Assembly (NCBI GenBank): GCA_045605175.1 | Contig: JAZUPL010000035.1 | Span: 1 to 63,600, forward strand | Origin: Eubacteriales bacterium | GTDB taxonomy: Bacteria > Bacillota > Clostridia > Oscillospirales > CAG-272 | Length of the DNA stretch: 63,600 nt | Direction of reading: 5' to 3' | Shown here: positions 1-63,600 of the stretch, one piece after another | How positions within the stretch are numbered: position 1 is the stretch's first letter | Layout of the letters: each line of letters starts with the position of its first letter | Translations under genes and position numbers: made by a program | The notes under the pieces: generated by a model | What the model was told of the DNA's origin: nothing | Database searches by the model: none | The model's input: the letters and a program-made list of their open reading frames with translations, nothing else

Positions 1-153
1 AAACGGCGATAGAATAAAAACACCATAAAATGAAGAAAACCGGTGGTTTTCAACCTTAATTTTCTTCAAACTTGTAAAAAACACAACCGAGGTGCTGCGT
101 AATACAACACCTCGGTGTTTTTATTCGGTTATGCCTAAATGAAGTAGCCCCTT
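1..153. repeat. Copy 1 of a repeated intergenic element (left end cut by the window edge); second copy at 37117-37269
   Basis: Positions 1-153 match 37117-37269 colinearly without gaps, with 4 substitutions (positions 27, 54, 71, 145). The element contains two hairpins. Confidence 0.9.
82..124. terminator. Bidirectional intrinsic terminator; ends smpB on the minus strand
   Basis: 8-bp GC-rich stem ccgaggtg(87-94)/cacctcgg(108-115), with an A-run upstream and a T-run downstream. Confidence 0.7.
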
Positions 154-157
154 TTGA

Positions 158-625
158 TTAGTATTTTTCTTTCATAGCCCGTTCCATATCACGGTTAGCA
201 TCGCGTCTTGCAATATCCTCGCGCTTGTCGTAGAGTTTTTTACCCTTGCAAAGGCCGATAGCCATCTTAACCCGCGAGCCCTTAAAATAGAGCGAGAGAG
301 GTACTAATGTATAACCCTCGCGGGATACAAGACCTGTCAGTTTCATAATCTCGCTTTTGTGAAGCAAAAGTCGCTTGGGGCGTAGGGGGTCTTTGTTGAA
401 AATGTTGCCCTGTTCGTAGGGGCTTATATGAATACCGAGGGCAAACATTTCTCCGCCGTCTATCTCGCAATAGGAGTCCTTCATATTGACGGTGCCTGCA
501 CGCAGGGATTTTACCTCGGTGCCAAACAGTTCTATACCCGCCTCGTAGGTTTCGATAACGAAATAATCGTGCCTTGCCTTTCTGTTCTCGGCTATGACTC
601 TTGTTCCTTTATTCTTTTCTGCCAT
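158..625 (-). CDS. smpB: SsrA-binding protein SmpB
   Basis: Full-length SmpB-like sequence (KARHDYF..., [15 protein letters not shown]). I moved the start to the Met preceded by GGAG (ATGGAGTACGGTATG) rather than the ORF-track start at 637. Confidence 0.93.
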
Positions 626-679
626 ACCGTACTCCATAATAATTCAGTAGATATATTTTAGCATAAAAGAATAATAAAA

Positions 680-1291
680 TCAACTATTTTTTGTCAATTG
701 ATTGGCTATCCTGCTTACTATTTCGATAAGTCGGAATTTTATAGAATAGCCTCGGCTTTCAATAAGAGTCAATTCCTCTTTGGTGTAGTCTATAATTCCG
801 TCGTCGGCAGGTGCTTTTTCTGTGGCGAGGTCAAGACACAGGGGTGGATACATCACGCACCACCAGTTTTTTCCCTTTGCTTCACCGAGTGTAATCTGCA
901 TTGAGTAATAGTAGCCACAGGGAAGGGAAAAGTCCTCATACTCTCTTGTGTCATACCACTCCTCGGTTATTTTCACTTGTGAGGTGTAGTCATAGCCCTC
1001 CTCGGCTATCCACCTGTCCACGTCCTCTTTAATATTTCCGCTTAAAGTCTTGCCGAGGGCAATAGCCCCATCAATGCTTTTGCTCGTCTTTAATCTCTCG
1101 CCGTACTTATTTAGCACCTTGTCCCTGATTAAAAGTTTTAGCGTCTGGTCCTCCTCGCTATCCGAGTTTGCGAGGATATGTAGGCGCAGAGTGTCCTCAT
1201 AAATAGCCGCATCGCCGTCGTTAGGTACTGCCGCCATAACAAAAAGACAAAGAGCGATAACAGTAAGAGTGCTTAAAAAATCCTTTATCAT
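680..1291 (-). CDS. spoIIR: Stage II sporulation protein R (SpoIIR)
   Basis: N-terminal signal/TM segment, then LRLHILANSDSEEDQTLKLLIRDKVL and the WWCVMYPPLC motifs typical of SpoIIR. Confidence 0.85.
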   Translation of the reverse strand: MIKDFLSTLTVIALCLFVMAAVPNDGDAAIYEDTLRLHILANSDSEEDQTLKLLIRDKVLNKYGERLKTSKSIDGAIALGKTLSGNIKEDVDRWIAEEGYDYTSQVKITEEWYDTREYEDFSLPCGYYYSMQITLGEAKGKNWWCVMYPPLCLDLATEKAPADDGIIDYTKEELTLIESRGYSIKFRLIEIVSRIANQLTKNS

Positions 1292-1491
1292 TTCCTTATA
1301 TCTCCTTTCGGGAGAAGTATTGACGGGTAGAGGGAAAATTATTCAAACAAAAATAATTTCTCTATTGAGTGCATAATTTTCCTTTTTAGAAAGGAAGGAA
1401 TTCTCTTACCGAAGCAAGAATTTCAATCAAAAGGTATATTGAAGATAACAAAAGAGTATAATATAAAAAAAGAGAAAAAGGAATTTGAATA

Positions 1492-1962
1492 ATGAAGATA
1501 AACTACAAAACGCTTATAATAAGCATAGCAATACCGCTTGCAGTCGGTGGACTTTCCGCCCTTTTGACAATGGGAAGTATGGAGCATTTTTCAAAACTTG
1601 AGCAACCGCCCCTATCCCCTCCTGGTTGGCTTTTCCCCGTGGTGTGGACTATTCTCTTTACCCTTATGGGCATAGCGTCCTATCTTGTGGTGATGAGCAA
1701 CGCCACCCTTGAGGATAAGGCAAAGGCGCTCAAATACTACGGACTACAACTGGTGTTCAACTTCTTTTGGAGCATTTTGTTCTTCAACTTTGACCTCTAC
1801 TATTTCTCCTTCGTTTGGATACTCGTCCTCCTCGCCCTTATCCTTGTCACAATGACTCTGTTTTATAGAATTGACAAAAGGACGCTGTTTCTACTCTTGC
1901 CCTATGCACTGTGGGTGGCGTTTGCATCCTATCTCAATATCGGAATTGCGATACTGAATTGA
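1492..1962 (+). CDS. tspO: TspO/MBR family tryptophan-rich sensory protein
   Basis: Five-TM, 156-aa protein carrying PPGWLFPVVWTILFTLMG and the W/Y-rich helices typical of TspO. Confidence 0.85.
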   Translation: MKINYKTLIISIAIPLAVGGLSALLTMGSMEHFSKLEQPPLSPPGWLFPVVWTILFTLMGIASYLVVMSNATLEDKAKALKYYGLQLVFNFFWSILFFNFDLYYFSFVWILVLLALILVTMTLFYRIDKRTLFLLLPYALWVAFASYLNIGIAILN

Positions 1963-2240
1963 TAGTGATTGAGTTGTTAGCGAAAGTGAAATTGCAAAAA
2001 ATATCCTTTGATAATCTCACGGTGTTTAACGAGGTTGCGAGCAAAACCAACCTTTCTCCAACCTTCCCCTCTGGGAAGCGAAGCGTCCTGAGAGTGTTAG
2101 AAAACGGTTGATAACTGTTTTCCCTCGAAGGTGACCGAGCCGCAGCGAGACGGGGGACCAGAAAGTGGTGGATGAGGTTTTCCCCTCGCATTTTCACTAT
2201 GCCGTTTTACTTACAAACTCGTAATTTTATGTATAAAACA

Positions 2241-2275
2241 GCCTCTTTCGGTAGAGTTTTTCTACTAAAAGAGGC
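2241..2275. repeat. Hairpin repeat copy 1 (gcctctttcggtagagtttttctactaaaagaggc); terminator-like, abuts the XRE gene 3' end
   Basis: Nested stem GCCTCTTT/AAAGAGGC with inner GTAG/CTAC. A near-identical direct copy lies at 3214-3247. Confidence 0.8.
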
Positions 2276-2286
2276 GTTTATATTCG

Positions 2287-2529
2287 TTATTCTACTTCAA
2301 GATTTTCAAAAAGGAAGATATCATCATTTAGAAACTCTATTACAGTCATACCAAAACCGTTTGCAAGCATCATTGCAGTTGATAATGTAACGGTTTTGCT
2401 TTTGCCACTCATAATCCACTGCATGTGTCCGTGCTGTATCCCCGATTGTTGCTCTAAACGATACTGCGTCATTTTCTTTTCTCTAAGCAACTGGGTTATT
2501 CTTTTAGCAACAGCATCATTTACAGTCAT
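2287..2529 (-). CDS. XRE-family helix-turn-helix transcriptional regulator
   Basis: 80 aa with an HTH_3-like segment (ITQLLREKKMTQYRLEQQSGI...). A GGAGG RBS lies upstream. Confidence 0.85.
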   Translation of the reverse strand: MTVNDAVAKRITQLLREKKMTQYRLEQQSGIQHGHMQWIMSGKSKTVTLSTAMMLANGFGMTVIEFLNDDIFLFENLEVE

Positions 2530-2601
2530 AATGCACCTCCGAAAGAATACATACGGAAGAAAACTTCCATAAATATTATATTCTTTTTAATTGCAAAATA
2601 T

Positions 2602-2670
2602 AAGAATGTATACTTCCTTATGGATTGCATTCTTTAATCAAATATGCTATAATTATGAATGTATACTTTC
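2602..2670. promoter_or_regulatory. Divergent control region: two direct operator-like sites plus the promoter of the SLOG gene
   Basis: aagaatgtatacttcc (2602-2617) and atgaatgtatactttc (2655-2670) lie 53 bp apart. TTGCAT(2625-2630)-17-TGcTATAAT(2648-2653) sits between them, and site 2 lies over the predicted transcription start. Confidence 0.55.
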
Positions 2671-2689
2671 ATAAAAAGGATAAAACAGT

Positions 2690-3151
2690 ATGATTATTAC
2701 TTTTTGCGGACATTCAAATTTTAGTGTTGAACAAGGCGACGAAAGACGATTATTAACGCTTTTAGAAGAAATATCAAAAGGGCATCAAATCGACTTTTAT
2801 TTTGGTGGCTATGGAAACTTTGATTACTTTGCTAAAGACTGTGCAAAGAAATTCAAGGAAAACCACCATGACGCAAGGATAATTTTCATTACACCCTATT
2901 TGAACAAATGGCTTGAGGATAGAAAAGATTATTTTGAAAAAGAATATGACGAAATAATTTACCCCGAAATTGAAAGAGTACCATTGAAGTTCGCGATATC
3001 AAAGCGTAATGAATGGATGGTAACTAAAGCCGATTATGTTATTGGCTATGTTTTCGCCCATTTTGGCGGAGCTTATAAAACCTTACTTTATGCACATAGG
3101 CATAAAAAACCTTATTTTAACTTGTACAACGGGAATTTCGATTTACACTAA
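2690..3151 (+). CDS. SLOG-fold protein, YpsA/DUF1273-like
   Basis: Layout matches YpsA-type SLOG proteins: ITFCGHS start, GGYGNFD glycine motif, IFITPY, and KRNEWMV...GGAY..LLYA. Confidence 0.6.
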   Translation: MIITFCGHSNFSVEQGDERRLLTLLEEISKGHQIDFYFGGYGNFDYFAKDCAKKFKENHHDARIIFITPYLNKWLEDRKDYFEKEYDEIIYPEIERVPLKFAISKRNEWMVTKADYVIGYVFAHFGGAYKTLLYAHRHKKPYFNLYNGNFDLH

Positions 3152-3213
3152 TATTATATTAAAATATAATTATTTTCAGAGTTGCAATTTTGACGTGTGG
3201 TTCTTGACAAAAA

Positions 3214-3257
3214 GCCTCTTTCGGTAGTTTTTTCTACCCAAAGAGGCTCTTTTTTTG
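3214..3257. terminator. Hairpin repeat copy 2 with T-run; bidirectional terminator for the SLOG gene (+) and the GH2 gene (-)
   Basis: gcctctttcggtagttttttctacccaaagaggc followed by tcttttttt, with aaaaa upstream. Confidence 0.8.
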
Positions 3258-3295
3258 TTTTATTTGTATTTAGGGAGGGAGAAAAGAAGACAGGC

Positions 3296-4984
3296 TTATA
3301 TCCCCCTAATCCTATCCATCAAATCCCTGATATCCTCGGGTTTAACCTTCAACACCTCTCGGTCATAGGTGAGAAGACCGTTTGTTTCGTCCTCCACGTC
3401 CGACACCTGGGTGTAAACGAAGGCAGAAGCACCTGCCTCGGCAAGTGGAAGCACCTGCTTTTCGTAAAGAGCATATAGTGCGTCCTTGAATTCTGTGAGG
3501 CTACCAAAGTCCTTGTAGCCGTAGTTTTTATCGCCAAAGAGATGCCCCTCGGCACGGTAGGAATAACCGCCAAACTCACTGATAACCAAGGGCCTCTCGT
3601 CCCTGTCCTTGACAACCAAATCCTTGAAGTATATATGCCTTGAATCCACGTCGCTTTTACTTCTTCTGAACCAGCCCGAGGTGGCGTCAATAATCCTCGA
3701 AGAGTCCTTGCTCTTTAATTTGTCGTACATCTCGTCGGCACAGAATTGTCCCCAGCCCTCGTTAAAAATAGTGTAGTAAACCACCGAGGGAGTGTTGTAA
3801 AGCAGGTCGGCTATACCGTACATTGTGCTTTCAAATATGGCACGGCTTTCGGGGTTTCGGTGGCGAAGGGTGTCGGGGAGTTTCTGCATACCAATTGTGG
3901 GCAGGGCAGTGTCGATAATAAATGAGTATTTGCCGTTGTTTACCATATCTTGAAATACGGCGATACCCTCCCTGTCGCACAGATAGTAGAAAATCATAGG
4001 CTCTACCTTAATATGCTTTCTTAACATATTAAATCCAAGCGACTTTACCGTGCGAATATCGTCGATATATCCGTCTATCGTGGCAGGCAAAAATAGTCCG
4101 TCAGGGAAATACCCCTGGTCAAGCAGACCGTTGAAAATATAGGGCTTTCCGTTTAGGCAGATTCGGTTTACACCGTCCACCTCTCTTATATCCACCGTCC
4201 TTATGGCGAAGTAACTCTCTATCTTGTCCTCGCCACTCTCAAGGGTAAAGTTGTATAGATAGGGACTTTCGGGAGTCCACTGCTGTGGGTTTGTAGGTCT
4301 TATCTCTACCTCATCAGAGCAAAACTCGTAAACCTCGCCGCCCTCAAAGGATATTTTCTTGTATTTCTCGCCACCGAATATCTTTATTTTCACCCCGTCA
4401 CAAAGAGGCTCAATGCGTATATTCGTAATAGCATTTGGGGGCAGGCTCTCAAGCCACACGGTCTGCCAGATTCCGCTGACGGGAGTGTACCACATTCCTC
4501 CGCGTTTTTTTGTCTGCTTTCCATAGGGATATTTTGTGTCAAGTTTGTCCTCGAACTCTACGCAAAGGGTGTTTTCGCCGCCCTCAATATACTCGGTAAT
4601 ATCAAAAGAGAAGGGAAGATAACCGCCCTCATGCTCGCCAACCTTTTTTCCTCCGACATACACCCGTGCAATCTGGTCAACAGCGCCAAAATGCAGAACA
4701 ACTCTGTCTTTAATAAAGCCATCGGGCAGGGTGAATTTTCGCTCATAACTGCACTCGGTGTAGCCCTCTATACTTATCCCGACACCTGACAAATGGCTCT
4801 CAGGGCAGAAGGGAACTAATATTTTGGTATTCACTTCTTCCATGCCCTTTCCGCCAAGGTGAAAATCCCATTCTCCGTTGAGGCAGAAATAACTCTCTCT
4901 CTTAAACTGCGGGCGAGGATAGTAGGAGTGAGGACAAGAAGTGTCTAACATATCTTTGTATTTTGTAATCAAGGTGTAGTTCAT
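3296..4984 (-). CDS. Glycoside hydrolase family 2 (beta-galactosidase/beta-glucuronidase-like)
   Basis: GH2 sugar-binding, Ig-like and TIM-barrel order. FNEGWGQ (acid/base NE) and ISEFGG (nucleophile E) motifs are present. Confidence 0.85.
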   Translation of the reverse strand: MNYTLITKYKDMLDTSCPHSYYPRPQFKRESYFCLNGEWDFHLGGKGMEEVNTKILVPFCPESHLSGVGISIEGYTECSYERKFTLPDGFIKDRVVLHFGAVDQIARVYVGGKKVGEHEGGYLPFSFDITEYIEGGENTLCVEFEDKLDTKYPYGKQTKKRGGMWYTPVSGIWQTVWLESLPPNAITNIRIEPLCDGVKIKIFGGEKYKKISFEGGEVYEFCSDEVEIRPTNPQQWTPESPYLYNFTLESGEDKIESYFAIRTVDIREVDGVNRICLNGKPYIFNGLLDQGYFPDGLFLPATIDGYIDDIRTVKSLGFNMLRKHIKVEPMIFYYLCDREGIAVFQDMVNNGKYSFIIDTALPTIGMQKLPDTLRHRNPESRAIFESTMYGIADLLYNTPSVVYYTIFNEGWGQFCADEMYDKLKSKDSSRIIDATSGWFRRSKSDVDSRHIYFKDLVVKDRDERPLVISEFGGYSYRAEGHLFGDKNYGYKDFGSLTEFKDALYALYEKQVLPLAEAGASAFVYTQVSDVEDETNGLLTYDREVLKVKPEDIRDLMDRIRGI

Positions 4985-5159
4985 AGCCTTCTCCTCGTTG
5001 TTTTATGACATTATTTTATCACCACTTATGCAAAAAAGCAACATAAAACCAAAGGAGCGAAAAAATAAATTAAAAAAATTCACAAATCTTTGTTTAGTTC
5101 TTGAAAAAATATAGTTTCTGTGTTAAAATATTGATATTATTTTTTGACCGAGGTTTTCT

Positions 5160-6647
5160 ATGTTTATTCAAGGATTCAATAACGAACAGTATCTGAAAAT
5201 GCAATCGCAAAGGATTAAGGAGAGAATATCACTCTTTGGTGAAAAACTCTATCTTGAATTTGGAGGTAAACTCTTTGATGACTTCCACGCATCGAGGGTG
5301 CTTCCCGGCTTTGCCCCCGACAGCAAAATCAAGATGCTTATCGAGATTAAGGACGAGGCAGAGATTATAATTGCTATCAATACTGCGGACATTGAAAAGA
5401 ACAAGGTACGCGGCGACCTCGGCATTACCTACGACCTTGACGTTCTTCGCCTTATTGACGCCTTTCGTGGATACGGACTTTACGTCGGCTCGGTAGTAAT
5501 GACCAGATTCAGGCCCAGCCCCGTGTCCGACGCGTTCAAGGCAAAACTTGAAAACCTCGGTATAAAGGTATATAAGCACTATGCAATAGACGGCTATCCG
5601 CACAACATTCCTCACATAGTTTCCGAGGAGGGCTTTGGCAAAAACGAGTATATAGAAACAACACGTCCTGTTGTGATAGTTACCGCCCCAGGCCCCGGCT
5701 CGGGAAAAATGGCCACCTGCCTCTCGCAGATATACCACGAGAGCAAAAAGGGCAAGAAGAGCGGATATGCCAAGTTTGAAACATTCCCAATTTGGAATCT
5801 AACGCTTAACCACCCCGTAAACCTTGCCTATGAGGCAGCAACTGCCGATTTGGCTGACGTAAATATGATAGATCCCTTTCATCTTGAGTCTTACGGGGTA
5901 ACTACCGTAAACTATAACCGAGATGTTGAGGTGTATCCTGTTTTGCGTGCGATGCTCCAGGAAATTCTCGGCGAATGTCCCTACAAGTCCCCCACCGATA
6001 TGGGTGTAAATATGGCAGGATTTTGCATTTATGACAATGATGCGGTTTCTGCCGCAGCAAAGCAGGAGATAATCCGCCGCTATTATGTGGCGCTTTGCAA
6101 TCTTCGTAAGGGAACGGGTAGCGAAACCGAGTGCGAAAAGATAGAGATGCTTATGCGCAGGCTTTCTTGTGATCCTGTGAGGGATAGGCCCTGCGTGTCC
6201 GCCGCTCTTAAAAAGGCCGAGGAAACAGGCAATCCTGCGGTAGCCATTGAACTTAACGATGGCAGAATTGTCACGGGCAAGACCTCTCCGCTGCTCGGTG
6301 CTTCGAGCGCCGCCCTACTAAACGCACTTAAGGCTATTGCGGGAATTGACAGCGGTGTGGATATTATATCTCCCGAAATTCTCGCCCCCATTCAGGTGTT
6401 AAAGACGCAAAACCTCGGCAACCATAACCCAAGACTTCACACCGACGAGGTGCTTATAGCCCTTGCCATTTCCGCTGCAAATAATCCCAAGGCGGCCGAG
6501 GCTATGCAGGCTATTCCGATGCTCAAATATGCAGAGGTGCATTCGACGGTCATACTCTCCCAGGTTGACGCTGGCACATTCCGTAAACTTGGAGTAAATC
6601 TATCCTGCGAGCCAAGATACCAAACCAAGAAGCTTTTCCATAAATAA
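5160..6647 (+). CDS. UPF0371 / DUF1846 family protein
   Basis: N-terminus FNNEQYLKMQSQRIKERI...KLYLEFGGKLFDDFHASRVLPGF is characteristic of DUF1846. Confidence 0.85.
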   Translation: MFIQGFNNEQYLKMQSQRIKERISLFGEKLYLEFGGKLFDDFHASRVLPGFAPDSKIKMLIEIKDEAEIIIAINTADIEKNKVRGDLGITYDLDVLRLIDAFRGYGLYVGSVVMTRFRPSPVSDAFKAKLENLGIKVYKHYAIDGYPHNIPHIVSEEGFGKNEYIETTRPVVIVTAPGPGSGKMATCLSQIYHESKKGKKSGYAKFETFPIWNLTLNHPVNLAYEAATADLADVNMIDPFHLESYGVTTVNYNRDVEVYPVLRAMLQEILGECPYKSPTDMGVNMAGFCIYDNDAVSAAAKQEIIRRYYVALCNLRKGTGSETECEKIEMLMRRLSCDPVRDRPCVSAALKKAEETGNPAVAIELNDGRIVTGKTSPLLGASSAALLNALKAIAGIDSGVDIISPEILAPIQVLKTQNLGNHNPRLHTDEVLIALAISAANNPKAAEAMQAIPMLKYAEVHSTVILSQVDAGTFRKLGVNLSCEPRYQTKKLFHK

Positions 6648-6839
6648 TCATTTTCACATAGAAACTTTTTGCATAAAGTCAATATAACAGGTAAAAGCCT
6701 TTCATAACCAATTTTAAGGGTGTCCTTTTTGGGATGCCCTTTTTTATTTGAAAAGGTTTTGCTTTTGTTGACAAGGGCAGGGGAGAAGTGGTAAAATAAA
6801 AAAAGAATTATTTTATAATAAACTTAAGAAGGATAAATC

Positions 6840-7970
6840 ATGAAGTTTTTACATATATCAGACCTTCATATAGGAAAAAGGTTAAACGACTTTTCGCTTA
6901 TAGAGGACCAAAAGTATATTTTAACTCAAATAATAGATGCGGTAAAACTTCAAAAGCCCGATGCTGTGCTAATAGCGGGTGACGTCTATGACAAAAGCAT
7001 TCCACCCACCGAGGCGGTGGAACTTTTCGACGAGTTTTTGGTGAGCCTCTCGGCTCTTAAAACCAAGGTGCTCCTGATAAGCGGAAACCACGATTCGGCC
7101 GAGCGACTTGCCTTTGGCTCTCGCCTTATGGAGCAGAGTGGAATTTATATCTCCCCCGTGTATTGCGGTGTATGTGAGCCTCTCTCGCTCATTGACGAGT
7201 TTGGTGAATGCCGTATATATATGCTCCCCTTTGTCAAGCCTGCCACCGTACGCAGATTTTTCCCCGACCGTGAGATAGAAAGTTACACCGATGCCGTCAG
7301 GGTGGCAATAAAGAATATGAATATCGACGAGGGCAAAAGAAATATTCTCGTAGCCCACCAGTTTGTCACAGGGGCAGAAAGAAGCGAGTCCGAGGATGTG
7401 AGCGTCGGCGGACTTGATAACGTGGACGTGGGCGTGTTTGCCTCCTTTGACTATGTTGCTCTTGGACATATCCACAGACCGCAAAATTGTACCGAAACCG
7501 TCAGATACTGTGGCACACCGTTAAAATACTCATTCAGTGAGGCAGAACACAAAAAGAGCCTTACTATGTTGACTCTTGGCGAAAAAGGGGATATAAACAT
7601 AGAGGAAATACCCCTCATTCCCTTGCGTGATATGATATCTCTGTCGGGAAGTTATGATGAAATTATGTCCCGTGGCGTTTCTGACGACCGCCACAGAGAG
7701 TGCTTTGTCCGTGTGATATTGACAGACGAGGAGGAAATACCCGATGCCATGGCGGGATTAAGAACGGTTTATCCCAACATTATGGAACTTCGCTACGACA
7801 ACACACGCACGAGAAATATCGGTAAAGAAATGGGGGAAGTGGATATAAAAAATCGCTCACCCCTTGACCTCGTCAGCGAGTTTTACACTTTGAGAAACGG
7901 CAAGGATATGAGCGCGGAGCAGACGGCAATAGTCAAGAAATTGATAGAAGAGATTTGGGAGGCGGAGTAA
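6840..7970 (+). CDS. sbcD: Exonuclease SbcD (Mre11-type nuclease)
   Basis: Calcineurin-like motifs (HISDLHIG, AGDVYD, GNHD, GHIH). The stop overlaps the sbcC start (TAATG). Confidence 0.93.
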   Translation: MKFLHISDLHIGKRLNDFSLIEDQKYILTQIIDAVKLQKPDAVLIAGDVYDKSIPPTEAVELFDEFLVSLSALKTKVLLISGNHDSAERLAFGSRLMEQSGIYISPVYCGVCEPLSLIDEFGECRIYMLPFVKPATVRRFFPDREIESYTDAVRVAIKNMNIDEGKRNILVAHQFVTGAERSESEDVSVGGLDNVDVGVFASFDYVALGHIHRPQNCTETVRYCGTPLKYSFSEAEHKKSLTMLTLGEKGDINIEEIPLIPLRDMISLSGSYDEIMSRGVSDDRHRECFVRVILTDEEEIPDAMAGLRTVYPNIMELRYDNTRTRNIGKEMGEVDIKNRSPLDLVSEFYTLRNGKDMSAEQTAIVKKLIEEIWEAE

Positions 7971-10750
7971 TGCGACCAACAAAACTGATAATGTCGGCAT
8001 TCGGCCCTTATGCGGGGGTTGTGACTCTCGATATGGACAGGCTCGGCGAGAGTGGCCTATACCTTATCACGGGTGATACGGGTGCGGGCAAAACTACCAT
8101 TTTCGACGCAATAACCTTTGCCCTTTACGGTGAGGCAAGCGGTGCTTTTCGCAAGGCGGATATGCTACGGTCAAAGTACGCCACGCCCGAGTGCAAAACC
8201 TATGTAGAACTTACTTTTAGCCACAAGGGCGAGGAATATATAATAAGCAGAAACCCCACCTATGAGCGCCTGAAAAAAAGAGGGACAGGCGGCGAAACAA
8301 CAAAAGAAAACGCAGGGGCGACACTAACCCTGCCCGACGGCTCTGTGGTGACAAAGACCTCCGAGGTTACAAAAAAGATAATAGAAATTTTAGGTGTCAC
8401 AAGAGAGCAGTTTATGCAGATAGCGATGATTGCCCAGGGGGACTTTCTTCGTCTGCTTACCGCAAGCACCAACGACAGGAAGGAAATATTCAGCAGTATA
8501 TTTCACACGTCTGCCTATGAAACCCTCGCCGAAAGGATAAAGGCTATGACAAAGAACCTCGGCGCAGAGAGGTCGAGAATTGCCGAGGCGATAAAGTTGC
8601 ACCTGTCAAATTCGCTTATCAGGGAGGACTGCGAGGGTGGCGACCTTATACAGGCATTGCTTGAAGAATCCGCCATCGCTATTGTCAAGCGTATAGAGGA
8701 AATAAAGGTGATTTTATCCTCGGTTATAGTAAGCGACACAGAAGAAAAGGAAAATATAAAGAAAGAAATAGAGAAAGTCGAAAAGGAGATGACCTCTATC
8801 GAACTGCTTTTGGATAGAGCAAGGACGAGAGCAGAATTGATAGAAGAGAGGGACAAGGCAAAAACAGACCTGCAAACCGCCACAAAAGAAAAGGAAAAGG
8901 CGGAAGACGAGGAAAAGAGGATAGACCGACTAAAAGAGGAGCGCGAAAGAGTAGTACAAAAGGCGCAGGCACTTAACTCGGCTCTGCCCGAATATTCGAC
9001 TCTTGACACTCTTACAGAGAGAATATCCCAACTGATAGAGGATATAAAAGAGCAGGAAAAAGCCCTTGAAAATGCAGAAAAGAGAATAGCAGAACTTGAT
9101 ACGGCTATTTGCCTGTGCGAAGAAACTCGCCTCGGCCTTGAAGAAAAAAGTCAGGGAAAGGAGCAAGCCGTAAAGGAGAAGAACGAGGTAGAATCTCGAA
9201 TTATTGAACTTGAAAAATTAAAGGGTAGAATAGAAAACAAAGCGACCTTGACCGAAAGCCTTGTCAGCACAAGGCAGGAGTATGAGCAGGCGAAGGAAAA
9301 GGCAAGAACAACACTTGCGCTTTACACCGAGTTAAACTCAAGATTTTTAGACGAGCAGGCGGGCATACTTGCCGTGAATTTAAGCGATGGCAAGCCCTGT
9401 CCTGTGTGTGGCTCACTTTCGCACCCAAGCCCTGCAAATCCTTCCGAGGACGCCCCCACCGAGGCAGATGTAAAGAAAGCCAAGGAAAACAGTGATTCGG
9501 CACAGGAAGAAAGGGAACAGAAAAGTGTTGAGTGTAAATCAATAGCCACACGCCTTGAAGTGGAGGAAAAGGAGATAAGCGACAGTACTCTTCTTCTTTT
9601 TGGAGAGGGCGTGCTTGCAGAGTGTGAAACGGTCGCTTCCTTGATAGCCGAGTTGGAGGAGAAAAAGAACTCTCTTGAAAGCAGAATAAAAGAGATAGAA
9701 AGCGCCAAAGAGGCTCTCAAAAGCCTTGAAAAAGACCTGGGAGAAAAAAGGGAAGAGCGAGCAAGTCTTACCGAGAAAATAAAGGGTTGTATAAAAATAA
9801 TCGAGGCAAAAACCGAGGATAAAACCCTAACCGACAGCCAAAAGGAAAAGATAGTTGCAAAACTTGAATTTTCCACAAAAAAAGAGGCAGAGGACGAGAT
9901 TGTCGCCCTCGAAAAAAGAAAGTCCGAAATCGACGGGGATATTGAAACTATTACCCAAAGGCTTAATCAGGCGAGGGAAAACTACGCCACGGCAAAGGCT
10001 CTTTTAGCGAGCAAAAACGAGGAATTGGACAAGAGCAAGGAAGTCGATCTTTCTACAATAGAGGAAAACAAACAACAACTTATAGCAAGCAAAACAGCCC
10101 TCACAAACAAAAAGGAACAAGCCATAACAAGAATAGATACAAACACCCAGTCATTGAAAGATATAACCGAAAAGTATCAAGTATTCTTAAAGGTTGAGAG
10201 CGAGTATGTAATGCTTACGGGACTTGATGACACCTTCGGTGGCAAGGCTATGGGAGAGGGAAAAATCAAACTTGAAACCTATATCCTGACACATTATTTC
10301 GATAGGGTTATCGATATGGCGAATGTCAGATTTTTCACGATGAGTTCAGGACAGTATCGTCTTGTCCGTTCCACCGAGGCGGAGAGACAAGGGCAGGGCG
10401 GACTGGAACTTAATGTTATCGACTACTATACGGGTGCCGAGCGAAGTGTAAAAAGCTTGTCGGGTGGCGAATCCTTTAAGGCATCGCTATCCTTGGCACT
10501 TGGACTCTCCGACCTAATACAGAGCGACGCAGGTGGAATAGAACTTGACACGATGTTCGTGGACGAGGGCTTTGGCTCGCTTGATACAGAGTCTATTGAC
10601 GTTGCCGTTCGAGCATTGATAGGCCTTGGTGACGGCACCCGCCTTGTGGGCATCGTATCCCATAGACCGGAACTACTTGCAAGTATAGACCGTCAAATAC
10701 AGGTAAAAAAGGACAAGAAAAGCGGAAGCACGGCGAGAATAGTATTATAA
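7970..10750 (+). CDS. sbcC: SbcC / Rad50-type SMC ATPase
   Basis: Walker A GDTGAGKTT, a long coiled coil, zinc hook CPVCG, signature LSGGE and Walker B MFVDEGFG. Start set at the ATG overlapping the sbcD stop. Confidence 0.93.
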   Translation: MRPTKLIMSAFGPYAGVVTLDMDRLGESGLYLITGDTGAGKTTIFDAITFALYGEASGAFRKADMLRSKYATPECKTYVELTFSHKGEEYIISRNPTYERLKKRGTGGETTKENAGATLTLPDGSVVTKTSEVTKKIIEILGVTREQFMQIAMIAQGDFLRLLTASTNDRKEIFSSIFHTSAYETLAERIKAMTKNLGAERSRIAEAIKLHLSNSLIREDCEGGDLIQALLEESAIAIVKRIEEIKVILSSVIVSDTEEKENIKKEIEKVEKEMTSIELLLDRARTRAELIEERDKAKTDLQTATKEKEKAEDEEKRIDRLKEERERVVQKAQALNSALPEYSTLDTLTERISQLIEDIKEQEKALENAEKRIAELDTAICLCEETRLGLEEKSQGKEQAVKEKNEVESRIIELEKLKGRIENKATLTESLVSTRQEYEQAKEKARTTLALYTELNSRFLDEQAGILAVNLSDGKPCPVCGSLSHPSPANPSEDAPTEADVKKAKENSDSAQEEREQKSVECKSIATRLEVEEKEISDSTLLLFGEGVLAECETVASLIAELEEKKNSLESRIKEIESAKEALKSLEKDLGEKREERASLTEKIKGCIKIIEAKTEDKTLTDSQKEKIVAKLEFSTKKEAEDEIVALEKRKSEIDGDIETITQRLNQARENYATAKALLASKNEELDKSKEVDLSTIEENKQQLIASKTALTNKKEQAITRIDTNTQSLKDITEKYQVFLKVESEYVMLTGLDDTFGGKAMGEGKIKLETYILTHYFDRVIDMANVRFFTMSSGQYRLVRSTEAERQGQGGLELNVIDYYTGAERSVKSLSGGESFKASLSLALGLSDLIQSDAGGIELDTMFVDEGFGSLDTESIDVAVRALIGLGDGTRLVGIVSHRPELLASIDRQIQVKKDKKSGSTARIVL

Positions 10751-10910
10751 AATTATACACAATCATAACCTTTGAATATTGTATTCAATATCGAAAGACA
10801 TAAAGCGGCGAGGCGTAATAACCTTGTCGCTTTATATTATAAACTTCACACTGGGGAATAATTTTTCTAAAATGTATTGACATTCTAAGAAAAATGAATA
10901 TAATAATATT

Positions 10911-10975
10911 GAGAGCAGTAGAGTCTTCGTGACAGCTGACACAAATTTTGTGTCCCGACTGCTCTTTTTTATTTT
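10911..10975 (+). ncRNA. Candidate ~65-nt small RNA (promoter followed directly by a terminator)
   Basis: TTGACA(10877-10882)-16-TATAAT(10899-10904), then outer stem AGAGCAG/CTGCTCT enclosing GACACA/TGTGTC, then T6. Confidence 0.3.
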
Positions 10976-11048
10976 TAGAACAATTTGTTTTCAATTATTA
11001 AAATTTAGAGGGTATAACACTAAAAATAAAGAAAAAGCGAAAAACCTC

Positions 11049-11077
11049 TTGCAAAATCAAAATGTTTGTGTTATAAT
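11049..11077 (+). promoter_or_regulatory. Sigma-A promoter for tRNA-Ser
   Basis: TTGCAA-17 nt-TGtTATAAT (extended -10), about 84 nt upstream of the tRNA. Confidence 0.65.
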
Positions 11078-11160
11078 ACCAAAGTGTTGTGACACAGTAT
11101 GCATCATAGAGAGTTATTTCACCTCCAGTGAATATAAACACCTTGTTGCATCATATTTAT

Positions 11161-11251
11161 GCAGAGGTATCGAAGAGGTCATAACGGGGCTGACTCGAAA
11201 TCAGTTTGTGGATAACACCACACGAGGGTTCGAATCCCTCCCTCTGCGCCA
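11161..11251 (+). tRNA. tRNA-Ser (anticodon CGA), class II with long variable arm, CCA encoded
   Basis: Acceptor GCAGAGG/CCTCTGC; anticodon stem GCTGA/TCAGT with loop CTCGAAA; variable arm GTGG..CCAC; T arm GAGGG-TTCGAAT-CCCTC; discriminator G plus CCA. Confidence 0.9.
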
Positions 11252-11296
11252 AAGGTTCAATTTAACCCATTCGGGTTGGATTGAACCTTTCTTTTT
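11252..11296 (+). terminator. Intrinsic terminator after tRNA-Ser
   Basis: aaggttcaat/attgaacctt stem with inner aaccc/gggtt, followed by ctttttt. Confidence 0.8.
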
Positions 11297-11324
11297 GGCT
11301 CATTCCGAAACTCTCAGCGAGGAT

Positions 11325-12095
11325 ATGCCCGATGATGGCAGTAACGGTGGCGCAACAAACGCCGACCTTATTACCAACGACTACCTCTGGGCGTCCTATG
11401 CTTTTATGCACGAGTCCTACGATGATGACGGCGAATCTGATTTTAATGACACATCGGCATTGAATACATATACCTACATTCACGAGTTTGGACATATCCT
11501 CGGCGCTGATGATTATTATGACACCGCAGCCGACACATCTCCTATGGAAGGTTGCGATATTATGGATTCAATGCTTGGAGATCATAGCGCATTCACCAAA
11601 ATTAATTACGGCTGGATAACAGAGTCGCGCCTCGTTGTGACCGACGATTATGTCACCTTGACCTTAAAAGATTTTGGTAAAACAGGCGACACGGTAATCA
11701 TTGCCAACAACTGGGATGAAACTCTTGGCGCATATCAGGAGTATTTTATTGTAGTTTATTACACGAATTTGGGGCTTAACGGCGGTGATAATGCAGGTTA
11801 CTTTGCCCGTGACGGAGTTGTTGTTTACCGCATAAATTCCTCTCTTTATATTGACTCGGAATACGAGGAAATTTATTACGATATTTATAACAATAACACA
11901 GCCCCCTCCGAAGAGTATGGCACCGAGGACAACCTCATTGAGTTTGTAAAAACCCAAAACGACACATTTACCTATGTTGAGGGCGACACCCTCCCAAAGG
12001 TTATTCTCACCTCTGGTGAGAGCCTTATTTATACCTTTGTTGTAGAGTCGATTGATTCCGACGGTGCAACAATTACATTTACAAAAGTGGCTTAA
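11325..12095 (+). CDS. M6 (immune inhibitor A)-like zinc metalloprotease, C-terminal part only; possible gene remnant
   Basis: HEFGHILGADDYYD zinc motif only about 55 aa after the first usable Met. There is no signal peptide or N-terminal catalytic half. The upstream part of the ORF-track frame runs through the tRNA, its promoter and its terminator. Confidence 0.5.
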   Translation: MPDDGSNGGATNADLITNDYLWASYAFMHESYDDDGESDFNDTSALNTYTYIHEFGHILGADDYYDTAADTSPMEGCDIMDSMLGDHSAFTKINYGWITESRLVVTDDYVTLTLKDFGKTGDTVIIANNWDETLGAYQEYFIVVYYTNLGLNGGDNAGYFARDGVVVYRINSSLYIDSEYEEIYYDIYNNNTAPSEEYGTEDNLIEFVKTQNDTFTYVEGDTLPKVILTSGESLIYTFVVESIDSDGATITFTKVA

Positions 12096-12215
12096 AAAAG
12101 TATTAATAGCATACACGATGCCTCGGATTTCTAAAATAGCCGTCGTGACAGTATATTGCAAACCGCACCGAGCATTCTCTAAATGCGTGCCGTACTTTAC
12201 TCTATATCTGCAAGG

Positions 12216-13328
12216 TTAGTTTTTTAGCACTTCGGCAAGTTGCTCCAAAGCGTCATCATAGTTGTCAAAATCAATTATGTAATCGCACAAGGAGGCGTTT
12301 TGTTCTTCGTAATCAATAGCGCAAAGTCTGTTTACTTTATCCTCGATTGATGAGTTTTTCCTGAGGATACTCGCCATCAAGGCTCTTTTGTCCCTCTTGA
12401 TATAAACCGTCGTAACATTTTTATAGTAGGTTTTGAGCGACATAGCGCCACAAATATCCATAGTTGTCACTACACGCTTTCCGCGGGCAAAGGTGGCTTC
12501 AATATCGCTTCGCTTAGTTCCATAGCAGTTGCCGGCGTATGTGGTGGCGGACAGAAATTCGCCTCTGTCACACATACTACGGAATTCCTCAAGCGATACA
12601 TAGTTATACCACTTATTGTTGGGTGTTTCCGAGGGCTCTTTGGTGGTATAAGTAACCAGTTTTTCAAAATCAGGGTTTTCCTCCAAAAAACGGGAAGCAA
12701 TTTTTGACTTTCCGCTGCGGGCAGGTCCTACCAGAACAACGATATCGGGGTCTTCTTCATTTTTTGGGTGGGGAATTGCTGAATAACTTTCCGCGATAAC
12801 CTCCACCAGTTTTAGAAATTCATCATAGTTGTTGACTGCCAACATACCGGTTGCTTCCTGATTCCAGGGGCGGCGCATCAGTATAGGGTGCTTTGCGCCT
12901 GAATTAAGGATGTTGTGCAGGGCATCGTCGAAGAGGATGTCGGTGTGTATATTTTCTTTGGCAGCGCCCATGTAAATATGATTCTCAGGAATTTCGGGAA
13001 ATTCCTCCATAATTCGCCTTGCCCGAATGCCCATAAACTGAGGCGGTATAGCAGTGCAAATATAAACCTCTACCATCTGAGAGAGCCTTTTTACAAAATC
13101 TTGTGCGCCCTCGTAAACGGGCTGGGTGCGATAAAATTCGGGATCGTTAAAATAACTGTAAATAGTATCTGCGCGTGTACCCATTTCGCCCCAACGTTCC
13201 TTTTCATATATGGTCATTGGTGGATTGAATTGATATTTTTCGTTGGCTAACCTGATAACATAAGATGTGCATTCCATCAAAAGGTCATCCACGTCAAGGG
13301 CGACCGATAATTTGTATTTTTTGTTCAT
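12216..13328 (-). CDS. Fusion protein: 5'(3')-deoxyribonucleotidase (NT5C/HAD) N-domain + guanylate kinase C-domain
   Basis: HAD motif I DVDDLL and motif IV FDDALHN in the N-domain. P-loop GPARSGKS and Gmk-like EFLSATTYAGNCYGT in the C-domain. Start set at MNKKYKL, which is preceded by a GAGGT RBS. Confidence 0.8.
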   Translation of the reverse strand: MNKKYKLSVALDVDDLLMECTSYVIRLANEKYQFNPPMTIYEKERWGEMGTRADTIYSYFNDPEFYRTQPVYEGAQDFVKRLSQMVEVYICTAIPPQFMGIRARRIMEEFPEIPENHIYMGAAKENIHTDILFDDALHNILNSGAKHPILMRRPWNQEATGMLAVNNYDEFLKLVEVIAESYSAIPHPKNEEDPDIVVLVGPARSGKSKIASRFLEENPDFEKLVTYTTKEPSETPNNKWYNYVSLEEFRSMCDRGEFLSATTYAGNCYGTKRSDIEATFARGKRVVTTMDICGAMSLKTYYKNVTTVYIKRDKRALMASILRKNSSIEDKVNRLCAIDYEEQNASLCDYIIDFDNYDDALEQLAEVLKN

Positions 13329-13513
13329 TTTACTACCTCGCTTTCTTAAATGTGCTTCGATATACAAATCAAATATTGTCGCGCTTACGCCGTCCACAGC
13401 GACAAGAGAGCAAACCCAATACATACTATATATAAAAAAGGGTTTTCATTTATCACTTTTTATGATTATTAATCGGAGCACATTGTTTAGTTAAATTTTA
13501 TCATCTATATAAT

Positions 13514-13600
13514 AAAAAAATCTACCGTTACAAAGAACGGTAGAAAATCATTTAGGGTGATTTGTAGAGACACGCAACCATATCATGCGTTTATACCAGA
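13514..13600 (-). promoter_or_regulatory. Purine riboswitch (C at the specificity position: guanine class) with overlapping intrinsic terminator
   Basis: The minus-strand RNA aligns to the xpt G-box: P1 UGGUA/UACCG, P2 ACGCA/UGCGU, L2 AUAUGG, J2/3 UCUCUAC, P3 AAAUCA/UGAUUU, L3 CCCUAAA, J3/1 UCU. Terminator is CUACCGUU/AACGGUAG plus U7. Confidence 0.85.
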
Positions 13601-13630
13601 AAAATATATAGATAGTTATTTTGGAATATG

Positions 13631-13659
13631 ATTGTACCATACTTTGCACAAAAATGCAA
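13631..13659 (-). promoter_or_regulatory. Sigma-A promoter driving the purine-riboswitch leader
   Basis: Minus strand reads TTGCAT-17 nt-TGgTACAAT (extended -10). Confidence 0.6.
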
Positions 13660-13706
13660 GAGGTTTTTTAGATTTTTTAACTCTTTTGTATATTTTTCTT
13701 ATTTTT

Positions 13707-13775
13707 GCATTGATGATATACAACACTGCGTGTTGATGATATGCAATGCTTCGCATTGATAGGTGTTATCTAATC
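13707..13775. repeat. Three tandem ~23-bp direct repeats (GYRTTGATGATATRCAAYRCTKC)
   Basis: gcattgatgatatacaacactgc / gtgttgatgatatgcaatgcttc / gcattgataggtgttatc. The last unit overlaps the trpB stop codon. Confidence 0.7.
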
Positions 13776-14983
13776 CCATATCTTTCTATGACAAAGTCCA
13801 TGTCCTTGTCACCTCTGCCTGAGAGGTTGATAAGGATAGAGCCACGCTTCATTTTCTCTGCGAGTTTTATAGCGTAGGCGACGGCGTGGGCGCTTTCAAT
13901 GGCGGGGATAATGCCCTCAAGCCTTGCGAGGGTGAAGAATGCGTCAATGGTTTCCTCGTCGCCTATGCAGTCATATTTTACTCTACCATTGTCACGAAGG
14001 AATGCGTGCTCCGGGCCTGATGAGGGGTAATCAAGACCGCTGGCAACCGAGTAAACGGGAGCAGGCTCGCCGTTTTCGTCCTTTAACATAATACTGTTAA
14101 AGCCGTGCATAATTCCCTCGCTGCCATATTTAAGACTTGCCGCGTGGTCGCCGAGTGTTGGCCCTTTGCCGAGTGGCTCAACACCATAAATCTCCACAGG
14201 ATAATTAAGGAAACCGCTAAACAGTCCCATAGCATTAGAGCCACCGCCCACGCAGGCAACTATGGCGTCGGGAAGTTCGCCCGTCATACCGAGGAACTGT
14301 TCGCGAGCCTCTATACCTACAACACTTTGAAAATCTCTGACCATCATAGGGAAGGGGTGAGGGCCAAGTACCGAGCCTATGCAATATATAGCATCCTGAT
14401 ATTCACGAGCGTAGGCTAAAAAGGCGGCATCGACCGCTTCTTTCAGCGTGGCAAGTCCCTCGGTTACTTCTATAACGTTTGCGCCGAGTATTTTCATTCT
14501 CGCCACGTTGGGGGCTTGCTTCTTTATATCCACCGAGCCCATATAGATGTCGCATTTCAGTCCGAAGTATGCGGCGGCGGTGGCAAGAGCAACACCGTGT
14601 TGTCCTGCACCTGTTTCGGCAATGACCTTTTTCTTTCCCATATATTTTGCCAAGAGTGCCTCGCCCATGCAGTGGTTGAGTTTGTGAGCGCCTGTGTGGT
14701 TGAGATCCTCACGCTTTGCATACAGTTGAACATTTCCGAGTTTATTTGAGAGTCTTTCAAGATAACTTATAGGCGTAGGTCTGCCCTGAAATTCTCGACG
14801 AATTGTGCGAAGTTCGCCTATAAATTTGCTGGATTTACATATAGTGAAGTACGCCTCGGTTATCTCTTCCATAGCCTTTCTTAATTCGGGGGTTATGTAA
14901 GCACCGCCGTATTTGCCGAAAAATCCGTCGTTTGTGGGGTAGTTCTTAAAATATGTATCAAAATCAATACCGTTATATATCAT
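13766..14983 (-). CDS. trpB: Tryptophan synthase beta chain (TrpB1-like), stand-alone
   Basis: [22 protein letters not shown] (PLP lysine) and [10 protein letters not shown] motifs. Start set at the second Met, behind AAGGAG. Confidence 0.9.
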
Positions 14984-15096
14984 TTTTCTTCTCCTTATCA
15001 TTTATAAAAATAGATGCAAAAAACTTTTTGTAGATAGCGTGAAAGGGGTATTTAGTTCTTACGCCATCGCTTCGTCAGTAAAATCATAAACCCTCC

Positions 15097-15352
15097 AAAA
15101 AACAAAAAAGTCCCGACAGAAAAAAACTGTCAAGGACGAATGAATATTCGCGGTGCCACCTTGATTCACCAAACGGTGCTCTTACGGATACAAACATATC
15201 CTGACCTATTACGGTGGTCTGCCGTTGTAGAATACTCGGCAAAAATGCCTTTGACTACACCCTCCACGGTCCATTTGCAAGCCTGTATCTTACCCGACTC
15301 TCATCATCACGGGCTCTCTGTAAAGGCATAACCTGCTTTATCTCCGTATCAA
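15097..15352 (-). promoter_or_regulatory. T-box leader (tRNA-Trp predicted) with terminator/antiterminator
   Basis: On the minus strand: AGAGAG box, GUGAUGAUGAGAG K-turn-like region, candidate specifier GCAAAUGGA (UGG at 15273-15271), T-box AAGGUGGCACCGCG (15149-15160), and terminator GUCC..GACAG/CUGUC.GGAC plus a U-run (15097-15137). Confidence 0.85.
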
Positions 15353-15363
15353 CGGTTTATCTA

Positions 15364-15392
15364 ATTATACTTTATAAACAAGGGCTTGTCAA
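15364..15392 (-). promoter_or_regulatory. Sigma-A promoter of the T-box/trpB transcript
   Basis: Minus strand reads TTGACA-17 nt-TATAAT. Confidence 0.7.
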
Positions 15393-15465
15393 GAAAAAAG
15401 TGCAAGAAAAATAGTGCAAAATAAATACAATTTTGACATTTTTTAGTCAAATAGAAACGATATAT

Positions 15466-15765
15466 TTAAGTGAAAAGTTCGTCTTCGATTATGTAGGGGA
15501 GATTTAAGGGTGTCGCAAGGCAAGAAACAAGTCTATTGAAAAACTCGACCGCTTTTTTCTTGTCGGCAAAGCACTCCTTAGCCTCGGCAAATCCTCGAAC
15601 ACCGTCGATGCTTATAAACTCAATGGATATAGAATAAAGGCGGATACCCATACTTGCGATTCTTGAACTATCCTCGTAGGAAAGAGTATATGTATAAGTT
15701 CCGTCTGCTGTTTCTACCTGTTTGGTTTGTAAAGTAATGTGATCGTTTGTGATATTCTGTGCCAT
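15466..15765 (-). CDS. Hypothetical small protein (99 aa)
   Basis: Clean ORF with a GGAGAG RBS and an extended -10 promoter (TGcTATAAT) about 120 nt upstream. I recognise no motif. Confidence 0.55.
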   Translation of the reverse strand: MAQNITNDHITLQTKQVETADGTYTYTLSYEDSSRIASMGIRLYSISIEFISIDGVRGFAEAKECFADKKKAVEFFNRLVSCLATPLNLPYIIEDELFT

Positions 15766-15924
15766 AATTCTCTCCTATATGCAGTTATTTATATCTATAC
15801 TTCAAAATTTGACCTTTGATAACAAAGTCCCTTGAAATACATTAGCCAAAAGCCCCATTTTGGGGGATTGGCTCTTACTGCATATATTATAGCACTAAAT
15901 AAAAAATATTTCTTGCGAAAAAAG

Positions 15925-16200
15925 TCTGCAAAAATAGGGTGTTTTTTGCTCCTAAATGCAATATTTAACAAATTCAGGTTGCAATAGGTCTATAAATGCA
16001 AAAAAACAATTCTTTTTGCGATGAAAATATTGTTTTATAGGGCAGTAAATCCTGCAAACAAAGAGAAAAATGCAGGAATTTTCTGTAAATTTAATAAAAA
16101 AACCTGCAATTATGCAATTTGCAAGATTTATCCCCATAAAACAGAGCCTTGCAAGCGATTTTGCAATCTGCAGGATTTTTATATATTAGAGGCTTGCAAG
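15925..16200. repeat. TGCA-core palindromic motif array; includes the thioesterase terminator
   Basis: 13 TGCA cores (TTGCAA, CTGCAA, ATGCAA, TGCAGG) in about 270 bp. Hairpins: AATCCTGCA..TGCAGGAATT (16048-16080) and CCTGCA..TGCAGG (16103-16175) with a minus-strand U7. Confidence 0.6.
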
Positions 16201-16896
16201 TTTAATTTCCGCCTCCGAGTTTACCTTGCCGTCCTCGCGAATAGTACGAATGTAGAAAATGTCCCCTTGCGAGGCAGAATAAACTCTAAGTTTTTCGCCC
16301 CTTGGTGCTTCGTTTAGGTAGTTTATTGATATACCCTCTATTCTGTAACCGTCAAGGGGAAGGAAGTTTGAATACATATCGGGATAACGAGTGTTGTTCA
16401 TGTGCCCATTTTGGTCAAGGTCGGCATAGTTTACGGTATATGTTCCAACCTCGCAAAGTTCGCTTGGTAAATAAAACCTTTGCAAAGCCATACCGTTGCT
16501 ATCATGTACTTCAAGACCGAGGTTGAAGTCGTCCACCTTAACAAGACTTCTTGTTTGTGTGTCAATAAGAGCCCATACCGAAACCGCTCTGCCTATCACT
16601 TCCTCGCCTCTTTCGATGGCATAACAACGCAGAAAACTGTAACCTCGACTCTCGCAAGGGTAGGTGCAGGCGGTGAGCCTGTCATAAACACGCACAGGCG
16701 AGGTAAATTCCATTTTTATCTTGCTGAGTATAAAGGCACGCCCCATGTTTTTTAACTCATCGTAGGACATTCCGCCCTCGCTTAACTGACTCTGTGCACA
16801 ACTCTGGATATATCGCATAAGTGCCGATGCCCGTGCCACGCCGTTTGGATCTATATCGTGTATATCGACTTCAATATTTGTTTTGTAAATAGACAT
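16186..16896 (-). CDS. Acyl-ACP thioesterase (FatA/B-like, double hotdog)
   Basis: 236 aa with a DIDPNGVARASALMRYIQ start and a second hotdog half carrying DLDQNGHMNNTRY. Confidence 0.8.
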   Translation of the reverse strand: MSIYKTNIEVDIHDIDPNGVARASALMRYIQSCAQSQLSEGGMSYDELKNMGRAFILSKIKMEFTSPVRVYDRLTACTYPCESRGYSFLRCYAIERGEEVIGRAVSVWALIDTQTRSLVKVDDFNLGLEVHDSNGMALQRFYLPSELCEVGTYTVNYADLDQNGHMNNTRYPDMYSNFLPLDGYRIEGISINYLNEAPRGEKLRVYSASQGDIFYIRTIREDGKVNSEAEIKLASL

Positions 16897-17054
16897 ATTA
16901 TCACCTCTTTATAGATATATTTTACCACCGTTTTTCTTTTTGTCAATGAAGCGTGGGGAAATTTAACAAATTGAAAATAAAAATATAACAAATGCTTTTT
17001 TGGTGTAGATTTTTCTTTTGGTTTATGTTAGAATATATAAAAAAGGAGGCTTAT

Positions 17055-17366
17055 ATGACTATTTTAACCAAGGATAATTTTCAGTGCGAGGTCGAGCAGT
17101 ACGAGGGGCTTGTTGTTATAGATTTGTATGCAGACTGGTGTGGCCCTTGTAAAATGCTCGCACCGATATTAGAGGAACTTGACGGTGAGTATGAAAATGT
17201 GAAGTTCTGCAAGGTAAACGTGGACGAACAGATAGAACTTGCAAGAATGTTTCGTGTTGAGAGCATTCCTATGCTCGCATTCGTCAAGGACAACACTTTT
17301 CTTGACTTCTCGGTGGGCTATGTGCCAAAGGAAAATATAGTAAGTATGATAGAGGAATACATATGA
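17055..17366 (+). CDS. trxA: Thioredoxin
   Basis: WCGPCK active site. Start set at the ATG behind AAGGAGG. Confidence 0.92.
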   Translation: MTILTKDNFQCEVEQYEGLVVIDLYADWCGPCKMLAPILEELDGEYENVKFCKVNVDEQIELARMFRVESIPMLAFVKDNTFLDFSVGYVPKENIVSMIEEYI

Positions 17367-17560
17367 AAATTAGGCTCAACGATAACGCCGAGGTTGTCAA
17401 GACGGTCAAAGAGGGGCTTGAGAGGACGGGTGGCTATTGCCCTTGTCGCTTGTCAAGGACCGAGGATAACAAATGTATGTGCCTCGAATTCAGAAAGCAG
17501 ATTAAGGACCCTGATTTTGAAGGATACTGTCACTGTATGCTATATTATAAGGAAAAGTAG
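17363..17560 (+). CDS. Ferredoxin:thioredoxin reductase catalytic-subunit-like protein (minimal FTRc)
   Basis: CPC-x14-CMC-x15-CHC cysteine pattern of FTR catalytic chains. ATGA start/stop overlap with trxA. Confidence 0.7.
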   Translation: MKIRLNDNAEVVKTVKEGLERTGGYCPCRLSRTEDNKCMCLEFRKQIKDPDFEGYCHCMLYYKEK

Positions 17561-17563
17561 AGA

Positions 17564-17596
17564 GAACGGGAATTTTAGTCCCGTTCTTTTGTTTTT
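17564..17596 (+). terminator. Intrinsic terminator after the trx-FTRc pair
   Basis: gaacggga/tcccgttc stem followed by ttttgttttt. Confidence 0.8.
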
Positions 17597-17726
17597 GTAT
17601 CGAGTTTTCTCTCTTCCTTTCGCAGGGTGAAAAATCCTGTAAAAACGGGGAGAAATGTTAACCGAAAAGGAGGTTGTTTTGGTGGGAAGTGCTATGCTAT
17701 AATACATAAAAAAAGCGAGGTATTAT

Positions 17727-20700
17727 ATGAAAAGATTGATTTACGGAGTGCTTTTGCTAATAGTAATCACCTGTCTTTTTTGCTCATTTTCCGATGGGGG
17801 AGCGAGCGAAAACGGCAGGGCGATAATAACCGAACAAGGCGATATTTACATCGGCACTCTTGACGGAGAAGAGGTAGTTGCAAACGGGGATATATACGAG
17901 GTAATCAAAACCTTGTCGAGCCTTTGTAAAAGGCTTGAATTTGACGGAATAAGCACAACCGATAGTCTAAAACTTCCCGAGGGCCGTTACGAATTTTTCG
18001 GCAGTTTTGAAATTGAGGACAATCTTATTATCGAGCAAGGAGTGGAACTTACACTTTTTGGCGATATTCGTTTGGGAGGCAGTATTATTCTGCGTGGCGG
18101 TACGCTTAAAATCATCGACGGCGTGACACGGGCAGACGGTGGAGTAATCCTCGACTCCTTTGCAGGCTCGTCTCTTTTTATGAGTGGAGGCGAAATAATA
18201 TCCTCGAAAAGCGGCGGTGCTGTTGAAATATGGCTCGGTACGGCAGAAATAGGCGGAGGATATATAAAAAATGCAAACGGAAATGCTATTGTAAACCATT
18301 CCACACTTTCGCTTGGTGGCTCTGTATTGCTCGACGGCGGTGGGGTTGATTTGCTGACAAGCAAACCTGTTGGACTTACCGCCTGTGGAGAGGGGCTTGC
18401 TTCGGTCTTGGAGTGCGAGTATTCTGCCGAGATAAAGGAGGGATATAGAACTACCGTATTTTATAGCGCAAAAGGCGTCTATATAGATAACATAGCCCTC
18501 TTTGACAAAGATGGAAAGTCTCAGAGCCTTGGATATTCAGAGAGTTTAGAGGGCTGTGCCTATTCTGATATATTATCCGTCAACCTACCTTATTTTGCCG
18601 AGTATTACAGCGCTACTGAATTAATATATAGGAGCGAGTTTTATGTTGGCGAAAGGGCAGAAGTACCTGATATTGTTATGCCACAGGGCTTTACCGTCTT
18701 GGGTTGGTACAAGGACATAAATCATACCGAGGAGTTTGTCTTTGGCTCTTTACCCTCTGAGTCTTACAGGGTGTTTGTTGGAGTAGGACTTTCGCCCTTT
18801 TCCTATTCGATAAACCGACTGAAAACCGAGTATGACGGCAAGGAGCATATAGTTTCTTTTGCATCGCTAAGTCACCCTCTTGACGGGCAGTACAGTTTCG
18901 TCTGGTATAACCCAAGGGGCGAGGTGGTGTCGCTTTCCGACAGTTTAACCGTAAAAAACACCACCGATAGCGGAATGTACAGTTGCGAAATAACCTTCAG
19001 ATACGAGGGATATACCATAACTCGCTTGGTAGAAGATATAGAGATATCCATAGAAAAAAAGGTGCTGAGTATTCCCACAGTACCGAGCGTTGAATATGAC
19101 GGTGGCGAAAAGCAACCTATGATTTTTTCCACCTCTCTATATGAGGTCGAAAGGGTGGGATACACAGACTCAGGAGTGTATAAAGTAGCCCTGACACTTC
19201 TTGACAGCGAAAATTACAGGTGGCTAATAACAGAGGGGGAAACTGCCTACGCAAGTTTTGAGATAACACGGGCAGAGAATTACTGGTTAGAAAGCCCTTG
19301 GGTGGGCGACACATATTTTGGCGAGCAGATTTTACAGAGAGCAACAGGTCGCTTTGGTGAGCTGGTATATCTTTATTCAAAGGAGGAAAACGGCGAATAC
19401 ACTACCGAAACACCCAAAGAGGTAGGAACATATTATCTTAAGGCGGTAATAGAAGAAACGGGCAACTACCTCGGGTTAGAGAGCGAGCCTTTAAGGTTCT
19501 TTATAATGGAGGACAAGGTTGTTTCACTCTCGGTGCTAACCCTAATGACAAAGAGTGAATACACCTCGTTTGACTATTTTGACAGAAGTGGATTAACCCT
19601 GCTCGCTACTTATAAAAGTGGTAAAAAGGAAGAAATTGACGGAAAAAGCGTAGCCGTATCCTATCAAAGCGCCGACTCCTTCAGATACCTTGACACGGCT
19701 ATACTTGTGACTTACAAAGGCATCACCCTTCCAATTCCCGTCACTATCAGCAAGGCGGAATATCTCTTTTTTATACAGGATTTTCAAACCAAAACAACCT
19801 ATAACGGAAAATATCAAATTCCCACGGTGAGTATAAATATGCCCACAGGCATTGACCAAATAACCCCAACCTACAAGGTAATCGGCGGGGGGAGAGATAG
19901 AGGAGTCTATACGGTAAGGATAGATTTCTTTACCGAGAGTCAGGAGTATTTCGTGCCTGAAAGTCTGACATTCGAGTTTACTATTTCCGCCTATGAGGTG
20001 GAAGGTGTGTATTATAATACGACCTTCGTCTATGACGGAGGGGTAAAATGTCCCGAGGGGTATTATCTTGATATTTTCGGGGCAGAGATACCGCTTTCTT
20101 TTGAGGGTGGCAAAACAAACGCAGGGGATAATTATTTAGCAAAGGCATATATTAACGACGAAAACTATTACTTAAAAAATGACACGGTAGAGTTCAAAAT
20201 AGAAAAGGCGTACTATAATCTTGCCGAGGTGTATTGGAGTTCCGACGGTTTTACCTATAATGGGCAGGTGCATAGCGTGTCGGTTTACGGCTTGCCTGAT
20301 GGCGTTGAGGCTGTCGGATATTTAGACAACATCGCCATCGATGCGGGGGAGTATTTTGCCGAGGTAAGACTGATATATGACGATAAAAACTACATTAAGC
20401 CACAAATCGAGCCATACAGATGGGAAATAAAAAAGGCAGAATACGATATGACATCCGTCGAGGTCTTAGGTGGAATGTTTGAATATAGCGGTGATTACTA
20501 CTACCCAACAATTTTGGGAGAGATGCCGACGGGGCTTGATGGATATACGCTTTGTTATCGTATTTTGGACGGTGTTAGGGATGTGAGTGTCGGTGCTGTT
20601 AGTGTGGGAGTGGAGTTCTTCACCGAGAGCAAAAACTATAACGCACCGCCTATAATGTATGCGACGGTTGAGGTCTATCCCAAGGAGATTACCGTACTAT

Positions 20701-22502
20701 GGTCAGACCTTTCGACCGTCTATAACCAAAAGCCACAATATCCAAAGGCAGAGGCCGAGGAGTGCGACATAGAGGTGGAAGTTCTCGCCATAAACGCAGG
20801 CGAATACACCGCAAAGGCAAAAGCCAAAAACCCAAATTACACGGTTAAAAACAGTTCGGCAGTGTTCGTTATACAAAAGGCGGAGAACTATTGGACTTCT
20901 GTCCCTACTGCTACCGATATTTTCTTCGGGCAAGGGGTGAAAATAAACGGTTCGCCCTTTTATGGGGATTTTGAGGTCGAGTATTATCTTGACAAAGAAC
21001 TATCGCGTCCTATAAATCCCCCTCTTGAGGTTGGCAAATACTACGCCTGCCTTGTGGTTAGGGAAAGCGAAAATTACGAGGAACTCAGGTCTGAGGCACT
21101 ATCCTTTGAGGTAAAAGCAGTAATCGCCGAAAGCATTGAATTTACTCTATTAAACCCTATTTTAGCACTTTCAAAAATAGAGTATGGGGATTATGTCTTG
21201 TTGATTAAATACAATGACGGAAGCGTAAGAGAGGCAGAGCACGGCGAGGTCGAATTCGTTTACGAAAACGGCAGTTTGCCAAGGGGAAATGACGGTAAAA
21301 TGACGGTTGTTTGCCTCGGAATATCTCTTGATTTGTCTGTCACGGTACAAAAGGCAGAGTATGACTTGTCGGGCGTTTATTGGGATAACCTCTACTATGA
21401 ATATGACGGAAAAGAGAAGACGCCAAGCCTGTTGGGATTGCCACAGGGTGTATCCGTGGCGAATATTCTCGGCTCGGCTACGAATGCAGGGGAGTATATT
21501 ATTTCTGCCACTGTAAACTACGATGAGGAAAACTACAACGAGCCGAAAATGCCCACGGCAAAAATGACAATTGCAAAGCGGGGTATAACACCCTCGTTTC
21601 AAAACAGCGCGATATATAACGGTGAAATTATTTTCCCCATGGCGAGCGAGGACTTTCTTGTCCCCCTATGCGACGGTTTTCGTGACGCAGGCGAGCATTT
21701 GGTTGCTTTCGAATTAACAGATGAGAAAAACTACTACCTGACAACCCCTTACGCCACCTTTACAATTCACCCCGCCCCCGTGGAAATAGTGATAAAGGAC
21801 AAGGAGTTATATCTATTCGAGAGGGTGGAGAATATTGAATATGAAATAAACACTCACGGCAAGGATATTTCCTTCAACTTTGATTTTCATTTTGAAGGGG
21901 ATAGGATATATGCAAGGAGTGAGGACGGAAACATTCTTCTCTCTGTAACCCCCGGTAAACTTGTCAGAATTTTTGCCCTGTCGCCAACTTTAGGACGAGC
22001 GATATGTATCTCTTTTATTCTCTTTGTTTTCTTCGCCCTTTTGCTTGCTATAATTATTCGGTACAAAAATAAAATCTTCATGTTTTTAAGACCGGCAGGG
22101 GTGGTAGAAAAGCAGGTGTCAACCCCATCACTTTTGGGGACGGGGTATCTCTCGGTGGACCTTGAACACGCCGAGCGACTTCTCACCGACACCATAGCAC
22201 GCACGCTTTTGAGAAAAGAAACCGAGGTTATAAAAACCGAGGGAAGCAAGAGAGTATATATAAATGTCGATGTTTTAAGCGAGCATTTCTCCCCTGGGGA
22301 TAGGATAGATATAAATATCCTAAAAGCAAAAGGACTTGTGCCAAAGGACGCCTTGACGGTAAAGGTGCTTGGTCGGGGAATGATAGACAAGCCACTTTTC
22401 GTCTATGCAAATTCCTTTAGCCTCTCGGCGGTAAAAATGATAGCCCTGACGGGTGGCGAGGCACACAAGGTGATAAGCGAAAACAAGAATAACGATAACT
22501 AA
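17727..22502 (+). CDS. Giant membrane-anchored surface protein: signal/TM, beta-helix-like Gly-rich region, InlB B-repeat, about 10 MBG-type (YDG/YNG) Ig-like repeats, C-terminal TM, uL15-like cytoplasmic tail
   Basis: N-terminal hydrophobic segment. Repeated ...EYDGxEKxP / YNGxxxxP modules. TM LGRAICISFILFVFFALLLAIIIRY (21990-22064). Tail aligns with the uL15 C-terminal domain. Confidence 0.85.
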   Translation: MKRLIYGVLLLIVITCLFCSFSDGGASENGRAIITEQGDIYIGTLDGEEVVANGDIYEVIKTLSSLCKRLEFDGISTTDSLKLPEGRYEFFGSFEIEDNLIIEQGVELTLFGDIRLGGSIILRGGTLKIIDGVTRADGGVILDSFAGSSLFMSGGEIISSKSGGAVEIWLGTAEIGGGYIKNANGNAIVNHSTLSLGGSVLLDGGGVDLLTSKPVGLTACGEGLASVLECEYSAEIKEGYRTTVFYSAKGVYIDNIALFDKDGKSQSLGYSESLEGCAYSDILSVNLPYFAEYYSATELIYRSEFYVGERAEVPDIVMPQGFTVLGWYKDINHTEEFVFGSLPSESYRVFVGVGLSPFSYSINRLKTEYDGKEHIVSFASLSHPLDGQYSFVWYNPRGEVVSLSDSLTVKNTTDSGMYSCEITFRYEGYTITRLVEDIEISIEKKVLSIPTVPSVEYDGGEKQPMIFSTSLYEVERVGYTDSGVYKVALTLLDSENYRWLITEGETAYASFEITRAENYWLESPWVGDTYFGEQILQRATGRFGELVYLYSKEENGEYTTETPKEVGTYYLKAVIEETGNYLGLESEPLRFFIMEDKVVSLSVLTLMTKSEYTSFDYFDRSGLTLLATYKSGKKEEIDGKSVAVSYQSADSFRYLDTAILVTYKGITLPIPVTISKAEYLFFIQDFQTKTTYNGKYQIPTVSINMPTGIDQITPTYKVIGGGRDRGVYTVRIDFFTESQEYFVPESLTFEFTISAYEVEGVYYNTTFVYDGGVKCPEGYYLDIFGAEIPLSFEGGKTNAGDNYLAKAYINDENYYLKNDTVEFKIEKAYYNLAEVYWSSDGFTYNGQVHSVSVYGLPDGVEAVGYLDNIAIDAGEYFAEVRLIYDDKNYIKPQIEPYRWEIKKAEYDMTSVEVLGGMFEYSGDYYYPTILGEMPTGLDGYTLCYRILDGVRDVSVGAVSVGVEFFTESKNYNAPPIMYATVEVYPKEITVLWSDLSTVYNQKPQYPKAEAEECDIEVEVLAINAGEYTAKAKAKNPNYTVKNSSAVFVIQKAENYWTSVPTATDIFFGQGVKINGSPFYGDFEVEYYLDKELSRPINPPLEVGKYYACLVVRESENYEELRSEALSFEVKAVIAESIEFTLLNPILALSKIEYGDYVLLIKYNDGSVREAEHGEVEFVYENGSLPRGNDGKMTVVCLGISLDLSVTVQKAEYDLSGVYWDNLYYEYDGKEKTPSLLGLPQGVSVANILGSATNAGEYIISATVNYDEENYNEPKMPTAKMTIAKRGITPSFQNSAIYNGEIIFPMASEDFLVPLCDGFRDAGEHLVAFELTDEKNYYLTTPYATFTIHPAPVEIVIKDKELYLFERVENIEYEINTHGKDISFNFDFHFEGDRIYARSEDGNILLSVTPGKLVRIFALSPTLGRAICISFILFVFFALLLAIIIRYKNKIFMFLRPAGVVEKQVSTPSLLGTGYLSVDLEHAERLLTDTIARTLLRKETEVIKTEGSKRVYINVDVLSEHFSPGDRIDINILKAKGLVPKDALTVKVLGRGMIDKPLFVYANSFSLSAVKMIALTGGEAHKVISENKNNDN

Positions 22503-22518
22503 AACAAGGAAAAAACTC

Positions 22519-22547
22519 TTGAAAATAATAAAACAATGTGATATAAT
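22519..22547 (+). promoter_or_regulatory. Sigma-A promoter
   Basis: TTGAAA-17 nt-TGaTATAAT. Confidence 0.65.
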
Positions 22548-22577
22548 ACTGGTTAGTTTAATCTATGGAGGTAGAGT

Positions 22578-23153
22578 ATGTCTATTGATTCAAGAGCAGA
22601 TAGCAGAATAAACATAAAAAAACTTGTCTATCTTTCTATTTTAACCGCCTGTGTTGTCACGCTTCAGTGCATAGCCTCGTTTCTTCCCGGCGTTTTGTCT
22701 GTAAACCTCTCGCTCGTGCCTATCGTAATAGGTGCGGCAGTATGTGGCAGATTTGCAGGTGGATGGCTCGGACTTGTCTGTGGGTTTATTATTCTTTTTG
22801 ACCCTACCACCAGTGGTTTTATGTCCTTTAACGCCTTAGCAACCGTGATTCTCGTTTTGGTTAAGGGGGTTGCTTCGGGATTTTTGGGCGGTCTTGTTTA
22901 TTCGCTTTTTGAAAAGTGGAACAAATATGTTGCCGTTTTGCTTTCTGCCATAGTTGTCCCTGTTGTCAATACGGGTATATTCTTCGTGGGTTGCCTCTTG
23001 TTCTTCTTCGACCTGTTCGTCGGTGTGGCGGGCGGAAGTGTTGTAACCTACCTTATAACCGTTGTTATAGGGGTAAACTTCCTTTTTGAACTTGGTGTCA
23101 ATGTGGTGCTTGCCCCCACGATTTTAAGACTTATCAATATTAAAAAATCATAA
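22578..23153 (+). CDS. ECF-transporter S-component-like membrane protein (substrate unknown)
   Basis: 191 aa, about 6 TM helices, Gly-rich helices as in group II ECF S components. No A/T module lies nearby. Confidence 0.5.
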   Translation: MSIDSRADSRINIKKLVYLSILTACVVTLQCIASFLPGVLSVNLSLVPIVIGAAVCGRFAGGWLGLVCGFIILFDPTTSGFMSFNALATVILVLVKGVASGFLGGLVYSLFEKWNKYVAVLLSAIVVPVVNTGIFFVGCLLFFFDLFVGVAGGSVVTYLITVVIGVNFLFELGVNVVLAPTILRLINIKKS

Positions 23154-23157
23154 AGGA

Positions 23158-23188
23158 AAGTCCTTTGCTTTTTGGCAAAGGACTTTTT
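23158..23188 (+). terminator. Intrinsic terminator
   Basis: 11-bp stem aagtcctttgc/gcaaaggactt followed by ttttt. Confidence 0.85.
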
Positions 23189-23252
23189 GAAGTTACCGCA
23201 ATCACTTTTGAAGTTACTGCAATAACTATTTGAAGTTGCCGAAAACGTCTTT
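23187..23252 (+). repeat. Three tandem 21-22-bp direct repeats (TTGAAGTTRCYGMAAW...)
   Basis: Units start at 23187, 23208 and 23230. The last unit merges into hairpin ccgaaaac/gttttcgg just upstream of the rluA-family RBS. Confidence 0.7.
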
Positions 23253-23283
23253 TAAGTTTTCGGATATATCTGTTGGAGTCACA

Positions 23284-23976
23284 ATGATAGAATTCTTGTA
23301 TTTGGACGAGGATATACTCGTCATTTATAAGCCGTCGGGTGTTCCTACCCAAGCGGATAAAGGAGCAGAGCGTGACGCTCTCTCTGTTGCAAAAGAGAAA
23401 CTTTCTGATGTGGGCGAGGACAACTCGCTTTGGCTTGTGCACAGGCTCGACCGTGTGGTGAGCGGAGTGCTGGTCTTTGCAAGAAACAAAAGGACTGCCG
23501 CAGAACTATGCGAGTATGTAAAAAAATACCTGTTAAACAAGGAGTATCTCGCGGTAGTCGAGGGCGAAGGCATAGACGGGCTTCTTGAGGACTTTATTTA
23601 TAAGGACGCAAGGATAAACAAGGCGTTTGTTTTGAGAACCAAGAGGGGCGGGGCAAAGAAGTGTAGCCTTGAGTGTAGGACGCTTGCCACCACCACCTGC
23701 GAAAAGGGCACGAGAAGTTTGGTGTCTATATCCTTAATTACGGGTAGATTTCACCAGATAAGGGCGCAACTCTCATCTCGCTCCTTGCCCATAGTCGGTG
23801 ACAGAAGATACGGTAGCCGCGAGGGTGTCGGGGACTATATAGCACTTGCATCTGTGGGACTTACCCTGCCTCTGCCTATGGGAGAACACAGGGTGGTAAA
23901 ACTGCCCGATCTTGACAAATATCCTTGGAACATATTCCCGAAAGAAATATACGAAAGAGTAAAAGACAATGACTAA
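23284..23976 (+). CDS. RluA-family pseudouridine synthase
   Basis: HRLDRVVSGVLVFAR catalytic motif and GRFHQIRAQL. Start set at MIEFLYL behind GGAG. Confidence 0.88.
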   Translation: MIEFLYLDEDILVIYKPSGVPTQADKGAERDALSVAKEKLSDVGEDNSLWLVHRLDRVVSGVLVFARNKRTAAELCEYVKKYLLNKEYLAVVEGEGIDGLLEDFIYKDARINKAFVLRTKRGGAKKCSLECRTLATTTCEKGTRSLVSISLITGRFHQIRAQLSSRSLPIVGDRRYGSREGVGDYIALASVGLTLPLPMGEHRVVKLPDLDKYPWNIFPKEIYERVKDND

Positions 23977-25132
23977 AAAGTTATTTTATCTTGATGCCTA
24001 TATAAGCGAATTTTCCTCGACCGTCACTTCTGTAAGGGACGAGAGTGGGGTGTTTATGGTAGAACTTGACGCCACCGCATTTTTCCCCGAGGAGGGAGGA
24101 CAGTTTGCCGACACGGGATACATAGGCGAGCATAGAGTTTTAGATGTAAAGGAAAGGGACGGCAGAATTTTTCACTACACCGCCACAAAGCCCAATGTGG
24201 GCGAGGAATATTTTTGCAGAATAGACTTTGTAGAGAGGTATGAGAGGATGCGCTGTCATACCGCCGAGCATATTCTTTGCGGTATTATACACAGGGAGCA
24301 CGGCTTTGACAACGTGGGCTTCCACCTTGGTGACGATATAGTGACCTTTGATATAAGTTCCTACCTTGATAGAGAGCAACTTGACAGGATAGAGGACGAG
24401 GCAAACAGGATTATTTCAAAATGTCTGCCCGTCTATTCAGCCTTCCCCAAAAGCGAGGAATTGACTGAAATTTCCTATCGTTCAAAACTCGATCTTACCG
24501 AGGGGGTAAGGCTAATATATATCGGCGAAGATGGCGAGGTGGATATCTGTGCCTGTTGCGCTCCCCATGTTTCAAACACAGGCGAGATAGGTCTTATCAA
24601 AATACTTGATTTTGAGAGGCACAGAGGTGGAGTCCGTATAACCTTCCAAGCAGGCGTGCGTGCGCTTTTAGACTATCGGGCGAGATATACCGCAACCAAG
24701 AGAATTTCCGAACTTCTCTGTGTACCGCAGAACGAGGTTGCCGCCGCCACCGAGGGACTTGTGGCAGAGTGCGAGTCGCTCCGCAGAAAACTTGCCGAAA
24801 TCTCGCTAAACAAGGCGATAAGCGAGGCGGATAAAATTACCCCGACCGAGGGAAATCTTGTGGTGTATTACCCCGAACTATCCCAAAAAGAGTTGACCGA
24901 GTTCGTAAAGCGTGCCTCGAATAAGGTAGGCGGGCTTTTGGTAGCACTCTCGGGCGATGAGGGAAATATCAAATATATGATAACCTCCGAAAGCATGAAC
25001 CTATCTACTTTGGTAAAGCAGTTTAACCTTGACCTCGCGGGCAAGGGGGGAGGAAAACCGAATTGCGTTTCGGGCAGTTTCTCGTCCCCGTTTGAAAGAA
25101 TAAAAGAATATTTTGAGAATTTGAAGATATAG
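23969..25132 (+). CDS. Alanyl-tRNA editing protein (AlaX-L type: editing domain + DHHA1)
   Basis: HTAEHILCG...H zinc motif, CCAPHV, and a C-terminal GGGKPN DHHA1-like motif. Overlaps the previous gene by 8 nt. Confidence 0.85.
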   Translation: MTKKLFYLDAYISEFSSTVTSVRDESGVFMVELDATAFFPEEGGQFADTGYIGEHRVLDVKERDGRIFHYTATKPNVGEEYFCRIDFVERYERMRCHTAEHILCGIIHREHGFDNVGFHLGDDIVTFDISSYLDREQLDRIEDEANRIISKCLPVYSAFPKSEELTEISYRSKLDLTEGVRLIYIGEDGEVDICACCAPHVSNTGEIGLIKILDFERHRGGVRITFQAGVRALLDYRARYTATKRISELLCVPQNEVAAATEGLVAECESLRRKLAEISLNKAISEADKITPTEGNLVVYYPELSQKELTEFVKRASNKVGGLLVALSGDEGNIKYMITSESMNLSTLVKQFNLDLAGKGGGKPNCVSGSFSSPFERIKEYFENLKI

Positions 25133-25160
25133 AAACGGATAAAAGAGAAGAAAACAAAAA

Positions 25161-25195
25161 GAGGAAAACCTCCTGAATTAACCTTGGTTTTCCTC
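25161..25195 (-). terminator. Terminator hairpin between convergent genes (U-run on the minus strand)
   Basis: 10-bp stem gaggaaaacc/ggttttcctc, with an A-run on the plus-strand upstream side. Confidence 0.7.
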
Positions 25196-25226
25196 AAATA
25201 TATTTGCCTTTAAGTGTAAGTCCTTG

Positions 25227-25718
25227 TCACTGATTAAATCCGAGGACAATTTGTGCCCTTGTGGGCTTAAACTCTGTGAGAGTGACGCCTGCGGCGATGA
25301 GCATTCTTTTCGATGCCTCAACACTCGGCGTTCCGTTATATTTGTTAGAGAGGTAGATAACCTCTTTTATTCCCGACTGGATAATAGCCTTGGCACACTC
25401 GTTGCAGGGGAATAGCGCAACATATAAACGAGAGCCAAAGAGTGATTTGCCCCCTGCGTTAAGCACTGCGTTGAGTTCGGCGTGTACTACGTATGGGTAC
25501 TTGGTTTCGCCCTGCTCGCTGTCGCGATTCCAAGGGAAGTCATCGTCAGAGCACCCCTGAGGAAAGCCGTTGTAGCCTGTTGAAATAATTCTGTTGCTGT
25601 TATCAACTATGCATGCGCCTACCTGGGTACTTGGGTCTTTGGAACGACCTGCCGCCAAGAGGGCAACGCCCATAAAGTATTCATCCCAGGATATGTAATC
25701 TATTCTCTTATCCGACAT
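25227..25718 (-). CDS. Deoxycytidylate (dCMP) deaminase
   Basis: HAELNA and PCNECAK zinc-binding motifs; 163 aa. Confidence 0.9.
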   Translation of the reverse strand: MSDKRIDYISWDEYFMGVALLAAGRSKDPSTQVGACIVDNSNRIISTGYNGFPQGCSDDDFPWNRDSEQGETKYPYVVHAELNAVLNAGGKSLFGSRLYVALFPCNECAKAIIQSGIKEVIYLSNKYNGTPSVEASKRMLIAAGVTLTEFKPTRAQIVLGFNQ

Positions 25719-25796
25719 AATAACTCTCCAAAACTTTTTTATATATCTATTCTAACACAAGCAAATTATTATGTCAATATTTTTATTGGAGCCGAT

Positions 25797-26690
25797 ATGG
25801 ATTATCTTTCGCTATATAAAAAGTGTACTTTATGTGCCCGAAACTGCTCGGTAGATCGACTATTTGGCGAGCGTGGATATTGTCGATGCACCGCCACTGC
25901 TGTGATAGCACGGGCAGATTTGCATAAATGGGAAGAGCCTATCATTTCTGGTGTGAGAGGTTCGGGGACTATATTTTTCTCTGGTTGCTCTCTTGGGTGC
26001 GTGTTTTGTCAAAATAGGGAAATATCTCGTGACGGTGTGGGCGAGAGGGTAAGTGAAGAAAAACTTGCCGACATAATGCTGGAACTTGAGCAAAAGGGTG
26101 CGCATAATATAAATTTCGTCACCCCCACCCACTTTGCACCGAGCGTCGTCTTGTCGGTGAAAATCGCGAGAAATAAGGGCTTAAAACTGCCGATAGTTTA
26201 TAACACAGGCTCTTATGAGAGGGTGGAAACCATAGATATGCTTTCCCGTACCGTTGACGTCTATCTACCCGACTACAAGTATTTTAGGAGCAAAACAGCA
26301 GCGAAGTATTCGAGTGCCTCCGACTACCCAGATGTCGCCTTTTCTGCCATTGAACGAATGGTTAAGCAAAAGCCGAGGGTGGTTATTGAGGACGGACTTA
26401 TAAAAAGCGGAGTAGTTATCCGTCTTTTGCTACTGCCCTCGCATCTTGCCGAGGGAAAACTTGCGTTAAGCCGATTATATTCCGCCTTTGGCAACGACGT
26501 ATATTATAGCCTGATGAACCAATATACTCCCCTTTCCGGGCTTATGCCACCGCTTAACCGCAGGGTGACACGGGCAGAGTACGACGAGTTTGTTGATTAT
26601 GCCGACCGTCTTGGTATAAAAAACGCCTTTACGCAAGGAGAGGGAACGAGCGACGAGGGATATATCCCCGATTTTGATAGGCTTGGATAA
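25797..26690 (+). CDS. Radical SAM protein, pyruvate formate-lyase-activase-like (PflX type)
   Basis: CSLGCVFCQN (CxxxCxxC) radical SAM motif, preceded by a Cys-rich N-terminus (CTLCARNC...YCRC). Confidence 0.8.
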   Translation: MDYLSLYKKCTLCARNCSVDRLFGERGYCRCTATAVIARADLHKWEEPIISGVRGSGTIFFSGCSLGCVFCQNREISRDGVGERVSEEKLADIMLELEQKGAHNINFVTPTHFAPSVVLSVKIARNKGLKLPIVYNTGSYERVETIDMLSRTVDVYLPDYKYFRSKTAAKYSSASDYPDVAFSAIERMVKQKPRVVIEDGLIKSGVVIRLLLLPSHLAEGKLALSRLYSAFGNDVYYSLMNQYTPLSGLMPPLNRRVTRAEYDEFVDYADRLGIKNAFTQGEGTSDEGYIPDFDRLG

Positions 26691-26893
26691 GTTGCTTTCA
26701 AAACCTCTCTGTCGGGGAAAAGCAAAAGGGCTTGAATAGTAAGACCCACCCAGAGAAAGCCTTCACAAAGCCTCCCTCCGAGAGCGAGGTGGCACGGCGT
26801 AGCCGTGACGAAGCGAGAGCGCGTGTAGTAAAGTTGCCGATTTTGCTATTTATATACAAATATAGGCACACCATCGTGTTTTGTTTTATAATG

Positions 26894-26931
26894 AAAAGGG
26901 CGACAGTAGAGTAAAATCTCTATTGTCGCTC
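26894..26931 (-). terminator. Intrinsic terminator of the pot operon
   Basis: gcgaca..tgtcgc outer stem with inner tagag/ctcta, and a minus-strand U-run. Confidence 0.7.
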
Positions 26932-26938
26932 TTCCTAT

Positions 26939-28294
26939 TTAGTTGTTTTTGTTCGCTCTGTCACGGTATCTGTAAAACCGAGAGCGTTTTTTCTTAATAT
27001 AGAGGTTATAGATGCAAAGCGTTAAAACCGATACCACTATAATGCCTGCAACAATATGCACCCATAGCTCCACTGCACTCCAGGTCTTGAGTTTTTCCCA
27101 ACTGTTGTTAAGATAGGTTTGCACGCTCATTCCTGCGTTTTCTCCATTTGTCAAAACCAGTTGGCTGTCTATTAGGCTACGATAATCGAGATCGTAGGAA
27201 TAGGTGCCCTTTGCTTCTTCAATGGAAGTGCCGTAGAGAATATCCATAGCGTATTCGCCCATTTCCTCGGCATATTCTTCGCTATCTCTGACAAGTGTGT
27301 TAGGGGAGGCGTATCCGATATAAAGGGCGTTGGCAATAGCAGGCTCTTCCGAGAGCATAAAGTTGATATATTCCTTTGCTACGTCGGGGTATCTCGCATT
27401 CTTGGGGATACACATAGCATCTACGAAGTAGTTCGTGCCCTCCTTGGGATAGTAGAAGGAGAGTGCCTCGTTTTCGTCGTTCATAATGATAAAGTCGCCT
27501 GCATAGTAGGGGGCGATAGCCGCCGAGCCGGTGCTCATCTTGTTGAAAATCTCGTCGTTTACATAGGCTTGAAGCAGGGGCTTCTGCTCTTTTAACAGTT
27601 CGAGCACCTGGTCCCATTCCTCTGCCTTATCAGTATTTATGTTGATATTCTTGTAGTACATCGCTGTACCAAAGGCATCGCGTGGGTTGTTAAACTGCAA
27701 AATCTTGCCTTGATAGTTGGGATTCCACATAAGTCCCCAGGAGGGGTTTTTAATCTCGCCATTTTCGTCAAGGTCTTCGGGATTTAACAGTTCGGTGTTG
27801 TAAATAACACCAACCATACCGTAGGTATAGGGGACGGAATACCTGTTTGTGGGATCGTATTTGCAGTTTTCTCCCTTGAACTCGTCGGCGATATATTGGT
27901 AGTTTTCGAGCGAGGTTACGTCGAATTCGAGGAGCATATTCTCGGCTATCATTTGCTCTATCATATAGTCGGAGGGAATAACAACGTCGTATGTTCCTGC
28001 ATTGTTCGAGAGTTTGCTATACATTTCCTCGTTGTTAGAATAGGTAGTGTAAAGCACCTCGACACGCTGTCCTGTGAGTTCGTAGTAATACTCTTCAAAG
28101 GCGGCGTTTGTGTTGAAGGAGTCCTCCGAGCCGTCGGAGATATATTCACCCCAGTTATAAACGCTCAGGGTTATAGTGCCACTTGGAGTGGTGTTTTCCA
28201 CCTCGTTATTCTCGTCAGTCGAGCAGGAAGTGGCAAACAGGAGCAAAGACATTCCGAGGAGCAAAAGGGCAATAGTGAGGAGAATTTTTCTCAT
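26939..28294 (-). CDS. potD: Spermidine/putrescine ABC transporter substrate-binding lipoprotein PotD, with an extra C-terminal TM anchor
   Basis: Lipobox-like LFATSC; PotD-type SBP body; C-terminal VHIVAGIIVVSVLTLCIYNLY followed by a basic tail. Confidence 0.85.
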   Translation of the reverse strand: MRKILLTIALLLLGMSLLLFATSCSTDENNEVENTTPSGTITLSVYNWGEYISDGSEDSFNTNAAFEEYYYELTGQRVEVLYTTYSNNEEMYSKLSNNAGTYDVVIPSDYMIEQMIAENMLLEFDVTSLENYQYIADEFKGENCKYDPTNRYSVPYTYGMVGVIYNTELLNPEDLDENGEIKNPSWGLMWNPNYQGKILQFNNPRDAFGTAMYYKNININTDKAEEWDQVLELLKEQKPLLQAYVNDEIFNKMSTGSAAIAPYYAGDFIIMNDENEALSFYYPKEGTNYFVDAMCIPKNARYPDVAKEYINFMLSEEPAIANALYIGYASPNTLVRDSEEYAEEMGEYAMDILYGTSIEEAKGTYSYDLDYRSLIDSQLVLTNGENAGMSVQTYLNNSWEKLKTWSAVELWVHIVAGIIVVSVLTLCIYNLYIKKKRSRFYRYRDRANKNN

Positions 28295-29124
28295 TTTGTC
28301 GCACCTCCATTTTTCTTTTTAGAGGGGACACTGCTCTTACCGCTGCGAACATTGGAAATTACAAGGAAAATAAATATCGTAACAATAATAAGCGTGGAAA
28401 GTGCGTACATATCCGGAGTAACCTTTTTCTTGGTCATCGAGTAGATAAGCAAGGGCAAGGTCTGGAATTTTGCCGAGCCGACAAAGTAGGAAATAACGAA
28501 GTCGTCAAGAGAGAGGGTAAATGCCATCATAAATCCGGAGATAACACCGGGGAGAATGTTGGGGAGTTTTACCTTTAAGAAAGCCTGCATAGGAGTGCAT
28601 CCGAGGTCCATAGCCGCCTCAGAGAGCGAGTTGCCGAGTTCGTTAATTCTCGGGAGCACCGAGAGAATAACATAAGGCAGACAGAAGGTGGTGTGCGCGA
28701 TAAGCATAGTAACAAAGCCAATATCGTCATAGGAAACACCAATAATTCCCGCCACAGCGACAAAGAATAGCATCATAGACATACCGGTAACAATATCGGG
28801 GTTCATCATAGGGATATTTGTAACCGAGGTTATTGCCTTTTTGATAAACACGTTACGCATACGGTATATGCCCTCTGCTGCAGCCGTACCGATGAGGGTG
28901 GAGAGCAGGGCAGAGGAGAGTGCAAGCACCAAGGTGTTTTGAAGTGCGGTAAAGGTCTCAGGCGAGGTGTTAGGGTTAAACAGTTCGATATACCACCTAA
29001 GGCTAAAGCCCTCAAAAATTGCGGTGCTGTTGGTAGCGTTAAAGGAGAAGAGAATAAGAGTGACAATCGGAATATAAAGTATTCCAAAGACGAGGAAAAG
29101 GTAGATTTTAGATAAGTGTTTCAT
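28291..29124 (-). CDS. potC: Spermidine/putrescine ABC transporter permease PotC
   Basis: BPD-type permease with an EAAxxxG-like loop (SEAAMDLGCTPMQAF). 4-nt overlaps with both neighbours. Confidence 0.88.
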   Translation of the reverse strand: MKHLSKIYLFLVFGILYIPIVTLILFSFNATNSTAIFEGFSLRWYIELFNPNTSPETFTALQNTLVLALSSALLSTLIGTAAAEGIYRMRNVFIKKAITSVTNIPMMNPDIVTGMSMMLFFVAVAGIIGVSYDDIGFVTMLIAHTTFCLPYVILSVLPRINELGNSLSEAAMDLGCTPMQAFLKVKLPNILPGVISGFMMAFTLSLDDFVISYFVGSAKFQTLPLLIYSMTKKKVTPDMYALSTLIIVTIFIFLVISNVRSGKSSVPSKKKNGGATK

Positions 29125-29933
29125 ACTATGATACCTCCGTCCTCGGTGTCACCAAACTTATTCATAATAGACAAGGAAATGAGAATAAGCACCATCATAA
29201 CCATAGAGATAGCCGCACCCGTGTTAAGTGCTCCGCTAACGAATTGACGCTCTATCGTGTCACCGATAAGTTCAAATGTGCCTCCACCTAACTTCTGCGA
29301 GATGTAGAATGTGGATATGGAGGGGACGAATACCATAGTCACGCCCGAAATCACACCCGAGAGCGACAGGGGGAAGATAACCCTTGTGAGCACCTGGATA
29401 CCGTTGCATCCGAGGTCTTGCGCCGCCTCCCACATATGCTTGTCTATCTTGCTGATACAGGTGTAGATAGGCAAAACCATATAGGGCAAAAAGTCGTAAA
29501 CTATTCCGAAAATAACCGCACCCTTTGTACCTATAAAGTGAATTTGCGTGCCGAGGAGGGTGTTCAATATGCCTCCGTCGTCAAAAATAGCCATTATAGA
29601 GTAAGTCCTTATAAGCAGGTTTGTCCACATCGGGAGCATCAGGAGCATAATGTAAAACTTCTGCGCCCTGGGGCTTGACTTTGCAATGATATATGCAAGA
29701 GGATAGCCGATAATAAAACAGATAAAGGTAGCAATAACGCTAAGTTCGAGAGAAACACCGAATATTTCGCCATAGTTGGCAAGCGAGGCAAGGTTAGCAA
29801 AACTAAAGTTTCCAAACTCATCGGTAAAGGCATAGTAAGCAACTATAATCAGGGGCAGAACAATAAATAGAATTGCCCAAAAAATATGCGGTGCTGCCGC
29901 AATCGAACTCATAAGAGATCTTTTTTTGTTCAT
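29121..29933 (-). CDS. potB: Spermidine/putrescine ABC transporter permease PotB
   Basis: BPD-type permease with WEAAQDLGCNGIQV loop. Confidence 0.88.
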   Translation of the reverse strand: MNKKRSLMSSIAAAPHIFWAILFIVLPLIIVAYYAFTDEFGNFSFANLASLANYGEIFGVSLELSVIATFICFIIGYPLAYIIAKSSPRAQKFYIMLLMLPMWTNLLIRTYSIMAIFDDGGILNTLLGTQIHFIGTKGAVIFGIVYDFLPYMVLPIYTCISKIDKHMWEAAQDLGCNGIQVLTRVIFPLSLSGVISGVTMVFVPSISTFYISQKLGGGTFELIGDTIERQFVSGALNTGAAISMVMMVLILISLSIMNKFGDTEDGGIIV

Positions 29934-29985
29934 TTCAATATCCTTATTGCTCTAAAAAGAGCAGATCCGTTTCATACTTAATAAA

Positions 29986-31104
29986 TCAGAACTCCTCTGC
30001 GGAGTCAACGTTGGAAAGTTCGTCTATTTCATCCGAGAAGGAGGAGTAGTCGCCGAACATACCCGAATACTTGGATTTTTTCATAATGTGGATAGCATCC
30101 GGCTCTATGTAAAGACCGATATACTGTTCAGGGGCTACATAGTCTGTGCTTTGAATCATCCATTTGAATCCGCCTATATCGACTATAATCTCATAATGGA
30201 CACCCTTGAACGTCACAGAACTTACCTGACCCGTGAGCATACCCTTTTCGGGAGCGACAACGTCCACGTCCTCAGGGCGAACAACCACGTCAACCGGCTC
30301 GCCTTTTTCGTATCCACCGTCCACACAGTCAAAGACGTGAGAGGCAAATTTTACTCGCCTGTCTTCAAGCATAACACCGTCAAGAATATTACTCTCGCCT
30401 ATAAAGTCGGCAACGAATGCATTTTTAGGCTCATTGTAAATATCGGTGGGAGTGCCTATCTGTTGAATTTCACCGTCTGCCATAACCACAATGGTGTCAG
30501 ACATAGAGAGTGCCTCTTCCTGATCGTGGGTAACGTAGATAAATGTAATTCCGGTTGCCTGCTGAATATTTTTGAGTTCGTTTTGCATATCCTTGCGCAG
30601 TTTTAGGTCGAGTGCGCCAAGCGGTTCGTCGAGCAAAAGAACGCGGGGGTGAGAGATAAGGGCGCGGGCGATAGCCACACGCTGTTGTTGACCGCCTGAA
30701 AGAGTGCTTACACTCTTATTCTCAAAGCCGACAAGGGCAACCATTTTGAGCATCTCGGTTACTCTCTCACGGATTTCTTCCTCTGCTATCTTTTTTAGAC
30801 GTAGAGGAAATGCGATATTTTCATATACATTAAGGTGAGGAAAAAGAGCATATTTTTGGAAAACCGTGTTAATAGGACGCTTGTAGGCAGGAACGTCGCT
30901 GATTTCCACACCTTCGAAGTACAACTCGCCCTCATCCTGAGTTTCAAAGCCACCAATAATACGAAGCGTGGTGGTCTTGCCACATCCCGACGGGCCGAGG
31001 AAGGTGATAAATTCCTTATCCCTTATATAAAGGTCGATATGCTCAATAACCTTTTCATCATCATAGGATTTTGAAATCCCTTTTAACTCGATAAGTTTAG
31101 CCAT
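29986..31104 (-). CDS. potA: Spermidine/putrescine ABC transporter ATPase PotA
   Basis: Walker [18 protein letters not shown], Walker B LLLDEPL, and a TOBE-like C-terminus. Confidence 0.92.
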
Positions 31105-31351
31105 TTTTTAGAAAAATCCCTTCTTGTCAAAATTCGGTTATAAAAGTATATAAATGTCGTATATAATATGATATCAAATTATAACAAAAAGATATATAAT
31201 TTTCAATAGGTTAGACACATTTTTTTCTAAAAATATTTTGAATTAGCCACAAAGAGATGAATTTATCCGTATTTTTTCAGCGTTTACAACCTAAAATGCT
31301 CGCAAAATCTCTTGAAATCTCTTAAATGCTCCCTAATTCTCAAAAAATGTG

Positions 31352-31954
31352 TTAAAGACGTTTGCGGAGTTTAATAAGCAAAGAAATGAAAAAAACAGCA
31401 AAAAACCAATATCCCATACCGCACCTGTCAATCAGGCAGAGCGAAAAAAGGCACAAAAGAGAAGTAAGAATAAACGAGGTGTGATAAAGCAGGGATAATA
31501 AACGCGGTTTTTCATAAAAAGAAAATGCCTCAAAAAGTGCCACATAACCATCGTAACCCTCGATAGGCAAAAGGTTGGAAAGGGCGGTGGCGAGGTTGAT
31601 GCAGGCGAAAGTAAAGAGGTATTCCTGCTTAGCAAAACCAAAGAACAACAGGGCGAAAAATACCGTTAAATTTGACACGGGGCCTGCCATAGCGGTAATT
31701 ATTCGACTTTTGTATGAGGTTATGTTGCTGTCCTTTATCCGAAAGCCGTATATCTTCGCGTGAAGACTTGGATTGCTCTTAAAAAGCCCCTGTGCCAACA
31801 GATGTCCACACTCGTGAATTAAGGCACAGAGTATTGTTAACACAGCCACATAGGGCTCGTCAAAACTGAAAATCAGCGTCACCCAAAAAACAAGGGGCAA
31901 AATGCTATCTGCAAATTCCTTTATAATTCTTTTTGTAATTTTTGCAATTTGCAT
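31352..31954 (-). CDS. Small M50-family (site-2 protease-like) intramembrane metalloprotease
   Basis: HECGH inside a TM helix plus NLLPIEGYDG (NxxPxxxxDG) motif. 200 aa, no PDZ domain. Confidence 0.75.
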   Translation of the reverse strand: MQIAKITKRIIKEFADSILPLVFWVTLIFSFDEPYVAVLTILCALIHECGHLLAQGLFKSNPSLHAKIYGFRIKDSNITSYKSRIITAMAGPVSNLTVFFALLFFGFAKQEYLFTFACINLATALSNLLPIEGYDGYVALFEAFSFYEKPRLLSLLYHTSFILTSLLCLFSLCLIDRCGMGYWFFAVFFISLLIKLRKRL

Positions 31955-32106
31955 AAAAAGGAACGCCTCCCATTTGGTAAAAATGTTTGAAATCTATAAA
32001 ATAAAAAATTAAAAATTTATGCCTTGATTTTATAAATATAATATGATAGAATAAAACAGAAAATAATACATTTGTAACTTATTTCTTTAAAATGGAGGTT
32101 TAATAT

Positions 32107-34470
32107 ATGAACAAGAGATATCTTTTTCTTGCTTTGATACTCGTGTTTTGTATCTTTGCTTGCCTGCTTTCTTCCTGTAATGGTCAATTTGATATCTTCC
32201 TGCCAGGCAACAACCCGCCCGATGATAATCCTCCAACACCTGACGTGCCCGTCGTGCCGGATGAGCCCGAAATGATTACCTTTACCATTCGTGACAAGTC
32301 CAACGACGAGCGCATTGCTGCATTTTCTGTTTCCAAGGGTATTATACCAAGTAATAATGATACTCTTATGAATGCTATAGAAAACGCACGCAACCGCGGA
32401 TATGGCTTTGCCGCTTGGTATATCGACAAGAATAAGTCAACATCAGAATATGTTTTTAATCCCGAAACCCCTGTATTTGAGGATTCGACCATCTACGGTG
32501 ACAGAGGAAATCTTGCGGGCGAAAATCTCACATGGAGTTATGACATTGCCAAAGCCACACTTACAATAAGCGGTAGTGGTGATATGTACGACTTTAAGTA
32601 TAACGAGGACGCACCTTGGATTAAATACGCATCTCTTGTTGAAAATATCGTTTTTGATGGCGAAATAACCTCCATAGGCGAGCATGCATTTTACAAATTT
32701 ACCGCTATTTCCGAAGTTTATCTTCCTGACGGTATTGTCAAAATCGGCAAGAACTCATTCTACGATTCCTCGATAACTCACATTAATTTCCCCCCCTCTC
32801 TTCTTTATATAGGCACACAGGCATTTAAGTACTGTGAGGGACTTACTAAACTTGAATTTAATCACGGTTTACAAGAAATTGGCGACGGTGCTTTTAACGG
32901 TGGATACAATATTATAAGCGTTATTCTTACCGATAAAATAGCCGAACTCGGCACGAGTGCATTCCAGGACTGTGTCAATTTGCAGACCGCGTATTATATG
33001 GGTACAGTCGAGCAGTATAACAGTATGATTGTTCGTCTTGACAACTTCTGGATTCAGCAACTTGCAAACACCTATTATCTCTCACCGACCAAGCCTGAAG
33101 AGCCCGGCCCTTATTGGCACCTTGGCGAAAACGGCGAGATTATAAACTGGTATTACACAATAGGCTATCTTTCCGAGAGTTATTCTACAAACGGTAAGGT
33201 TCCTTTCGCCTTTGACTATGTTGATCCCGAGATAGGCATTACACAGGAGCATGTGGATTTCTTAAACAACCTGTGGTATCACGGATATCAATTCTCATCT
33301 TGGAGAGATGCAAGCACCGGCAGAAAGTACACTATGACTGCGGGCTCAAAACTTTATGCGGATATCCGACTTCGCGGCAGTCGCGGTAACAGATGCGGTG
33401 ACAACCTCACTTATAGTATTTCGGGTTCTGTGCTCACTATTAGCGGAAACGGCGCTATGTGGGACTTCGAAAAAACTAACGATGCCCCTTGGAGTTCGCG
33501 TTCCTATTCCGAGGTTCATATCGGTGAGGGAGTAACCTATATCGGTGCTAACGCTTTCTGTAACAACGTGTCGATTAAATATATTGATATTCCAACTAAT
33601 GTTAAGGGGATTCACAAAAGCGCCTTTGTAAGTAATGTAAACCTTAGATACATCTATTATCTTGGTGACAAGGAACAAATACTCTCTGTTGAGGGTGTTT
33701 CCTCGCTTGTTGATATTGGCGAGGCAAGAATATATGCCTACACCGAGCACACGGGACTTAGCGATATAGCATATTGGGCAAACATCGAGGGTACAGACCT
33801 CTCGGGCAGAGTTACCTGGTTCTTGGATAACGGAAAACTTTACGTTGGCGGCAACGAATCGCTTGTTAACTACGATAGTTTTGCGTCCACCCCTTGGGCG
33901 GCATTTGCTTCCTCGGTAACCGAGGTAGTTATCATTAGCGGTGCTAACAGAATAGGCGCTAACAGTTTTAACGGTATGACAAATCTTGCAAGTGTAAGTA
34001 TTCCTGCAAGTGTGCTTAAAATTTCCGCATCTGCCTTTGCGGGAACACCGATTTACACCAACCTTGACGGATATACCGACGGCGCACTTTATATATCAAA
34101 CCACCTTATCAGGGTAGAGCCTACACTCGTGACAAACGAGTTCCGCATCAAGGAAGGCACACTCTCTGTTGCAGAAAATGCCTTTGAAGGCTGTACTTCT
34201 ATAACTTCTATCGTCTTTAATAAGGAGATTGTCGGCGTATATAGAGGTGCTCTTTCGGGCTTAACCTCGCTTGAGAAAATCTTCTTTACCGGTACGGCAA
34301 TAAACGGTTGGAATTCCATCTGGGATTCGGGTAACAACCTTGAGTCTCAGGAACTTGAAGGAGTAATTATCTACTGCTTCTCCAAATATGAGCCTAAAAA
34401 CGACGGCAACTGGTGGTACTATGGCTCAGGCTTTACTCTTGAAATCTGGCCCGCAAAAGAGCAAGGCTAA
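32107..34470 (+). CDS. BspA-type leucine-rich-repeat surface lipoprotein with InlB B-repeats
   Basis: Lipobox LLSSC. Pro-rich linker. Repeated units GxNLTWSYD...TLTISGSGxMxDF....APW and LRR_5-like units (I..I...AF..C..L..I). Confidence 0.85.
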   Translation: MNKRYLFLALILVFCIFACLLSSCNGQFDIFLPGNNPPDDNPPTPDVPVVPDEPEMITFTIRDKSNDERIAAFSVSKGIIPSNNDTLMNAIENARNRGYGFAAWYIDKNKSTSEYVFNPETPVFEDSTIYGDRGNLAGENLTWSYDIAKATLTISGSGDMYDFKYNEDAPWIKYASLVENIVFDGEITSIGEHAFYKFTAISEVYLPDGIVKIGKNSFYDSSITHINFPPSLLYIGTQAFKYCEGLTKLEFNHGLQEIGDGAFNGGYNIISVILTDKIAELGTSAFQDCVNLQTAYYMGTVEQYNSMIVRLDNFWIQQLANTYYLSPTKPEEPGPYWHLGENGEIINWYYTIGYLSESYSTNGKVPFAFDYVDPEIGITQEHVDFLNNLWYHGYQFSSWRDASTGRKYTMTAGSKLYADIRLRGSRGNRCGDNLTYSISGSVLTISGNGAMWDFEKTNDAPWSSRSYSEVHIGEGVTYIGANAFCNNVSIKYIDIPTNVKGIHKSAFVSNVNLRYIYYLGDKEQILSVEGVSSLVDIGEARIYAYTEHTGLSDIAYWANIEGTDLSGRVTWFLDNGKLYVGGNESLVNYDSFASTPWAAFASSVTEVVIISGANRIGANSFNGMTNLASVSIPASVLKISASAFAGTPIYTNLDGYTDGALYISNHLIRVEPTLVTNEFRIKEGTLSVAENAFEGCTSITSIVFNKEIVGVYRGALSGLTSLEKIFFTGTAINGWNSIWDSGNNLESQELEGVIIYCFSKYEPKNDGNWWYYGSGFTLEIWPAKEQG

Positions 34471-34495
34471 CAAGAAATACTAAATTAAAATAGAA

Positions 34496-34563
34496 AAAGC
34501 AAGAACAGAAATGTGTGTTTTCGGTTAATGATAACACGCAAAACTGTTCTTGCTTTTGTTTTT
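34496..34563. terminator. Bidirectional terminator
   Basis: aaagcaagaacag/ctgttcttgcttt long stem, T-run downstream and A-run upstream. Confidence 0.8.
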
Positions 34564-34602
34564 GGTAAAAACCAAATAAAATGATGAAACAAATCTTTTT
34601 GG

Positions 34603-35406
34603 TTAGTTGCTTTTTGGCTTAACCCTGTACCTCTTTGGCATAGTGATTAAAGAGGGCGAGCGAATTGTTATCTTCGTCCCCGACACATCGACCTTGATAG
34701 AGCCGTCATCCTCCACGCTGAATATGGTGCAGTTTCGTTTTTTGTCACCGTCGTCGTATTTTGCGGTTTCGCCAATAAGGGCAAATCTGCTCTTATAAAT
34801 TGACATAAACTCGTTTGAGGTCTTTATATTTGCATAGAAGCCAAGGAACTTGTTAAGCACGTTTTTTGCGATTATTACAGGTATAGAACTGTTATCGCTT
34901 TCAAATACTTCGCTGATAATATCTGTTATCCTCGGAGGAAAGTTCTTGTCATCAAGTCTTATAGCAAAGGTGACAATAAGATATTCGTAGGCGGTATAGT
35001 TGTCAAGTTTACCTTCTATTGCCACGCTTCCGCATTTTTCACCCTCGCAGTAAATATCACTTACCCAACCAAGACCGAGGTTTTTCGACGTATGCTCCTC
35101 GAGGGCGGTTATCATAGCGGTGGCAGACAGAGCACCGAGCAAGGACGCCTGAGAGGGGAAGAACGAGGGACGAAGAATAAGCGAGAGAAACATTCCGTAT
35201 TCCAAATCACGGTTGCTGCCCTTTGAATCGGTAAGAGATGATTTGTACTGTCTTTCCGAGAAAACGGCATATCTGTCAGGGTATCCTTTTTTCGCATATT
35301 CCCGTGTCAGTTCGATAACAGAGGGAAGAGAACTGTAAATCTCCATTTTTATGATATTACCGTCAGAACCGCGAATGCTAATGATATTGTTTGTAGAAGA
35401 TATCAT
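34603..35406 (-). CDS. Biotin protein ligase (BPL/BirA catalytic-domain)-like protein with degenerate active-site motifs
   Basis: BPL-like core FLSLILRPS...GLGWVSDIY...GSVAIEG. It lacks the GRGRxGRxW motif and the KWPND lysine. Confidence 0.65.
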   Translation of the reverse strand: MISSTNNIISIRGSDGNIIKMEIYSSLPSVIELTREYAKKGYPDRYAVFSERQYKSSLTDSKGSNRDLEYGMFLSLILRPSFFPSQASLLGALSATAMITALEEHTSKNLGLGWVSDIYCEGEKCGSVAIEGKLDNYTAYEYLIVTFAIRLDDKNFPPRITDIISEVFESDNSSIPVIIAKNVLNKFLGFYANIKTSNEFMSIYKSRFALIGETAKYDDGDKKRNCTIFSVEDDGSIKVDVSGTKITIRSPSLITMPKRYRVKPKSN

Positions 35407-35589
35407 ATTCTCTCCTTTCTTTCAATCGAAATCTTATGAATGTAATTTGATATAAAGCGTATTTCTGCATATAATTTATTATATACTACAAAGTTTATTT
35501 TGTCAAGATTTGAAAACACAGTCAGACATAATGAAAAAAACATTGAATAAATAAAATGCAATTATAGGAGATAAAAATTGCAAAAGGTA

Positions 35590-35618
35590 TTGCAATTTAT
35601 AAATAAATATAGTATAAT
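35590..35618 (+). promoter_or_regulatory. Sigma-A promoter of the aminotransferase gene
   Basis: TTGCAA-17 nt-TATAAT. Confidence 0.65.
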
Positions 35619-35691
35619 GTAGAGGAATTTTCAATAAAAATGAATTTTTTGGAATTTTCTCATTCAAAAAGCGATAAAAACGAGGTATTTG

Positions 35692-36972
35692 ATGACAAAA
35701 TATACAGAACTCTCCCAAAGCGAGCGCGAGTCGCTATACAACCAATTGCTTTCCGAATATGAATCCTATTGCAACATGGGGCTGTCCCTTGACCTCTCAA
35801 GAGGAAAACCCAACGCCGAACTGCTCGATTTTAGCAACGGTTTGCTTAACGAGGATATTAGTGAGTTTACGAGGAACGAGTCGGGAAGCGTAGATTACAG
35901 AAACTACGGTCTGCTTGACGGTATTCCAAAAATGAAGGAACTTTTTTCCGAGGTGCTCGGACTTAAAAAAGAGGATATAATAGTAGGAGGCAACTCCTCG
36001 CTTCAACTTATGCACGATACGCTTGTTCGTGCTATGCTATTTGGTCTTTACGGCTCGGTTCGCCCTTGGTCACGGGAGGAGGGCTTGAAGTGGATATGCG
36101 TCTGCCCCGGATATGACAGACACTTCAAGATTACCGAGGTGTTGGGTTTTGAACTTCTTACTGTAAATATGACGCCTGACGGCCCTGATATGGACGAGGT
36201 CGAACGCCTGGTTGCCGATCCGAAGGTAAAGGGTATTTGGTGCGTGCCAAAGTATTCTAACCCGACAGGCAACACCTATTCGGTAGAAACCGTTCGCCGA
36301 CTTGCATCAATGAAGTGCGCTGCCCCCGATTTTTGCATTATGTGGGACAACGCCTATGCAATTCATGACCTTGACGGGGAGGGGGATACCCTGCTTGACA
36401 TATTTGCCGAGGCAGAGAAGTGTGGCACAAAGGACAGGATATTCTACTTCTCCTCCACCTCCAAGGTGACCTTCCCGGGCGCAGGTGTGGCTCTTATGGC
36501 AATGAGTGAAAATAATCGCAAGCACACGCTTTCTTATCTTGGTGTGCAAACTATCGGCTTTGATAAGATAAATCAGATAAGACACCTTCGCTATTTTAGA
36601 AATGGCGAAAATATGCGCCGTCATATGCAAAAACTTGGCGGAGTCCTGAAGGAAAAGTTTGATATAACCCTCTCGGCGTTAGAGGAACTTAACGGTCTTG
36701 GAATTGCCGAGTGGACGAAGCCGAATGGAGGGTATTTCATCTCGCTTGATGTTATGCCCGGCACTGCAAAGCGAGTATTTGAACTTATGAAAGGGGCGGG
36801 AGTGACTCTTACACAGGTGGGAGCGACCTATCCCTATGGAATAGACCCCGAGGACAAGAATTTGCGCATAGCGCCTACCTATCCTAAAAACGAAGATCTT
36901 TCCTTGGCGGTGAAAATTCTTACTCTTGCAGTAAAACTTTCCGCACTTGAGAAATTGATTAGCGAAAAGTAA
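35692..36972 (+). CDS. PLP-dependent aminotransferase, class I/II fold
   Basis: About 426 aa with DNAY, the SSTSK (PLP lysine) motif and an R near the C-terminus. Start set at the ATG after GAGGT. Confidence 0.8.
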   Translation: MTKYTELSQSERESLYNQLLSEYESYCNMGLSLDLSRGKPNAELLDFSNGLLNEDISEFTRNESGSVDYRNYGLLDGIPKMKELFSEVLGLKKEDIIVGGNSSLQLMHDTLVRAMLFGLYGSVRPWSREEGLKWICVCPGYDRHFKITEVLGFELLTVNMTPDGPDMDEVERLVADPKVKGIWCVPKYSNPTGNTYSVETVRRLASMKCAAPDFCIMWDNAYAIHDLDGEGDTLLDIFAEAEKCGTKDRIFYFSSTSKVTFPGAGVALMAMSENNRKHTLSYLGVQTIGFDKINQIRHLRYFRNGENMRRHMQKLGGVLKEKFDITLSALEELNGLGIAEWTKPNGGYFISLDVMPGTAKRVFELMKGAGVTLTQVGATYPYGIDPEDKNLRIAPTYPKNEDLSLAVKILTLAVKLSALEKLISEK

Positions 36973-37042
36973 AAGGAAACCTTTTAGTTTTAAAAATCAT
37001 AACCAATACAAGATGCGGTGTATTTTTGATAAAAGATAAAAC

Positions 37043-37269
37043 AAGGGGCTCGCTTGATTTAGAGCAGAAATCGTCGGCTGACGAGCGATAGCCGTACAAA
37101 AGTACGGCGAGCGAGGAAACGGCGATAGAATAAAAACACCATTAAATGAAGAAAACCGGTGGTTTTCAAGCTTAATTTTCTTCAAAATTGTAAAAAACAC
37201 AACCGAGGTGCTGCGTAATACAACACCTCGGTGTTTTTATTCGGTTATGCCTAAATGAAGCAGCCCCTT
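37043..37269. repeat. Full-length copy 2 of the repeated element (227 bp) with terminal inverted repeats and internal hairpins/terminators
   Basis: 37117-37269 matches 1-153 (4 mismatches). Ends aaggggctcgctt (37043-37055) and gaagcagcccctt (37257-37269) are inverted repeats. Internal hairpins: tcgtc/gacga, gccgtac/gtacggc, cacc/ggtg, ccgaggtg/cacctcgg. Confidence 0.8.
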
Positions 37270-37291
37270 CTATGTAATACAGGTGTGAAGA

Positions 37292-38170
37292 TTAGATTTG
37301 ATTATCCCTGAAGCCCTTGCCCATTATCTCGCTCGTTTTGGTGATGATAATAAAGGCGCTTGGGTCTATTTCTTTCACCTTTTTGCGTAGGCGAAGCGAT
37401 TCAAGTCTTTTGCACACGGTAATAATAACCTGCTTTTCTTCACCTGTATAAACGCCCTCTGCTTTGTAAATGGTAGCGCCGTGGTGCATCTCTTTTATGA
37501 TAAATTCCTCTATTTCCTTGGGCTTTGTGGTTATAATGGTAAACGCCTTGCACATATTGATAGAGTCGAGAATATCGTCAATGACGAAGGTCTTAGCAAA
37601 CAGACCGAGCAGGGCAAAAAGCCCTGTTTGAATGTTGAAAATAAAGAAGGTGGATAATGCTATTAGAAAATCGCTGGCAAGAAGGGCAGAGCCTACGTTC
37701 ATATTAGTGAATTTTCTTAAAATAAGCGCCACAATATCCGTCCCACCGGAGGAGGCATTTTGCTTGAACAAAAGAGCCGAGCCAATGCCTGTCAAGAGTA
37801 TGGCATAAACAAGTTCCAAAAGCGGATAACTCGTCAGTGTGCCGTCAAGAGGAATAATAAACTCAAAGAGCATATTCTCAAGCGACAAAGCCAGCGAGCA
37901 ATAGCAGGTCATAAAACCGCACTCCTTACCAAGTATAAGCACGCCGAGAATGAGCAGAATAAAGTTTATTCCGAGCAGATACATTGACTGTGTAATGCCG
38001 AAAGTGGTACTAAATGGTAACTGAGCAAGTATAATGGATAAACCGCTGACACCGCCTGTGGCAAAGCCATTGGGAGATTTGAAAAAGTAAATCCCAACAG
38101 AAAGCATAAGTATTCCAAGGTTGATAATAAGGAAGGATATAATTCGTTCTTTTACACTTTTGTTAGACAT
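37292..38170 (-). CDS. YitT-family membrane protein (DUF2179 C-terminal domain)
   Basis: Polytopic N-terminal part plus a C-terminal DUF2179-like soluble domain. Start set at MSNKS behind AAGGAG. Confidence 0.8.
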   Translation of the reverse strand: MSNKSVKERIISFLIINLGILMLSVGIYFFKSPNGFATGGVSGLSIILAQLPFSTTFGITQSMYLLGINFILLILGVLILGKECGFMTCYCSLALSLENMLFEFIIPLDGTLTSYPLLELVYAILLTGIGSALLFKQNASSGGTDIVALILRKFTNMNVGSALLASDFLIALSTFFIFNIQTGLFALLGLFAKTFVIDDILDSINMCKAFTIITTKPKEIEEFIIKEMHHGATIYKAEGVYTGEEKQVIITVCKRLESLRLRKKVKEIDPSAFIIITKTSEIMGKGFRDNQI

Positions 38171-38320
38171 TTTATTCTCCTTGACAATAGTCAATATTAA
38201 TTATAATCCAATTTTAAGGGAAGTCAAGAAGTATTCAAGTTTTTCTTTTTTGTTTTCTTTCAATTGACAAAACGAGATAAAAATGGTAAAATATATATAA
38301 CAAGTAATACGCAGTAATGA

Positions 38321-40348
<2,028 letters not shown>

Positions 40349-40436
40349 AACTACCCCCTTAATAATTTAACACGGGTGCCCGTTAACCTTGAGATGCAAG
40401 TTCTGTCTTCTTCGGATAGGATTTGAATTGTATAGT

Positions 40437-40470
40437 AAAAAGAGCCAAGTTTTTTGCTTGGCTCTTTTGT
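40437..40470. terminator. Bidirectional terminator
   Basis: 9-bp stem agagccaag/cttggctct, flanked by aaaa upstream and tttt downstream. Confidence 0.8.
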
Positions 40471-40499
40471 TGTTTGTGTGAAAATGTAAAGCATAATTG

Positions 40500-41348
40500 T
40501 CAAATATTAGGCATTTTTGAAATCAAAGTCACTTCTTCGCCTGTGGTGGGGTGGGTGAATGTTATCTCTTTACAGTGCAAGAAATAGGGCTTGTCCCCCT
40601 CTTGTTCACCATATAAAAAGTCGTTTACTAATGGGTGTCCTATATAAGACATGTGAACTCTTATTTGGTGCGTTCTTCCCGTGTGCAGGATGACTTTCAC
40701 AAGCGAGGTGCCGTCTTCAAAAACTTGTACTCTTTTATACTCGGTTATACTCCTCTTTCCGTCCTCCCTGACAACCCTTATGAGTGAGTCGGGGCTTTGC
40801 CTCGCTATCGGAGCGTCTATTATACCGTCTTCCTCTGGCACACCCACAACACGAGCAAAGTAAATTTTCTTAAAGTGGTTTTCTGCCATTTGTCGGCAAA
40901 GACGAATAGCGCTTAATTGGTTTTTCGCCACAATAACAATTCCCGAGGTGTCCCTGTCAAGACGGTTTACCGACCTAAAAACAAATGGCCTGTTAAGATA
41001 GTGGCGAAGTCCGTTTGCAAGTGTGGGCAGGTGATTTCCTCGACAGGGGTGGACGGGCATATTTATTGGCTTATTTATGGCTATAATGTCCTCGTCCTCG
41101 TATATTATGTCGAGGGGCATTTCAATGGGTGGGATGTTTTCGCTTTCTTCGGTAGGGAAAATAATCTTTATTTCATCGCCGTTTTCAACCATAGCACGCA
41201 TATGCACAGCCTTACCGTTTAATAACACGTTGTCATACTTCACCTTTGCTATTAGTGCGGTGGAAAAGCCTAATTTGTTTTTTAGGTAATCGCGTATCTT
41301 TATTGGATGGCTTAATCCCTCTACTATTTCTGTATATTCCTTGCTCAT
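40500..41348 (-). CDS. RluA/RluD-family pseudouridine synthase with N-terminal S4 domain
   Basis: S4-like N-terminus. NRLDRDTSGIVIVAK catalytic Asp motif and GRTHQIRVHM. Confidence 0.9.
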   Translation of the reverse strand: MSKEYTEIVEGLSHPIKIRDYLKNKLGFSTALIAKVKYDNVLLNGKAVHMRAMVENGDEIKIIFPTEESENIPPIEMPLDIIYEDEDIIAINKPINMPVHPCRGNHLPTLANGLRHYLNRPFVFRSVNRLDRDTSGIVIVAKNQLSAIRLCRQMAENHFKKIYFARVVGVPEEDGIIDAPIARQSPDSLIRVVREDGKRSITEYKRVQVFEDGTSLVKVILHTGRTHQIRVHMSYIGHPLVNDFLYGEQEGDKPYFLHCKEITFTHPTTGEEVTLISKMPNI

Positions 41349-41490
41349 ATTAATCCTATGTAGTTTTTTAATAGTATAGCAAAGTTGAGTTTGAATGTCA
41401 AGAAAAGCGGATTTATTTTTCTTTTGGGTTGAAATTATACAATTTTTATTGTATAATTAGAAGAAAAGAAACCCAAAGGGAGGGTAAGAG

Positions 41491-42279
41491 ATGAAATATG
41501 GAATGCCTACGCTCGTTGAGTGCGAGGATATTGTAGCCTGTGTCACTCTGGCGAGGGAACTTGGGCTTGATTTTGTAGAGATAAACACAAGTTTCCCACA
41601 GTATCAGACCGAGGTGTTGGACGTAGAAATGCTACGCCGTCTTGCAAAAGACAATAATATATTCTACACTATTCATGCCGACGAGGGGCTTAACCCCTTT
41701 GATTTTAACAAGTCGGTTTCCGAGTGCTATTTTAACGAGATGAAGAAGCATATTCGCTTCGCCCTCTCTATCGATGCGCCCGTAATAAATATGCACCTGA
41801 TGAAGGGAGTGTATGTTACCCTGCCTGGCAAGGTGATTTTGTTAAACGACGTCTATCGGGAGCAGTATCTTGAGAGAGTCAGGGCGTTTATCCGTCTTTG
41901 CGAGGATGAGATAGGGGATAAGAGCCTTAAAATCGCCATTGAAAACGTGGACTCAAATCCCTTCACCGAGTCGCAGAGAGAGGCGCTTAAACTCTTTATG
42001 GCAAGCCCTGTTTTCTTCCTCACCCTTGACACAGGGCATGATGAATGTCTTGGTGGGGCTGACAGAGATGTTTTCGAGCGGTATGGAGAGAGGCTTGTTC
42101 ATTTACACCTGCACGATAGCGACGGCAAAAGTGCCCATCTTCCACTTGGCAAGGGGAGAATTGACATCGGCGAGAAACTTGCTCTTTTGTCGGGGGACAA
42201 AACCGTCTTGCTTGAAGTCAAGACTATTGAGGGACTTAAAGTGAGTGTAAACTATTTAATTAACTGTGATAGGAGATAA
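41491..42279 (+). CDS. Sugar phosphate isomerase/epimerase (xylose isomerase-like TIM barrel)
   Basis: AP endonuclease 2 / TIM-barrel pattern (IENV..., DTGH, HLHLHD). Confidence 0.75.
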   Translation: MKYGMPTLVECEDIVACVTLARELGLDFVEINTSFPQYQTEVLDVEMLRRLAKDNNIFYTIHADEGLNPFDFNKSVSECYFNEMKKHIRFALSIDAPVINMHLMKGVYVTLPGKVILLNDVYREQYLERVRAFIRLCEDEIGDKSLKIAIENVDSNPFTESQREALKLFMASPVFFLTLDTGHDECLGGADRDVFERYGERLVHLHLHDSDGKSAHLPLGKGRIDIGEKLALLSGDKTVLLEVKTIEGLKVSVNYLINCDRR

Positions 42280-42281
42280 CT

Positions 42282-42878
42282 ATGAGCAACAAGGATAGAT
42301 TTATTGAGATTTTCAAGAGTAAAATCAAAAGGGAAGGGGCAGAGCAGTTGCTCGAATACCTCCTCTCTCCCGCCTCGGACTTTTTTGTAGCACCCGCAAG
42401 TTCGAGATTCCATTCCTCCTACGAGGGCGGACTTCTTGACCACTCGCTAAATGTTTATGATTGCCTCGTTTCCTACCTCGCCTCGGACAGAGCAAAGCAG
42501 TTAGGCTTTAACTACTCGGAGGAGAGTGTGGCTATCGTGGCACTTCTGCACGACCTTTGCAAGGTTGGAATTTATAAAAAAGGCTTCAGAAATGTCAAGG
42601 ATGAAAAGGGCGTATGGCAGAGGGTTGACACCTTTGAATATGATGACCAACTACCCTACGGACACGGCGAAAAGAGCGTCTATATCATATCAGGCTTTAT
42701 GAGGCTCACCCGTGAGGAGGCGTTTGCTATAAGATATCATATGGGATATTCCTCCACCGAGGACGCAAGAAACGTATCACTTGCCTTTGAGATGTTCCCC
42801 TTGGCATTTGCAGTACACGTAGCCGACAGCGAGGCGACCTATTACCTCGAATCGGATAAATACAAGGGGAAGAATTGA
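42282..42878 (+). CDS. HD-domain phosphohydrolase
   Basis: H...HD (ALLHDLCK) and the downstream H/D residues of the HD superfamily. Confidence 0.75.
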   Translation: MSNKDRFIEIFKSKIKREGAEQLLEYLLSPASDFFVAPASSRFHSSYEGGLLDHSLNVYDCLVSYLASDRAKQLGFNYSEESVAIVALLHDLCKVGIYKKGFRNVKDEKGVWQRVDTFEYDDQLPYGHGEKSVYIISGFMRLTREEAFAIRYHMGYSSTEDARNVSLAFEMFPLAFAVHVADSEATYYLESDKYKGKN

Positions 42879-42987
42879 AAGTTGAAAATTGAAAATTGAA
42901 AGTGATTATTCAATTGAAAGTTGAAAATTGAAAGTTGAAAGTGATTATTCAATTAAAAATGGAAAATTGAAAGTTGAAAATGAATAG
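42875..42987 (+). repeat. Tandem repeat, 39-bp unit x about 2.9, built from TTGAAAR heptamers
   Basis: Units at 42875-42913, 42914-42952 (1 mismatch) and a degenerate unit at 42953-42987. Starts at the HD gene stop codon. Confidence 0.85.
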
Positions 42988-43078
42988 AAGAATAGAGTTT
43001 GCTTATTTTTGATAACTGACAATTGAAAATCAAGTTTTTAGCAAGAGATTATTCACTAACATTTTACTCATAAAAAAT

Positions 43079-43117
43079 AACACGGTAGCGACGAAGTGTC
43101 TAACTACCGTGTTTTTT
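43079..43117. terminator. Bidirectional terminator (HD gene / hydA)
   Basis: aacacggtag/ctaccgtgtt stem, with an A-run upstream and a T-run downstream. Confidence 0.8.
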
Positions 43118-43147
43118 CTTATTTATTGCTTTTGGAAAGCGATATAA

Positions 43148-44899
43148 TTAAATATCAAACTTCTTTCTTGCAACGTAAGAAGTGTGGAGAATATGGTGAG
43201 CCGCGTGGCAACCATAACCACCCTTGAAGTAATTGTCATAAACCTCTTTGATAACAGGGTTGAGGTGAGATTTACGGAGAGTGGAAGCCTCGTCCTGAGC
43301 ATAGAGAGCCTGCGCTCTTACTGCCTTGAGATCAACCGTATCTCTTACCGACTGGGGCTGGATAGGCTGACCGCCACCGTTTACACAACCGCCGGGGCAA
43401 CCCATAATCTCAACGAATGTCCAGTCTGCCTCGCCGCTTGCAATCTTGTCCATAACGAGTTTGGCATTTGCCGCACCGGAAGCAACAGCAACCTTAATCT
43501 CGATACCTGCAATGTTGTAGGTAGCCTCTTTAAGACCCTCGGTTCCTCTTACCTCGTGGAACTCAACGCTCTCGTTATCCTTGCCGGTGAGAACGTCGTT
43601 AGCGGTACGAAGAGCAGCCTCCATAACGCCACCGGTAGCACCGAAGATAACCGCAGCACCCGTATCGATGCCAAGAGGATTATCGAATTCCTCGTCAGGA
43701 AGAGTGGTGAACTTAATACCTGCACGCTGAATCATTCTTGCAAGTTCGCGAGTGGTAATAGCAACATCAACGTCAACGATGCCGTCACCTGCTGCACACA
43801 TATCATCTCTCTGTACCTCAAACTTCTTAGCAGTACAGGGCATAACCGATACTACGAAGATATCCTTAGGATCATAGCCCATCTTTTCTGCCCAGTAGGT
43901 CTTGATAAGAGCGCCGGACATCTGCTGGGGAGATTTACAGGTGGAGAGGTGGTCGATGAAGTTGGGGTAGTAATACTCACAGAACTTAACCCAACCGGGT
44001 GAGCAGGAGGTAATCATAGGAAGAACGCCGCCGTTCTTAACTCTGTCAAGAAGTTCGGTAGCCTCCTCAACTATGGTGAAGTCTGCTGCGTTGTCGGTGT
44101 CGAATACCTGCTCGAAGCCAAGGCGACGGAGAGCAGCAACCATCTTGCCCTCAACGTTAGTTCCGATAGGCATACCGAAGCACTCGCCAAGAGTCGCTCT
44201 GATAGAGGGAGCGGTCTGTACGATAACGTGCTTTGTACCGTCGCAAAGAGCGTCCCAAACCTTGTCGGTGTCGTCCTTTTCTACAAGAGCACCGGTGGGG
44301 CAAACAGCGGTACACTGACCGCAGGAGATACAGGGGGTTTCACCGTGGGACATATTGAAGGGTTGTCCTATGCAGGTGTCAATACCACGGTTGTTTGCGC
44401 CGATAACCGATACATACTGCTCGTTACATACTGCAACACATCTACGGCAGAGGATACACTTGTTGTTATCTCTTACGAGGTGGGGGGTAGAGCAGTCAAG
44501 CTCGTATTCGGGCTTGAAGCCGTCAAATGCCTTAGAATCTACACCGTACTCAAGGCAGAGTTTCTGCAACTCGCAGTTTGTAGAGCGAGCGCAGGACAGA
44601 CAGTTTTTGTCGTGGGTGGAGAGAATAAGTTCGAGAGTGGTCTTGCGAGCGTCCATAACCTTCTGTGTGTTGGTCTTAATCTCCATACCCTCGGTAACAG
44701 GATATACGCAAGCGGTAACAAGGCCTCTTGCACCGGTAGCCTCAACAACGCAGATACGGCAAGCACCTATCTCGTTTTTCTCCTTCATAAAGCAGAGGGT
44801 AGGGATTTCTACGCCTGCTGCGCGTGCTGCTTCAAGAATAGTAGCACCTTTAGGTACGCTTACAGCGATACCGTTAACTTTTACATTTAACATTTCCAT
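43148..44899 (-). CDS. hydA: [FeFe]-hydrogenase catalytic subunit HydA (2Fe-2S + His-ligated 4Fe-4S + 2x4Fe-4S + H-domain)
   Basis: H-cluster motifs TSCSPGW, MPCTAKKFE and EIMGCPGGCVNGGGQP. Start set at MEMLNV, 8 nt after AAAGGAG. Confidence 0.93.
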   Translation of the reverse strand: MEMLNVKVNGIAVSVPKGATILEAARAAGVEIPTLCFMKEKNEIGACRICVVEATGARGLVTACVYPVTEGMEIKTNTQKVMDARKTTLELILSTHDKNCLSCARSTNCELQKLCLEYGVDSKAFDGFKPEYELDCSTPHLVRDNNKCILCRRCVAVCNEQYVSVIGANNRGIDTCIGQPFNMSHGETPCISCGQCTAVCPTGALVEKDDTDKVWDALCDGTKHVIVQTAPSIRATLGECFGMPIGTNVEGKMVAALRRLGFEQVFDTDNAADFTIVEEATELLDRVKNGGVLPMITSCSPGWVKFCEYYYPNFIDHLSTCKSPQQMSGALIKTYWAEKMGYDPKDIFVVSVMPCTAKKFEVQRDDMCAAGDGIVDVDVAITTRELARMIQRAGIKFTTLPDEEFDNPLGIDTGAAVIFGATGGVMEAALRTANDVLTGKDNESVEFHEVRGTEGLKEATYNIAGIEIKVAVASGAANAKLVMDKIASGEADWTFVEIMGCPGGCVNGGGQPIQPQSVRDTVDLKAVRAQALYAQDEASTLRKSHLNPVIKEVYDNYFKGGYGCHAAHHILHTSYVARKKFDI

Positions 44900-44916
44900 T
44901 TTCGGCACTCCTTTCA

Positions 44917-46743
44917 TTACTTCTTGGAAATAGCACCAAACTTACAACCTGCCATACAAGCACCACATTTGATACACTTAGCCGTATCAATAGCGTAAGA
45001 GGGCAGTTTGTGGCCGGGAGCAACATAGTCGGTCTTCTGGATAGCATCAACAGGGCAGTTCTTTGCACACTTGCCGCAACCGATACACTTATCCTGATCG
45101 ATGCTGAAGGAAAGCAAGCCCTTACATACACCTGCGGGACACTTCTTGTCAACTACGTGAGCGATATATTCCTCGCGGAAGAACTTAAGAGTTGCAAGAA
45201 CAGGGTTGGGAGCAGTCTGACCAAGACCACAGAGAGAATTCTGCTTTATGTAGTTGCAGAGATATTCAAGTCTGTCGATGTCCTCAAGAGTGCCCTTACC
45301 GTCGGTAATCTTCTCAAGAAGTTCAAGAAGTCTTCTTGTACCAACACGGCAGGGAGTACACTTACCACAGGACTCGTCAACGGTGAACTCAAGGAAGAAC
45401 TTAGCCATATCAACCATACAGGTGTCCTCGTCCATAACAATAAGACCACCCGAACCCATCATACAGCCGATAGAAACGAGGTTGTCGTAATCTACTTCGG
45501 TGTCGATAAGAGATGCAGGGATACAACCACCGGAAGGACCACCGGTCTGAGCCGCCTTGAAGGTCTTGCCGTTAGGAATACCGCCACCAATATCGTAGAT
45601 AATCTCACGAAGGGTAGTACCCATAGGAATCTCAACAAGACCGGTGTGCTCAATCTTACCACCGAGAGCGAATACCTTAGTACCCTTGGATCTCTCTGTA
45701 CCCATAGAGGTAAACCACTCTACACCGTTAAGAATAATCTGAGGAATGTTGGCAAAGGTTTCAACGTTGTTTTCAACGGTGGGCTTGCCATAAAGACCCT
45801 TAACTGCAGGATAGGGAGGACGGGGACGAGGCTCACCACGGTTGCCCTCGATAGAGGTCATAAGTGCGGTTTCCTCACCGCAAACGAAAGCACCCGCACC
45901 AAGACGAATGTCAAGGTTGAAGGAGAAGCCTGAGTCGAAGATGTTGTCACCAAGCAGACCGTATTCCTTAGCCTGGTTAATAGCATTCTGAAGTCTGGTA
46001 ACAGCGATGGGGTACTCTGCACGAACGTAAACATAACCCTGGGTAGCACCAATTGCATAACCGCAGATAGCCATAGCCTCGATTACACTGTGGGGGTCGC
46101 CCTCAAGAATAGAACGGTCCATAAATGCACCGGGGTCGCCCTCGTCGGCGTTACAAACAACATACTTCTGGTCCGCCTTGTTGGGAGCGGTAAGAGCCCA
46201 CTTACGGCCGGTGGGGAAGCCTCCGCCTCCTCTGCCACGAAGACCGGAATCGGTAATAACCTTGATAACATCTTCGGGAGTCATCTCGGTGAGAACCTTA
46301 CCAAGTGCGGCATAACCGTCCATAGCGATATACTCATCAATGTTATCAGGGTCGATAACACCGCAGTTACGAAGAACTATTCTCTTTTGGGACTTGTAGA
46401 AAGCGGTATCGTTAAGCGAAACCTCGGCCTTGGACTTGGCAGCCTCAACCTCTTCGCCGGTGTCGGCGTAAACGAGTCTTTCTACAACTCTACCCTTGAG
46501 CAGGTGCTCCTCAACGATTTCCTTAACGTCCTCGGGAGTTACACGGCTGTAAAAAGTGCCTTCGGGATAAATGATAACAACAGGGCCAAGAGCGCAAAGG
46601 CCAAAGCAACCGGTCTGAACGAGTTTTACTTCCTCGGAAAGACCATATGCTGCGATGTTCTCGTTGAACGCTTCCTGAACCGACTTACTGCCTGAAGAGG
46701 TACAGCCTGTACCGCCACAGACAAGAACATGTGAACGAATCAT
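44917..46743 (-). CDS. hydB: NADH-binding flavoprotein subunit HydB (NuoF-like, with N-terminal 2Fe-2S and C-terminal 2x4Fe-4S)
   Basis: GRGGGGFPTGRKW FMN/NADH motifs, SLCGLGQ (N3 cluster), and C-terminal CIGCGKC / CIKCGAC. Confidence 0.93.
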   Translation of the reverse strand: MIRSHVLVCGGTGCTSSGSKSVQEAFNENIAAYGLSEEVKLVQTGCFGLCALGPVVIIYPEGTFYSRVTPEDVKEIVEEHLLKGRVVERLVYADTGEEVEAAKSKAEVSLNDTAFYKSQKRIVLRNCGVIDPDNIDEYIAMDGYAALGKVLTEMTPEDVIKVITDSGLRGRGGGGFPTGRKWALTAPNKADQKYVVCNADEGDPGAFMDRSILEGDPHSVIEAMAICGYAIGATQGYVYVRAEYPIAVTRLQNAINQAKEYGLLGDNIFDSGFSFNLDIRLGAGAFVCGEETALMTSIEGNRGEPRPRPPYPAVKGLYGKPTVENNVETFANIPQIILNGVEWFTSMGTERSKGTKVFALGGKIEHTGLVEIPMGTTLREIIYDIGGGIPNGKTFKAAQTGGPSGGCIPASLIDTEVDYDNLVSIGCMMGSGGLIVMDEDTCMVDMAKFFLEFTVDESCGKCTPCRVGTRRLLELLEKITDGKGTLEDIDRLEYLCNYIKQNSLCGLGQTAPNPVLATLKFFREEYIAHVVDKKCPAGVCKGLLSFSIDQDKCIGCGKCAKNCPVDAIQKTDYVAPGHKLPSYAIDTAKCIKCGACMAGCKFGAISKK

Positions 46744-46758
46744 AACCTAACCTCCTAA

Positions 46759-47130
46759 TTAATAGTTGCTGTTTGAAACGGTGAATTCTTCTACGACATT
46801 TCCGCCCTTGAGGTGCTTTTCAACAACGGTAGCAACTCTCTCGGGAGTCATTTTGACATAGGTTGTCTTTACATTGCCTGCCTCATAAACCTCAACAATA
46901 GGCTCAAGTTGGCAAAGACCGATACAACCGGTCTGAGATACGGTAACCTTGTCAGCAAGATTGCCGTTGTTTACTTCCTCAACAAAAGCATTGAGGACGG
47001 GACGAGCACCTGCTGCAATACCGCAGGTTGCCATACCGACAACGACACGGATCTCACCGGTACCTTCACGAAGAATAACCTTATTCTTCATTCTTTCTTT
47101 GATTGCTTGCAATTCAGCCAAAGATTTCAT
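46759..47130 (-). CDS. Thioredoxin-like [2Fe-2S] ferredoxin (HndB-like)
   Basis: 123 aa with MATCGIAAG...CIGLC cysteines. Confidence 0.8.
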   Translation of the reverse strand: MKSLAELQAIKERMKNKVILREGTGEIRVVVGMATCGIAAGARPVLNAFVEEVNNGNLADKVTVSQTGCIGLCQLEPIVEVYEAGNVKTTYVKMTPERVATVVEKHLKGGNVVEEFTVSNSNY

Positions 47131-47178
47131 TTTTGATCATCCTTTCATAGTCAATCATTTTTATATTTTTGAATTTAA

Positions 47179-47727
47179 TCAAATCAAATCATATTGCTCT
47201 TTGAGATAACCCTCTATCCACTTGATTATTTCATAAGTGTCAAGGGGAATACCGTCGAGCATTTCACGTAGTTCCTGTGTGTCGAGTTTTACCTCGCCCT
47301 TTTCGGTTTTATGCAAAAACAGGAAGTCTACGTTGGGGTGTCCCTGTATCAGGGTTGTTAAAGTGCTTATAACGTCGCCAAGAGGGGTAAAGTCGAGGTG
47401 GTCTTTATAAAACACGCCTGTCACGGTCGTGCCGTGGTTGGAGGGGGACTCCTCTTTTGTCAAGGAGTAAATTGTAAGCGAGCCACCTGTTTGCTCTGCG
47501 GCGAGTTTGAGTAGCGGAATGCCCATACCAACCTTTCGGGTGGTGCGAGTAGTGTAAAACGGGTTGACCACGTTTTTTTTCACCTCGTCGGTCATTCCAC
47601 AACCGTTGTCCTTTATTATAAGTGTTAGGATATTATCCTCTTCTCTAATAGAAATCTCGGTGAGGGTTGCCCCTGCTTTAAGCGAGTTTTCCGCAATATC
47701 AAGTATGTTAAGCGACAATTCCTTCAT
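47179..47727 (-). CDS. GHKL (HATPase_c) ATP-binding protein without DHp/His domain
   Basis: N box LDIAENSLKAG, G1 DNGCGM, G2 GMGIPL. No phospho-acceptor domain. Confidence 0.75.
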   Translation of the reverse strand: MKELSLNILDIAENSLKAGATLTEISIREEDNILTLIIKDNGCGMTDEVKKNVVNPFYTTRTTRKVGMGIPLLKLAAEQTGGSLTIYSLTKEESPSNHGTTVTGVFYKDHLDFTPLGDVISTLTTLIQGHPNVDFLFLHKTEKGEVKLDTQELREMLDGIPLDTYEIIKWIEGYLKEQYDLI

Positions 47728-47729
47728 AA

Positions 47730-48452
47730 CTACCTCAAAAGTTCAAACAGTCTTTTTCGAACGGTGTCGGGCGAGTCGCTCTCTTCGAGCATAAAGAAGG
47801 ATTCCGCATCCTTTATCCCCGTCAGATAGTGAGCGTCCGAACTGATAATAGCCAGTTTGTTTTGAAGAGAATAGCGTTGCTCGTAATCTTCCTTGTTCTT
47901 TCCATCACGAAGTTCGTAGAGAGAAAAATCGGCTGACGGGGGAAACGTACCAAGCACTGCTATAATTCCGTTTGCGTCGCGGTCGATGTGGGCGGGATAG
48001 CACACACCACCAAAGGATGCGACGATTTTCGGTGCGTCCTCAATAGAGATGTCTGTCGCATTGGAAAGAAGATATTCCTCTTTGCCTAAAAGACAGTCGT
48101 TTTCTCCAAAAATCAATTGTTCGCCAAAAAGATCCGGTCGATTTTTAATCTTCATTCTGTGCTTGTCCACGTAGCCGTCAAAGGCAATAGCATCCTCTAA
48201 CCTTTCAAACAAGCATACGACGTGTATGTCCTCTGAGGTGGTAAGTTCCATTCCCGCAATAGGAATAAGACCGTATTCCTCGCACGCCATAAAAAAGGCG
48301 GGACAGTTTTTCGTCGTGTTATGGTCGGTAAGAGCCACTATGTCTATGCCGGAGATTTTAGCCATTCCCGCAATGTTATATGGGGTGGAGTCATCATCGG
48401 CACAGGGAGATAGACAAGAGTGAATATGAAGATCGTAATAGTATCTTCTCAT
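47730..48452 (-). CDS. PHP-domain phosphoesterase
   Basis: YYDLHIHS...LTDHN PHP motifs. The start shares one nucleotide with the upstream stop (TGATG). Confidence 0.8.
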   Translation of the reverse strand: MRRYYYDLHIHSCLSPCADDDSTPYNIAGMAKISGIDIVALTDHNTTKNCPAFFMACEEYGLIPIAGMELTTSEDIHVVCLFERLEDAIAFDGYVDKHRMKIKNRPDLFGEQLIFGENDCLLGKEEYLLSNATDISIEDAPKIVASFGGVCYPAHIDRDANGIIAVLGTFPPSADFSLYELRDGKNKEDYEQRYSLQNKLAIISSDAHYLTGIKDAESFFMLEESDSPDTVRKRLFELLR

Positions 48453-48778
48453 CAGAGTAACCCTGCGAGTTTGCACGCACATTCGTAAGAGGGCATCTCG
48501 GTAGAGATAATGTTTATCCCTTTTTCGTTTGCGGTAGCAATAATATCTAAGGAAGGTTGTACGCCCTCGGTCAGAATAATTGTTCCGACATCACAGAGGG
48601 TAGCCACGGCAAGAATATTTACATTAGACATAATAGTGAGCCAGGCGTTACCACTCTCGGCACGTCCCATAACCCAACTTAACAGGTCACCTATGTAAAC
48701 ACCCTTTATTTCTCTGTCTGAGTCAGGAAGTGCGATAGGTTTGAAGCCGCATACTTCTGAAAGTGTTTTAGCCGTCAT
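48452..48778 (-). CDS. DRTGG-domain protein
   Basis: About 108 aa with LTEGVQPSLDIIATANEKGINIIST (DRTGG-like). Start set at MTAKT, overlapping the upstream gene by 11 nt. Confidence 0.7.
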   Translation of the reverse strand: MTAKTLSEVCGFKPIALPDSDREIKGVYIGDLLSWVMGRAESGNAWLTIMSNVNILAVATLCDVGTIILTEGVQPSLDIIATANEKGINIISTEMPSYECACKLAGLL

Positions 48779-50057
48779 TTTTATCCTCACGCTTCTCCCT
48801 CGAACGGAACGCCTTAATAGGACAATCATCTGCACAGGACAGTTTTTTAACAACGTCCTCTGCGAAGGCTCGGCAGGTCGGTGCTCCACAAGAGCCACAA
48901 TCTATACCGGGCAGAGTGTCCCTGAATTTTTGCATATCTGCCATCATTCGCATAGAGTCTGCAAGATTACTTGCGAGTCTTGTAATTGGCTGATATTCCG
49001 GCATTTCGTCGAACAGGTAAAAATCGGGAATGTATTCCAGTTCTTCCTTTGAAAGTTGATTTCTTGAAACAGGAAGATAATGCCTTAATGTTTGAAGTCT
49101 TGCCTTTGCAATAAAGGGGTTTTGTATGGTAAGAACACCGCCGACACAACCGCCCGTGCAGGCGTTGAGTTCGATAAATTCAAGGGGCGGGATATTTCCG
49201 TTTTCTATCTGGTCGAGGACGTGGATAACATTGTCAATTCCGTCCGCTGCAAGATAGTTATCGTTGAATATTGCCGCAGCCTCGCCACCCGTTCTCGCCC
49301 AACCGAGTCCTATCATACCCGATTCCGAGAGGGAGGTTATTTCGGCGTCCTTTTTCATTTTTGCTATAAGTTGGAAATATATATCCTTTATGGAAATAAC
49401 GACATCGACGGCACTGTTATAGCCTGCAAAGCCGTTTTTCACATAACTTGCCTTTGCGGGACAGGGGGAGATAAAGCAGACGCCAATATCCTCGTCGGAT
49501 AATTCAGGGTGCTGTTTCTTCGCCTTTTCCTTAGCAAGTCTTGCTGCAATCTCCATAGGAGGCAGCATATGAATGATATGATCGGTAAGGGAGGGATAAC
49601 GCAAACTAATAAGTCGCATAACCACAGGACACGCCGAACTGATAGCAGGCTTTACCACGCCATCGAGTTTCAGGTATTGCCTCGTGTATGCAGAAACCAG
49701 TTCCGCCGCCTTTGAAACCTCGTACACATCGTCAAAGCCAACCTTGATAAGACCGTCAAGAACATAGTCAATATCGTCAAGATTGTCAAACTGACCGTAG
49801 AGGGTAGGGGCAGGGAGTGCTATCTTCCACTTAAACTTAGCCATATCCGAAAGCACACCGCACACTGCTTTTTTCGCCTTGTGTGGGCATACTCTGATGC
49901 ATTCACCACAGTCAATGCATCTTGTCGGGTTGATGACAGCATGACCATCTCTGATTCGTATTGCCTCGGTAGGGCATCGTCTCAGGCAGGTTGTACAACC
50001 TGTGCATTTGCTCTCATCGAGTAAAACAGAGTGTTCATAATTGTGCATTTTTGTCAC
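48768..50057 (-). CDS. HydS-like [FeFe]-hydrogenase homolog (putative sensory): 2x4Fe-4S + H-domain + C-terminal Cys-rich FeS motif, no PAS
   Basis: CTGCTTCLRRCP and CIDCGECIRVCP. H-cluster-like motifs SSACP, SPCPAK and ELNACTGGCVGG. C-terminal CGSCGAPTC-x12-C-x3-C. Confidence 0.8.
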   Translation of the reverse strand: MTKMHNYEHSVLLDESKCTGCTTCLRRCPTEAIRIRDGHAVINPTRCIDCGECIRVCPHKAKKAVCGVLSDMAKFKWKIALPAPTLYGQFDNLDDIDYVLDGLIKVGFDDVYEVSKAAELVSAYTRQYLKLDGVVKPAISSACPVVMRLISLRYPSLTDHIIHMLPPMEIAARLAKEKAKKQHPELSDEDIGVCFISPCPAKASYVKNGFAGYNSAVDVVISIKDIYFQLIAKMKKDAEITSLSESGMIGLGWARTGGEAAAIFNDNYLAADGIDNVIHVLDQIENGNIPPLEFIELNACTGGCVGGVLTIQNPFIAKARLQTLRHYLPVSRNQLSKEELEYIPDFYLFDEMPEYQPITRLASNLADSMRMMADMQKFRDTLPGIDCGSCGAPTCRAFAEDVVKKLSCADDCPIKAFRSREKREDKNDG

Positions 50058-50062
50058 CTTGC

Positions 50063-50515
50063 TTAATAATTAACTCGCATAGTGATTCGTGTGCCGACGC
50101 CGACAGTAGATTCTATATTCATATAGTCGGTGTAGCGTTTCATATTAGGAAGTCCCATGCCTGCACCAAAGCCTAAGGAACGAATGGTGTCCGAGGCGGT
50201 GGAGTATCCCTCCTGCATCGCCTTGTCAATATCATTGATTCCTGGGCCGCGGTCTTCGAGAACGATTTCTATGTAGGAGTTACACACCTTGACAACGGCT
50301 GTGCCGCCACCTGCGTGGATAACCATATTTATCTCGCCCTCGTACATAGCAATAGAAACTCGCCTGATAGTTTCTGCATCTATGCCAAGTTGTCTTAAAT
50401 TTTTCTTTATAAGAACCGATGCCTGACCTGCCGAGGTGAAGTCCTCGCCATCGACATCAAATCGGAAAATCAATTCTTCATTCATCGTTGCTCTATTTAC
50501 CTCCAATGAGTCCAT
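50063..50515 (-). CDS. RsbW/SpoIIAB-like anti-sigma-type Ser/Thr kinase (GHKL ATPase)
   Basis: N box EGEINMVIHA, G1 DRGPGI, G2 GFGAGMGLPN. The start codon is ambiguous (Met at 50515 or 50485). Confidence 0.75.
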   Translation of the reverse strand: MDSLEVNRATMNEELIFRFDVDGEDFTSAGQASVLIKKNLRQLGIDAETIRRVSIAMYEGEINMVIHAGGGTAVVKVCNSYIEIVLEDRGPGINDIDKAMQEGYSTASDTIRSLGFGAGMGLPNMKRYTDYMNIESTVGVGTRITMRVNY

Positions 50516-50837
50516 TGCAATATAACAGGCCGCAGGAAGTGTAAAGTGTCAAATCTGTACTTAATACGACAATTCCGCTTTCTTTAGCAAGAGCGAGCAT
50601 TTCGTCACTGGGAGTTTTAGAACGAACAAAAACTATGCAAACCATATCCATCATAACTGCGGTTCGAATTACCTGAGGGTTCACAAGACCTGTGAGAAGA
50701 ACGGCTTGGTCCTTTACATAGGCGAGAACATCACTCATCAAATCGCATCCACACGCCGAATAGACGTGTTTGCCGAGGTTTTCTTCACAAGAGAGAACCT
50801 TTGCGTTCAGGAGTTCTTGAATTTTACTGATTTTCAT
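50493..50837 (-). CDS. DRTGG-domain protein
   Basis: 114 aa with LLTGLVNPQVIRTA...AKESGIVVLST. Confidence 0.7.
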   Translation of the reverse strand: MKISKIQELLNAKVLSCEENLGKHVYSACGCDLMSDVLAYVKDQAVLLTGLVNPQVIRTAVMMDMVCIVFVRSKTPSDEMLALAKESGIVVLSTDLTLYTSCGLLYCNGLIGGK

Positions 50838-50871
50838 AACAAGTTACCTTAATTAAAAAATTTTGCTAAAA

Positions 50872-51366
50872 TCAGTTGTATTTAGCAATAATTCCTTCCA
50901 CATCATCTACGCCAAGCCTACCGTAAACCTCATCGTTGACGGTGAGAACGGGAGCAAGACCGCAGGCACCGATGCAACGGCAAGCGGTAAGCGAGAACTT
51001 CTTGTCGGGGGTGCACTCGTCGCCACCTATACCGAGAACTTCCTGCAACTTGTTGTAGATGTCGCCCGAACCCTTAACATAGCAGGCAGTACCAAGACAT
51101 ACAGAGATGTGATACTGACCCTTGGGGGTAAGCGAGAACTGAGCATAGAAGGTGGCAACGCCGTAAACCTTCTCAAGTGGAACATCCATGCCCTCGGCTA
51201 TCATAGCCTGTACTTCGATGGGAAGGTACTCGTAGATGTCCTGGGCTTGCTGCATTACTGCCATCAACAGGCTCTTGTCGTGCTTGTGAGCGTCTATAAC
51301 TGCCTGAAGACGTTCCTTCTGCTCGGGAGTACCGCTAAAGGGAACGGTAGAAAGTTTTTTTAACAT
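50872..51366 (-). CDS. hydC: NuoE-like [2Fe-2S] subunit HydC
   Basis: Thioredoxin-like 2Fe-2S pattern C-x4-C...C-x3-C (VCLGTACYVKG...ACRCIGACGLAP). Confidence 0.9.
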   Translation of the reverse strand: MLKKLSTVPFSGTPEQKERLQAVIDAHKHDKSLLMAVMQQAQDIYEYLPIEVQAMIAEGMDVPLEKVYGVATFYAQFSLTPKGQYHISVCLGTACYVKGSGDIYNKLQEVLGIGGDECTPDKKFSLTACRCIGACGLAPVLTVNDEVYGRLGVDDVEGIIAKYN

Positions 51367-51519
51367 AATATATCCTCCTTATTAAATATCTTAAATATTG
51401 CACGCCTACACGCACATTATCTACATTATTATAACATAAGGAAAGAAAAAATACAATACAAAAAACAATAATTGATAATAAAATAACGAAATTGTAAATA
51501 TAATAAATTTTTAAGTCGA

Positions 51520-52356
51520 TTAAGCACAGTAAATTGTAAAATCTGCATAAAGTTCTTTGTAAATTTCCTTTATACACCCCTCGTTTTTCATAGAGAGAGC
51601 CTTATTATCAACGGCACAAACCCTCGTTATGAAAGATGTGGTAGCCGAGATAAATACTTCATCTGCTGTAAATATTTCGTCAAACAAGAAGGCTTTTTCC
51701 ATTACCTTTAATCCAAGCGAGGGGGCAAGTCTAATGATATTCGCACGAGTAATCCCCGGAAGAATATGCGAGCCGTTCGGGTGGGTAAAAATAGTGTCAT
51801 TTTTAAGAATAAAAATGTTCGAGTGGGCGCACTCTGTCACGACCCCGTTGCGGTGAAACACCGCCTCTTTACATCCTTTGCTTTCCGCCTCGGTGCTTGC
51901 CAATACTGCAGGGAGCAGGTTGGTCGTTTTGATATTGCACATTGAATATCTTTTGTCGGGCAGGGAAATAAGCGAGGCGGATTTCAGGTCAGGGCTAAAT
52001 TCAATAGGTGTCACAGAGATTAAAATATTGCTCTTATTCGTAACTCTGGCGTGCTTGCGTTTTTCACCCTTTCCCGAACATTGAAGATAGAGCATATAAC
52101 CTTCGTATCCGGACCTTTTGACAATATCAAAAATAATGCATATAAGTTCGGCTTTAACTAACGGATGGGATAAACCAATAGCAGAAATATTGTCATAAAA
52201 TCTTCTCAAATGCTCGTTTAGTTGATAGACCTTGCCACCGCTTCCGATAGCCACCTCATAGACCGAATCCGAGAAATATATAGATCTGTCACAGAGGGGG
52301 ATTGTTAATTCCTCGCTTTTTGAAATCCTCCCGTTATAGTAGGAGATGTCAGGCAT
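51520..52356 (-). CDS. Class IV aminotransferase (D-amino-acid / branched-chain type; D-alanine aminotransferase-like)
   Basis: Fold-type IV motifs: YEV..., CNIKTTNLLPAVLA (PLP Lys), EAVFHRNGVVTECAHSN, ILPGITR. Confidence 0.8.
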   Translation of the reverse strand: MPDISYYNGRISKSEELTIPLCDRSIYFSDSVYEVAIGSGGKVYQLNEHLRRFYDNISAIGLSHPLVKAELICIIFDIVKRSGYEGYMLYLQCSGKGEKRKHARVTNKSNILISVTPIEFSPDLKSASLISLPDKRYSMCNIKTTNLLPAVLASTEAESKGCKEAVFHRNGVVTECAHSNIFILKNDTIFTHPNGSHILPGITRANIIRLAPSLGLKVMEKAFLFDEIFTADEVFISATTSFITRVCAVDNKALSMKNEGCIKEIYKELYADFTIYCA

Positions 52357-52550
52357 AATTGACTCCTTTTTTATTACTCAAATAATTTATATAAACCTAT
52401 ATAAAACATCTTATGAGCAAGAATTGGAAAAGATTAAAAAACATTATTAAATTCAGGGAAAAATGAAGAAATAAAACAAAAAAACGGCAGATTAGCCATT
52501 TCATAAAAAAGCAAAATGAACTAACTCTGCCGTAAAATAAATATTGAAAA

Positions 52551-53096
52551 TTAGAAAGTCGTAGATTTTATAATCCTGCCATCAAAGTCGTAAACGGTGA
52601 AGGTTCTGTTCTCGTAAATCATATATGTTTTTGGGTTGTTTTCTTTGGGGAGAGAAACCGAGCCGGGGTTAAGATATGTGCAACCGTCAGCAAAAGGCGC
52701 GGAGGCAAGAACATGGGTGTGCCCATGAAGAAGAATGTCGCCTTTTCTAAACTTAAAGCCTGAGGAGGTGTTAATATTATGACCGTGCGTGGCGATAACC
52801 GTAAGACCGTCGAGCGATAGCATAATATACTCTGAAAGAATGGGGAAATCAAGCACCATCTGGTCAACCTCGGTGTCGCAATTTCCTCGTACTGCAAGGA
52901 TTTGGTCTTTATATTGATTTAAGAGCGTGATTACCTCTTTTGGAGCATAGTTTTTTGGCAGGTCGTTGCGAGGACCGTGGTAGAGAAGGTCGCCGAGAAG
53001 CAACACTCGCTCACATTTATTTTTCTCAAAAATATCAAAAAAACTACGGGCGCTTGCGAGGTCGCCGTGGATATCCGAGCCTATTAAAATCTTCAT
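52551..53096 (-). CDS. YfcE/MJ0936-family metallophosphoesterase
   Basis: GSDIHG, LLGDLLYHG, GNCD, HGH and GHTH motifs. Confidence 0.88.
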   Translation of the reverse strand: MKILIGSDIHGDLASARSFFDIFEKNKCERVLLLGDLLYHGPRNDLPKNYAPKEVITLLNQYKDQILAVRGNCDTEVDQMVLDFPILSEYIMLSLDGLTVIATHGHNINTSSGFKFRKGDILLHGHTHVLASAPFADGCTYLNPGSVSLPKENNPKTYMIYENRTFTVYDFDGRIIKSTTF

Positions 53097-53201
53097 CTAT
53101 ATCTCCTTCGGTTTTGAATATACTATAACACAAAATGTTGTAAAAATCAATACAAAAAGGATGATTTTCTTCAATATATAGTGTTAACTTGTTAAATTAG
53201 A

Positions 53202-53230
53202 TTGACAAAATTGTAATTATATGTTATAAT
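53202..53230 (+). promoter_or_regulatory. Sigma-A promoter
   Basis: TTGACA-17 nt-TGtTATAAT. Confidence 0.7.
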
Positions 53231-53261
53231 TTTTTAGTAAAAATAATAAGGAGAGAAATAA

Positions 53262-55256
53262 ATGGCTCAATCAAGAGGAAAAAAGGCCTATGATGATCAA
53301 AGCATCAAGAGTCTGAAGGGTGCGGAGCGTGTTCGAAAAAAGCCCGCGGTAATCTTCGGCTCGGATGATATAACGGGCTGTCAGCACTCCTTTATAGAGA
53401 TACTTGCAAACTCGGTTGACGAGGCTCGTGAGGGCTACGGCAATCGCATCATAGTCAAGAAATATAGAGATTTGTCAATAGAGGTCGAGGACTTTGGCCG
53501 TGGTGTTCCTCTCGGATTTAACGAGAAGGAGGGAAGATACAACTGGGAACTCGTATTTTGCGAACTGTATGCAGGCGGTAAATACGACAACAACGACGAT
53601 AACGCCTCCTACGAATTCTCTCTCGGTACAAACGGTCTTGGCGCTACGGCAACCCAGTATTCGAGCGAATATATGGAGGTAAAGTCCTACAACGGTAAGA
53701 CTATTTCCGAGATGTCCTTTAAGCGTGGCGAGCCTGTCGGTCAGTTGCGTGTTTCTGATGTTGTCCCCGGGGGAAAGCGTCTTGGCACACAGATAAAGTG
53801 GCGCCCTGACCTTGCGGTTTTCAAGGAGATTGACATTCCTGTCGAATTTCTTGTTCTCACTCTCCGAAGACAGGCTATGGTAAATGCGGGTATTCGCTTT
53901 ATTTTGGAGATAGAGAACGAGAAAGGAAGGTTCGAAAAGACCGAATACTACTACGAAAACGGTATAGCAGATTATATCGAGGAACTCTCAGAGGGTAGTG
54001 CTTTAACCACCCCTGTGCTTTGGAAACTCGAAACAAAGGGTAAGGATCGTGAGGACCTACCCGAATATAAATTCAAGGCGGAAATTTCCTTCTGCTTTGC
54101 ACAGACGGGCGTGCCTGAATATTATCACAACTCCTCCTATCTTGAATACGGTGGCGCACCTGACAAGGCGGTGAGAAACGCATTTGTTTATGCCATTGAT
54201 AAGTATATCAGGGCGCATAATAAGTATAATAAAAACGAGCCTAAAATATCCTTTGGCGATATTTCGGACAACCTTATAGTTATAGTAAACTCGGCATCTA
54301 CACAGACCTCTTACGAAAACCAGACCAAGAAGTCTATAACTAATGCGTTTATTCAAAAGGCTCTTACCGATTTTATAAAAAGCAGGCTTGAAATATACCT
54401 GACCGAAAATCAGAATGCGGCGACAACCATAATAAACACGGTGCTTGCCAACAAGCGCTCTCGCGAGGACGCCGAGAAGAGTAAGGCAACCATCAAGACC
54501 AAGATAATGGGCAAGATGGACGTGTCAAACTCGGTGGAGAAGTTTATCCCCTGTGGCTCGAAAGACCCCTCGGTAAGAGAGGTTTATATAGTTGAGGGTG
54601 ATTCGGCTGCGACCTCCTGTCGCGTGGCAAGAGATGCAGAATTTCAGGCGGTTATGCCGGTAAGAGGTAAGACGCTCAACTGTATGAAGAGTTCCTATGA
54701 CAAGATATTTGCCTCGGATATTATTATCGACCTTCTCAAGGTTATTGGTTGCGGAGTGGAGATACAGAGCAAAAAGCAGTCTAATATTTCCACATTTGAT
54801 TACAGTCAACTCCGTTGGAACAAGATTATAATATGTACAGATGCCGACGAGGACGGCTTCCAGATAAGAACTCTGCTTCTCACTATGTTTTATAGGCTTC
54901 TGCCCACCCTTATTGAAAAGGGAAAAATATTTATCGCAGAGTCGCCTCTGTTTGTGATTACCTGTGGCTCCGACACTTATTTTGCTTATTCTGAAAAAGA
55001 GAAGAACGAGATTCTTGAGAAACTCGGTGATAAAAAGTTCACTATACAGCGTTCAAAGGGACTTGGTGAAAATGAGCCTGAAATGATGGCACTAACTACT
55101 ATGAATCCTGCTACTCGCCGACTTATAGCGGTGACTCCCACCGATGCCCAAGAAACCGCAAGAATGTTTGATATTCTTCTCGGTGATGCAATTGCCGAAA
55201 GAAAGAGATATATCACCGAAAACGGTCATCTATACATTTCGGATGCCGATATTTAA
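53262..55256 (+). CDS. Type IIA topoisomerase subunit B (GyrB/ParE family; ParE-like, no adjacent A subunit)
   Basis: GHKL N-terminus (EILANSVDEA, GTNGLG), transducer, and Toprim (EGDSAA, DADEDGFQI). Confidence 0.85.
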   Translation: MAQSRGKKAYDDQSIKSLKGAERVRKKPAVIFGSDDITGCQHSFIEILANSVDEAREGYGNRIIVKKYRDLSIEVEDFGRGVPLGFNEKEGRYNWELVFCELYAGGKYDNNDDNASYEFSLGTNGLGATATQYSSEYMEVKSYNGKTISEMSFKRGEPVGQLRVSDVVPGGKRLGTQIKWRPDLAVFKEIDIPVEFLVLTLRRQAMVNAGIRFILEIENEKGRFEKTEYYYENGIADYIEELSEGSALTTPVLWKLETKGKDREDLPEYKFKAEISFCFAQTGVPEYYHNSSYLEYGGAPDKAVRNAFVYAIDKYIRAHNKYNKNEPKISFGDISDNLIVIVNSASTQTSYENQTKKSITNAFIQKALTDFIKSRLEIYLTENQNAATTIINTVLANKRSREDAEKSKATIKTKIMGKMDVSNSVEKFIPCGSKDPSVREVYIVEGDSAATSCRVARDAEFQAVMPVRGKTLNCMKSSYDKIFASDIIIDLLKVIGCGVEIQSKKQSNISTFDYSQLRWNKIIICTDADEDGFQIRTLLLTMFYRLLPTLIEKGKIFIAESPLFVITCGSDTYFAYSEKEKNEILEKLGDKKFTIQRSKGLGENEPEMMALTTMNPATRRLIAVTPTDAQETARMFDILLGDAIAERKRYITENGHLYISDADI

Positions 55257-55292
55257 TAAATTAGGTTACTTATTTTTTGAAAGGATTTTCCA

Positions 55293-56948
55293 ATGATTGA
55301 ACTTAAAAAATCTACTAAATTTGCGGGTATTGACGGTCCTCTTGTGACTATCATTATGGACGGCGTAGGTATTGCCCCCGACAACGGTGGCAACGCGGTT
55401 GCAAAGGCATATACTCCCACCCTTGACCGCCTTATGGCAGAGTATCCTATGGTTAGCATTCGCGCTCACGGTACGGCTGTCGGTCTGCCCAGTGACGACG
55501 ATATGGGTAACTCGGAGGTAGGACACAACGTTCTCGGTTGTGGTCAGGTGTTTGCCCAGGGTGCAAAACTTGTTTCTCAGTCTATTGAAAGCGGTAAAAT
55601 TTTCTCAAGCGAAACCTGGCAGACCTTGGTTGAGGGTGTAAAGAGCAACAATTCCACTCTCCATTTCCTCGGTCTTTTCTCGGACGGAAATGTTCACTCG
55701 CATATCGACCACCTCAAGGCTCTTATTGAGAATGCCAAAAAGGTAGGTGTAGAGAGAGTCCGTATTCACATTCTCCTTGACGGACGTGATGTTGGTGCAA
55801 CCAGTGCGCTTGACTATGTATTACCCTTTGAGGAATATATCTCGGCTCTTCGCTCGGACAACTTTGATATTGCTATCGCTTCGGGCGCCGGCAGAATGGT
55901 AGCGACCATGGACAGATATGACTCCAACTGGGGCATGGTTGAGATAGGCTGGCAGGCTCACGTGCTTGGCGAGGGCAGACAGTTTGCTTCGGCAGAGGAG
56001 GCTATTACCACATATAGAAACGAGTATAAGGTGATAGACCAAGACCTTCCCGCCTTTGTAATTGCCAAGGATGGCGAGCCTGTGGGAACTATTAACGATG
56101 GTGACAGCGTGGTGTTCTTTAACTTCCGTGGCGACAGAGCCATAGAGATTTCCAAGGCGTTTGAGTCGGGCGAGGACTTTGACAAGTTTGACAGAAAGCG
56201 TGTTCCCTCGGTGCTTTACGCAGGTATGTTAGAGTATGACGGCGACCTGCATATTCCCTCCCGCTATCTTGTGAATCCACCCGAAATAAGCAACACGATG
56301 ACCGAATACCTCGTAAGTGCTGGTATTCGTGAACTTGCCATCTCGGAAACGGTTAAATACGGACATTGCACCTATTTCTATAACGGTAACAAATCCGGCA
56401 AATTCTCTGAGGAACTTGAAACCTATATTGAGATTCCCTCCGACCTTATCCCCCTTGACCAAAGACCTTGGATGAAGTGTGCAGAGATTACCGACAAACT
56501 TATAGAGTGCCTTTACAGCGGTGAGTATAAGTACCTCCGTGTAAACTATCCTAATGGTGATATGGTTGGACATACAGGCTCTTTTGCCGCTACCGTATGC
56601 TCTATGGAGGCGCTTGATATTCAAATCGCGAGAATTCTTAAGGTGGTTGACGAACTTCACGGTGTTGCTATTATAACCGCAGACCACGGTAACGCCGACG
56701 AGATGTTCGAGATAGACAAGAAGACAGGGGCGCCCAAGGCGGGCAAGGACGGCTCCTTTAAGGCAAAGACCAGCCACACCCTAAACCCTGTGCCTTGTAT
56801 TATATATGACAACTTCTATCGCGAGGGCTATACTGTAAAACTTGGCAGAAGCGACCTTGGTCTTTCCTCGGTTGCACCCACCACGGTAAATCTGCTTGGC
56901 TACGAAGCCCCAGAGATGTGGGACGAGTCGCTTATAGAACTCGGCTAA
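55293..56948 (+). CDS. gpmI: 2,3-bisphosphoglycerate-independent phosphoglycerate mutase (long ~550-aa form)
   Basis: DGVG..., DDDMGNSEVGHN (catalytic Ser), ADHGNADEM. Confidence 0.92.
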   Translation: MIELKKSTKFAGIDGPLVTIIMDGVGIAPDNGGNAVAKAYTPTLDRLMAEYPMVSIRAHGTAVGLPSDDDMGNSEVGHNVLGCGQVFAQGAKLVSQSIESGKIFSSETWQTLVEGVKSNNSTLHFLGLFSDGNVHSHIDHLKALIENAKKVGVERVRIHILLDGRDVGATSALDYVLPFEEYISALRSDNFDIAIASGAGRMVATMDRYDSNWGMVEIGWQAHVLGEGRQFASAEEAITTYRNEYKVIDQDLPAFVIAKDGEPVGTINDGDSVVFFNFRGDRAIEISKAFESGEDFDKFDRKRVPSVLYAGMLEYDGDLHIPSRYLVNPPEISNTMTEYLVSAGIRELAISETVKYGHCTYFYNGNKSGKFSEELETYIEIPSDLIPLDQRPWMKCAEITDKLIECLYSGEYKYLRVNYPNGDMVGHTGSFAATVCSMEALDIQIARILKVVDELHGVAIITADHGNADEMFEIDKKTGAPKAGKDGSFKAKTSHTLNPVPCIIYDNFYREGYTVKLGRSDLGLSSVAPTTVNLLGYEAPEMWDESLIELG

Positions 56949-56967
56949 TAGAATAAAACTATAAAAA

Positions 56968-57020
56968 AGATGAGATTTTTACCTGTTGAATAAATCAACG
57001 AGTGCTTCTCATCTTTTTTT
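56968..57020 (+). terminator. Intrinsic terminator after gpmI
   Basis: agatgaga/tctcatct stem with a large loop, followed by T7. Confidence 0.7.
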
Positions 57021-57173
57021 GTACAAATAATACATATTTTGAAAATGAAAACTGTATAATAATACAAAATTAAACTCGCTCTATAAAAAAGACTCGTTTA
57101 TTCATACTTTGGACATAATTATCTGTTAGAATATTCGACGCTTTATATATGTATATGTTTTTTGGAGGTCAAA

Positions 57174-57518
57174 ATGGTTTTCGAAAATCTAAGAGTCAGA
57201 CATAAAAAATTTGGAGTTGGAGTTGTCCTTGCAAAGCAGGGGAAATATCTTATAGTTCGCTTTGACGAATGCACGAAAAACTTCGTGTATCCCGATGCGT
57301 TTGAGAAGTTCCTTACACTTGAGGACGGCACAGTGCCCGAACAGATTTTAGTCGATCTCGAGGTGTCAAAGGGCATCAAGGCTCAAATCGAAGAGGAGAG
57401 AAACAACGAGCGTATCCATTCGATGACACACGGCATAGTTATCCCGGGCAAGGAGATGGCTAATGAGGGCGAGGACGAGGACAGCCACCTTAAGGTTAGC
57501 GACGTTGAGGAGTTCTGA
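57174..57518 (+). CDS. Small protein with UvrD/PcrA C-terminal Tudor-like motif and acidic tail
   Basis: RVRHKKFGVGVVLAKQGKYLIVRFD resembles the SH3/Tudor-like C-terminal module of UvrD-type helicases. GGAGG RBS upstream. Confidence 0.55.
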   Translation: MVFENLRVRHKKFGVGVVLAKQGKYLIVRFDECTKNFVYPDAFEKFLTLEDGTVPEQILVDLEVSKGIKAQIEEERNNERIHSMTHGIVIPGKEMANEGEDEDSHLKVSDVEEF

Positions 57519-57577
57519 TTTGCATAAGCCCCTTGTTTAACCGTCTGAAAGGACAAAAAAACTTAAACTAAATAATA

Positions 57578-57658
57578 AAAATCCAACACAGGATTTCTAT
57601 GTGGCAAAAGAGAAATAGTAGTCTTTTGTGAGCATAGTGCCAACCCGTGTTGGATTTT
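57578..57658. terminator. Long bidirectional hairpin between convergent genes
   Basis: 14-bp stem aaaatccaacac(a)gg / cccgtgttggatttt enclosing 52 nt, with A-rich and T-rich flanks. Confidence 0.6.
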
Positions 57659-57667
57659 TATTTGTTT

Positions 57668-59737
57668 TTACTGATTTTCAAAGTAGGCTAAGATGTCAAG
57701 GGCAAGTTGTCTTGATCTCTTTTTTGCCGCCTCGCTTGTCAGGTGGTAAATAGAATCATAGTATTCGTTGTATTCAAAGAAGTAGTCATTTGGATCAGAA
57801 ATAAAGGGACAATCTAACCTCTCTTTCATCGACTGTGTGTAGCCATCTACCGTTTCTTTTGTACCACCGTATGTATGTTTGTATATCGGAGCACAGGAGA
57901 AAAGGTAGGTTATGTTTTTTCCTTCTACAATTTCGATGATTTGGTTTATCCTTGCTATTCTCTCGTCGCTTACCGTGTATCTATGCACGCTTATATCAGA
58001 ACTCCATATCTGATTAACATAAGAACGCGACATTTTAATATCACAGTTGCCCTCGGTGAGAGTGGAGTTTCTTTGATAATAGGTTGAGGGCTTCAAGAGC
58101 GCTCTTGCCTCGGTGCTTGTGTTGAATTCGGAGAAGGAAGAGAAGAAATGCGTGTATTTTGAGAAATCTACATATCTAAAGATATTGTAGCAGGACTCGG
58201 TTGCCCTGTATGTGCGCCAAAATAGTTTGTAGTCGCCCATTTGAACATTGTCGTATTCGGGGACGGATATAATTATATCACCCTCTCGCATAAAAGATGA
58301 CAGCGCCTCGATGTAAAGCATACCCGTGCCGCCTGCATTTGTCCCACAGTTGACTACGTGATATTTGTAATCGAGCATTTCTTCTATAAAAGGACTATCA
58401 AAACCGTATAGACAACTTGATCCACCGACAAGAAGAATCAGCGGCTTGTTGTCACGGCGTGAGAGCAAAACTTCAAATCTGCTTGCAATACTCTCGGCGT
58501 TATTTACGAACACGGGGCCTCGTCCTGCATTAAGCCTGAGGTTTGAAAAAGCCTTGCAATCCGAAAAGGCGTCATCGGGAATAGATGTAAAGGTGTCGTA
58601 AATATACAGGGTGTTGAAGTATTTGCAGTCAATAAATGCTGCCGAGTCTATTGTTCTTATACTTGGGGGAAGAACGAGCGAGTAAAAACTCTTGTTTACA
58701 AAGGCGGCTCTTGATATTTTGGTTACAGGCACGCCAGAGATGCTTTCAGGAATAGAAACAGTATCGTCGTCACCGTTGTAAGCGGTAATTGTAACCTGAT
58801 TGTTGGATATAGAGTAGGAAAAATCCTCCTCGCTCGTCCACTTGGACCATTGACAATAGATCTCAAGCAGACCTGTTTTAGGAATAGAGGTAAGTCCACC
58901 TGGGTTTATAGCCTCGCCTCTACCATCAGGGCTTGTGTTGTATTCGATCAGGGTATAACCCTCTCGGTAGAATGTTCCATCATTTGCGAGCAGATTGGGG
59001 CAGGGCTTTACCGAGGTGTTGAACTGGGTTATTATAGTGTCGGTGACATTATCGCCGGCAAGCACGCCACCATTTAGGTTATACTTTATAATTGCATAGC
59101 CTTCCTCCAAAAAGTTGGGGTAGAGAACAACGTCCTCTGTGGGCTTGAATGCGTATGTACGGCTATAAGAGAGCATTTTTCCGCCGTTTACTACTGTTTC
59201 ACCAGCACTCCATCCGAGGAATGTAGCATTTTCCTTCGGTGTAGCGGAAATAATTATCGACTGATTTGCGCTTACCTGCCCAGGTTGTTTGTTGCACTCT
59301 ACCGTACCACTATCCAAAGAGGGAATAACATAGTCAAAGGAGTAGTAGGCGGTAGTAAGTTTTGAAGATATTTTTGCCGTCGTGTCGGCACTTGGCGTGC
59401 GAACAGTAACGTAGCCGTCGTAATATTTTCCGTTTTCTATTTGGGAAAAGGCATAATTCTCCTTGAAAACCACCTCGAAAATTGCGTCCTCGCCGTCATC
59501 CACAAACACGGGATTTTGCGAAACCACGACACAGTTTTCATCGTGCTCGAGCAACACCTTTATTTTTATTTCAGAATCCCCTGACGGTGGCAAAGTACCC
59601 TCAAAGCCACCAAGAAAGGCATCCTTGCTGGGCGAGTTCAAGGTTTCATCTATATAGATGCCTGCAAAAATCACAGAGCCGATAATTATCACAAAAAAGA
59701 GAACAAGACCAATGATTTTAGATATTATACCTTTCAT
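57668..59737 (-). CDS. N-terminally anchored surface protein: InlB B-repeats + BspA-type LRR + C-terminal SGNH/DltD-like domain (tentative)
   Basis: TM IIGLVLFFVIIIGSVIFAGIY. FLGWSAG.. and GYTLIEYNT B-repeat signatures. LRR_5 units. C-terminal VGGSSCLYG ... DSIYHLT. Confidence 0.7.
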   Translation of the reverse strand: MKGIISKIIGLVLFFVIIIGSVIFAGIYIDETLNSPSKDAFLGGFEGTLPPSGDSEIKIKVLLEHDENCVVVSQNPVFVDDGEDAIFEVVFKENYAFSQIENGKYYDGYVTVRTPSADTTAKISSKLTTAYYSFDYVIPSLDSGTVECNKQPGQVSANQSIIISATPKENATFLGWSAGETVVNGGKMLSYSRTYAFKPTEDVVLYPNFLEEGYAIIKYNLNGGVLAGDNVTDTIITQFNTSVKPCPNLLANDGTFYREGYTLIEYNTSPDGRGEAINPGGLTSIPKTGLLEIYCQWSKWTSEEDFSYSISNNQVTITAYNGDDDTVSIPESISGVPVTKISRAAFVNKSFYSLVLPPSIRTIDSAAFIDCKYFNTLYIYDTFTSIPDDAFSDCKAFSNLRLNAGRGPVFVNNAESIASRFEVLLSRRDNKPLILLVGGSSCLYGFDSPFIEEMLDYKYHVVNCGTNAGGTGMLYIEALSSFMREGDIIISVPEYDNVQMGDYKLFWRTYRATESCYNIFRYVDFSKYTHFFSSFSEFNTSTEARALLKPSTYYQRNSTLTEGNCDIKMSRSYVNQIWSSDISVHRYTVSDERIARINQIIEIVEGKNITYLFSCAPIYKHTYGGTKETVDGYTQSMKERLDCPFISDPNDYFFEYNEYYDSIYHLTSEAAKKRSRQLALDILAYFENQ

Positions 59738-60011
59738 GCGGCACTCCTTTGTATTTATTTAAGATAATTTTATCATATAATTTCGCTTTATTCAAGTGTA
59801 AAACAGGCAGATGTTTTATATTTCTTACATTGCTTTGTTCACTTCTAATAAAAGAGGCGTGTAATTCTTGTATATCTTAATAAATGCAATTTATATATAG
59901 TTACAATTTTTATAAAACTTGACATTTATATTTTATTATTATATAATTAGTTAGGTAATATAAAAAGGGAATTTTTCCCTTGTTAATTAATAAATCCCCC
60001 CTGGAGAAACT

Positions 60012-61463
60012 ATGGATACAAATTTAGTTTTAGGCTACCTATCCGGCATTGGATACGGTGGTGCTTGCCTGCTTTTTTCACTTTTGCTCTATAAACTTGG
60101 CGTGCCAAAAAGAATAACACGCAAGGTTGTTCATATTCTTGTCGGCTTTGAGTGGTTTATTCTGTATCACTTTTTCGGTGCAGGGCTACACTTTTTGGCG
60201 GTTTGCATATTCTTCCTTTTGATGCTTATAGTAGCCTATTGGAAAAAGCTTATGCCGATGATTTCCTCCGACGGTGAAAATGCGCCTGGTACGGTTTACT
60301 ATGCGGTGGCAATGACGGGCGTTGCTATACTCGGCTGTTTTGTGCCTGATGTTATGCTACCCTTTGGAATAGGCATAATGTGCACCTCTGTGGGTGACGG
60401 TCTTGCGGGTTTGATAGGCGGCTCTATAATCCGATTTAACCCTAAGATTTATGGAGAGAAAACGCTGTGGGGCGCTATTGCAAATCTGCTCTTTTCCTTT
60501 GTTAGTGCCTTGGTGCTTTCTAATATTTACGGACTTGGACTTTCTTTGTGGCAGATGGTGGCACTGGCAATTTTGTCGGTGGAATTTGAGATATTTACAG
60601 GCTATGGCTTAGATAATATCACTATTACCTGGGGTGTTACTGCTCTTGCCTACGGATTTCTTCACTACGAGGGGATTGGGAACTATATCCTCCCGATTCT
60701 ACTCTCGCTCCTTGTAATAGGCTTTGCGGTGAAAAAAAAGGCGCTCACGCACCTTGGTGTGATATGCGCAGTCTTTATGGATATACTTATTTCGCTCTCG
60801 CTTGGAAATTTCGGTTTTATTATTCTCGTGTCCTTCTTCCTCGGTTCGATTATTGTAGATAAAATTAAGAAAATAGCCAAAAAGCGTGACGAGGCTAAAA
60901 AAGGTGATAGGCGAGATTTAATTCAGGTTATCGCCAACGGCTTTGTCGGTACGGTTATGGCGGTTTGCTTTGTATTTTCCCGTGGCAATATAGCCTTTGC
61001 CGTGGGATTTGTTGCGGCCTTTGCCGAGGCGTTTGGTGACACGGTGGCATCGGGCATAGGTGCTTTTGCAAAGACGGTCTATGACCCCTTCAGACTTAGA
61101 AAAACCGAGAATGGTCTTAGCGGAGGTATGTCGGTAATTGGTACGCTTGCCTCCTTGCTCGGTTGCTTTGTTATAGGATTTATTGCTTTCTTTGTTTCGG
61201 GTGGCTCGTTCGGGCTTTTTGAGGTTGTTATTGTCGGTGTATGTGCCTTTTTAGGCGTTGTATTTGACAGTTTCCTCGGCTCGTTGTTCCAGGTCAAATA
61301 TATATGCAACACCTGTGGCACTGTTACCGAAAAGACCGTGCATTGTGACAGGGAAACAACAAAGTCTTCCGGCTTTACCCCTATTGATAACGATGTTGTA
61401 AACTTCTCAAGTGGCATCTTTACCGCCACCCTTGCCGTAATTGCAGCACTTCTTTGGCTGTAA
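60012..61463 (+). CDS. Fusion membrane protein: CTP-dependent prenol (phytol/dolichol) kinase-like domain + DUF92 (VTE6/TMEM19-type prenyl-phosphate kinase) domain
   Basis: N-half: RKVVHILVG and VGDGLAGLIG...GEKTLWG (CdsA/dolichol-kinase family). C-half: RDLIQVIANG, FGDTVASGIG, GLSGGMSVIGT, DSFLGSLFQ, IDNDVVNF (DUF92). Confidence 0.75.
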   Translation: MDTNLVLGYLSGIGYGGACLLFSLLLYKLGVPKRITRKVVHILVGFEWFILYHFFGAGLHFLAVCIFFLLMLIVAYWKKLMPMISSDGENAPGTVYYAVAMTGVAILGCFVPDVMLPFGIGIMCTSVGDGLAGLIGGSIIRFNPKIYGEKTLWGAIANLLFSFVSALVLSNIYGLGLSLWQMVALAILSVEFEIFTGYGLDNITITWGVTALAYGFLHYEGIGNYILPILLSLLVIGFAVKKKALTHLGVICAVFMDILISLSLGNFGFIILVSFFLGSIIVDKIKKIAKKRDEAKKGDRRDLIQVIANGFVGTVMAVCFVFSRGNIAFAVGFVAAFAEAFGDTVASGIGAFAKTVYDPFRLRKTENGLSGGMSVIGTLASLLGCFVIGFIAFFVSGGSFGLFEVVIVGVCAFLGVVFDSFLGSLFQVKYICNTCGTVTEKTVHCDRETTKSSGFTPIDNDVVNFSSGIFTATLAVIAALLWL

Positions 61464-61485
61464 TTATATATAGAGTTAATCATTG

Positions 61486-61521
61486 ACACAGGGCTCCTTT
61501 CCGAGGGAACCCTGTGTTTTT
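61486..61521 (+). terminator. Intrinsic terminator
   Basis: acacaggg/ccctgtgt stem followed by ttttt. Confidence 0.75.
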
Positions 61522-61541
61522 CATATTATCATAATTAAAAA

Positions 61542-61565
61542 GGGCCTTCCCCGTGGGGAAGGCCC
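61542..61565 (-). terminator. GC-rich hairpin terminator for the minus-strand small ORF
   Basis: gggccttcccc/ggggaaggccc stem, with a minus-strand U-run (plus-strand aaaaa at 61537-61541). Confidence 0.7.
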
Positions 61566-61642
61566 TCTCTTTGGGTTACAAAGTGTTTAGGTTCAGGGGT
61601 AATTTTTATCAAAAGATTAAAACTTATCCCACAAACACTTTA

Positions 61643-61810
61643 TTAGTTAGATGCCACGCCTGCGCTATTGGTGGCATTGATGCCATCCTGTATTATTTCG
61701 GGCACAATGGAGGTTTCTGTTCCAGAGCCGTCAAGCGGACCGGAAGTAGAAATTACATCGAGAGAGTCTAATACAAGAAATTCAACTCGGATATTTTCAT
61801 ATTTCTTCAT
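61643..61810 (-). CDS. Small acidic peptide (55 aa), hypothetical
   Basis: MKKYENIRVEFLVLDSLDVISTSGPLDG... preceded by AAGGAGG. Lies 20 nt downstream of the beta-helix gene stop. Confidence 0.5.
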   Translation of the reverse strand: MKKYENIRVEFLVLDSLDVISTSGPLDGSGTETSIVPEIIQDGINATNSAGVASN

Positions 61811-61829
61811 AGTTTCTTTGTCCTCCTTA

Positions 61830-63600
61830 TTACTTTGTAGCCTCGCGGTATGCTTTCGCGGACTCAGCATACTTCCAGAGTCTCTCGGTAAGGTTAGCAA
61901 GAGCCTCGTCCTTTGCAAGAGCAAACTCATAGTAAGCCTTTATGTTGTATTCACCGGTGATATCAGTACCCTTAATGCTATATGTTACGGTGTCTGCCAT
62001 AGCGTAAGCGTACATCGTTACCTTAATGTAGGTACGTTCACCCTCGGTTATGATTTCGCATTCGGGAGTAAATCCGTTAACACGAATTACATACTGCTCT
62101 GCAGAGTAATTACCGTCGATATAGAAGATAAATGCAGGAGCATCACCGAGTTCCATAGCCGCAGAGTAAAGTCCTTTGATATTTTCCTTCTTCTCTACGT
62201 CTGTGTTAGGCTTAGATGTATTGTCATAGTCAGCGCCTATAATACCGTTGATTGTTGCAACAACCTGTTCGGTGTTCTCGTTGTTAGCATAGACGTATGC
62301 GCTTCTGATGTAGGAAAGGATATCCTTAATAAGGTTCTTTTCTACCTCTTTGTATTCGCCCTTAAGAATAGCGTTTGCATATTTCTCTACGGTAAGAGTG
62401 TAGGAAACAGTGCCTTCGCCGAGTTCTTCGGATGCATACTTGATTTCGAGGTTAATCTTGCGCATTGCCTGTGCTACGCCAAGAGCAACGGGAAGTTTGT
62501 AATACTGCTTTTCGCCAACAGTTACAATTTCAAGACCCTCGAAGGAGGTAATTACCTTACCGTCAAGAGTAATCATTACTATCTCGCCGGTAGCGGGAAC
62601 GTAAACATTGTACTGAATGTTGGAGTAAAGAGTAAGGTTAGACATGGGATTGAAGCGACTGGTGTCAACTACAACCTGCTTCTCTACGATAACAATCTTG
62701 TCGCCGTCTGCCTTGATTTCATAACCCTCAGCAACATTAACATTGCTTGCAGTGAACTTGCCATCAGTGAAGGTGTTGCCGTAGTTAGTGAAGGTACAAC
62801 CAGCACCGACTGTAATAGCCTTTGTAGGATCATAATCGGTAAGAGTGTCGAAATAGTTGTTGTAACTCAAGGCTGAATTCGAGAATATGTCATCGCCGTT
62901 AAGAATATAACCATCGAAGGAGCAATTCTTAAAGCTTACAGTACCGAAATAATGGTTAGTTATGCCGGAATTTGTAAAGAAGTTGCTCGAACCGTTGCTT
63001 GCAGTGAAGCTTGTATCTATTATTGTGATGGTGGATTCGGTTGAGAATACGCCCCACAGGTTATTGCGGGAAATAATTTCTGTTCCCGTTACAGTACAAC
63101 CTTCAATTTTTGCATTAAGTTTTGCCACATGAGGATCGTTAACATTAAGTCTAAGAATACCATCTTTAGCAGAGTTGATGTTGCAGTAGAGGAACTCTAC
63201 GGTAATATCCAGAGTATTATATTCAATGTTCACGATTTGCTGTGCACTGTTTTCAACAGGAGATGTTATAGTAAGGTTGCCCTTGTACTCGGTACTACCG
63301 AAAATAACAGTTCCATTGTTGTGTGTATAAATGCTATCGCAGAGAACAAGTTCACCCGCGGGAGCAGAGGAGTAAACATTGAATGTATATCCAGCCTTGT
63401 AGAGGTGAATGATCGAACCTTGTGCAACGGTCAGTTTGTGACCAGCAAGGTCAATTCTGAAAGTAACCGCAGAAACATATTCAATCCAAATGTCAGAAGC
63501 CATTACCATGTCTGCATTGAGAGTGATAAGGATTTCTTTGTTGTCATAATCAGGATTGTTATATGCACCTAAAATCTTGCGTAAATCGGTTTCTGTGTAA
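61830..63600 (-). CDS. Large secreted/surface protein with right-handed beta-helix-like repeats (5' end beyond the window)
   Basis: The frame stays open upstream of the track Met at 63509 through to position 63600. Repetitive N/T/G-rich beta-strand periodicity. Confidence 0.7.
   Translation of the reverse strand, partial: YTETDLRKILGAYNNPDYDNKEILITLNADMVMASDIWIEYVSAVTFRIDLAGHKLTVAQGSIIHLYKAGYTFNVYSSAPAGELVLCDSIYTHNNGTVIFGSTEYKGNLTITSPVENSAQQIVNIEYNTLDITVEFLYCNINSAKDGILRLNVNDPHVAKLNAKIEGCTVTGTEIISRNNLWGVFSTESTITIIDTSFTASNGSSNFFTNSGITNHYFGTVSFKNCSFDGYILNGDDIFSNSALSYNNYFDTLTDYDPTKAITVGAGCTFTNYGNTFTDGKFTASNVNVAEGYEIKADGDKIVIVEKQVVVDTSRFNPMSNLTLYSNIQYNVYVPATGEIVMITLDGKVITSFEGLEIVTVGEKQYYKLPVALGVAQAMRKINLEIKYASEELGEGTVSYTLTVEKYANAILKGEYKEVEKNLIKDILSYIRSAYVYANNENTEQVVATINGIIGADYDNTSKPNTDVEKKENIKGLYSAAMELGDAPAFIFYIDGNYSAEQYVIRVNGFTPECEIITEGERTYIKVTMYAYAMADTVTYSIKGTDITGEYNIKAYYEFALAKDEALANLTERLWKYAESAKAYREATK

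Follow-up and report, generated by a model that had tools for sequence, protein, structure and literature searches.

Within the window, meaning the whole 63,600-nt stretch of DNA that was analysed, the minus strand carries a guanine-type purine aptamer (13538-13598, from P1 to P1), an intrinsic terminator hairpin that overlaps its 3' end, and a downstream gene for a 370-aa fusion of NT5C-type and guanylate-kinase-like domains (12216-13328). A cmscan search against Rfam 15 matched RF00167 (Purine) to 13521-13618 of the minus strand at 51.0 bits, where the gathering score is 37; the E-value is 1e-5 when the full 63.6 kb window is searched and 2e-7 when the search is confined to the local 1.2 kb. 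This is one of two matches above gathering score in the entire window. Among the clan CL00123 models in the Rfam copy used, RF00167 scored highest here, and no other member of the purine clan was listed there in a permissive local cmscan. Weak local matches to Ref84, snoMe28S and DUF3800-XI were dismissed, as they lie far under their gathering scores; the one to Ref84 covers just the terminator. Our own covariance model, R1, scored the aptamer at 87.8 bits. By the RF00167 membership tests, including the covariance-model scan that an earlier note on this DNA had proposed as a check, the element is a genuine guanine-class purine riboswitch.

The earlier note, made from the sequence letters, had aligned the RNA element by element with the xpt G-box, and all the helices and junctions that it listed are present. 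P1 (UGGUA, 13594-13598, with UACCG, 13538-13542) has five pairs, the outermost a U.G, and is followed by J1/2 UAA (13591-13593). P2 (ACGCA, 13586-13590, with UGCGU, 13572-13576) consists of five Watson-Crick pairs and is closed by a U.U that belongs to L2 (UGAUAUGGU, 13577-13585, with GAUAUGG inside). J2/3 (GUCUCUAC, 13564-13571) is 8 nt long and reads G-U-C-U-C-U-A-C, P3 (AAAUCA, 13558-13563, with UGAUUU, 13545-13550) has six pairs around L3 CCCUAAA (13551-13557), and J3/1 comprises the two nucleotides U13544 and C13543 (13543-13544). The specificity position named by the earlier note was borne out both in the sequence and in the model alignment, where C13543 is the equivalent of C74. Neither J2/3 nor J3/1 contains insertions or deletions, the four ligand-contacting positions U22, U47, U51 and C74 agree with the guanine-I consensus, and U22, A23, G46, U47, U49, C50, U51, A52, C53 and C74 are all as in guanine-I. 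Position 48 is C, in keeping with a guanine consensus of any base other than G (PMC2018637). The loop-loop letters GG (13578-13579) and CC (13556-13557) are present and invariant in relatives; our search pattern required them, and letters without variation give no covariation signal.

Two features of the aptamer depart from the familiar xpt form. P2 is one pair shorter, so that the model alignment takes one deletion per strand. This part of the earlier note's remark on P2 stood; its suggestion that the short helix leaves selectivity among guanine, xanthine and 2'-deoxyguanosine open did not, since OFF-type leaders of guaB, purL and xpt have a P2 of the same length, which rules out the short P2 as a sign of altered selectivity. 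The second is position 73, which is U (U13544) where guanine aptamers usually have A. A73, which is typical of guanine aptamers but does not strictly define them, is only ~90% conserved among them, and natural non-A73 variants bind in their own context (PMC2018637). We nevertheless count U73 against a functional guanine switch, since A73U in the xpt aptamer abolished binding of 2-aminopurine (PMC2018637), and likewise the very short P1, with four strong pairs and a U.G.

The terminator, UCUACCGUU-CUUUGU-AACGGUAGA (13521-13544), was called by the terminator scan as a hairpin of nine pairs, four of them G-C, with a 6-nt loop, and runs into a U7 tract (13514-13520). Its 5' arm comprises U73, C74, all five 3'-strand nucleotides of P1 and a further two nucleotides, and the same scan found no further terminator-like site on the minus strand between 12100 and 13900. 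Nearest-neighbour folding, which lacks tertiary contacts and misses the native junction, was applied solely to the competition of P1 with the terminator. The hairpin alone was predicted at -11.1 kcal/mol, compared with -13 to -24 kcal/mol in relatives; because it is the weaker one, the dynamic range of the window switch may be small. When unconstrained, the leader folded into P2, P3 and the terminator at -20 to about -22 kcal/mol (-22.3, z = -3.0 relative to shuffled sequences), and forcing P1 to form cost ~6 kcal/mol. In truncated transcripts P1 was present until the 3' arm of the terminator was added.

Upstream of the aptamer lies the promoter proposed in the earlier note as TTGCAT-17-TGgTACAAT, and its two elements are there: a -35-like hexamer TTGCAT (13654-13659) and, 17 nt past it, an extended -10 TGgTACAAT (13631-13639), which reads TGgTACTAT in the closest relatives. 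The -35 hexamer matches TTGACA at only 3/6 positions, and for this reason the promoter was not called by a consensus scanner. The block CTTGC[A/G]TTTTTGTGCAAAGT[A/G]TGGTAC[A/T]AT is kept in a close relative (locus L201), and these 33 nt are near-unchanged in the closest relatives while the flanks have diverged. The TTGCAT hexamer also doubles as the left arm of an inverted repeat, TTGCA-N6-TGCAA (13644-13659).

Related leaders were gathered in two ways. For the fusion gene, 80 related loci were scanned with blastn and with a covariance model built from 14 aptamers; a strict regular expression applied to the 700 nt upstream of the gene in these 80 loci had given zero matches. The scan yielded 14 strong model matches and three decayed ones (L008, L012 and L010). 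Eight of the strong matches are oriented away from the fusion gene and point instead to rubredoxin, PF21688 FAD-protein or small-ORF/MgtC genes, and in most of the 80 loci the riboswitch is missing, more distant or on the opposite strand. Upstream of the fusion gene and on its strand it was found in 5/80 loci, plus the closest relatives (L201-L206). It stands directly before the gene in the window and in L021, and with a DUF6198 (YczE-like) membrane gene in between in L003, L005, L006 and L026. These counts rule out a riboswitch specific to the NT5C/GK-like gene.

The second collection came from a pattern scan of metagenomes, in which junction and loop letters and the lengths of P2 and P3 were fixed while the helices and position 73 were left free; by design the pattern required C74, the L2-L3 GG/CC letters and some pocket columns. 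It returned at least 120 loci, and 80 distinct sequences were sorted by where the predicted terminator starts. In one group, comprising 50 distinct aptamers from gut and rumen Clostridia among the matches listed, the hairpin starts within P3, in its 3' strand, or at position 72/73, as expected of an ON switch. In the other, the OFF group, the terminator lies at least 16 nt downstream or none was detected. All 20 of the ON loci that were re-scanned exceeded the RF00167 gathering score (39.5-64 bits). The two groups differ in their genes: OFF aptamers of the same dimensions are followed by guaB, purL, xpt, permease or purine nucleoside phosphorylase genes, before which the overlapping-terminator type never occurs among the matches listed.

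Among the matches listed, 18/50 ON aptamers are first followed by a 457-aa FAD protein with a PF21688 domain, and 9/50 by a YgjV-like small membrane protein and then a Udk-family kinase of 547-567 aa, which is the directly downstream gene in another 3/50. DUF6198, with or without the fusion, follows in 6/50 (in L003 after a 46-aa tail ORF), and the NT5C/GK-like fusion gene itself directly in 2/50 of the matches listed. Within the same listed matches, ORFs of 34-53 aa ending in [DE]-S-[DEQ]-R, usually with MgtC next, account for 6/50, a rubredoxin with the same C-terminal tail for 4/50 and MgtC directly downstream for 1/50; in the last case (1/50, L131) the contig stops 124 nt past the aptamer and no gene was assigned. 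The "ESER-tail" is conserved at the protein level, with varying codons. The earlier note was right in placing the regulated gene outside the classical purine targets; those targets were found in the OFF group.

We then asked what the 50 ON aptamers among the matches listed, which align without gaps, say about the proposed structure. The named helices pair 82.5% of cells in this set of listed matches compared with 74.1% after shuffling (0/500 shuffles reach the observed value), and the covariation score was 0.333 against 0.176 (again 0/500), with slid controls at 0.142 or below. Pairs changed on both sides number 14/19 and include all six P2 pairs, again among the matches listed. These values support the three-way junction, for which covariation in P1-P3 had been put forward earlier as a check; P3 is little varied across the group. 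P1 is reduced there to a four-pair core, its fifth pair being mostly mismatched. J1/2 UAA and the J2/3 pocket columns (U22, U47 and U51, and the triples A23.G46-C53 and U22-A52) are invariant in 50/50 of the matches listed, and C74, required by the pattern, is likewise present in 50/50 of them. At position 48, G is absent (U 36, C 13, A 1, G 0 among the 50 matches listed).

The same set bears on the wiring. A predicted hairpin with a U run was found in 48/50 relatives among the matches listed, and C74 is paired with G in all 48. Position 73, which in the ON aptamers listed is U in 24, A in 21, G in 3 and C in 2, is paired by the hairpin in 44/48 of the matches listed, with the partners U.G 19, A-U 15, U-A 5, C-G 2, G-C 2 and G.U 1. 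Because position 73 covaries with its terminator partner and C74 pairs with G throughout, these alignments indicate that the helix competing with the ligand-bound pocket is under selection. The mutual exclusion of P1 and terminator, and with it the ON wiring claimed in the earlier note, finds its support here; such covariation in the overlap is, in our judgement, the strongest evidence for ON logic obtainable from sequence alone. The need to pair in the terminator would also account for positions 72-73, together with neighbouring 24 and 54, varying more than they do in guanine-I riboswitches generally. Compared with its relatives, the window element shows compensatory changes in P2 (G-C to A-U), in P3 (C-G to U-A and A.G to A-U) and in the terminator, which, together with the conserved promoter block, suggests that its function has been maintained.

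In its overlap of terminator and aptamer the window platform follows the logic of the pbuE (ydhL) adenine switch of B. subtilis, where the terminator takes its 5' arm from the 3' strand of P1 and the nucleotides next to it, and ligand leads to read-through in a kinetically controlled decision. The pbuE and add aptamers, of the adenine type, have U74, whereas C13543 in the window points to a guanine-type ligand. The window terminator stops short of P3, although it reaches into P3 in most relatives. In the B. subtilis xpt-pbuX G box (guanine-I, RF00167), the three-way junction, the L2-L3 GG/CC letters, J1/2 UAA, the junction lengths, the J2/3 pattern G-U-H-U-C-U-A-C and C74 are all shared with the window; there, however, P1 blocks an antiterminator (OFF), whereas P1 of the window competes directly with the terminator (ON). 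The window further differs in U73 instead of A, in the shorter P2, in a P1 of 5 pairs and in that the targets of its group are not genes of purine biosynthesis or uptake. Guanine riboswitches have been described as negative regulators in which P1 acts as an anti-antiterminator, in contrast to its role as antiterminator in pbuE (PMC2018637), and guanine-I has been classed as OFF and guanine-II as ON (PMC9295807). We take OFF wiring as a property of the guanine-I examples characterised so far and not of the aptamer family.

ON logic as such has precedents among derivatives that pair their ligand through C, namely guanine-II, xanthine-II, 2'-dG-III and the 8-oxoguanine riboswitch (PMC9295807, PMC10556655). 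The earlier note's view that an ON switch is unusual for a C74 aptamer is thus right for the guanine-I riboswitches described and too broad for C-pairing aptamers at large. Each of these precedents differs from the window in its junctions and in its genes. Guanine-II and xanthine-II have the same fold, a C-type ligand pair and predicted ON wiring (PMC9295807), but carry 1-2 extra nucleotides in J2/3 and 3-4 in J3/1 (PMC12445698), of which the window has none; xanthine-II moreover has G51 where the window has U51, and the gene associations of both (PRT enzymes, purine degradation) are unlike those of the window. The 2'-dG-III riboswitch resembles the window in being ON, in its scaffold, in a terminator that follows the aptamer and in its link to nucleoside metabolism (PMC9295807). 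Its J2/3, however, reads G-C-A-A-U-A-C-A, its other junctions are altered and a U.U lies at the base of P3, whereas the window has guanine-I junctions and a P3 that starts with A-U; its occurrence is confined to leaders of purine nucleoside hydrolase genes, unlike the window element. The 8-oxoguanine riboswitch, a guanine-I derivative, likewise combines ON wiring with a non-classical target (PMC10556655), but has lost U47 and one nucleotide of J2/3 and is associated with an 8-oxoG deaminase, whereas the window has U47, the full 8-nt J2/3 and an NT5C/GK-like gene. The 2'-dG-I and 2'-dG-II riboswitches have altered junctions of their own; in 2'-dG-II, J3/1 is 4 nt long, compared with 2 nt in the window. 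We found no report in the literature of ON-wired guanine-I riboswitches or of such gene associations, although an earlier description is possible.

Observed directly are the aptamer, the predicted terminator, the overlap of the two and the conservation of that overlap. We consider it likely, with fair confidence, that the window element is a transcriptional ON riboswitch with a guanine-I type aptamer, since its sole terminator is built in part from the C that would pair with the ligand and from the closing helix P1; ligand should then switch on the nucleotidase-kinase fusion gene. Transcription would start a few nucleotides past the extended -10 element, and the three-way junction would fold while emerging from the polymerase. 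When ligand is absent, the short P1, with its 5 pairs including a U.G, would be displaced once the 3' arm AACGGUAGA has been transcribed, and the 9-pair hairpin with its U7 tract would end the transcript at ~13514. With ligand, C13543 (C74) would pair with the purine and P1 would be locked, withholding 6/9 nucleotides of the terminator 5' arm, so that the polymerase could pass the ~190-nt spacer into the NT5C/guanylate-kinase-like gene. As in pbuE, the decision would be kinetic, which we expect because the terminator is complete just 17 nt after the aptamer. For the ligand, guanine is the most likely candidate and hypoxanthine and xanthine are weaker ones, and the switch would probably serve to induce genes of nucleoside or nucleotide salvage or interconversion at times of plentiful free purine base.

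Judging from their sequences, the ON-wired aptamers are best described as a conserved variant group of the guanine-I riboswitch with non-classical targets in gut Clostridia. Guanine-I riboswitches are familiar from textbooks as OFF switches of purine synthesis and uptake; a conserved and apparently widespread ON branch, if true, would make a free purine base an inducer in gut Clostridia. It would also link purine availability to several families of unknown function (PF21688, DUF6198/YczE-like, YgjV-like, NT5C/GK-like, long Udk-like and "ESER-tail" proteins), and the dual use of nucleotides 72-74 in pocket and terminator would be a factor shaping the aptamer sequence. We regard as doubtful the further-reaching proposal that the 50 ON-wired aptamers among the matches listed form a separate functional class that controls an unrecognised purine-induced regulon and perhaps responds to a ligand other than guanine. 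The regulon so proposed would comprise the PF21688 FAD protein, the long Udk-family kinases with YgjV-like or YczE-like proteins and the NT5C/GK-like fusions, as well as rubredoxins and the 34-53-aa proteins with [DE]-S-[DEQ]-R tails, some of them followed by MgtC-family membrane genes. For PF21688 FAD protein, rubredoxin, MgtC and Udk-like kinases, guanine as an inducer has no obvious reason, an observation that we count against our preferred reading of a guanine-type ON switch.

This touches on the alternative that survives best, though we judge it rather improbable for the window element: the same architecture and ON logic with a physiological ligand other than guanine. Candidates that would pair with C74 include xanthine or hypoxanthine, if one of them is the real signal, nucleosides or deoxynucleosides of guanine, and modified or damaged guanine. 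The atypical genes (the NT5C/GK-like fusion, Udk-like kinases, YgjV-like and YczE-like proteins, PF21688 and rubredoxin) would be in keeping with such a ligand, and it was through just such atypical gene associations that earlier variants were spotted (PMC9295807, PMC10556655). The roof of the pocket is relaxed as well: besides the mixed bases at position 73, position 24 is G or C in 7/50 and positions 54/72 form a purine-purine mismatch in 30/50 of the matches listed, and a roof relaxed at 24/54/72/73 might accommodate a non-guanine purine derivative. This variability, however, can be accounted for by the terminator pairing of positions 72 and 73 alone. The aptamer has all four ligand-contacting nucleotides of guanine-I, with a J2/3 and a J3/1 of guanine-I length, and the signatures of the known variants (the U47 deletion, longer J2/3 and J3/1, or a J2/3 of the form GCAAUACA) are absent. 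A closed guanine-I pocket, moreover, has no space for a sugar on N9, which counts against a nucleoside. Should the core bind guanine, the group would supply engineers with natural ON parts inducible by guanine; otherwise it would be another case of ligand re-targeting on the purine scaffold.

The regulated gene and the history of its operon raise a different question, that of whether the window copy still controls anything. Residues 9-179 of the fusion form an NT5C-type 5'(3')-deoxyribonucleotidase domain (PF06941, 63.7 bits) and residues 196-369 a divergent guanylate-kinase-like P-loop domain (PF00625, 89 bits), for which the NCBIfam guanylate kinase models scored under their cut-offs. When aligned with guanylate kinases of known structure, the domain has T-Y-T-T-K-E-P-S where the GMP-binding motif is S-x-T-T-R-x-P-R, and N in place of one lid arginine; because of these substitutions, GMP may not be a substrate of this domain. 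More than 2400 relatives with both domains were found, most of them from Oscillospiraceae and Faecousia genomes that had been assembled from metagenomes of gut and rumen. The closest (88% identity) belong to an operon in which the riboswitch is followed by DUF6198, the fusion and a Udk/PRK-family kinase. By blastn, promoter, aptamer and terminator of the window and of L201 are homologous at 78%; a gap follows, and homology restarts 22 nt ahead of the start codon. In place of 716 nt of L201 with DUF6198, the window holds ~170 nt of unrelated AT-rich sequence (13353-13513, minus strand), for which no relative was found in any fetched locus. Between this spacer and the gene lies a remnant of the DUF6198 3' end, TTTAAGAAAGCGAGG... 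(13329-13352, minus strand; compared with L201, L005, L026 and L021), derived from TTTGAAGAAAGCGAG, which encodes F-E-E-S-E; GAAAGCGAG of the window is what is left of this C-terminus. The remnant (~22 nt) has lost one base relative to the DUF6198 reading frame and contains the Shine-Dalgarno sequence GAGG (13336-13339), a good match 7 nt before the ATG. L021 has the same remnant and also lacks the DUF6198 gene, with a spacer of just 75 nt, and tblastn found neither DUF6198 nor a Udk-like protein in the window. The comparison indicates that the ancestral target is an operon of DUF6198, NT5C/GK-like and Udk-like genes, of which the window keeps the middle gene only, and that its riboswitch copy sits in a secondarily shortened operon.

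It follows that the element might be a relic whose aptamer no longer controls the fusion after loss of DUF6198 and insertion of the spacer, the gene then depending on a spacer promoter or on read-through past a hairpin that is now a plain leaky terminator. We think this quite unlikely, even though two genes of the ancestral operon are gone, unrelated sequence separates terminator and gene, the riboswitch accompanies so few of the fusion-gene loci on the same strand (5/80, plus L201-L206) and decayed aptamers do occur in the group (L008, L012 and L010). The rearranged operon also weighs against our preferred reading of an ON switch for the fusion, as the ~170-nt foreign spacer could hold its own promoter, and a promoter-like 9-of-12 match does lie within it (13465-13494). 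Such matches are, however, no more frequent than chance, with 4 in the region compared with 5.7 expected in shuffled sequence. The window aptamer retains all conserved nucleotides, its differences in P2, P3 and terminator are compensatory, its promoter is conserved, and L021 shows the same arrangement lacking DUF6198 with a short spacer only.

Finally, a conventional OFF switch, in which ligand would promote termination through an unrecognised structure, is in our view extremely improbable even though every experimentally characterised guanine-I riboswitch is OFF (PMC2018637, PMC9295807, PMC11477304), because the window has neither a separate terminator downstream of P1 nor an antiterminator, its sole terminator needs the nucleotides that ligand-bound P1 and C74 would hold, the overlap is kept and covaries in 48/50 relatives among the matches listed, and the true OFF examples from the same scan have their terminators at least 16 nt downstream.

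In many Oscillospiraceae genomes, a purine riboswitch wired as an ON switch adjoins the gene for the fused NT5C-type nucleotidase and guanylate-kinase-like (GK-like) protein, with its transcription directed away from that gene. Among the related loci fetched here, this holds for L027, L071, L024, L018, L032, L053, L004 and L002, where riboswitch and fusion gene lie on opposite strands and the riboswitch is 200–900 nt upstream. The neighbourhood of riboswitch and NT5C/GK-like gene is conserved even in genomes that lack the regulatory link. In the window, the gene upstream of the riboswitch (13766–15001, minus strand) encodes a pyridoxal-phosphate enzyme of 411 aa (PF00291), resembling a tryptophan synthase beta chain, whereas an Orn/DAP/Arg decarboxylase gene occupies this position in the closest relatives, indicating that the unit of riboswitch and fusion gene changed neighbours on both sides.

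Comparison with L201 (1479–1503), L005, L026 and L021 shows that the 22–24 nt directly 5' of the fusion gene's start codon (window 13329–13352, minus strand) are what is left of a lost DUF6198 gene, namely of its 3' end, with TTTGAAGAAAGCGAG changed to TTTAAGAAAGCGAG. The same one-base loss occurs in the remnant of L021, which points to a deletion, either shared or recurrent, in which the ribosome-binding site was left intact. Further upstream, the -35 region contains a 5-bp inverted repeat, TTGCA-tttttg-TGCAA (window 13644–13659, minus strand), within a block that is near-identical in the closest relatives (L201 reads TTGCG). The repeat could be a protein operator acting in addition to the riboswitch, or could have arisen by chance.

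The GK-like domain of the fusion protein (residues 196–369; window 12216–12740, minus strand) carries T-Y-T-T-K-E-P-S in place of the canonical S-x-T-T-R-x-P-R, such that the GMP-binding arginines are substituted, and one lid arginine is replaced by asparagine. All scores of the NCBIfam guanylate kinase models against the fusion protein fell below their cut-offs. The domain may act on a different substrate or be non-catalytic.

Immediately 3' of other ON-wired purine riboswitches we found small ORFs of 34–53 aa (L002, L004, L097, L117, L158, L177 and L003) or rubredoxin-domain proteins of 67–92 aa (L027, L032, L053, L071 and L018), all sharing a C-terminal tail of approximately K-Y-[SA]-D-x4-[DE]-S-[DEQ]-R-stop. 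Since the tail codons vary synonymously, the tail is conserved at the protein level; Pfam and NCBIfam gave no match. The usual next genes encode membrane proteins of the MgtC or RDD family. Three leaders of the small-ORF/MgtC operon, all on the minus strand (L008:2713–2780, L012:2714–2779 and L010:1846–1913), retain the terminator and have a decayed aptamer core, with J2/3 reading CAAUUUAC or worse. They scored 15–39 bits with the covariance model built in this analysis, compared to 85–95 for intact copies, and could be relics or re-targeted variants.

The ON-wired, A73-type leader of locus L082, located upstream of a PF21688 FAD-protein gene, recurs near-identically in at least 35 further metagenome loci, in two aptamer variants (at least 22 and at least 14 contigs). 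Because it is almost invariant across dozens of human-gut metagenome contigs, this arrangement is that of a very common gut species.

Finally, a mechanically listed 388-aa ORF with no match in Pfam (window 10929–12095, plus strand) has a tRNA-Ser with anticodon CGA inside it (11161–11251, plus strand), so the real start of this ORF must be further downstream.

Follow-up and report, generated by a model that had tools for sequence, protein, structure and literature searches.

A giant surface protein of gut Clostridia with a predicted cytoplasmic tail homologous to the C-terminal domain of ribosomal protein uL15

Universal ribosomal-protein domains are rarely found to act outside the ribosome. 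In the 63,600-nucleotide stretch of DNA analyzed here (the window), a gene present in a single copy appears to encode a giant surface protein whose tail resembles ribosomal protein uL15, as a first-pass annotation had pointed out. This locus raises the question of whether the resemblance reflects homology, whether the tail really lies within the cell and, if so, what a ribosomal fold might be doing there. The domain order, consisting of a Sec signal peptide, a repeat ectodomain of ~1400 aa, one transmembrane (TM) helix and a tail of 145 aa, is the same in 66 homologous loci. In the window, we distinguish the following features:

17727..22502, + strand: whole gene, predicted to encode a 1591-aa type I membrane protein with a uL15-like cytoplasmic tail
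17727..17800, + strand: Sec-type signal peptide (MKRLIYGVLLLIVITCLFCSFS...), from hydropathy; the cleavage site is approximate
17801..21989, + strand: extracellular region of ~1400 aa, with a Gly-rich head and then YDG/ENY repeat modules (MBG-like, Ig-like)
21990..22064, + strand: single C-terminal TM helix, aa 1422-1446, with a Kyte-Doolittle 19-residue mean of 3.3 at aa 1426-1444
22065..22151, + strand: basic juxtamembrane cluster (RYKNK...) and variable linker, aa 1447-1475, with pLDDT <55 and predicted to be disordered
22152..22253, + strand: family-specific N-terminal extension of the module (VDLEHAERLLTDTIARTLLRKETEVIKTEGSKRV), with two short helices and a strand
22254..22475, + strand: homologue of the uL15 C-terminal domain ("uL15C"), aa 1510-1583, from Pfam, PDB-sequence and fold matches
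22476..22502, + strand: short C-terminal extension (SENKNNDN) and stop codon

Profile, PDB-sequence and fold searches agree that the tail is homologous to the globular C-terminal domain of uL15. The Pfam profile PF00828 (Ribosomal_L27A) matches aa 1512-1579 at profile positions 2-71 of 72, with scores of 42-47 bits that are well above the gathering cut-off of 21.5, and with an E-value of 1.4e-10 when the whole protein is searched and of 4e-12 when only the 74-aa fragment is. No other Pfam or NCBIfam family was found on the tail. When PDB sequences were searched with the tail using phmmer and hmmsearch, only uL15 and eL18 chains were returned, and among these is Bacillus subtilis uL15 (3j3v_L, residues 75-144, E 1.6e-6), which recovers the alignment originally proposed. 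The best matches are to Firmicutes uL15, whose residues ~72-144 align to the tail without gaps at ~38% identity, and the universal uL15 signature residues (vNl, KvLG.G, FS.SA and GG) are all retained. In the AlphaFold2 model, tail residues 31-141 have pLDDT >93, and the top Foldseek matches of this model are all uL15 chains (probability 1.0, rmsd 1.6-2.0 Å over ~76 residues).

While the module and uL15 (rplO; PF00828, TIGR01071) have the globular alpha/beta domain in common, the window protein does not have the Gly/Arg/Lys-rich N-terminal extension of uL15, and has a TM helix, a linker and a helical hairpin there instead. The absence of a Gly/Arg-rich N-terminus had been claimed previously, and follows from the match to the rplO model TIGR01071, which is confined to model positions 71-142 of 144 and scores 28-34 bits against a cut-off of 77.95. 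Because the module does not have this extension, it is presumably not the ribosomal protein. Its own N-terminal extension (H33-39, H42-48 and E50-58 in the model, with pLDDT >93) falls outside of the Foldseek alignments and has no uL15 counterpart. We considered an S4-like or L30-like origin of the hairpin, and dropped this idea, as no family matched at E <= 1. The module's last helix is more hydrophobic than that of uL15 (KEAVEAA has become VKMIALT). The two also differ in genetic setting: uL15 is a free protein of ~145 aa encoded within the spc operon (rpmD-rplO-secY), whereas the module is attached to a TM helix and an ectodomain of 1400 aa, carries the clade signature AVKM[IL]xLTGG along with the new hairpin, and belongs to a 1591-aa protein whose gene lies between those for thioredoxin and an ECF-S component. 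Judging from its sequence, we take the tail to be a homologue (paralogue) of the uL15 globular C-terminal domain that is not ribosomal. Together with the two-helix, one-strand extension, this domain makes up a compact module that spans the last ~110 residues of the protein.

It is important to consider whether the similarity might have arisen by chance, whether an rplO gene was misassembled into this locus or whether the protein is simply the organism's functional uL15. The names that pipelines assign to such proteins ("uL15 family ribosomal protein", "ribosomal protein L15" and "ribosomal protein L18E") would fit such explanations. However, the Pfam E-values (1e-10 to 4e-12) and the fold match (rmsd <2 Å) speak against them, as do the 66 loci with the same architecture, the rplO equivalog score far below its cut-off, the missing N-terminal 70 residues and the location of the gene outside of an spc-operon context. 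Moreover, contigs from four other, independent metagenome runs cross the junction between the TM helix and the tail without indels, so that the misassembly the first-pass annotation had warned of did not materialize. The sequencing runs found were all of DNA. On this sequence evidence, we regard an artefact or a genuine ribosomal protein as refuted, with a negligible chance of being correct.

The location of the tail is a prediction that is based on hydropathy and the positive-inside rule. The segment at aa 1426-1444 is the most strongly hydrophobic one near the C-terminus; it lies inside the TM helix that had been assigned to 21990-22064, and is followed by 145 residues, much as had been described. 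This helix has a counterpart in every member of the window protein's family, and the signal peptides in the family start with a basic n-region, continue with a hydrophobic core and finish in an AxA-like end. The region between the signal peptide and the TM helix carries domains of extracellular type (MBG_3, Big_3, Flg_new and Ig_2). Lys and Arg residues number 3.9 after the TM helix and 1.9 before it, with an excess after it in 54 of the 66 members, and for small relatives of the protein (see below) these values are 3.0 and 0.3, in 107 of 109 proteins. Because the signal peptides, the extracellular-type domains and the excess of Lys and Arg after the TM helix all agree, the tail is predicted to be cytoplasmic, as previously suggested. 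An exception is the relative P0262, whose lipoprotein-like N-terminus would place the module outside of the cell. Despite this exception, we have high confidence in the statements on identity and topology taken together.

The ectodomain appears, from comparison of homologues, to be fast-evolving and rich in repeats. MBG_3 scores 25.4 bits on the window protein against a cut-off of 25, and, among 31 homologues, Big_3 was found in 14, Flg_new in 13, MBG_3 in 10 and Ig_2 in 9. No sequence relatives of the ectodomain were found in the PDB. Identity to homologues is 27-35% in the ectodomain and 15-17% in the TM helix and linker (15% for the linker), which also varies in length from 38 to 183 aa (median 64) across the family. 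By contrast, uL15C is the most conserved part of the protein, at 66% identity across 30 homologues, and all of the invariant columns of the 1591-aa protein are within the tail. The C-terminal extension is rich in Lys and Arg in many relatives, but not in the window protein.

Giant Firmicutes adhesin-like proteins with MBG, Big_3 or Listeria-Bacteroides repeats have a signal peptide, long Ig-like or MBG-like arrays, fast divergence and variable repeat numbers in common with the window protein. However, the latter would be anchored by a TM helix and a folded cytoplasmic domain, and not by LPXTG and sortase, SLH or choline-binding domains. An [LIVS]PxTG-type motif is lacking from the window protein, and any LPxTG occurs in only one of 66 relatives. 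Where sortase-anchored adhesins have a short basic stub, this protein has a tail of 145 aa that includes a folded domain.

The surroundings of the gene are conserved: genes for an acyl-ACP thioesterase and a thioredoxin lie on one side, and genes for ECF-S, RluA-like, AlaX-like, deaminase and radical SAM proteins lie on the other. This arrangement looks like lineage-wide housekeeping synteny that offers no clue to function. Two sites flanking the gene are apparent:

17560..17590, + strand: terminator-like hairpin after the upstream thioredoxin gene, with a 12-bp stem and then a T-run; consensus match only
22519..22547, + strand: promoter-like site TTGAAA-17-TATAAT with a TG extension; consensus match only

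The hairpin suggests that the giant gene has its own transcription start, and the promoter-like site lies 17 nt past the stop codon, ahead of the ECF-S component gene. There is no ribosomal operon within the window. Minus-strand ORFs at 46.7-50.5 kb (123, 182, 250, 429 and 150 aa) were considered as an spc operon with the true rplO and rejected; Pfam instead identifies this region as an [FeFe]-hydrogenase cluster of the HydABC type that also encodes kinase-like and PHP proteins.

The first-pass annotation had suggested surveying how often uL15-like tails follow a TM segment in Clostridia, and the 66 homologous loci proved to be part of a large Clostridia family. That the window protein represents only one branch among many membrane-anchored, uL15-like modules lay beyond what the first-pass annotation could see. 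At E <= 1e-30, 1e-10 and 1e-3, this family comprises 276, 1381 and 2791 clusters at 50% identity, respectively; 647 further clusters are of a small form, and a search of one genome per species gave 122 matching stretches. Its members are confined to uncultured Clostridia of the ruminant and human gut. Phage and plasmid collections yielded genuine rplO genes only, and there were no matches in PADLOC or PHROGs. In the literature, searches on uL15 fusions, PF00828, "uL15 family ribosomal protein" and membrane-anchored L15 paralogues returned nothing relevant, and no paper or structure was found for a non-ribosomal use of the L15/L18e fold; thus, we have a large family for which no paper was found.

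The module forms the very end of the protein and carries the signature [S/D/Q]AVKM[IL]xLTGG and an upstream helix Axx(x)hhxDxxA, which in the window protein read SAVKMIALTGG and HAERLLTDTIA; giant, small and mid-size forms all share them. The family signature of uL15C is ANxFSLSAVKMIALTGG, and the motif AxxxLxxDxxA of the N-terminal extension is kept in all architectures. Small forms are proteins of ~170 aa with an N-terminal TM helix that starts at residue ~3 and the module at the C-terminus, mid-size forms are anchored proteins of 370-540 aa encoded directly after genes for giant surface proteins, and there are also fused forms of ≥2700 aa. The anchor protein thus appears, from sequence comparison, in three main forms, i.e., alone, directly after the gene for a giant TM-anchored surface protein or fused to one, and the window protein appears to be the fused form. 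The module and a giant surface protein are fused in at least 14 metagenome loci, and are encoded by adjacent genes 0-13 nt apart in six others (L097, L099, L116, L121, L126 and L133), with an RBS and an overlapping stop and start between the two genes in L116. In nearly all of the architectures recovered, a TM anchor followed by a flexible linker, which is usually acidic and rich in Pro and Glu, is predicted to keep the module at the membrane's inner face. A few show no TM anchor, and soluble forms occur (P0267, P0259 and the L114 type). Short, seemingly stand-alone matches of the giant type on long contigs (P0200 and P0126) were set aside as giant-gene fragments with the same synteny.

Additional associations are found in parts of the family. 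In 3 of 4 long loci, the small form lies between SipW-like signal peptidases and TasA-like proteins that have SipW-type signal peptides, which is reminiscent of tapA-sipW-tasA fibre operons. To our knowledge, the B. subtilis tapA-sipW-tasA operon has no uL15-like component. This linkage is limited to one subfamily (1 of 60 metagenome loci), and the window protein has neither a match to SipW-type signal peptides nor SipW or TasA neighbours. Other relatives pair the module with tandem DUF1508 domains, for which the DUF1508/YegP literature gives no function, and these relatives show a weak match, far below the cut-off, to a tryptophan-tRNA ligase model, in the C-terminal part of the latter. The module also co-occurs with other unannotated cytoplasmic domains, and a companion domain of ~150 aa has no sequence matches in Pfam, NCBIfam or the PDB.

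Our best explanation for the tail, to which we give somewhat less than an even chance, is that it is a cytoplasmic docking module for the ribosome or an RNA, with a link to the biogenesis of surface proteins. The module would connect a conserved macromolecule of the cytoplasm with the surface protein or with the site of its export. This macromolecule could be the 50S ribosomal subunit, a pre-50S particle or some other structured RNA, e.g., the operon's own mRNA. Through such docking, translation of very large secreted proteins might be confined to the membrane, or idle ribosomes might be kept there. In the ribosome, residues 8-63 of uL15 account for all of its contacts with uL4, bL21 and bL35 (PMC4881015). 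These residues are absent from the module, which counts against docking. Conversely, since the protein contacts listed there all lie in the absent part, structured rRNA is the only ribosomal partner remaining for the ancestral domain, and 50S, pre-50S or structured RNA would therefore be the likeliest partners.

In favor of docking are the homology and fold match, the predicted cytoplasmic location, the size of the family, the strong constraint on the module, in which all invariant columns fall, its repeated fusion with and fission from giant surface proteins and the SipW/TasA link to secretion. The DUF1508 partners, the tRNA-ligase match and the existence of membrane-anchored 50S binders elsewhere are hints that point to RNA or ribosomes. 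Several observations count against docking: most of the rRNA anchoring of uL15 is attributed to its N-terminal extension, the cognate rRNA site in the mature 50S is already filled by the resident uL15, the hydrophobic last helix could equally form a protein interface or pack on the added helices, and the neighbourhood is uninformative, with the SipW/TasA link in one subfamily and P0262 as an outlier. The near-neutral charge of the module (a mean net charge of about +1) might also be counted against docking, but real uL15 C-domains are likewise near neutral (-1 to +3), so charge is uninformative on RNA binding. On balance, we judge RNA or ribosome docking to be possible but tentative.

A role as a protein-protein adaptor is nearly as likely; the first-pass annotation had put forward both ribosome or RNA docking and a repurposed interaction module. 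According to this alternative, which we also consider possible but short of an even chance, the uL15 fold was reused purely as a protein-protein module (an adaptor, oligomerization domain or "foot") that has no RNA or ribosome role, and whose partners would be secretion, cell-envelope or cytoskeletal machinery, or its own copies. The hydrophobic last helix, the conserved added hairpin and the near-neutral charge fit this idea, as do genetic links that lead to SipW and to giant-protein TM segments, i.e., to parts of the membrane and of secretion, and the co-occurrence with unannotated cytoplasmic domains. However, all of the universal uL15 signature residues are retained, and 66% identity with invariant surface lysines is more than a mere anchor needs. 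This extreme conservation, with its family-specific invariant residues, also counts against the idea that the tail is an inert, folded stopper that keeps the single TM helix from being pulled out when the ectodomain is under load. A small, globular tail on a protein that has no LPXTG or other wall anchor would suit such a stopper, but the same module is kept in proteins without any ectodomain, and we consider the idea quite improbable. Those small relatives, which have essentially no extracellular part, also weigh against signalling, in which a ligand or force at the ectodomain would lead to intramembrane proteolysis, and the freed uL15-like domain would act on, e.g., translation or ribosome assembly. 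In favor of signalling are an architecture like that of other single-pass sensors, a disordered and variable linker and the occurrence of soluble modules, but no protease gene shows consistent linkage, and we view signalling as improbable, if slightly less so than a stopper.

Returning to docking, a precedent in function is provided by YqjD, ElaB and YgaM, which are membrane-anchored, 50S-binding hibernation factors of Proteobacteria (10.1101/2024.08.16.608256). Like them, the window protein is single-pass with a cytoplasmic domain that could tether ribosomes, although this is a functional analogy only: the folds are unrelated, and Pfam and NCBIfam searches found in the window protein no DUF883-type domain, which in these factors is N-terminal and cytoplasmic. 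In binding the 50S subunit, the factors also inhibit translation. YqjD is C-tail-anchored, whereas the TM helix of the window protein precedes the domain, so that the orientation is opposite, and ribosome binding is demonstrated for YqjD but is a proposal, by analogy, for the uL15C family. A more specific version of docking, which we consider rather unlikely as it stands, is that gut Clostridia have a dedicated, hitherto unrecognized membrane receptor for ribosomes or structured RNA that arose from a duplicated uL15 globular domain. Fused to giant surface proteins, or encoded together with them and with TasA-like fibre operons, such a receptor would hold a translating polysome, or an idle or immature 50S, at the export site of giant proteins. 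If true, it would be a Firmicutes counterpart, of independent origin, to the ribosome receptors of the eukaryotic ER and to proteobacterial YqjD.

Binding of ribosomes or RNA would represent a new Gram-positive coupling of translation to giant-protein export, or a means of storing ribosomes at the membrane, while binding of a protein would make the module a clear example of how a ribosomal fold can be put to new use in coupling across the membrane. An additional point, which the first-pass annotation had not touched on, is that public annotation already flags and mis-names these proteins, in that databases automatically name members "uL15 family ribosomal protein". When these membrane proteins are mislabelled as L15 or L18e of the ribosome, both the annotation of metagenome-assembled genomes (MAGs) and the counts of marker genes in them can be distorted.

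The window gene (17727..22502, forward strand) is a single long ORF of 1591 codons. Its protein ends in what we call the module, namely a uL15-like domain together with the helical element that precedes it, and consists of the following parts:

Start of the protein, forward strand: N-terminal hydrophobic signal
Between the signal and the TM helix, forward strand: repeat-rich region of ~1400 residues
21990-22064, forward strand: TM helix, as placed by the first-pass annotation, containing the strongly hydrophobic segment aa 1426-1444 (Kyte-Doolittle mean 3.3)
After the TM helix, forward strand: tail of 145 residues, comprising the next three parts
Directly after the TM helix: basic cluster, then a variable linker of low AlphaFold2 confidence
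Between the linker and the uL15-like domain: conserved two-helix/one-strand element, VDxxxADxLITDSLAKxL..., without a counterpart in uL15
22254-22475: uL15-like domain of 74 residues with the invariant stretch ANxFSLSAVKMIALTGG

It had been proposed from the sequence that the tail is homologous to the C-terminal domain of uL15 and lacks the N-terminal part. The Pfam family PF00828 (Ribosomal_L27A: L15, L18e, L27A) matches aa 1512-1579 over profile positions 2-71 of 72, with E = 1.4e-10 for the whole protein and 4e-12 for the originally quoted fragment (42-47 bits; gathering cut-off 21.5 bits). A search of the PDB, using either the tail-family profile or the window sequence alone, returned only uL15 and eL18 chains; the best-scoring were Firmicutes uL15 (Enterococcus, Listeria, Staphylococcus, Bacillus) at residues ~72-144, and the alignment to B. 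subtilis L15 was reproduced (3j3v_L 75-144, E 1.6e-6). The AlphaFold2 model of the tail has a mean pLDDT of 85, exceeding 93 for residues 31-141, and its top Foldseek matches are all uL15 chains of bacterial and chloroplast ribosomes (probability 1.0), on which it superposes with an rmsd of 1.6-2.0 Å over ~76 residues at 30-36% identity. The homology is therefore backed by family search, known structures and predicted fold. As to the missing part, the NCBIfam rplO equivalog matches only at positions 71-142 of 144, scoring 28-34 bits against a cut-off of 77.95. These matches show that the tail retains the C-terminal domain of uL15 but not its N-terminal extension, and because the N-terminal 70 residues are missing, the window protein is not the ribosomal protein. 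All listed contacts of uL15 with uL4, bL21 and bL35 are made by these 70 residues (PMC4881015).

A scan of one genome per species gave 122 matching stretches, from which we fetched 80 loci; every relative derives from a metagenome or a metagenome-assembled genome. The carrying ORF is readable in 66 of the 80. It encodes 680-1830 aa that begin with a signal, contain one strong TM helix and finish, at the extreme C-terminus, in the module, which is present once per locus as in the window. Four further gut metagenome runs (goat and others) yielded Logan contigs that span the TM-tail junction without indels or joints, one 568-nt contig corresponding to 21875-22442. These contigs, together with the 66 loci of the same layout, rule out a misassembly joining two genes.

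The tail is predicted to be cytoplasmic, as originally claimed, on the basis of hydropathy and the positive-inside rule. The N-termini in the family are classical Sec signal peptides (basic n-region, hydrophobic core, AxA-like ends), and extracellular-type domains lie between signal and TM helix, e.g., Big_3 (14 of 31 homologues), Listeria-Bacteroides repeat (13), MBG_3 (10) and Ig_2 (9). K+R per 15 residues averages 3.9 after the TM helix versus 1.9 before it among 66 members, and is higher after it in 54. One relative, P0262 (L090:4506-5069, from a 5.3-kb contig of low coverage), has a lipoprotein-like N-terminus, MKFTKLFALILALAVLLCACGG, without a basic cluster after it, which would put its module outside the cell, unlike the rest of the family.

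Across 30 full-length homologues, mean identity is 66% in the uL15-like domain, 41% in the helical element, 27-35% in the ectodomain and 15-17% in the TM helix and linker (the latter 38-183 aa long across the family, median 64). All invariant columns of the 1591-residue alignment fall in the tail. By these measures, the module is far more constrained than the remainder of the protein. Separately, many giant-type members (including L003, L006, L007, L012, L014-L016, L022, L024 and others) carry a juxtamembrane motif, [IL][KR]C[RK][WLI] (e.g., VKCRW, LRCRL), ~15-20 residues past the TM helix, where the window protein has FLRPAG.

At E cut-offs of 1e-30, 1e-10 and 1e-3, the tail profile matched 276, 1381 and 2791 clusters among 1.84 billion representative proteins, with the module C-terminal in every match. 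Other architectures sharing the signature AVKM[IL]xLTGG plus the upstream helix came to light in profile searches and in a scan of metagenomes. The small form (a), of ~170-180 aa (at least 647 clusters), has a TM helix from about residue 3 followed by a Glu/Pro/Val-rich linker; its K+R content (3.0 after the TM helix versus 0.3 before; 107 of 109 proteins) implies an N-out/C-in orientation. Form (b), of 370-540 aa, is anchored at its N-terminus by a TM helix or hairpin, and its module is preceded by a long acidic repeat linker and a ~150-aa domain; the fused form (c), of at least 2600-2780 aa, joins an MBG-type ectodomain and TM helix via a Gly/Asp-rich loop to an exact form (b) unit. In form (d), two DUF1508 (YegP) domains precede the module; the same sequence weakly resembles the C-terminal portion of a tryptophan-tRNA ligase model, with a score far under the cut-off. 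A few members (e) have no TM helix. Real uL15, small forms and giant tails align over the domain without gaps, uL15 being 38-39% identical to small or giant forms and these 51% to each other, consistent with the small and giant forms having arisen once, when a Firmicutes rplO was duplicated.

The ~150-aa domain is conserved and lies ahead of the module in many relatives (L100, L108, L121, L131, L145, and the tails of L101, L122, L129 and L144, alignment A5; doubled in L122). Characterized by the motifs YxxSFxAKLIQ...SW...GR...GKTLxLxLALDP...TKY...PYETTxxLIxxxLIK, it matched no sequence in Pfam, NCBIfam or PDB, and appears to be an unannotated domain family. In two gene calls, P0261 (2.2-kb contig) and P0277 (0.9-kb contig), the module follows an Mfd N-terminal (UvrB-interaction) or RNase III-like (PF00636) segment; these very short contigs may be chimeric assemblies.

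In loci L097, L099, L116, L121, L126 and L133, a giant ORF (at least 435-2300 aa inside the locus), whose product has a TM helix and short basic tail at its C-terminus, is followed, 0-13 nt past its stop, by the start of an anchored uL15-like gene. The L116 junction, GGGAGGAACAACTGATGATG, has a ribosome-binding site and overlapping stop and start (TGA/ATG). This arrangement looks like a genuine two-gene version of the single gene of form (c) and, simplified, of the window gene, and the fusion/fission pattern argues that surface protein and cytoplasmic module would work together. At L116:247-8219, the giant gene ends in a TM helix plus KRRKGRNN and is translationally coupled to the anchored gene; other genomes have these two parts fused.

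In three of four long loci, the gene for a ~172-aa form is flanked by those for SipW-like signal peptidases on one side and for TasA/camelysin-like proteins carrying SipW-type signal peptides on the other; only that subfamily shows this linkage, which was present in 1 of 60 metagenome loci. Besides two SipW-like signal peptidases and at least two TasA/camelysin-like proteins, operons of this type (L096:4705-12540, L095:553-8353, L081:5719-9258) encode two unknown proteins (~163 and ~196 aa) and a large one that has a SipW-type signal peptide; the gene for a TM-anchored uL15-like protein of ~175 aa immediately follows that for the first SipW.

The module is, by prediction, near-invariably held at the inner membrane face via flexible acidic linkers. 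Strong constraint, membrane tethering and recurrent fusion or coupling to exported giant proteins, taken together, suggest that it might be a docking device that connects a conserved macromolecule of the cytoplasm with surface proteins or the site of their export. Since the listed protein contacts of uL15 are confined to the missing part, the ancestral globular domain is, to our knowledge, left with structured rRNA as its sole ribosomal partner. The most parsimonious partner is therefore a large-subunit particle or another structured RNA.

We nonetheless hold RNA or ribosome docking only tentatively, at somewhat under even chances. The combination with DUF1508 speaks weakly for it, as does, by analogy, the precedent of the membrane-bound 50S binders YqjD, ElaB and YgaM (10.1101/2024.08.16.608256). 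However, resident uL15 fills the cognate site on the mature 50S, the charge of the module is near neutral and its last helix has turned hydrophobic. That the module serves purely as a protein-protein adaptor is almost equally likely, and its regulated release, or a role as an inert anchor, are minor alternatives.

Public pipelines detect the domain and name such proteins 'uL15 family ribosomal protein' (e.g., MBR2965343.1, 838 aa), 'ribosomal protein L15' or 'L18E'; these labels are mis-namings. Full-text literature searches found no paper on these uL15-like membrane proteins. The window protein, in which an LPXTG motif is absent, falls outside the LPXTG adhesins, the uL15 orthologues and the YqjD-type factors; we would class it as a new, non-ribosomal branch of the L15/L18e fold set in a new architecture.

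A terminator-like hairpin upstream of the window gene and a promoter-like site just downstream suggest that it is monocistronic. Its neighbours are an acyl-ACP thioesterase and a thioredoxin upstream, and ECF-S, an RluA-like pseudouridine synthase, an AlaX-like protein, a deaminase and a radical-SAM protein downstream; this lineage-conserved neighbourhood looks like housekeeping synteny. The block of RluA-like, AlaX-like editing and cytidine/tRNA-adenosine-type deaminase genes (window 23230-25718; L002-L080), all three RNA-related housekeeping genes, follows the giant gene in 62-76 of 80 species, probably as lineage synteny and not a functional link. Other features of the window are:

11161-11248, forward strand: tRNA gene, probably of long-variable-arm type because it is 88 nt long; the mechanical ORF containing it, 10929-12095, is for that reason probably not a gene
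12216-13424, reverse strand: fused 5'-nucleotidase (NT5C)-guanylate kinase gene
13521-13618, reverse strand: purine riboswitch aptamer (Rfam RF00167, 51 bits), lying 5' of that fused gene
43148-51366, reverse strand: HydABC-type [FeFe]-hydrogenase cluster encoding HydA-like (589 aa) and Nuo51-like (608 aa) proteins, two thioredoxin-like [2Fe-2S] proteins, a second Fe-hydrogenase-like/PAS-less sensor-type protein (429 aa), two histidine-kinase-like ATPase proteins and one PHP-domain protein

What the first reader, a model, noticed from the sequence alone, without database searches (positions are those of the whole stretch)
47179..50837. Six-gene sensory/regulatory module embedded inside the hydC...hydB-hydA hydrogenase operon
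Ten tightly packed or overlapping minus-strand genes form one unit. The order is hydC (NuoE-like), DRTGG, RsbW-like GHKL kinase, HydS-like hydrogenase homolog, DRTGG, PHP phosphoesterase, GHKL ATPase without a His-kinase dimerisation domain, 2Fe-2S ferredoxin, hydB, hydA.

Start/stop overlaps at 48452, 48768-48778 and 50493-50515 imply translational coupling. The composition suggests an H2/redox-sensing partner-switching or phospho-relay circuit controlling the bifurcating hydrogenase. No DNA-binding or sigma/anti-sigma-antagonist output is encoded locally.

Similar gene sets are known bioinformatically near trimeric hydrogenases of thermophilic and ruminal Clostridia. To my knowledge their mechanism is uncharacterised.
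Basis: partly seen in the sequence, partly recalled or inferred. Interest (0 to 1): 0.62.

Follow-up and report, generated by a model that had tools for sequence, protein, structure and literature searches.

The report
Hydrogen-sensor gene cassette inside hydrogenase operon
The genes are real and form a very common but still unexplained cassette built around a putative hydrogen-sensing hydrogenase (group D HydS); this copy is unusual only because hydC sits in front of it, and gene fusions in other bacteria show which of the small proteins probably bind each other.

Summary
Observation confirmed. Ten tightly packed minus-strand genes run hydC, DRTGG1, SpoIIAB/RsbW-like kinase, HydS, DRTGG2, PHP, GHKL ATPase, 2Fe-2S HydD, hydB, hydA.

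HydS is a PAS-less group D (M2e) [FeFe] hydrogenase, the kind typified by TamHydS. Its signalling partners are still listed as unknown in a 2026 paper.

The locus is not rare. A full-length HydS orthologue occurs in 157 of 401 sampled genomes of the phylum. Of 45 HydS loci inspected, 41 carry the full five-gene block DRTGG1-kinase-HydS-DRTGG2-PHP in that order. It is normally followed by hydC-GHKL-hydD-hydB-hydA. Here hydC has moved in front, so PHP abuts GHKL.

Natural fusions link the parts: DRTGG1+kinase (over 100 listed proteins), HydS+DRTGG2 (4 genomes), kinase+HydS (1 genome), PHP+GHKL (about 80 clusters) and CBS+kinase (2 genomes). Both DRTGG paralogues share an invariant D-x-[L/M]-S motif that the one generic DRTGG protein compared (AF1212) lacks. 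ATP and metal sites are intact.

Best reading: an H2/redox-sensing complex in which DRTGG proteins replace STAS, and PHP possibly replaces PP2C, controlling HydABCD. This is inferred, not shown.

Side finding: this genome lacks HydE, HydF and HydG, and most relatives lack HydE and HydG, although they keep HydABC.

Verdict: a new member of a known, uncharacterised kind.

The parts
51428..51436 (-). Extended -10 promoter element TGTTATAAT upstream of hydC. It is the likely start of a ten-gene transcript.
   Evidence: Sequence read. Similar TATAAT boxes lie upstream of hydC in relatives. The consensus scan lists promoter-like sites at 51394-51365. Transcription was not shown.
51399..51416 (-). 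Small hairpin in the hydC leader (UGUGCG, loop, CGUGCA), kept in relatives through G-C, A-U and G-U exchanges.
   Evidence: Fold z-scores were -1.9, -1.2, -3.3 and -3.0 in four genomes. No Rfam family matched. Its function was not tested.
50872..51366 (-). hydC: NuoE-like [2Fe-2S] subunit of HydABC, displaced here to the front of the sensor cassette.
   Evidence: PF01257, 166 bits. NuoE and HoxE models match. In 15 of 20 distant loci hydC lies directly after PHP.
50493..50837 (-). DRTGG1: a 114-aa single-domain DRTGG protein with invariant D32, S35 and D36.
   Evidence: PF07085, 31 bits. Conservation over 38 orthologues. Fused to the kinase in more than 100 listed proteins.
50063..50515 (-). 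SpoIIAB/RsbW-type GHKL serine-kinase-like protein, 140 or 150 aa (alternative start at 50485).
   Evidence: HATPase_c_2 and TIGR01925 at 59.7 bits, below the cut-off. The N, G1 and G2 boxes are invariant. The model of a fused homologue matches SpoIIAB 1til_E with target-normalised TM-score 0.85.
48768..50057 (-). HydS: a group D (M2e-type) putative sensory [FeFe] hydrogenase of 426-429 aa, without PAS.
   Evidence: Fe_hyd_lg_C, 2x Fer4 and PF04060. All four H-cluster Cys are kept. SSACP shows Ala at the proton-relay position, SPCPAK shows Ser for Met353, and the C-terminal Cx2Cx4Cx16C motif is present. The features are as described for TamHydS in PMC8163306.
48452..48778 (-). DRTGG2: a 108-aa paralogue of DRTGG1 with invariant D31, L33 and S34. 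It overlaps the HydS stop by 11 nt.
   Evidence: Fused to the C-terminus of HydS in four genomes of two families.
47730..48452 (-). PHP phosphoesterase, 240 aa, with all metal-ligand motifs conserved.
   Evidence: PF02811. Invariant H9, H11, D43-H44, E69, H77, H155, D206 and H208. Closest solved fold is EndoQ 5zb8, E 4e-14. Fused to GHKL in about 80 protein clusters.
47179..47727 (-). GHKL ATPase, 182 aa: a histidine-kinase-type catalytic domain plus a small alpha/beta C-terminal subdomain. No DHp/HisKA domain.
   Evidence: HATPase_c, 50.8 bits. N, G1 and G2 boxes are conserved, plus a loop motif H110-x-D112-x-x-P-x-G. The AF2 model of the fused homologue shows no helical hairpin. Pfam finds nothing in the last 86 aa.
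46759..47130 (-). HydD-like thioredoxin-type [2Fe-2S] ferredoxin.
   Evidence: PF01257, 29.5 bits. It occurs together with GHKL and the cassette, and is absent from 8 of 10 complete cassette-less hydCBA loci.
44917..46743 (-). hydB: NuoF-like FMN/NADH subunit.
   Evidence: Complex1_51K at 155 bits, NADH_4Fe-4S, and 2x Fer4.
43148..44917 (-). hydA: catalytic [FeFe] hydrogenase subunit of the trimeric NADH-dependent (bifurcating-type) enzyme.
   Evidence: NF040763, 865 bits against a 765-bit cut-off. The L1 motif reads TSCSPGW, as in 35 of 37 HydA of this clade.

Best explanation
The locus encodes a trimeric NADH-dependent (bifurcating-type) hydrogenase, HydABC plus HydD, together with its own H2/redox-sensing signalling complex.

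**Proposed assembly (inferred).**
- HydS, a group D hydrogenase, is the input.
- It carries no PAS domain. The small DRTGG2 protein is translationally coupled to it, and fused to it in some lineages. DRTGG2 sits where group C sensors carry PAS and acts as the transmitter.
- The SpoIIAB-like GHKL kinase binds HydS on its N-terminal side. It also binds DRTGG1.
- The two DRTGG paralogues play the part that STAS proteins play in partner switching. The kinase binds them and probably phosphorylates the invariant serine of the D-x-[L/M]-S motif: S35 in DRTGG1 and S34 in DRTGG2.
- PHP and the second GHKL ATPase form a second unit. PHP resets the phospho-state or hydrolyses a nucleotide.
- The GHKL ATPase is normally encoded between hydC and hydD. 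It couples the signal to the HydABCD enzyme or to its expression.

**Shown here.** Gene content, conserved order, fusions, intact catalytic motifs, and the SpoIIAB-like fold.

**Inferred.** H2 sensing, complex formation, serine phosphorylation, the role of PHP, and the output.
For: **HydS type.** HydS has every sequence feature reported for group D/M2e TamHydS (PMC8163306). That paper reports low turnover, higher H2 affinity than other [FeFe] hydrogenases and a stabilised reduced state, and proposes a sensory role.

**Conservation.** The HydS orthologue is present in 157 of 401 genomes and 101 of 271 genera of the phylum. Of 45 HydS loci inspected, 41 carry the block DRTGG1-kinase-HydS-DRTGG2-PHP in that order. 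The other four lack PHP and/or DRTGG1 or end at a contig edge.

**Fusions.**
- DRTGG1+kinase: 4828 hits, more than 100 of the 120 listed full-length, many carrying PF07085 and PF13581.
- HydS+DRTGG2: L071-L073 and L075.
- Kinase+HydS: L076.
- PHP+GHKL: about 80 clusters.
- CBS+kinase: L036 and L050.

**Structure models.**
- DRTGG+kinase fusion: pLDDT 90, pTM 0.82 despite a disordered linker. Its kinase half matches SpoIIAB and RsbW.
- PHP+GHKL fusion: pLDDT 92.6, pTM 0.78.

**Motifs.** The D-x-[L/M]-S motif is invariant in both DRTGG paralogues. It is absent from the one generic DRTGG protein aligned, AF1212. It sits at a helix N-terminus. From my own knowledge, the phosphoserine of SpoIIAA sits at a comparable position.

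**No other partner.** The genome's only other SpoIIAB-type kinase lies in its own spoIIAA-spoIIAB-sigF operon. The only STAS protein seen is SpoIIAA in that operon; STAS was not searched genome-wide.

**Link to the enzyme.** GHKL and HydD accompany the cassette. They are missing from 8 of 10 complete cassette-less hydCBA loci. The two exceptions keep a DRTGG2-like gene.
Against: - No experiment links any of these proteins to another, or to H2.
- The 2026 TamHydS study found that the C-terminal cluster is not reduced by H2. The transmission route is therefore unclear (PMC13104023).
- No coordinates were available, so I could not check whether S35 faces the ATP site in the model.
- PHP is structurally closest to EndoQ, pAp phosphatases and RNase AM. 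Known PHP protein phosphatases are not among the 50 matches listed.
- The kinase+HydS fusion was seen in one genome only.
- This genome lacks HydE, HydF and HydG. How HydS or HydA would obtain an H-cluster here is unknown.
- Metatranscriptome contigs gave no usable evidence of co-transcription.
Confidence: 0.5

Rival explanations
1. Classical partner switch with a remote transcriptional output. The SpoIIAB-like protein acts as an anti-sigma or anti-regulator factor and sequesters an unlinked sigma factor or transcription factor. HydS and the DRTGG proteins release that factor when H2 is high, so hyd and fermentation genes are controlled at the promoter.
For: - The kinase has the SpoIIAB/RsbW fold, with target-normalised TM-scores of 0.75-0.86.
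- TamHydS is flanked by an AraC regulator (PMC8163306).
- R. albus changes hydrogenase and adhE transcription with H2 (PMC6776011).
- NADH-dependent hydrogenase activity in Caldanaerobacter is reported to be affected by H2 partial pressure (cited in PMC3561251).
Against: - No sigma factor, STAS protein or DNA-binding protein is conserved near the cassette in 37 loci. Only Rex lies nearby, in 4 of them.
- The cassette is tightly tied to the hydABCD structural genes and to a second ATPase that is interleaved with them.
- In this genome the cassette sits inside the operon it would have to regulate.
Confidence: 0.2
2. An energy-charge or nucleotide sensor rather than a phospho-protein relay. The DRTGG proteins, and the CBS domains present in some lineages, bind adenine nucleotides. 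PHP hydrolyses a nucleotide or a nucleotide-derived signal, and the two GHKL proteins act as ATP-operated clamps. HydS contributes redox or H2 input.
For: - CBS pairs are fused to the kinase in L036 and L050.
- DRTGG is the partner of the CBS pair in the solved regulatory region of C. perfringens pyrophosphatase (3l31/3l2b matches). That the CBS pair there binds adenine nucleotides is from my own knowledge.
- PHP is closest to EndoQ, 3',5'-bisphosphate nucleotidases and RNase AM.
- The GHKL protein has an extra alpha/beta subdomain, and some matches to MutL/PMS2 span about 180 columns.
Against: - The D-x-[L/M]-S motif was not found in the one generic DRTGG protein compared.
- The kinase keeps the complete SpoIIAB-type catalytic motif set.
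- No nucleotide-binding motif was identified in the DRTGG proteins.
Confidence: 0.15
3. Not a signalling system. The accessory proteins would be ATP-dependent assembly, repair or protection factors for the H-cluster or the Fe-S clusters of HydABCD, with HydS acting as a scaffold or low-rate auxiliary hydrogenase.
For: - This genome lacks HydE, HydF and HydG, and most relatives lack HydE and HydG, yet they keep conserved HydABC.
- GHKL ATPases include chaperones; Hsp90/GRP94 appear among the fold matches.
- TamHydS is catalytically competent, though slow (PMC8163306).
Against: - The cassette also occurs next to HydF- and HydG-like genes in other families (L034 and L042; those calls rest on my reading of motifs).
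- It also occurs in cultured thermophiles such as C. thermocellum, whose hydG is listed in PMC8457756.
- Maturase-less relatives with plain hydCBA and no cassette also exist.
- None of the proteins resembles a radical-SAM enzyme or a scaffold.
Confidence: 0.07

Closest known systems
TamHydS locus of Thermoanaerobacter mathranii; group D (M2e) putative sensory [FeFe] hydrogenases (PMC8163306, PMC13104023; listed as 'D M2e' for Csac_1857, Athe_1292, Teth39_1463 and Cthe_0335 in PMC3561251)
   Same: - Two N-terminal [4Fe-4S] motifs and an H-domain with all four cluster cysteines.
- The proton-relay Cys is lost, and Met353 is replaced by Ser.
- C-terminal Cx2Cx4Cx16C motif, and no PAS domain.
- Encoded beside a trimeric HydABC and kinase-like ATPases.
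   Different: - Here hydC precedes the cassette, so all ten genes look like one operon.
- No AraC regulator is present.
- The host is an uncultured gut Clostridia MAG without hydE, hydF or hydG.
- Phylogenetic placement with TamHydS was not computed, because its sequence was not on hand.
Halanaerobium hydrogeniformans putative operon Halsa_1862-1871 (PMC4237134)
   Same: Nearly the same gene content in the canonical order: unnamed ORF, anti-sigma-type Ser/Thr kinase, Fe-S/hydrogenase protein, PHP, NuoE (hydC), 'histidine kinase', ferredoxin-like protein, NADH dehydrogenase (hydB), hydA. No separate second small ORF (DRTGG2) is listed.
   Different: There hydC lies after PHP, and GHKL lies between hydC and the ferredoxin. 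HydS appears annotated as two genes. The operon is described only at annotation level.
Group C (M2f) sensory hydrogenases: TmHydS, R. albus HydS, and (from my own knowledge) the T. saccharolyticum HfsB with the HfsC PP2C phosphatase and the HfsD RsbW-like kinase
   Same: An H-cluster sensor with the extra C-terminal [4Fe-4S] cluster, paired with Ser/Thr phospho-signalling proteins and hydrogenase or fermentation genes (PMC6776011, PMC8163306).
   Different: - Group C carries a fused PAS domain and uses a PP2C phosphatase.
- Here a separate DRTGG protein occupies the position after the C-terminal cluster; it is fused there in four genomes.
- Here the phosphoesterase is PHP.
SpoIIAB-SpoIIAA-SpoIIE and RsbW-RsbV-RsbU partner switching
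   Same: A small GHKL kinase/anti-sigma fold (target-normalised TM-score 0.85 to SpoIIAB). A small alpha/beta partner protein with an invariant Ser at a helix N-terminus. A dedicated phosphoesterase gene.
   Different: No STAS protein, no PP2C and no sigma factor in the locus. TIGR01925 scores 59.7 bits against a 135-bit cut-off. The genome has a separate, genuine spoIIAA-spoIIAB-sigF operon.
[NiFe] regulatory hydrogenase HoxBC with HoxJ/HoxA of Cupriavidus necator (from my own knowledge; also cited in PMC6776011 and PMC8163306)
   Same: A slow, inhibitor-tolerant hydrogenase used as an H2 sensor that controls energy-converting hydrogenases through a kinase.
   Different: An unrelated metal site and fold. 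It signals through a PAS histidine kinase and a response regulator with a DNA-binding output, none of which is present here.
hydC-HK-hydD-hydB-hydA core operon of Caldicellulosiruptor bescii (Athe_1295-99) and C. thermocellum (Clo1313_1885-81), under Rex control (PMC8457756)
   Same: A five-gene iron-only hydrogenase operon. That it includes the GHKL-only 'histidine kinase' and the HydD ferredoxin is from my own knowledge and from the canonical order seen; the paper lists it only as an iron-only hydrogenase operon.
   Different: No Rex box was found near hydC in this window at up to 3 mismatches. Here the sensor cassette is inserted between hydC and GHKL.

Membership tests
Group D (M2e) putative sensory [FeFe] hydrogenase (HydS) | [quoted passage not shown] | tested here: met
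   Fer4 families and Fe_hyd_lg_C at 105 bits. Cys of SSACP, SPCPAK and ELNACTGGC are conserved in 38 orthologues.
Group D (M2e) putative sensory [FeFe] hydrogenase (HydS) | The proton-relay Cys299 is lost, and Met353 is replaced by Ser or Thr. | tested here: met
   SSACP shows Ala at the Cys299 position. SPCPAK shows Ser at the Met353 position. The criteria are from PMC8163306.
Group D (M2e) putative sensory [FeFe] hydrogenase (HydS) | A C-terminal Cx2Cx4Cx16C cluster motif and no PAS domain. | tested here: met
   DCGSCGAPTCRAFAEDVVKKLSCADDC fits the motif, and PF04060 scores 42.9 bits. No PAS hit; the protein ends 22 residues after the motif.
Group D (M2e) putative sensory [FeFe] hydrogenase (HydS) | Falls in the same phylogenetic clade as TamHydS, apart from groups A, B and C. 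| not tested
   No TamHydS or HydDB reference sequences were available. Paralogues of the longer, probably group C, type in relatives are only about 30% identical.
Group D (M2e) putative sensory [FeFe] hydrogenase (HydS) | Binds an H-cluster and reacts with H2. | not testable with these tools
   This needs protein work. Note that hydE, hydF and hydG are absent from this genome.
SpoIIAB/RsbW partner-switching module | A GHKL serine kinase/anti-sigma protein of the SpoIIAB/RsbW family. | tested here: inconclusive
   The fold and the N, G1 and G2 motifs match. The equivalog models score below their cut-offs: TIGR01925 at 59.7 against 135, and RsbW at 19.6 against 145.
SpoIIAB/RsbW partner-switching module | A STAS-domain antagonist phosphorylated on a conserved Ser. 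| tested here: not met
   No STAS domain in the locus. The only STAS protein seen is SpoIIAA in the sigF operon; STAS was not searched genome-wide. DRTGG proteins are proposed as functional substitutes. That is an inference.
SpoIIAB/RsbW partner-switching module | A PP2C (SpoIIE/RsbU) phosphatase and a target sigma factor. | tested here: not met
   Neither is in the window's locus or in the 37 related loci examined. A PHP protein is present instead.
Two-component histidine kinase | A DHp/HisKA dimerisation domain with a phospho-accepting His, plus a cognate receiver domain. | tested here: not met
   No HisKA hit, even for the isolated C-terminus at E up to 10. The AF2 model shows an alpha/beta subdomain, not a helical hairpin. 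No REC gene is in the locus. The H110-x-D112 loop motif resembles an H-box in sequence only.
Trimeric NADH-dependent / electron-bifurcating [FeFe] hydrogenase HydABC (group A3; NCBIfam 'A6') | HydA with NuoG-like N-terminal Fe-S domains, plus NuoF-like HydB and NuoE-like HydC, all in one operon. | tested here: met
   NF040763 at 865 bits against a 765-bit cut-off. Complex1_51K, NADH_4Fe-4S and 2Fe-2S_thioredx also match.
Trimeric NADH-dependent / electron-bifurcating [FeFe] hydrogenase HydABC (group A3; NCBIfam 'A6') | The maturases HydE, HydF and HydG are present in the genome. | tested here: not met
   No HydG hit and no HydE hit. The best HydF score is 90 bits against a 325-bit cut-off, from generic GTPases. 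The MAG is 96% complete, and the same absence is seen in 24 of 25 genomes of the genus.
DRTGG domain (PF07085) | A match to the Pfam model and the fold of solved DRTGG domains. | tested here: met
   DRTGG1 scores 31.0 against a 25.2 cut-off. DRTGG2 scores 24.4, borderline, but is a paralogue of DRTGG1. The model matches 3l31, 2ioj and the HPr-kinase N-domain.
PHP phosphoesterase (PF02811) | The conserved His/Asp/Glu metal ligands of the four PHP motifs. | tested here: met
   H9, H11, E69, H77, H155, D206 and H208 are at least 95% conserved in 36 orthologues. Fold matches are to EndoQ, TM0559 and RNase AM.

The most novel reading that the evidence does not exclude
The cassette is an undescribed class of partner-switch-like signalling built from non-canonical parts.

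- An [FeFe]-hydrogenase-derived H2 sensor is hard-wired to a SpoIIAB-type kinase.
- Two specialised DRTGG paralogues replace STAS as serine-phosphorylated adaptors. DRTGG2 stands in for the PAS domain of group C sensors.
- A PHP-GHKL pair works as a bifunctional reset/effector unit. It acts directly on the HydABCD enzyme, after translation, much as PDH kinase and phosphatase act on pyruvate dehydrogenase.

There would be no transcription factor at all.
Probability: 0.25. Interest if true: 0.75.

Novelty: new member of a known kind. Interest (0 to 1): 0.4.

Why it matters
Electron-bifurcating hydrogenases set how much H2 gut and rumen fermenters release. How these bacteria sense H2 is an acknowledged gap. 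The 2026 TamHydS paper states that identifying the interaction partners of group D hydrogenases is critical (PMC13104023).

This locus adds nothing unique. The comparative evidence gathered around it does turn the gap into specific experiments:
- Test for HydS-DRTGG2, kinase-DRTGG1 and PHP-GHKL complexes.
- Test the S35 and S34 phosphosites.
- Use natural variants within one genus: the full ten-gene form, a reduced form, and plain hydCBA.

The side observation may interest hydrogenase specialists more. A whole gut lineage keeps HydABC, and often HydS, without the HydE and HydG genes. It parallels the maturase-less archaea reported in PMC11216029.

Tried and rejected
1. **Transcript evidence.**
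   - DNA runs from animal gut metagenomes hold the locus.
   - The RNA runs hold only short contigs, mostly 88-95% identical, from relatives' hydA, hydB and hydC.
   - The low depth over the cassette is confounded by its lower sequence conservation, so nothing can be concluded about co-transcription.
2. **Rex control.** No Rex box (TTGTGAAN4TTCACAA, up to 3 mismatches) lies near hydC; the three matches in the window lie elsewhere and are no more than chance gives.
3. **GHKL as a permuted histidine kinase.** The conserved (S)H-x-D-x-x-P-L-G motif looks like an H-box. Pfam finds no HisKA, and the AF2 model places the motif in a loop ahead of an alpha/beta subdomain. I rejected the family assignment and kept the motif as an unexplained conserved feature.
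4. **PHP as a CpsB/YwqE-type protein phosphatase.** Fold search did not support this; EndoQ and nucleotide phosphoesterases rank first.
5. **Conserved output gene.** I clustered 623 flanking ORFs from 37 loci and found none. Rex lies nearby in 4 loci, and Rnf genes in 4.
6. **Known RNA family in the locus.** None was found.
7. **First scan of genome contigs.** Run with a single protein, it returned only one near-identical MAG. The genome search was used instead.
8. **Model coordinates.** None could be obtained, so the predicted DRTGG-kinase interface could not be inspected.

Full report
**1. What is in the sequence.**

Between 43148 and 51366 the minus strand carries ten ORFs with gaps of -11 to +48 nt.

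- hydC: NuoE-like.
- A 114-aa DRTGG protein (DRTGG1).
- A 140-150-aa SpoIIAB/RsbW-like GHKL protein.
- A 426-429-aa hydrogenase homologue with two Fer4 motifs, an H-domain and a C-terminal PF04060 Fe-S domain.
- A 108-aa second DRTGG protein (DRTGG2).
- A 240-aa PHP protein.
- A 182-aa HATPase_c protein without HisKA.
- A thioredoxin-like 2Fe-2S ferredoxin.
- hydB: NuoF-like.
- hydA: NF040763, 865 bits against a 765-bit cut-off.

The overlaps at 48452 (1 nt) and 48768-48778 (11 nt) are real. The overlap at 50493-50515 depends on which ATG the kinase uses.

The consensus scan found terminator-like matches only inside hydB and hydA coding sequence, fewer than the shuffles gave. An extended -10 box, TGTTATAAT, lies upstream of hydC. 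The upstream genes are a class IV aminotransferase and a metallophosphoesterase. The window is contig C35 of a 2.04-Mb, 96% complete MAG. Its nearest public record is titled a 'Eubacteriales bacterium' MAG. The DNA runs that hold the locus are animal gut metagenomes.

**2. What the hydrogenase homologue is.**

The sequence reads as follows:
- SSACP: Ala where group A enzymes have the proton-relay Cys299.
- SPCPAK: Ser for Met353.
- ELNACTGGCVGG.
- A C-terminal Cx2Cx4Cx16C motif, with no PAS domain.

These are the features that Land et al. give for the M2e/group D enzyme TamHydS (PMC8163306). [quoted passage not shown] HydDB lists a putative 'histidine kinase-linked' class C1 (PMC5037454). Whether M2e maps to C1 I could not verify.

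[quoted passage not shown] It states that the interaction partners still need to be identified (PMC13104023). A Halanaerobium paper lists nearly the same gene set as a putative operon (PMC4237134).

**3. How common it is, and what the conserved unit is.**

A full-length HydS orthologue (37-77% identity, E no greater than 1e-60) is present in 157 of 401 sampled genomes of the phylum and in 101 of 271 genera. It is present in about 18 of 41 close relatives.

I fetched 45 HydS loci and scored their ORFs with profiles built from the relatives. The results:
- 41 of the 45 carry the block DRTGG1-kinase-HydS-DRTGG2-PHP in that order. L039 lacks PHP, L075 and L076 lack PHP and DRTGG1, and L079 lacks DRTGG1. 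Some blocks are cut by a contig end.
- In 15 of 20 distant families the block is directly followed by hydC-GHKL-hydD-hydB-hydA. One more has that set 5 kb downstream.
- The window's order has hydC in front of the block and PHP abutting GHKL. Most relatives in its own order share it, as does one other family (L041).
- In three further loci (L074, L077, L078) GHKL also follows PHP directly.

'Six-gene module embedded in the operon' therefore describes a local rearrangement of a ten-gene locus.

Among 10 complete hydCBA loci of relatives without HydS (two more were cut by contig ends):
- Eight have plain hydC-hydB-hydA with neither GHKL nor HydD.
- Two keep a DRTGG2-like gene plus GHKL and HydD. 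One of them, L061, is from the same genus and still has the D-L-L-S motif.

GHKL and HydD thus travel with the sensor system, not with HydABC as such.

**4. Gene fusions.**

- DRTGG1+kinase: seen in L040. A database search with it returned 4828 proteins at E no greater than 1e-10. More than 100 of the 120 listed cover the full length, and many carry PF07085 and PF13581. They come from Thermoanaerobacterales, Tepidanaerobacteraceae, Thermosediminibacter and a Desulfobacterota MAG.
- HydS+DRTGG2: single ORFs of 563-570 aa in four genomes of two families. DRTGG2 follows the C-terminal cluster domain, the place where group C sensors carry PAS.
- Kinase+HydS: one 626-aa ORF in L076. It is a single genome, so treat it with caution.
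- PHP+GHKL: seen in L049, and in about 80 database clusters down to 36% identity.
- CBS pair+kinase: L036 and L050.

The fusions follow the gene order. They suggest a chain DRTGG1-kinase-HydS-DRTGG2, plus a PHP-GHKL unit.

**5. Are the parts catalytically competent?**

Over 35-38 orthologues from about 36 families:
- The kinase keeps its N box (E49, E51, N53), G1 box (D78-x-GPGI) and G2 box (GFGAGMGL).
- GHKL keeps N14, D40-x-G-x-G and G67-x-G69, and also a loop motif H110-x-D112-x-x-P115-x-G117.
- PHP keeps all its metal ligands.
- DRTGG1 keeps D32, S35, D36, T49-G50-L51 and K74.
- DRTGG2 keeps D31, L33 and S34.

The two DRTGG proteins are paralogues with 29% identity, and the D-x-[L/M]-S motif aligns between them. 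The serine is invariant in 116 fusion proteins. In a profile alignment to the generic DRTGG protein AF1212 the motif is not conserved. It is therefore likely specific to this hydrogenase-linked subfamily, on the strength of one comparison.

Structure models:
- DRTGG-kinase fusion: pLDDT 90, pTM 0.82, with a disordered 14-residue linker. S35 lies in the first turn of a helix.
- Its kinase half superposes on SpoIIAB (1til_E, target-normalised TM-score 0.85, rmsd 2.0 Å) and on RsbW. Its DRTGG half superposes on 3l31, 2ioj and the HPr-kinase N-domain.
- PHP-GHKL fusion: pLDDT 92.6, pTM 0.78. It shows no DHp hairpin.
- Its PHP half is closest to EndoQ (E 4e-14), BAD_1165, TM0559 and RNase AM. Its ATPase half is closest to histidine-kinase CA domains, with longer but weaker matches to MutL/PMS2.

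**6. Missing canonical parts.**

No STAS, PP2C, sigma factor, REC or DNA-binding gene lies in the locus or is conserved beside it. The genome has only one other HATPase_c_2 protein. It lies in a normal spoIIAA-spoIIAB-sigF operon. No Rex box is present near hydC. This contrasts with the Rex-controlled hyd operons of C. thermocellum and C. bescii (PMC8457756).

**7. Most likely mechanism.**

I take the locus to encode HydABCD plus an H2/redox-sensing complex.
- HydS is the input.
- DRTGG2 is its detachable transmitter.
- The SpoIIAB-like kinase binds HydS and DRTGG1, and probably phosphorylates the invariant serine of the DRTGG proteins. These stand in for STAS.
- PHP-GHKL resets the system and links it to the enzyme or its expression.

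Confidence is 0.5 for the general statement. It is lower for each step. H2 sensing, complex formation, phosphorylation, the substrate of PHP and the output are all inferences.

The rivals are:
- A remote transcriptional output (0.2).
- A nucleotide or energy-charge sensor (0.15).
- An assembly or repair role (0.07).

**8. An unexpected side result.**

- HydG and HydE give no hit in this genome. HydF gives nothing above generic GTPase level.
- In the genus, 24 of 25 genomes lack HydG and HydE.
- Of 27 relatives with a HydA above the NF040763 cut-off, only three have HydG and HydE.
- Genomes scored 100% complete (G028, G037) carry the whole ten-gene locus but no HydG or HydE.
- Detection works in this lineage. 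G015, from the same genus, has adjacent hydE and hydG.

Maturase-less [FeFe] hydrogenase carriers have been reported for archaea and some eukaryotes, where an alternative pathway was proposed (PMC11216029). I found no such report for gut Clostridia in the papers I read. This lowers confidence that HydS here holds a standard H-cluster. It deserves its own follow-up.

**9. Verdict.**

Earlier notes of this scan flag the same cassette in at least 246 genomes with the same reading. I reproduced their fusion evidence independently here. This is an ordinary, rearranged copy of a widespread, known but mechanistically unsolved cassette: a new member of a known kind, of moderate interest.

Noticed in passing
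whole genome G000 and relatives G001-G040: The H-cluster maturase genes are missing. There is no HydG or HydE hit, and no HydF above the cut-off, in this 96% complete MAG. HydG and HydE are absent from 24 of 25 genomes of the genus. Of 27 relatives with a bona fide HydA, 24 lack both, including two genomes scored 100% complete that carry the full ten-gene locus. How HydA and HydS are matured is unexplained.
   Followed up: partly
The same motif is present in 35 of 37 HydA sequences of this trimeric clade, with or without the cassette, so it is a clade trait and not a peculiarity of this genome.
   Followed up: partly
window 51399-51436 (-), leader of hydC: An extended -10 box, TGTTATAAT, is followed within about 12 nt by a 6-7-bp hairpin. 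Relatives keep the hairpin through G-C, A-U and G-U exchanges. No Rfam family matches. It may be a 5'-terminal stabiliser or an operator.
   Followed up: partly
L061 (G015:C4, same genus) and L064 (G030:C32): Natural reduced variants of the locus. L061 reads hydC-DRTGG2-GHKL-hydD-hydB-hydA. L064 reads DRTGG2-hydC-GHKL-hydD-hydB-hydA. Both lack DRTGG1, the kinase, HydS and PHP. L064's DRTGG2 and GHKL have lost the conserved Ser and His. G015 is also the only genome of the genus with hydE and hydG.
   Followed up: partly
window 47179-47727, GHKL residues 108-118: A nearly invariant loop motif, (S)H-x-D-x-x-P-L-G-D, follows the last strand of the ATPase domain. It resembles the HisKA H-box SHELRTPL in sequence. 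It is predicted to be a loop before an alpha/beta subdomain, not a DHp helix. Its role is unknown.
   Followed up: partly
L046 (G224:C1) and L050 (G079:C17): In these loci the sensor block is followed by a roughly 440-aa NuoF-like ORF and a 340-390-aa HydS/HydA-like ORF instead of a normal hydB and hydA. Rnf-like genes lie nearby, identified only by my reading of cluster sequences. This may be a different partner enzyme.
   Followed up: no
window 51520-53096 (-): A class IV aminotransferase gene and a YfcE-like metallophosphoesterase gene lie upstream of hydC. The same pair precedes hydC in several same-genus relatives. No link to the hydrogenase is evident.
   Followed up: no
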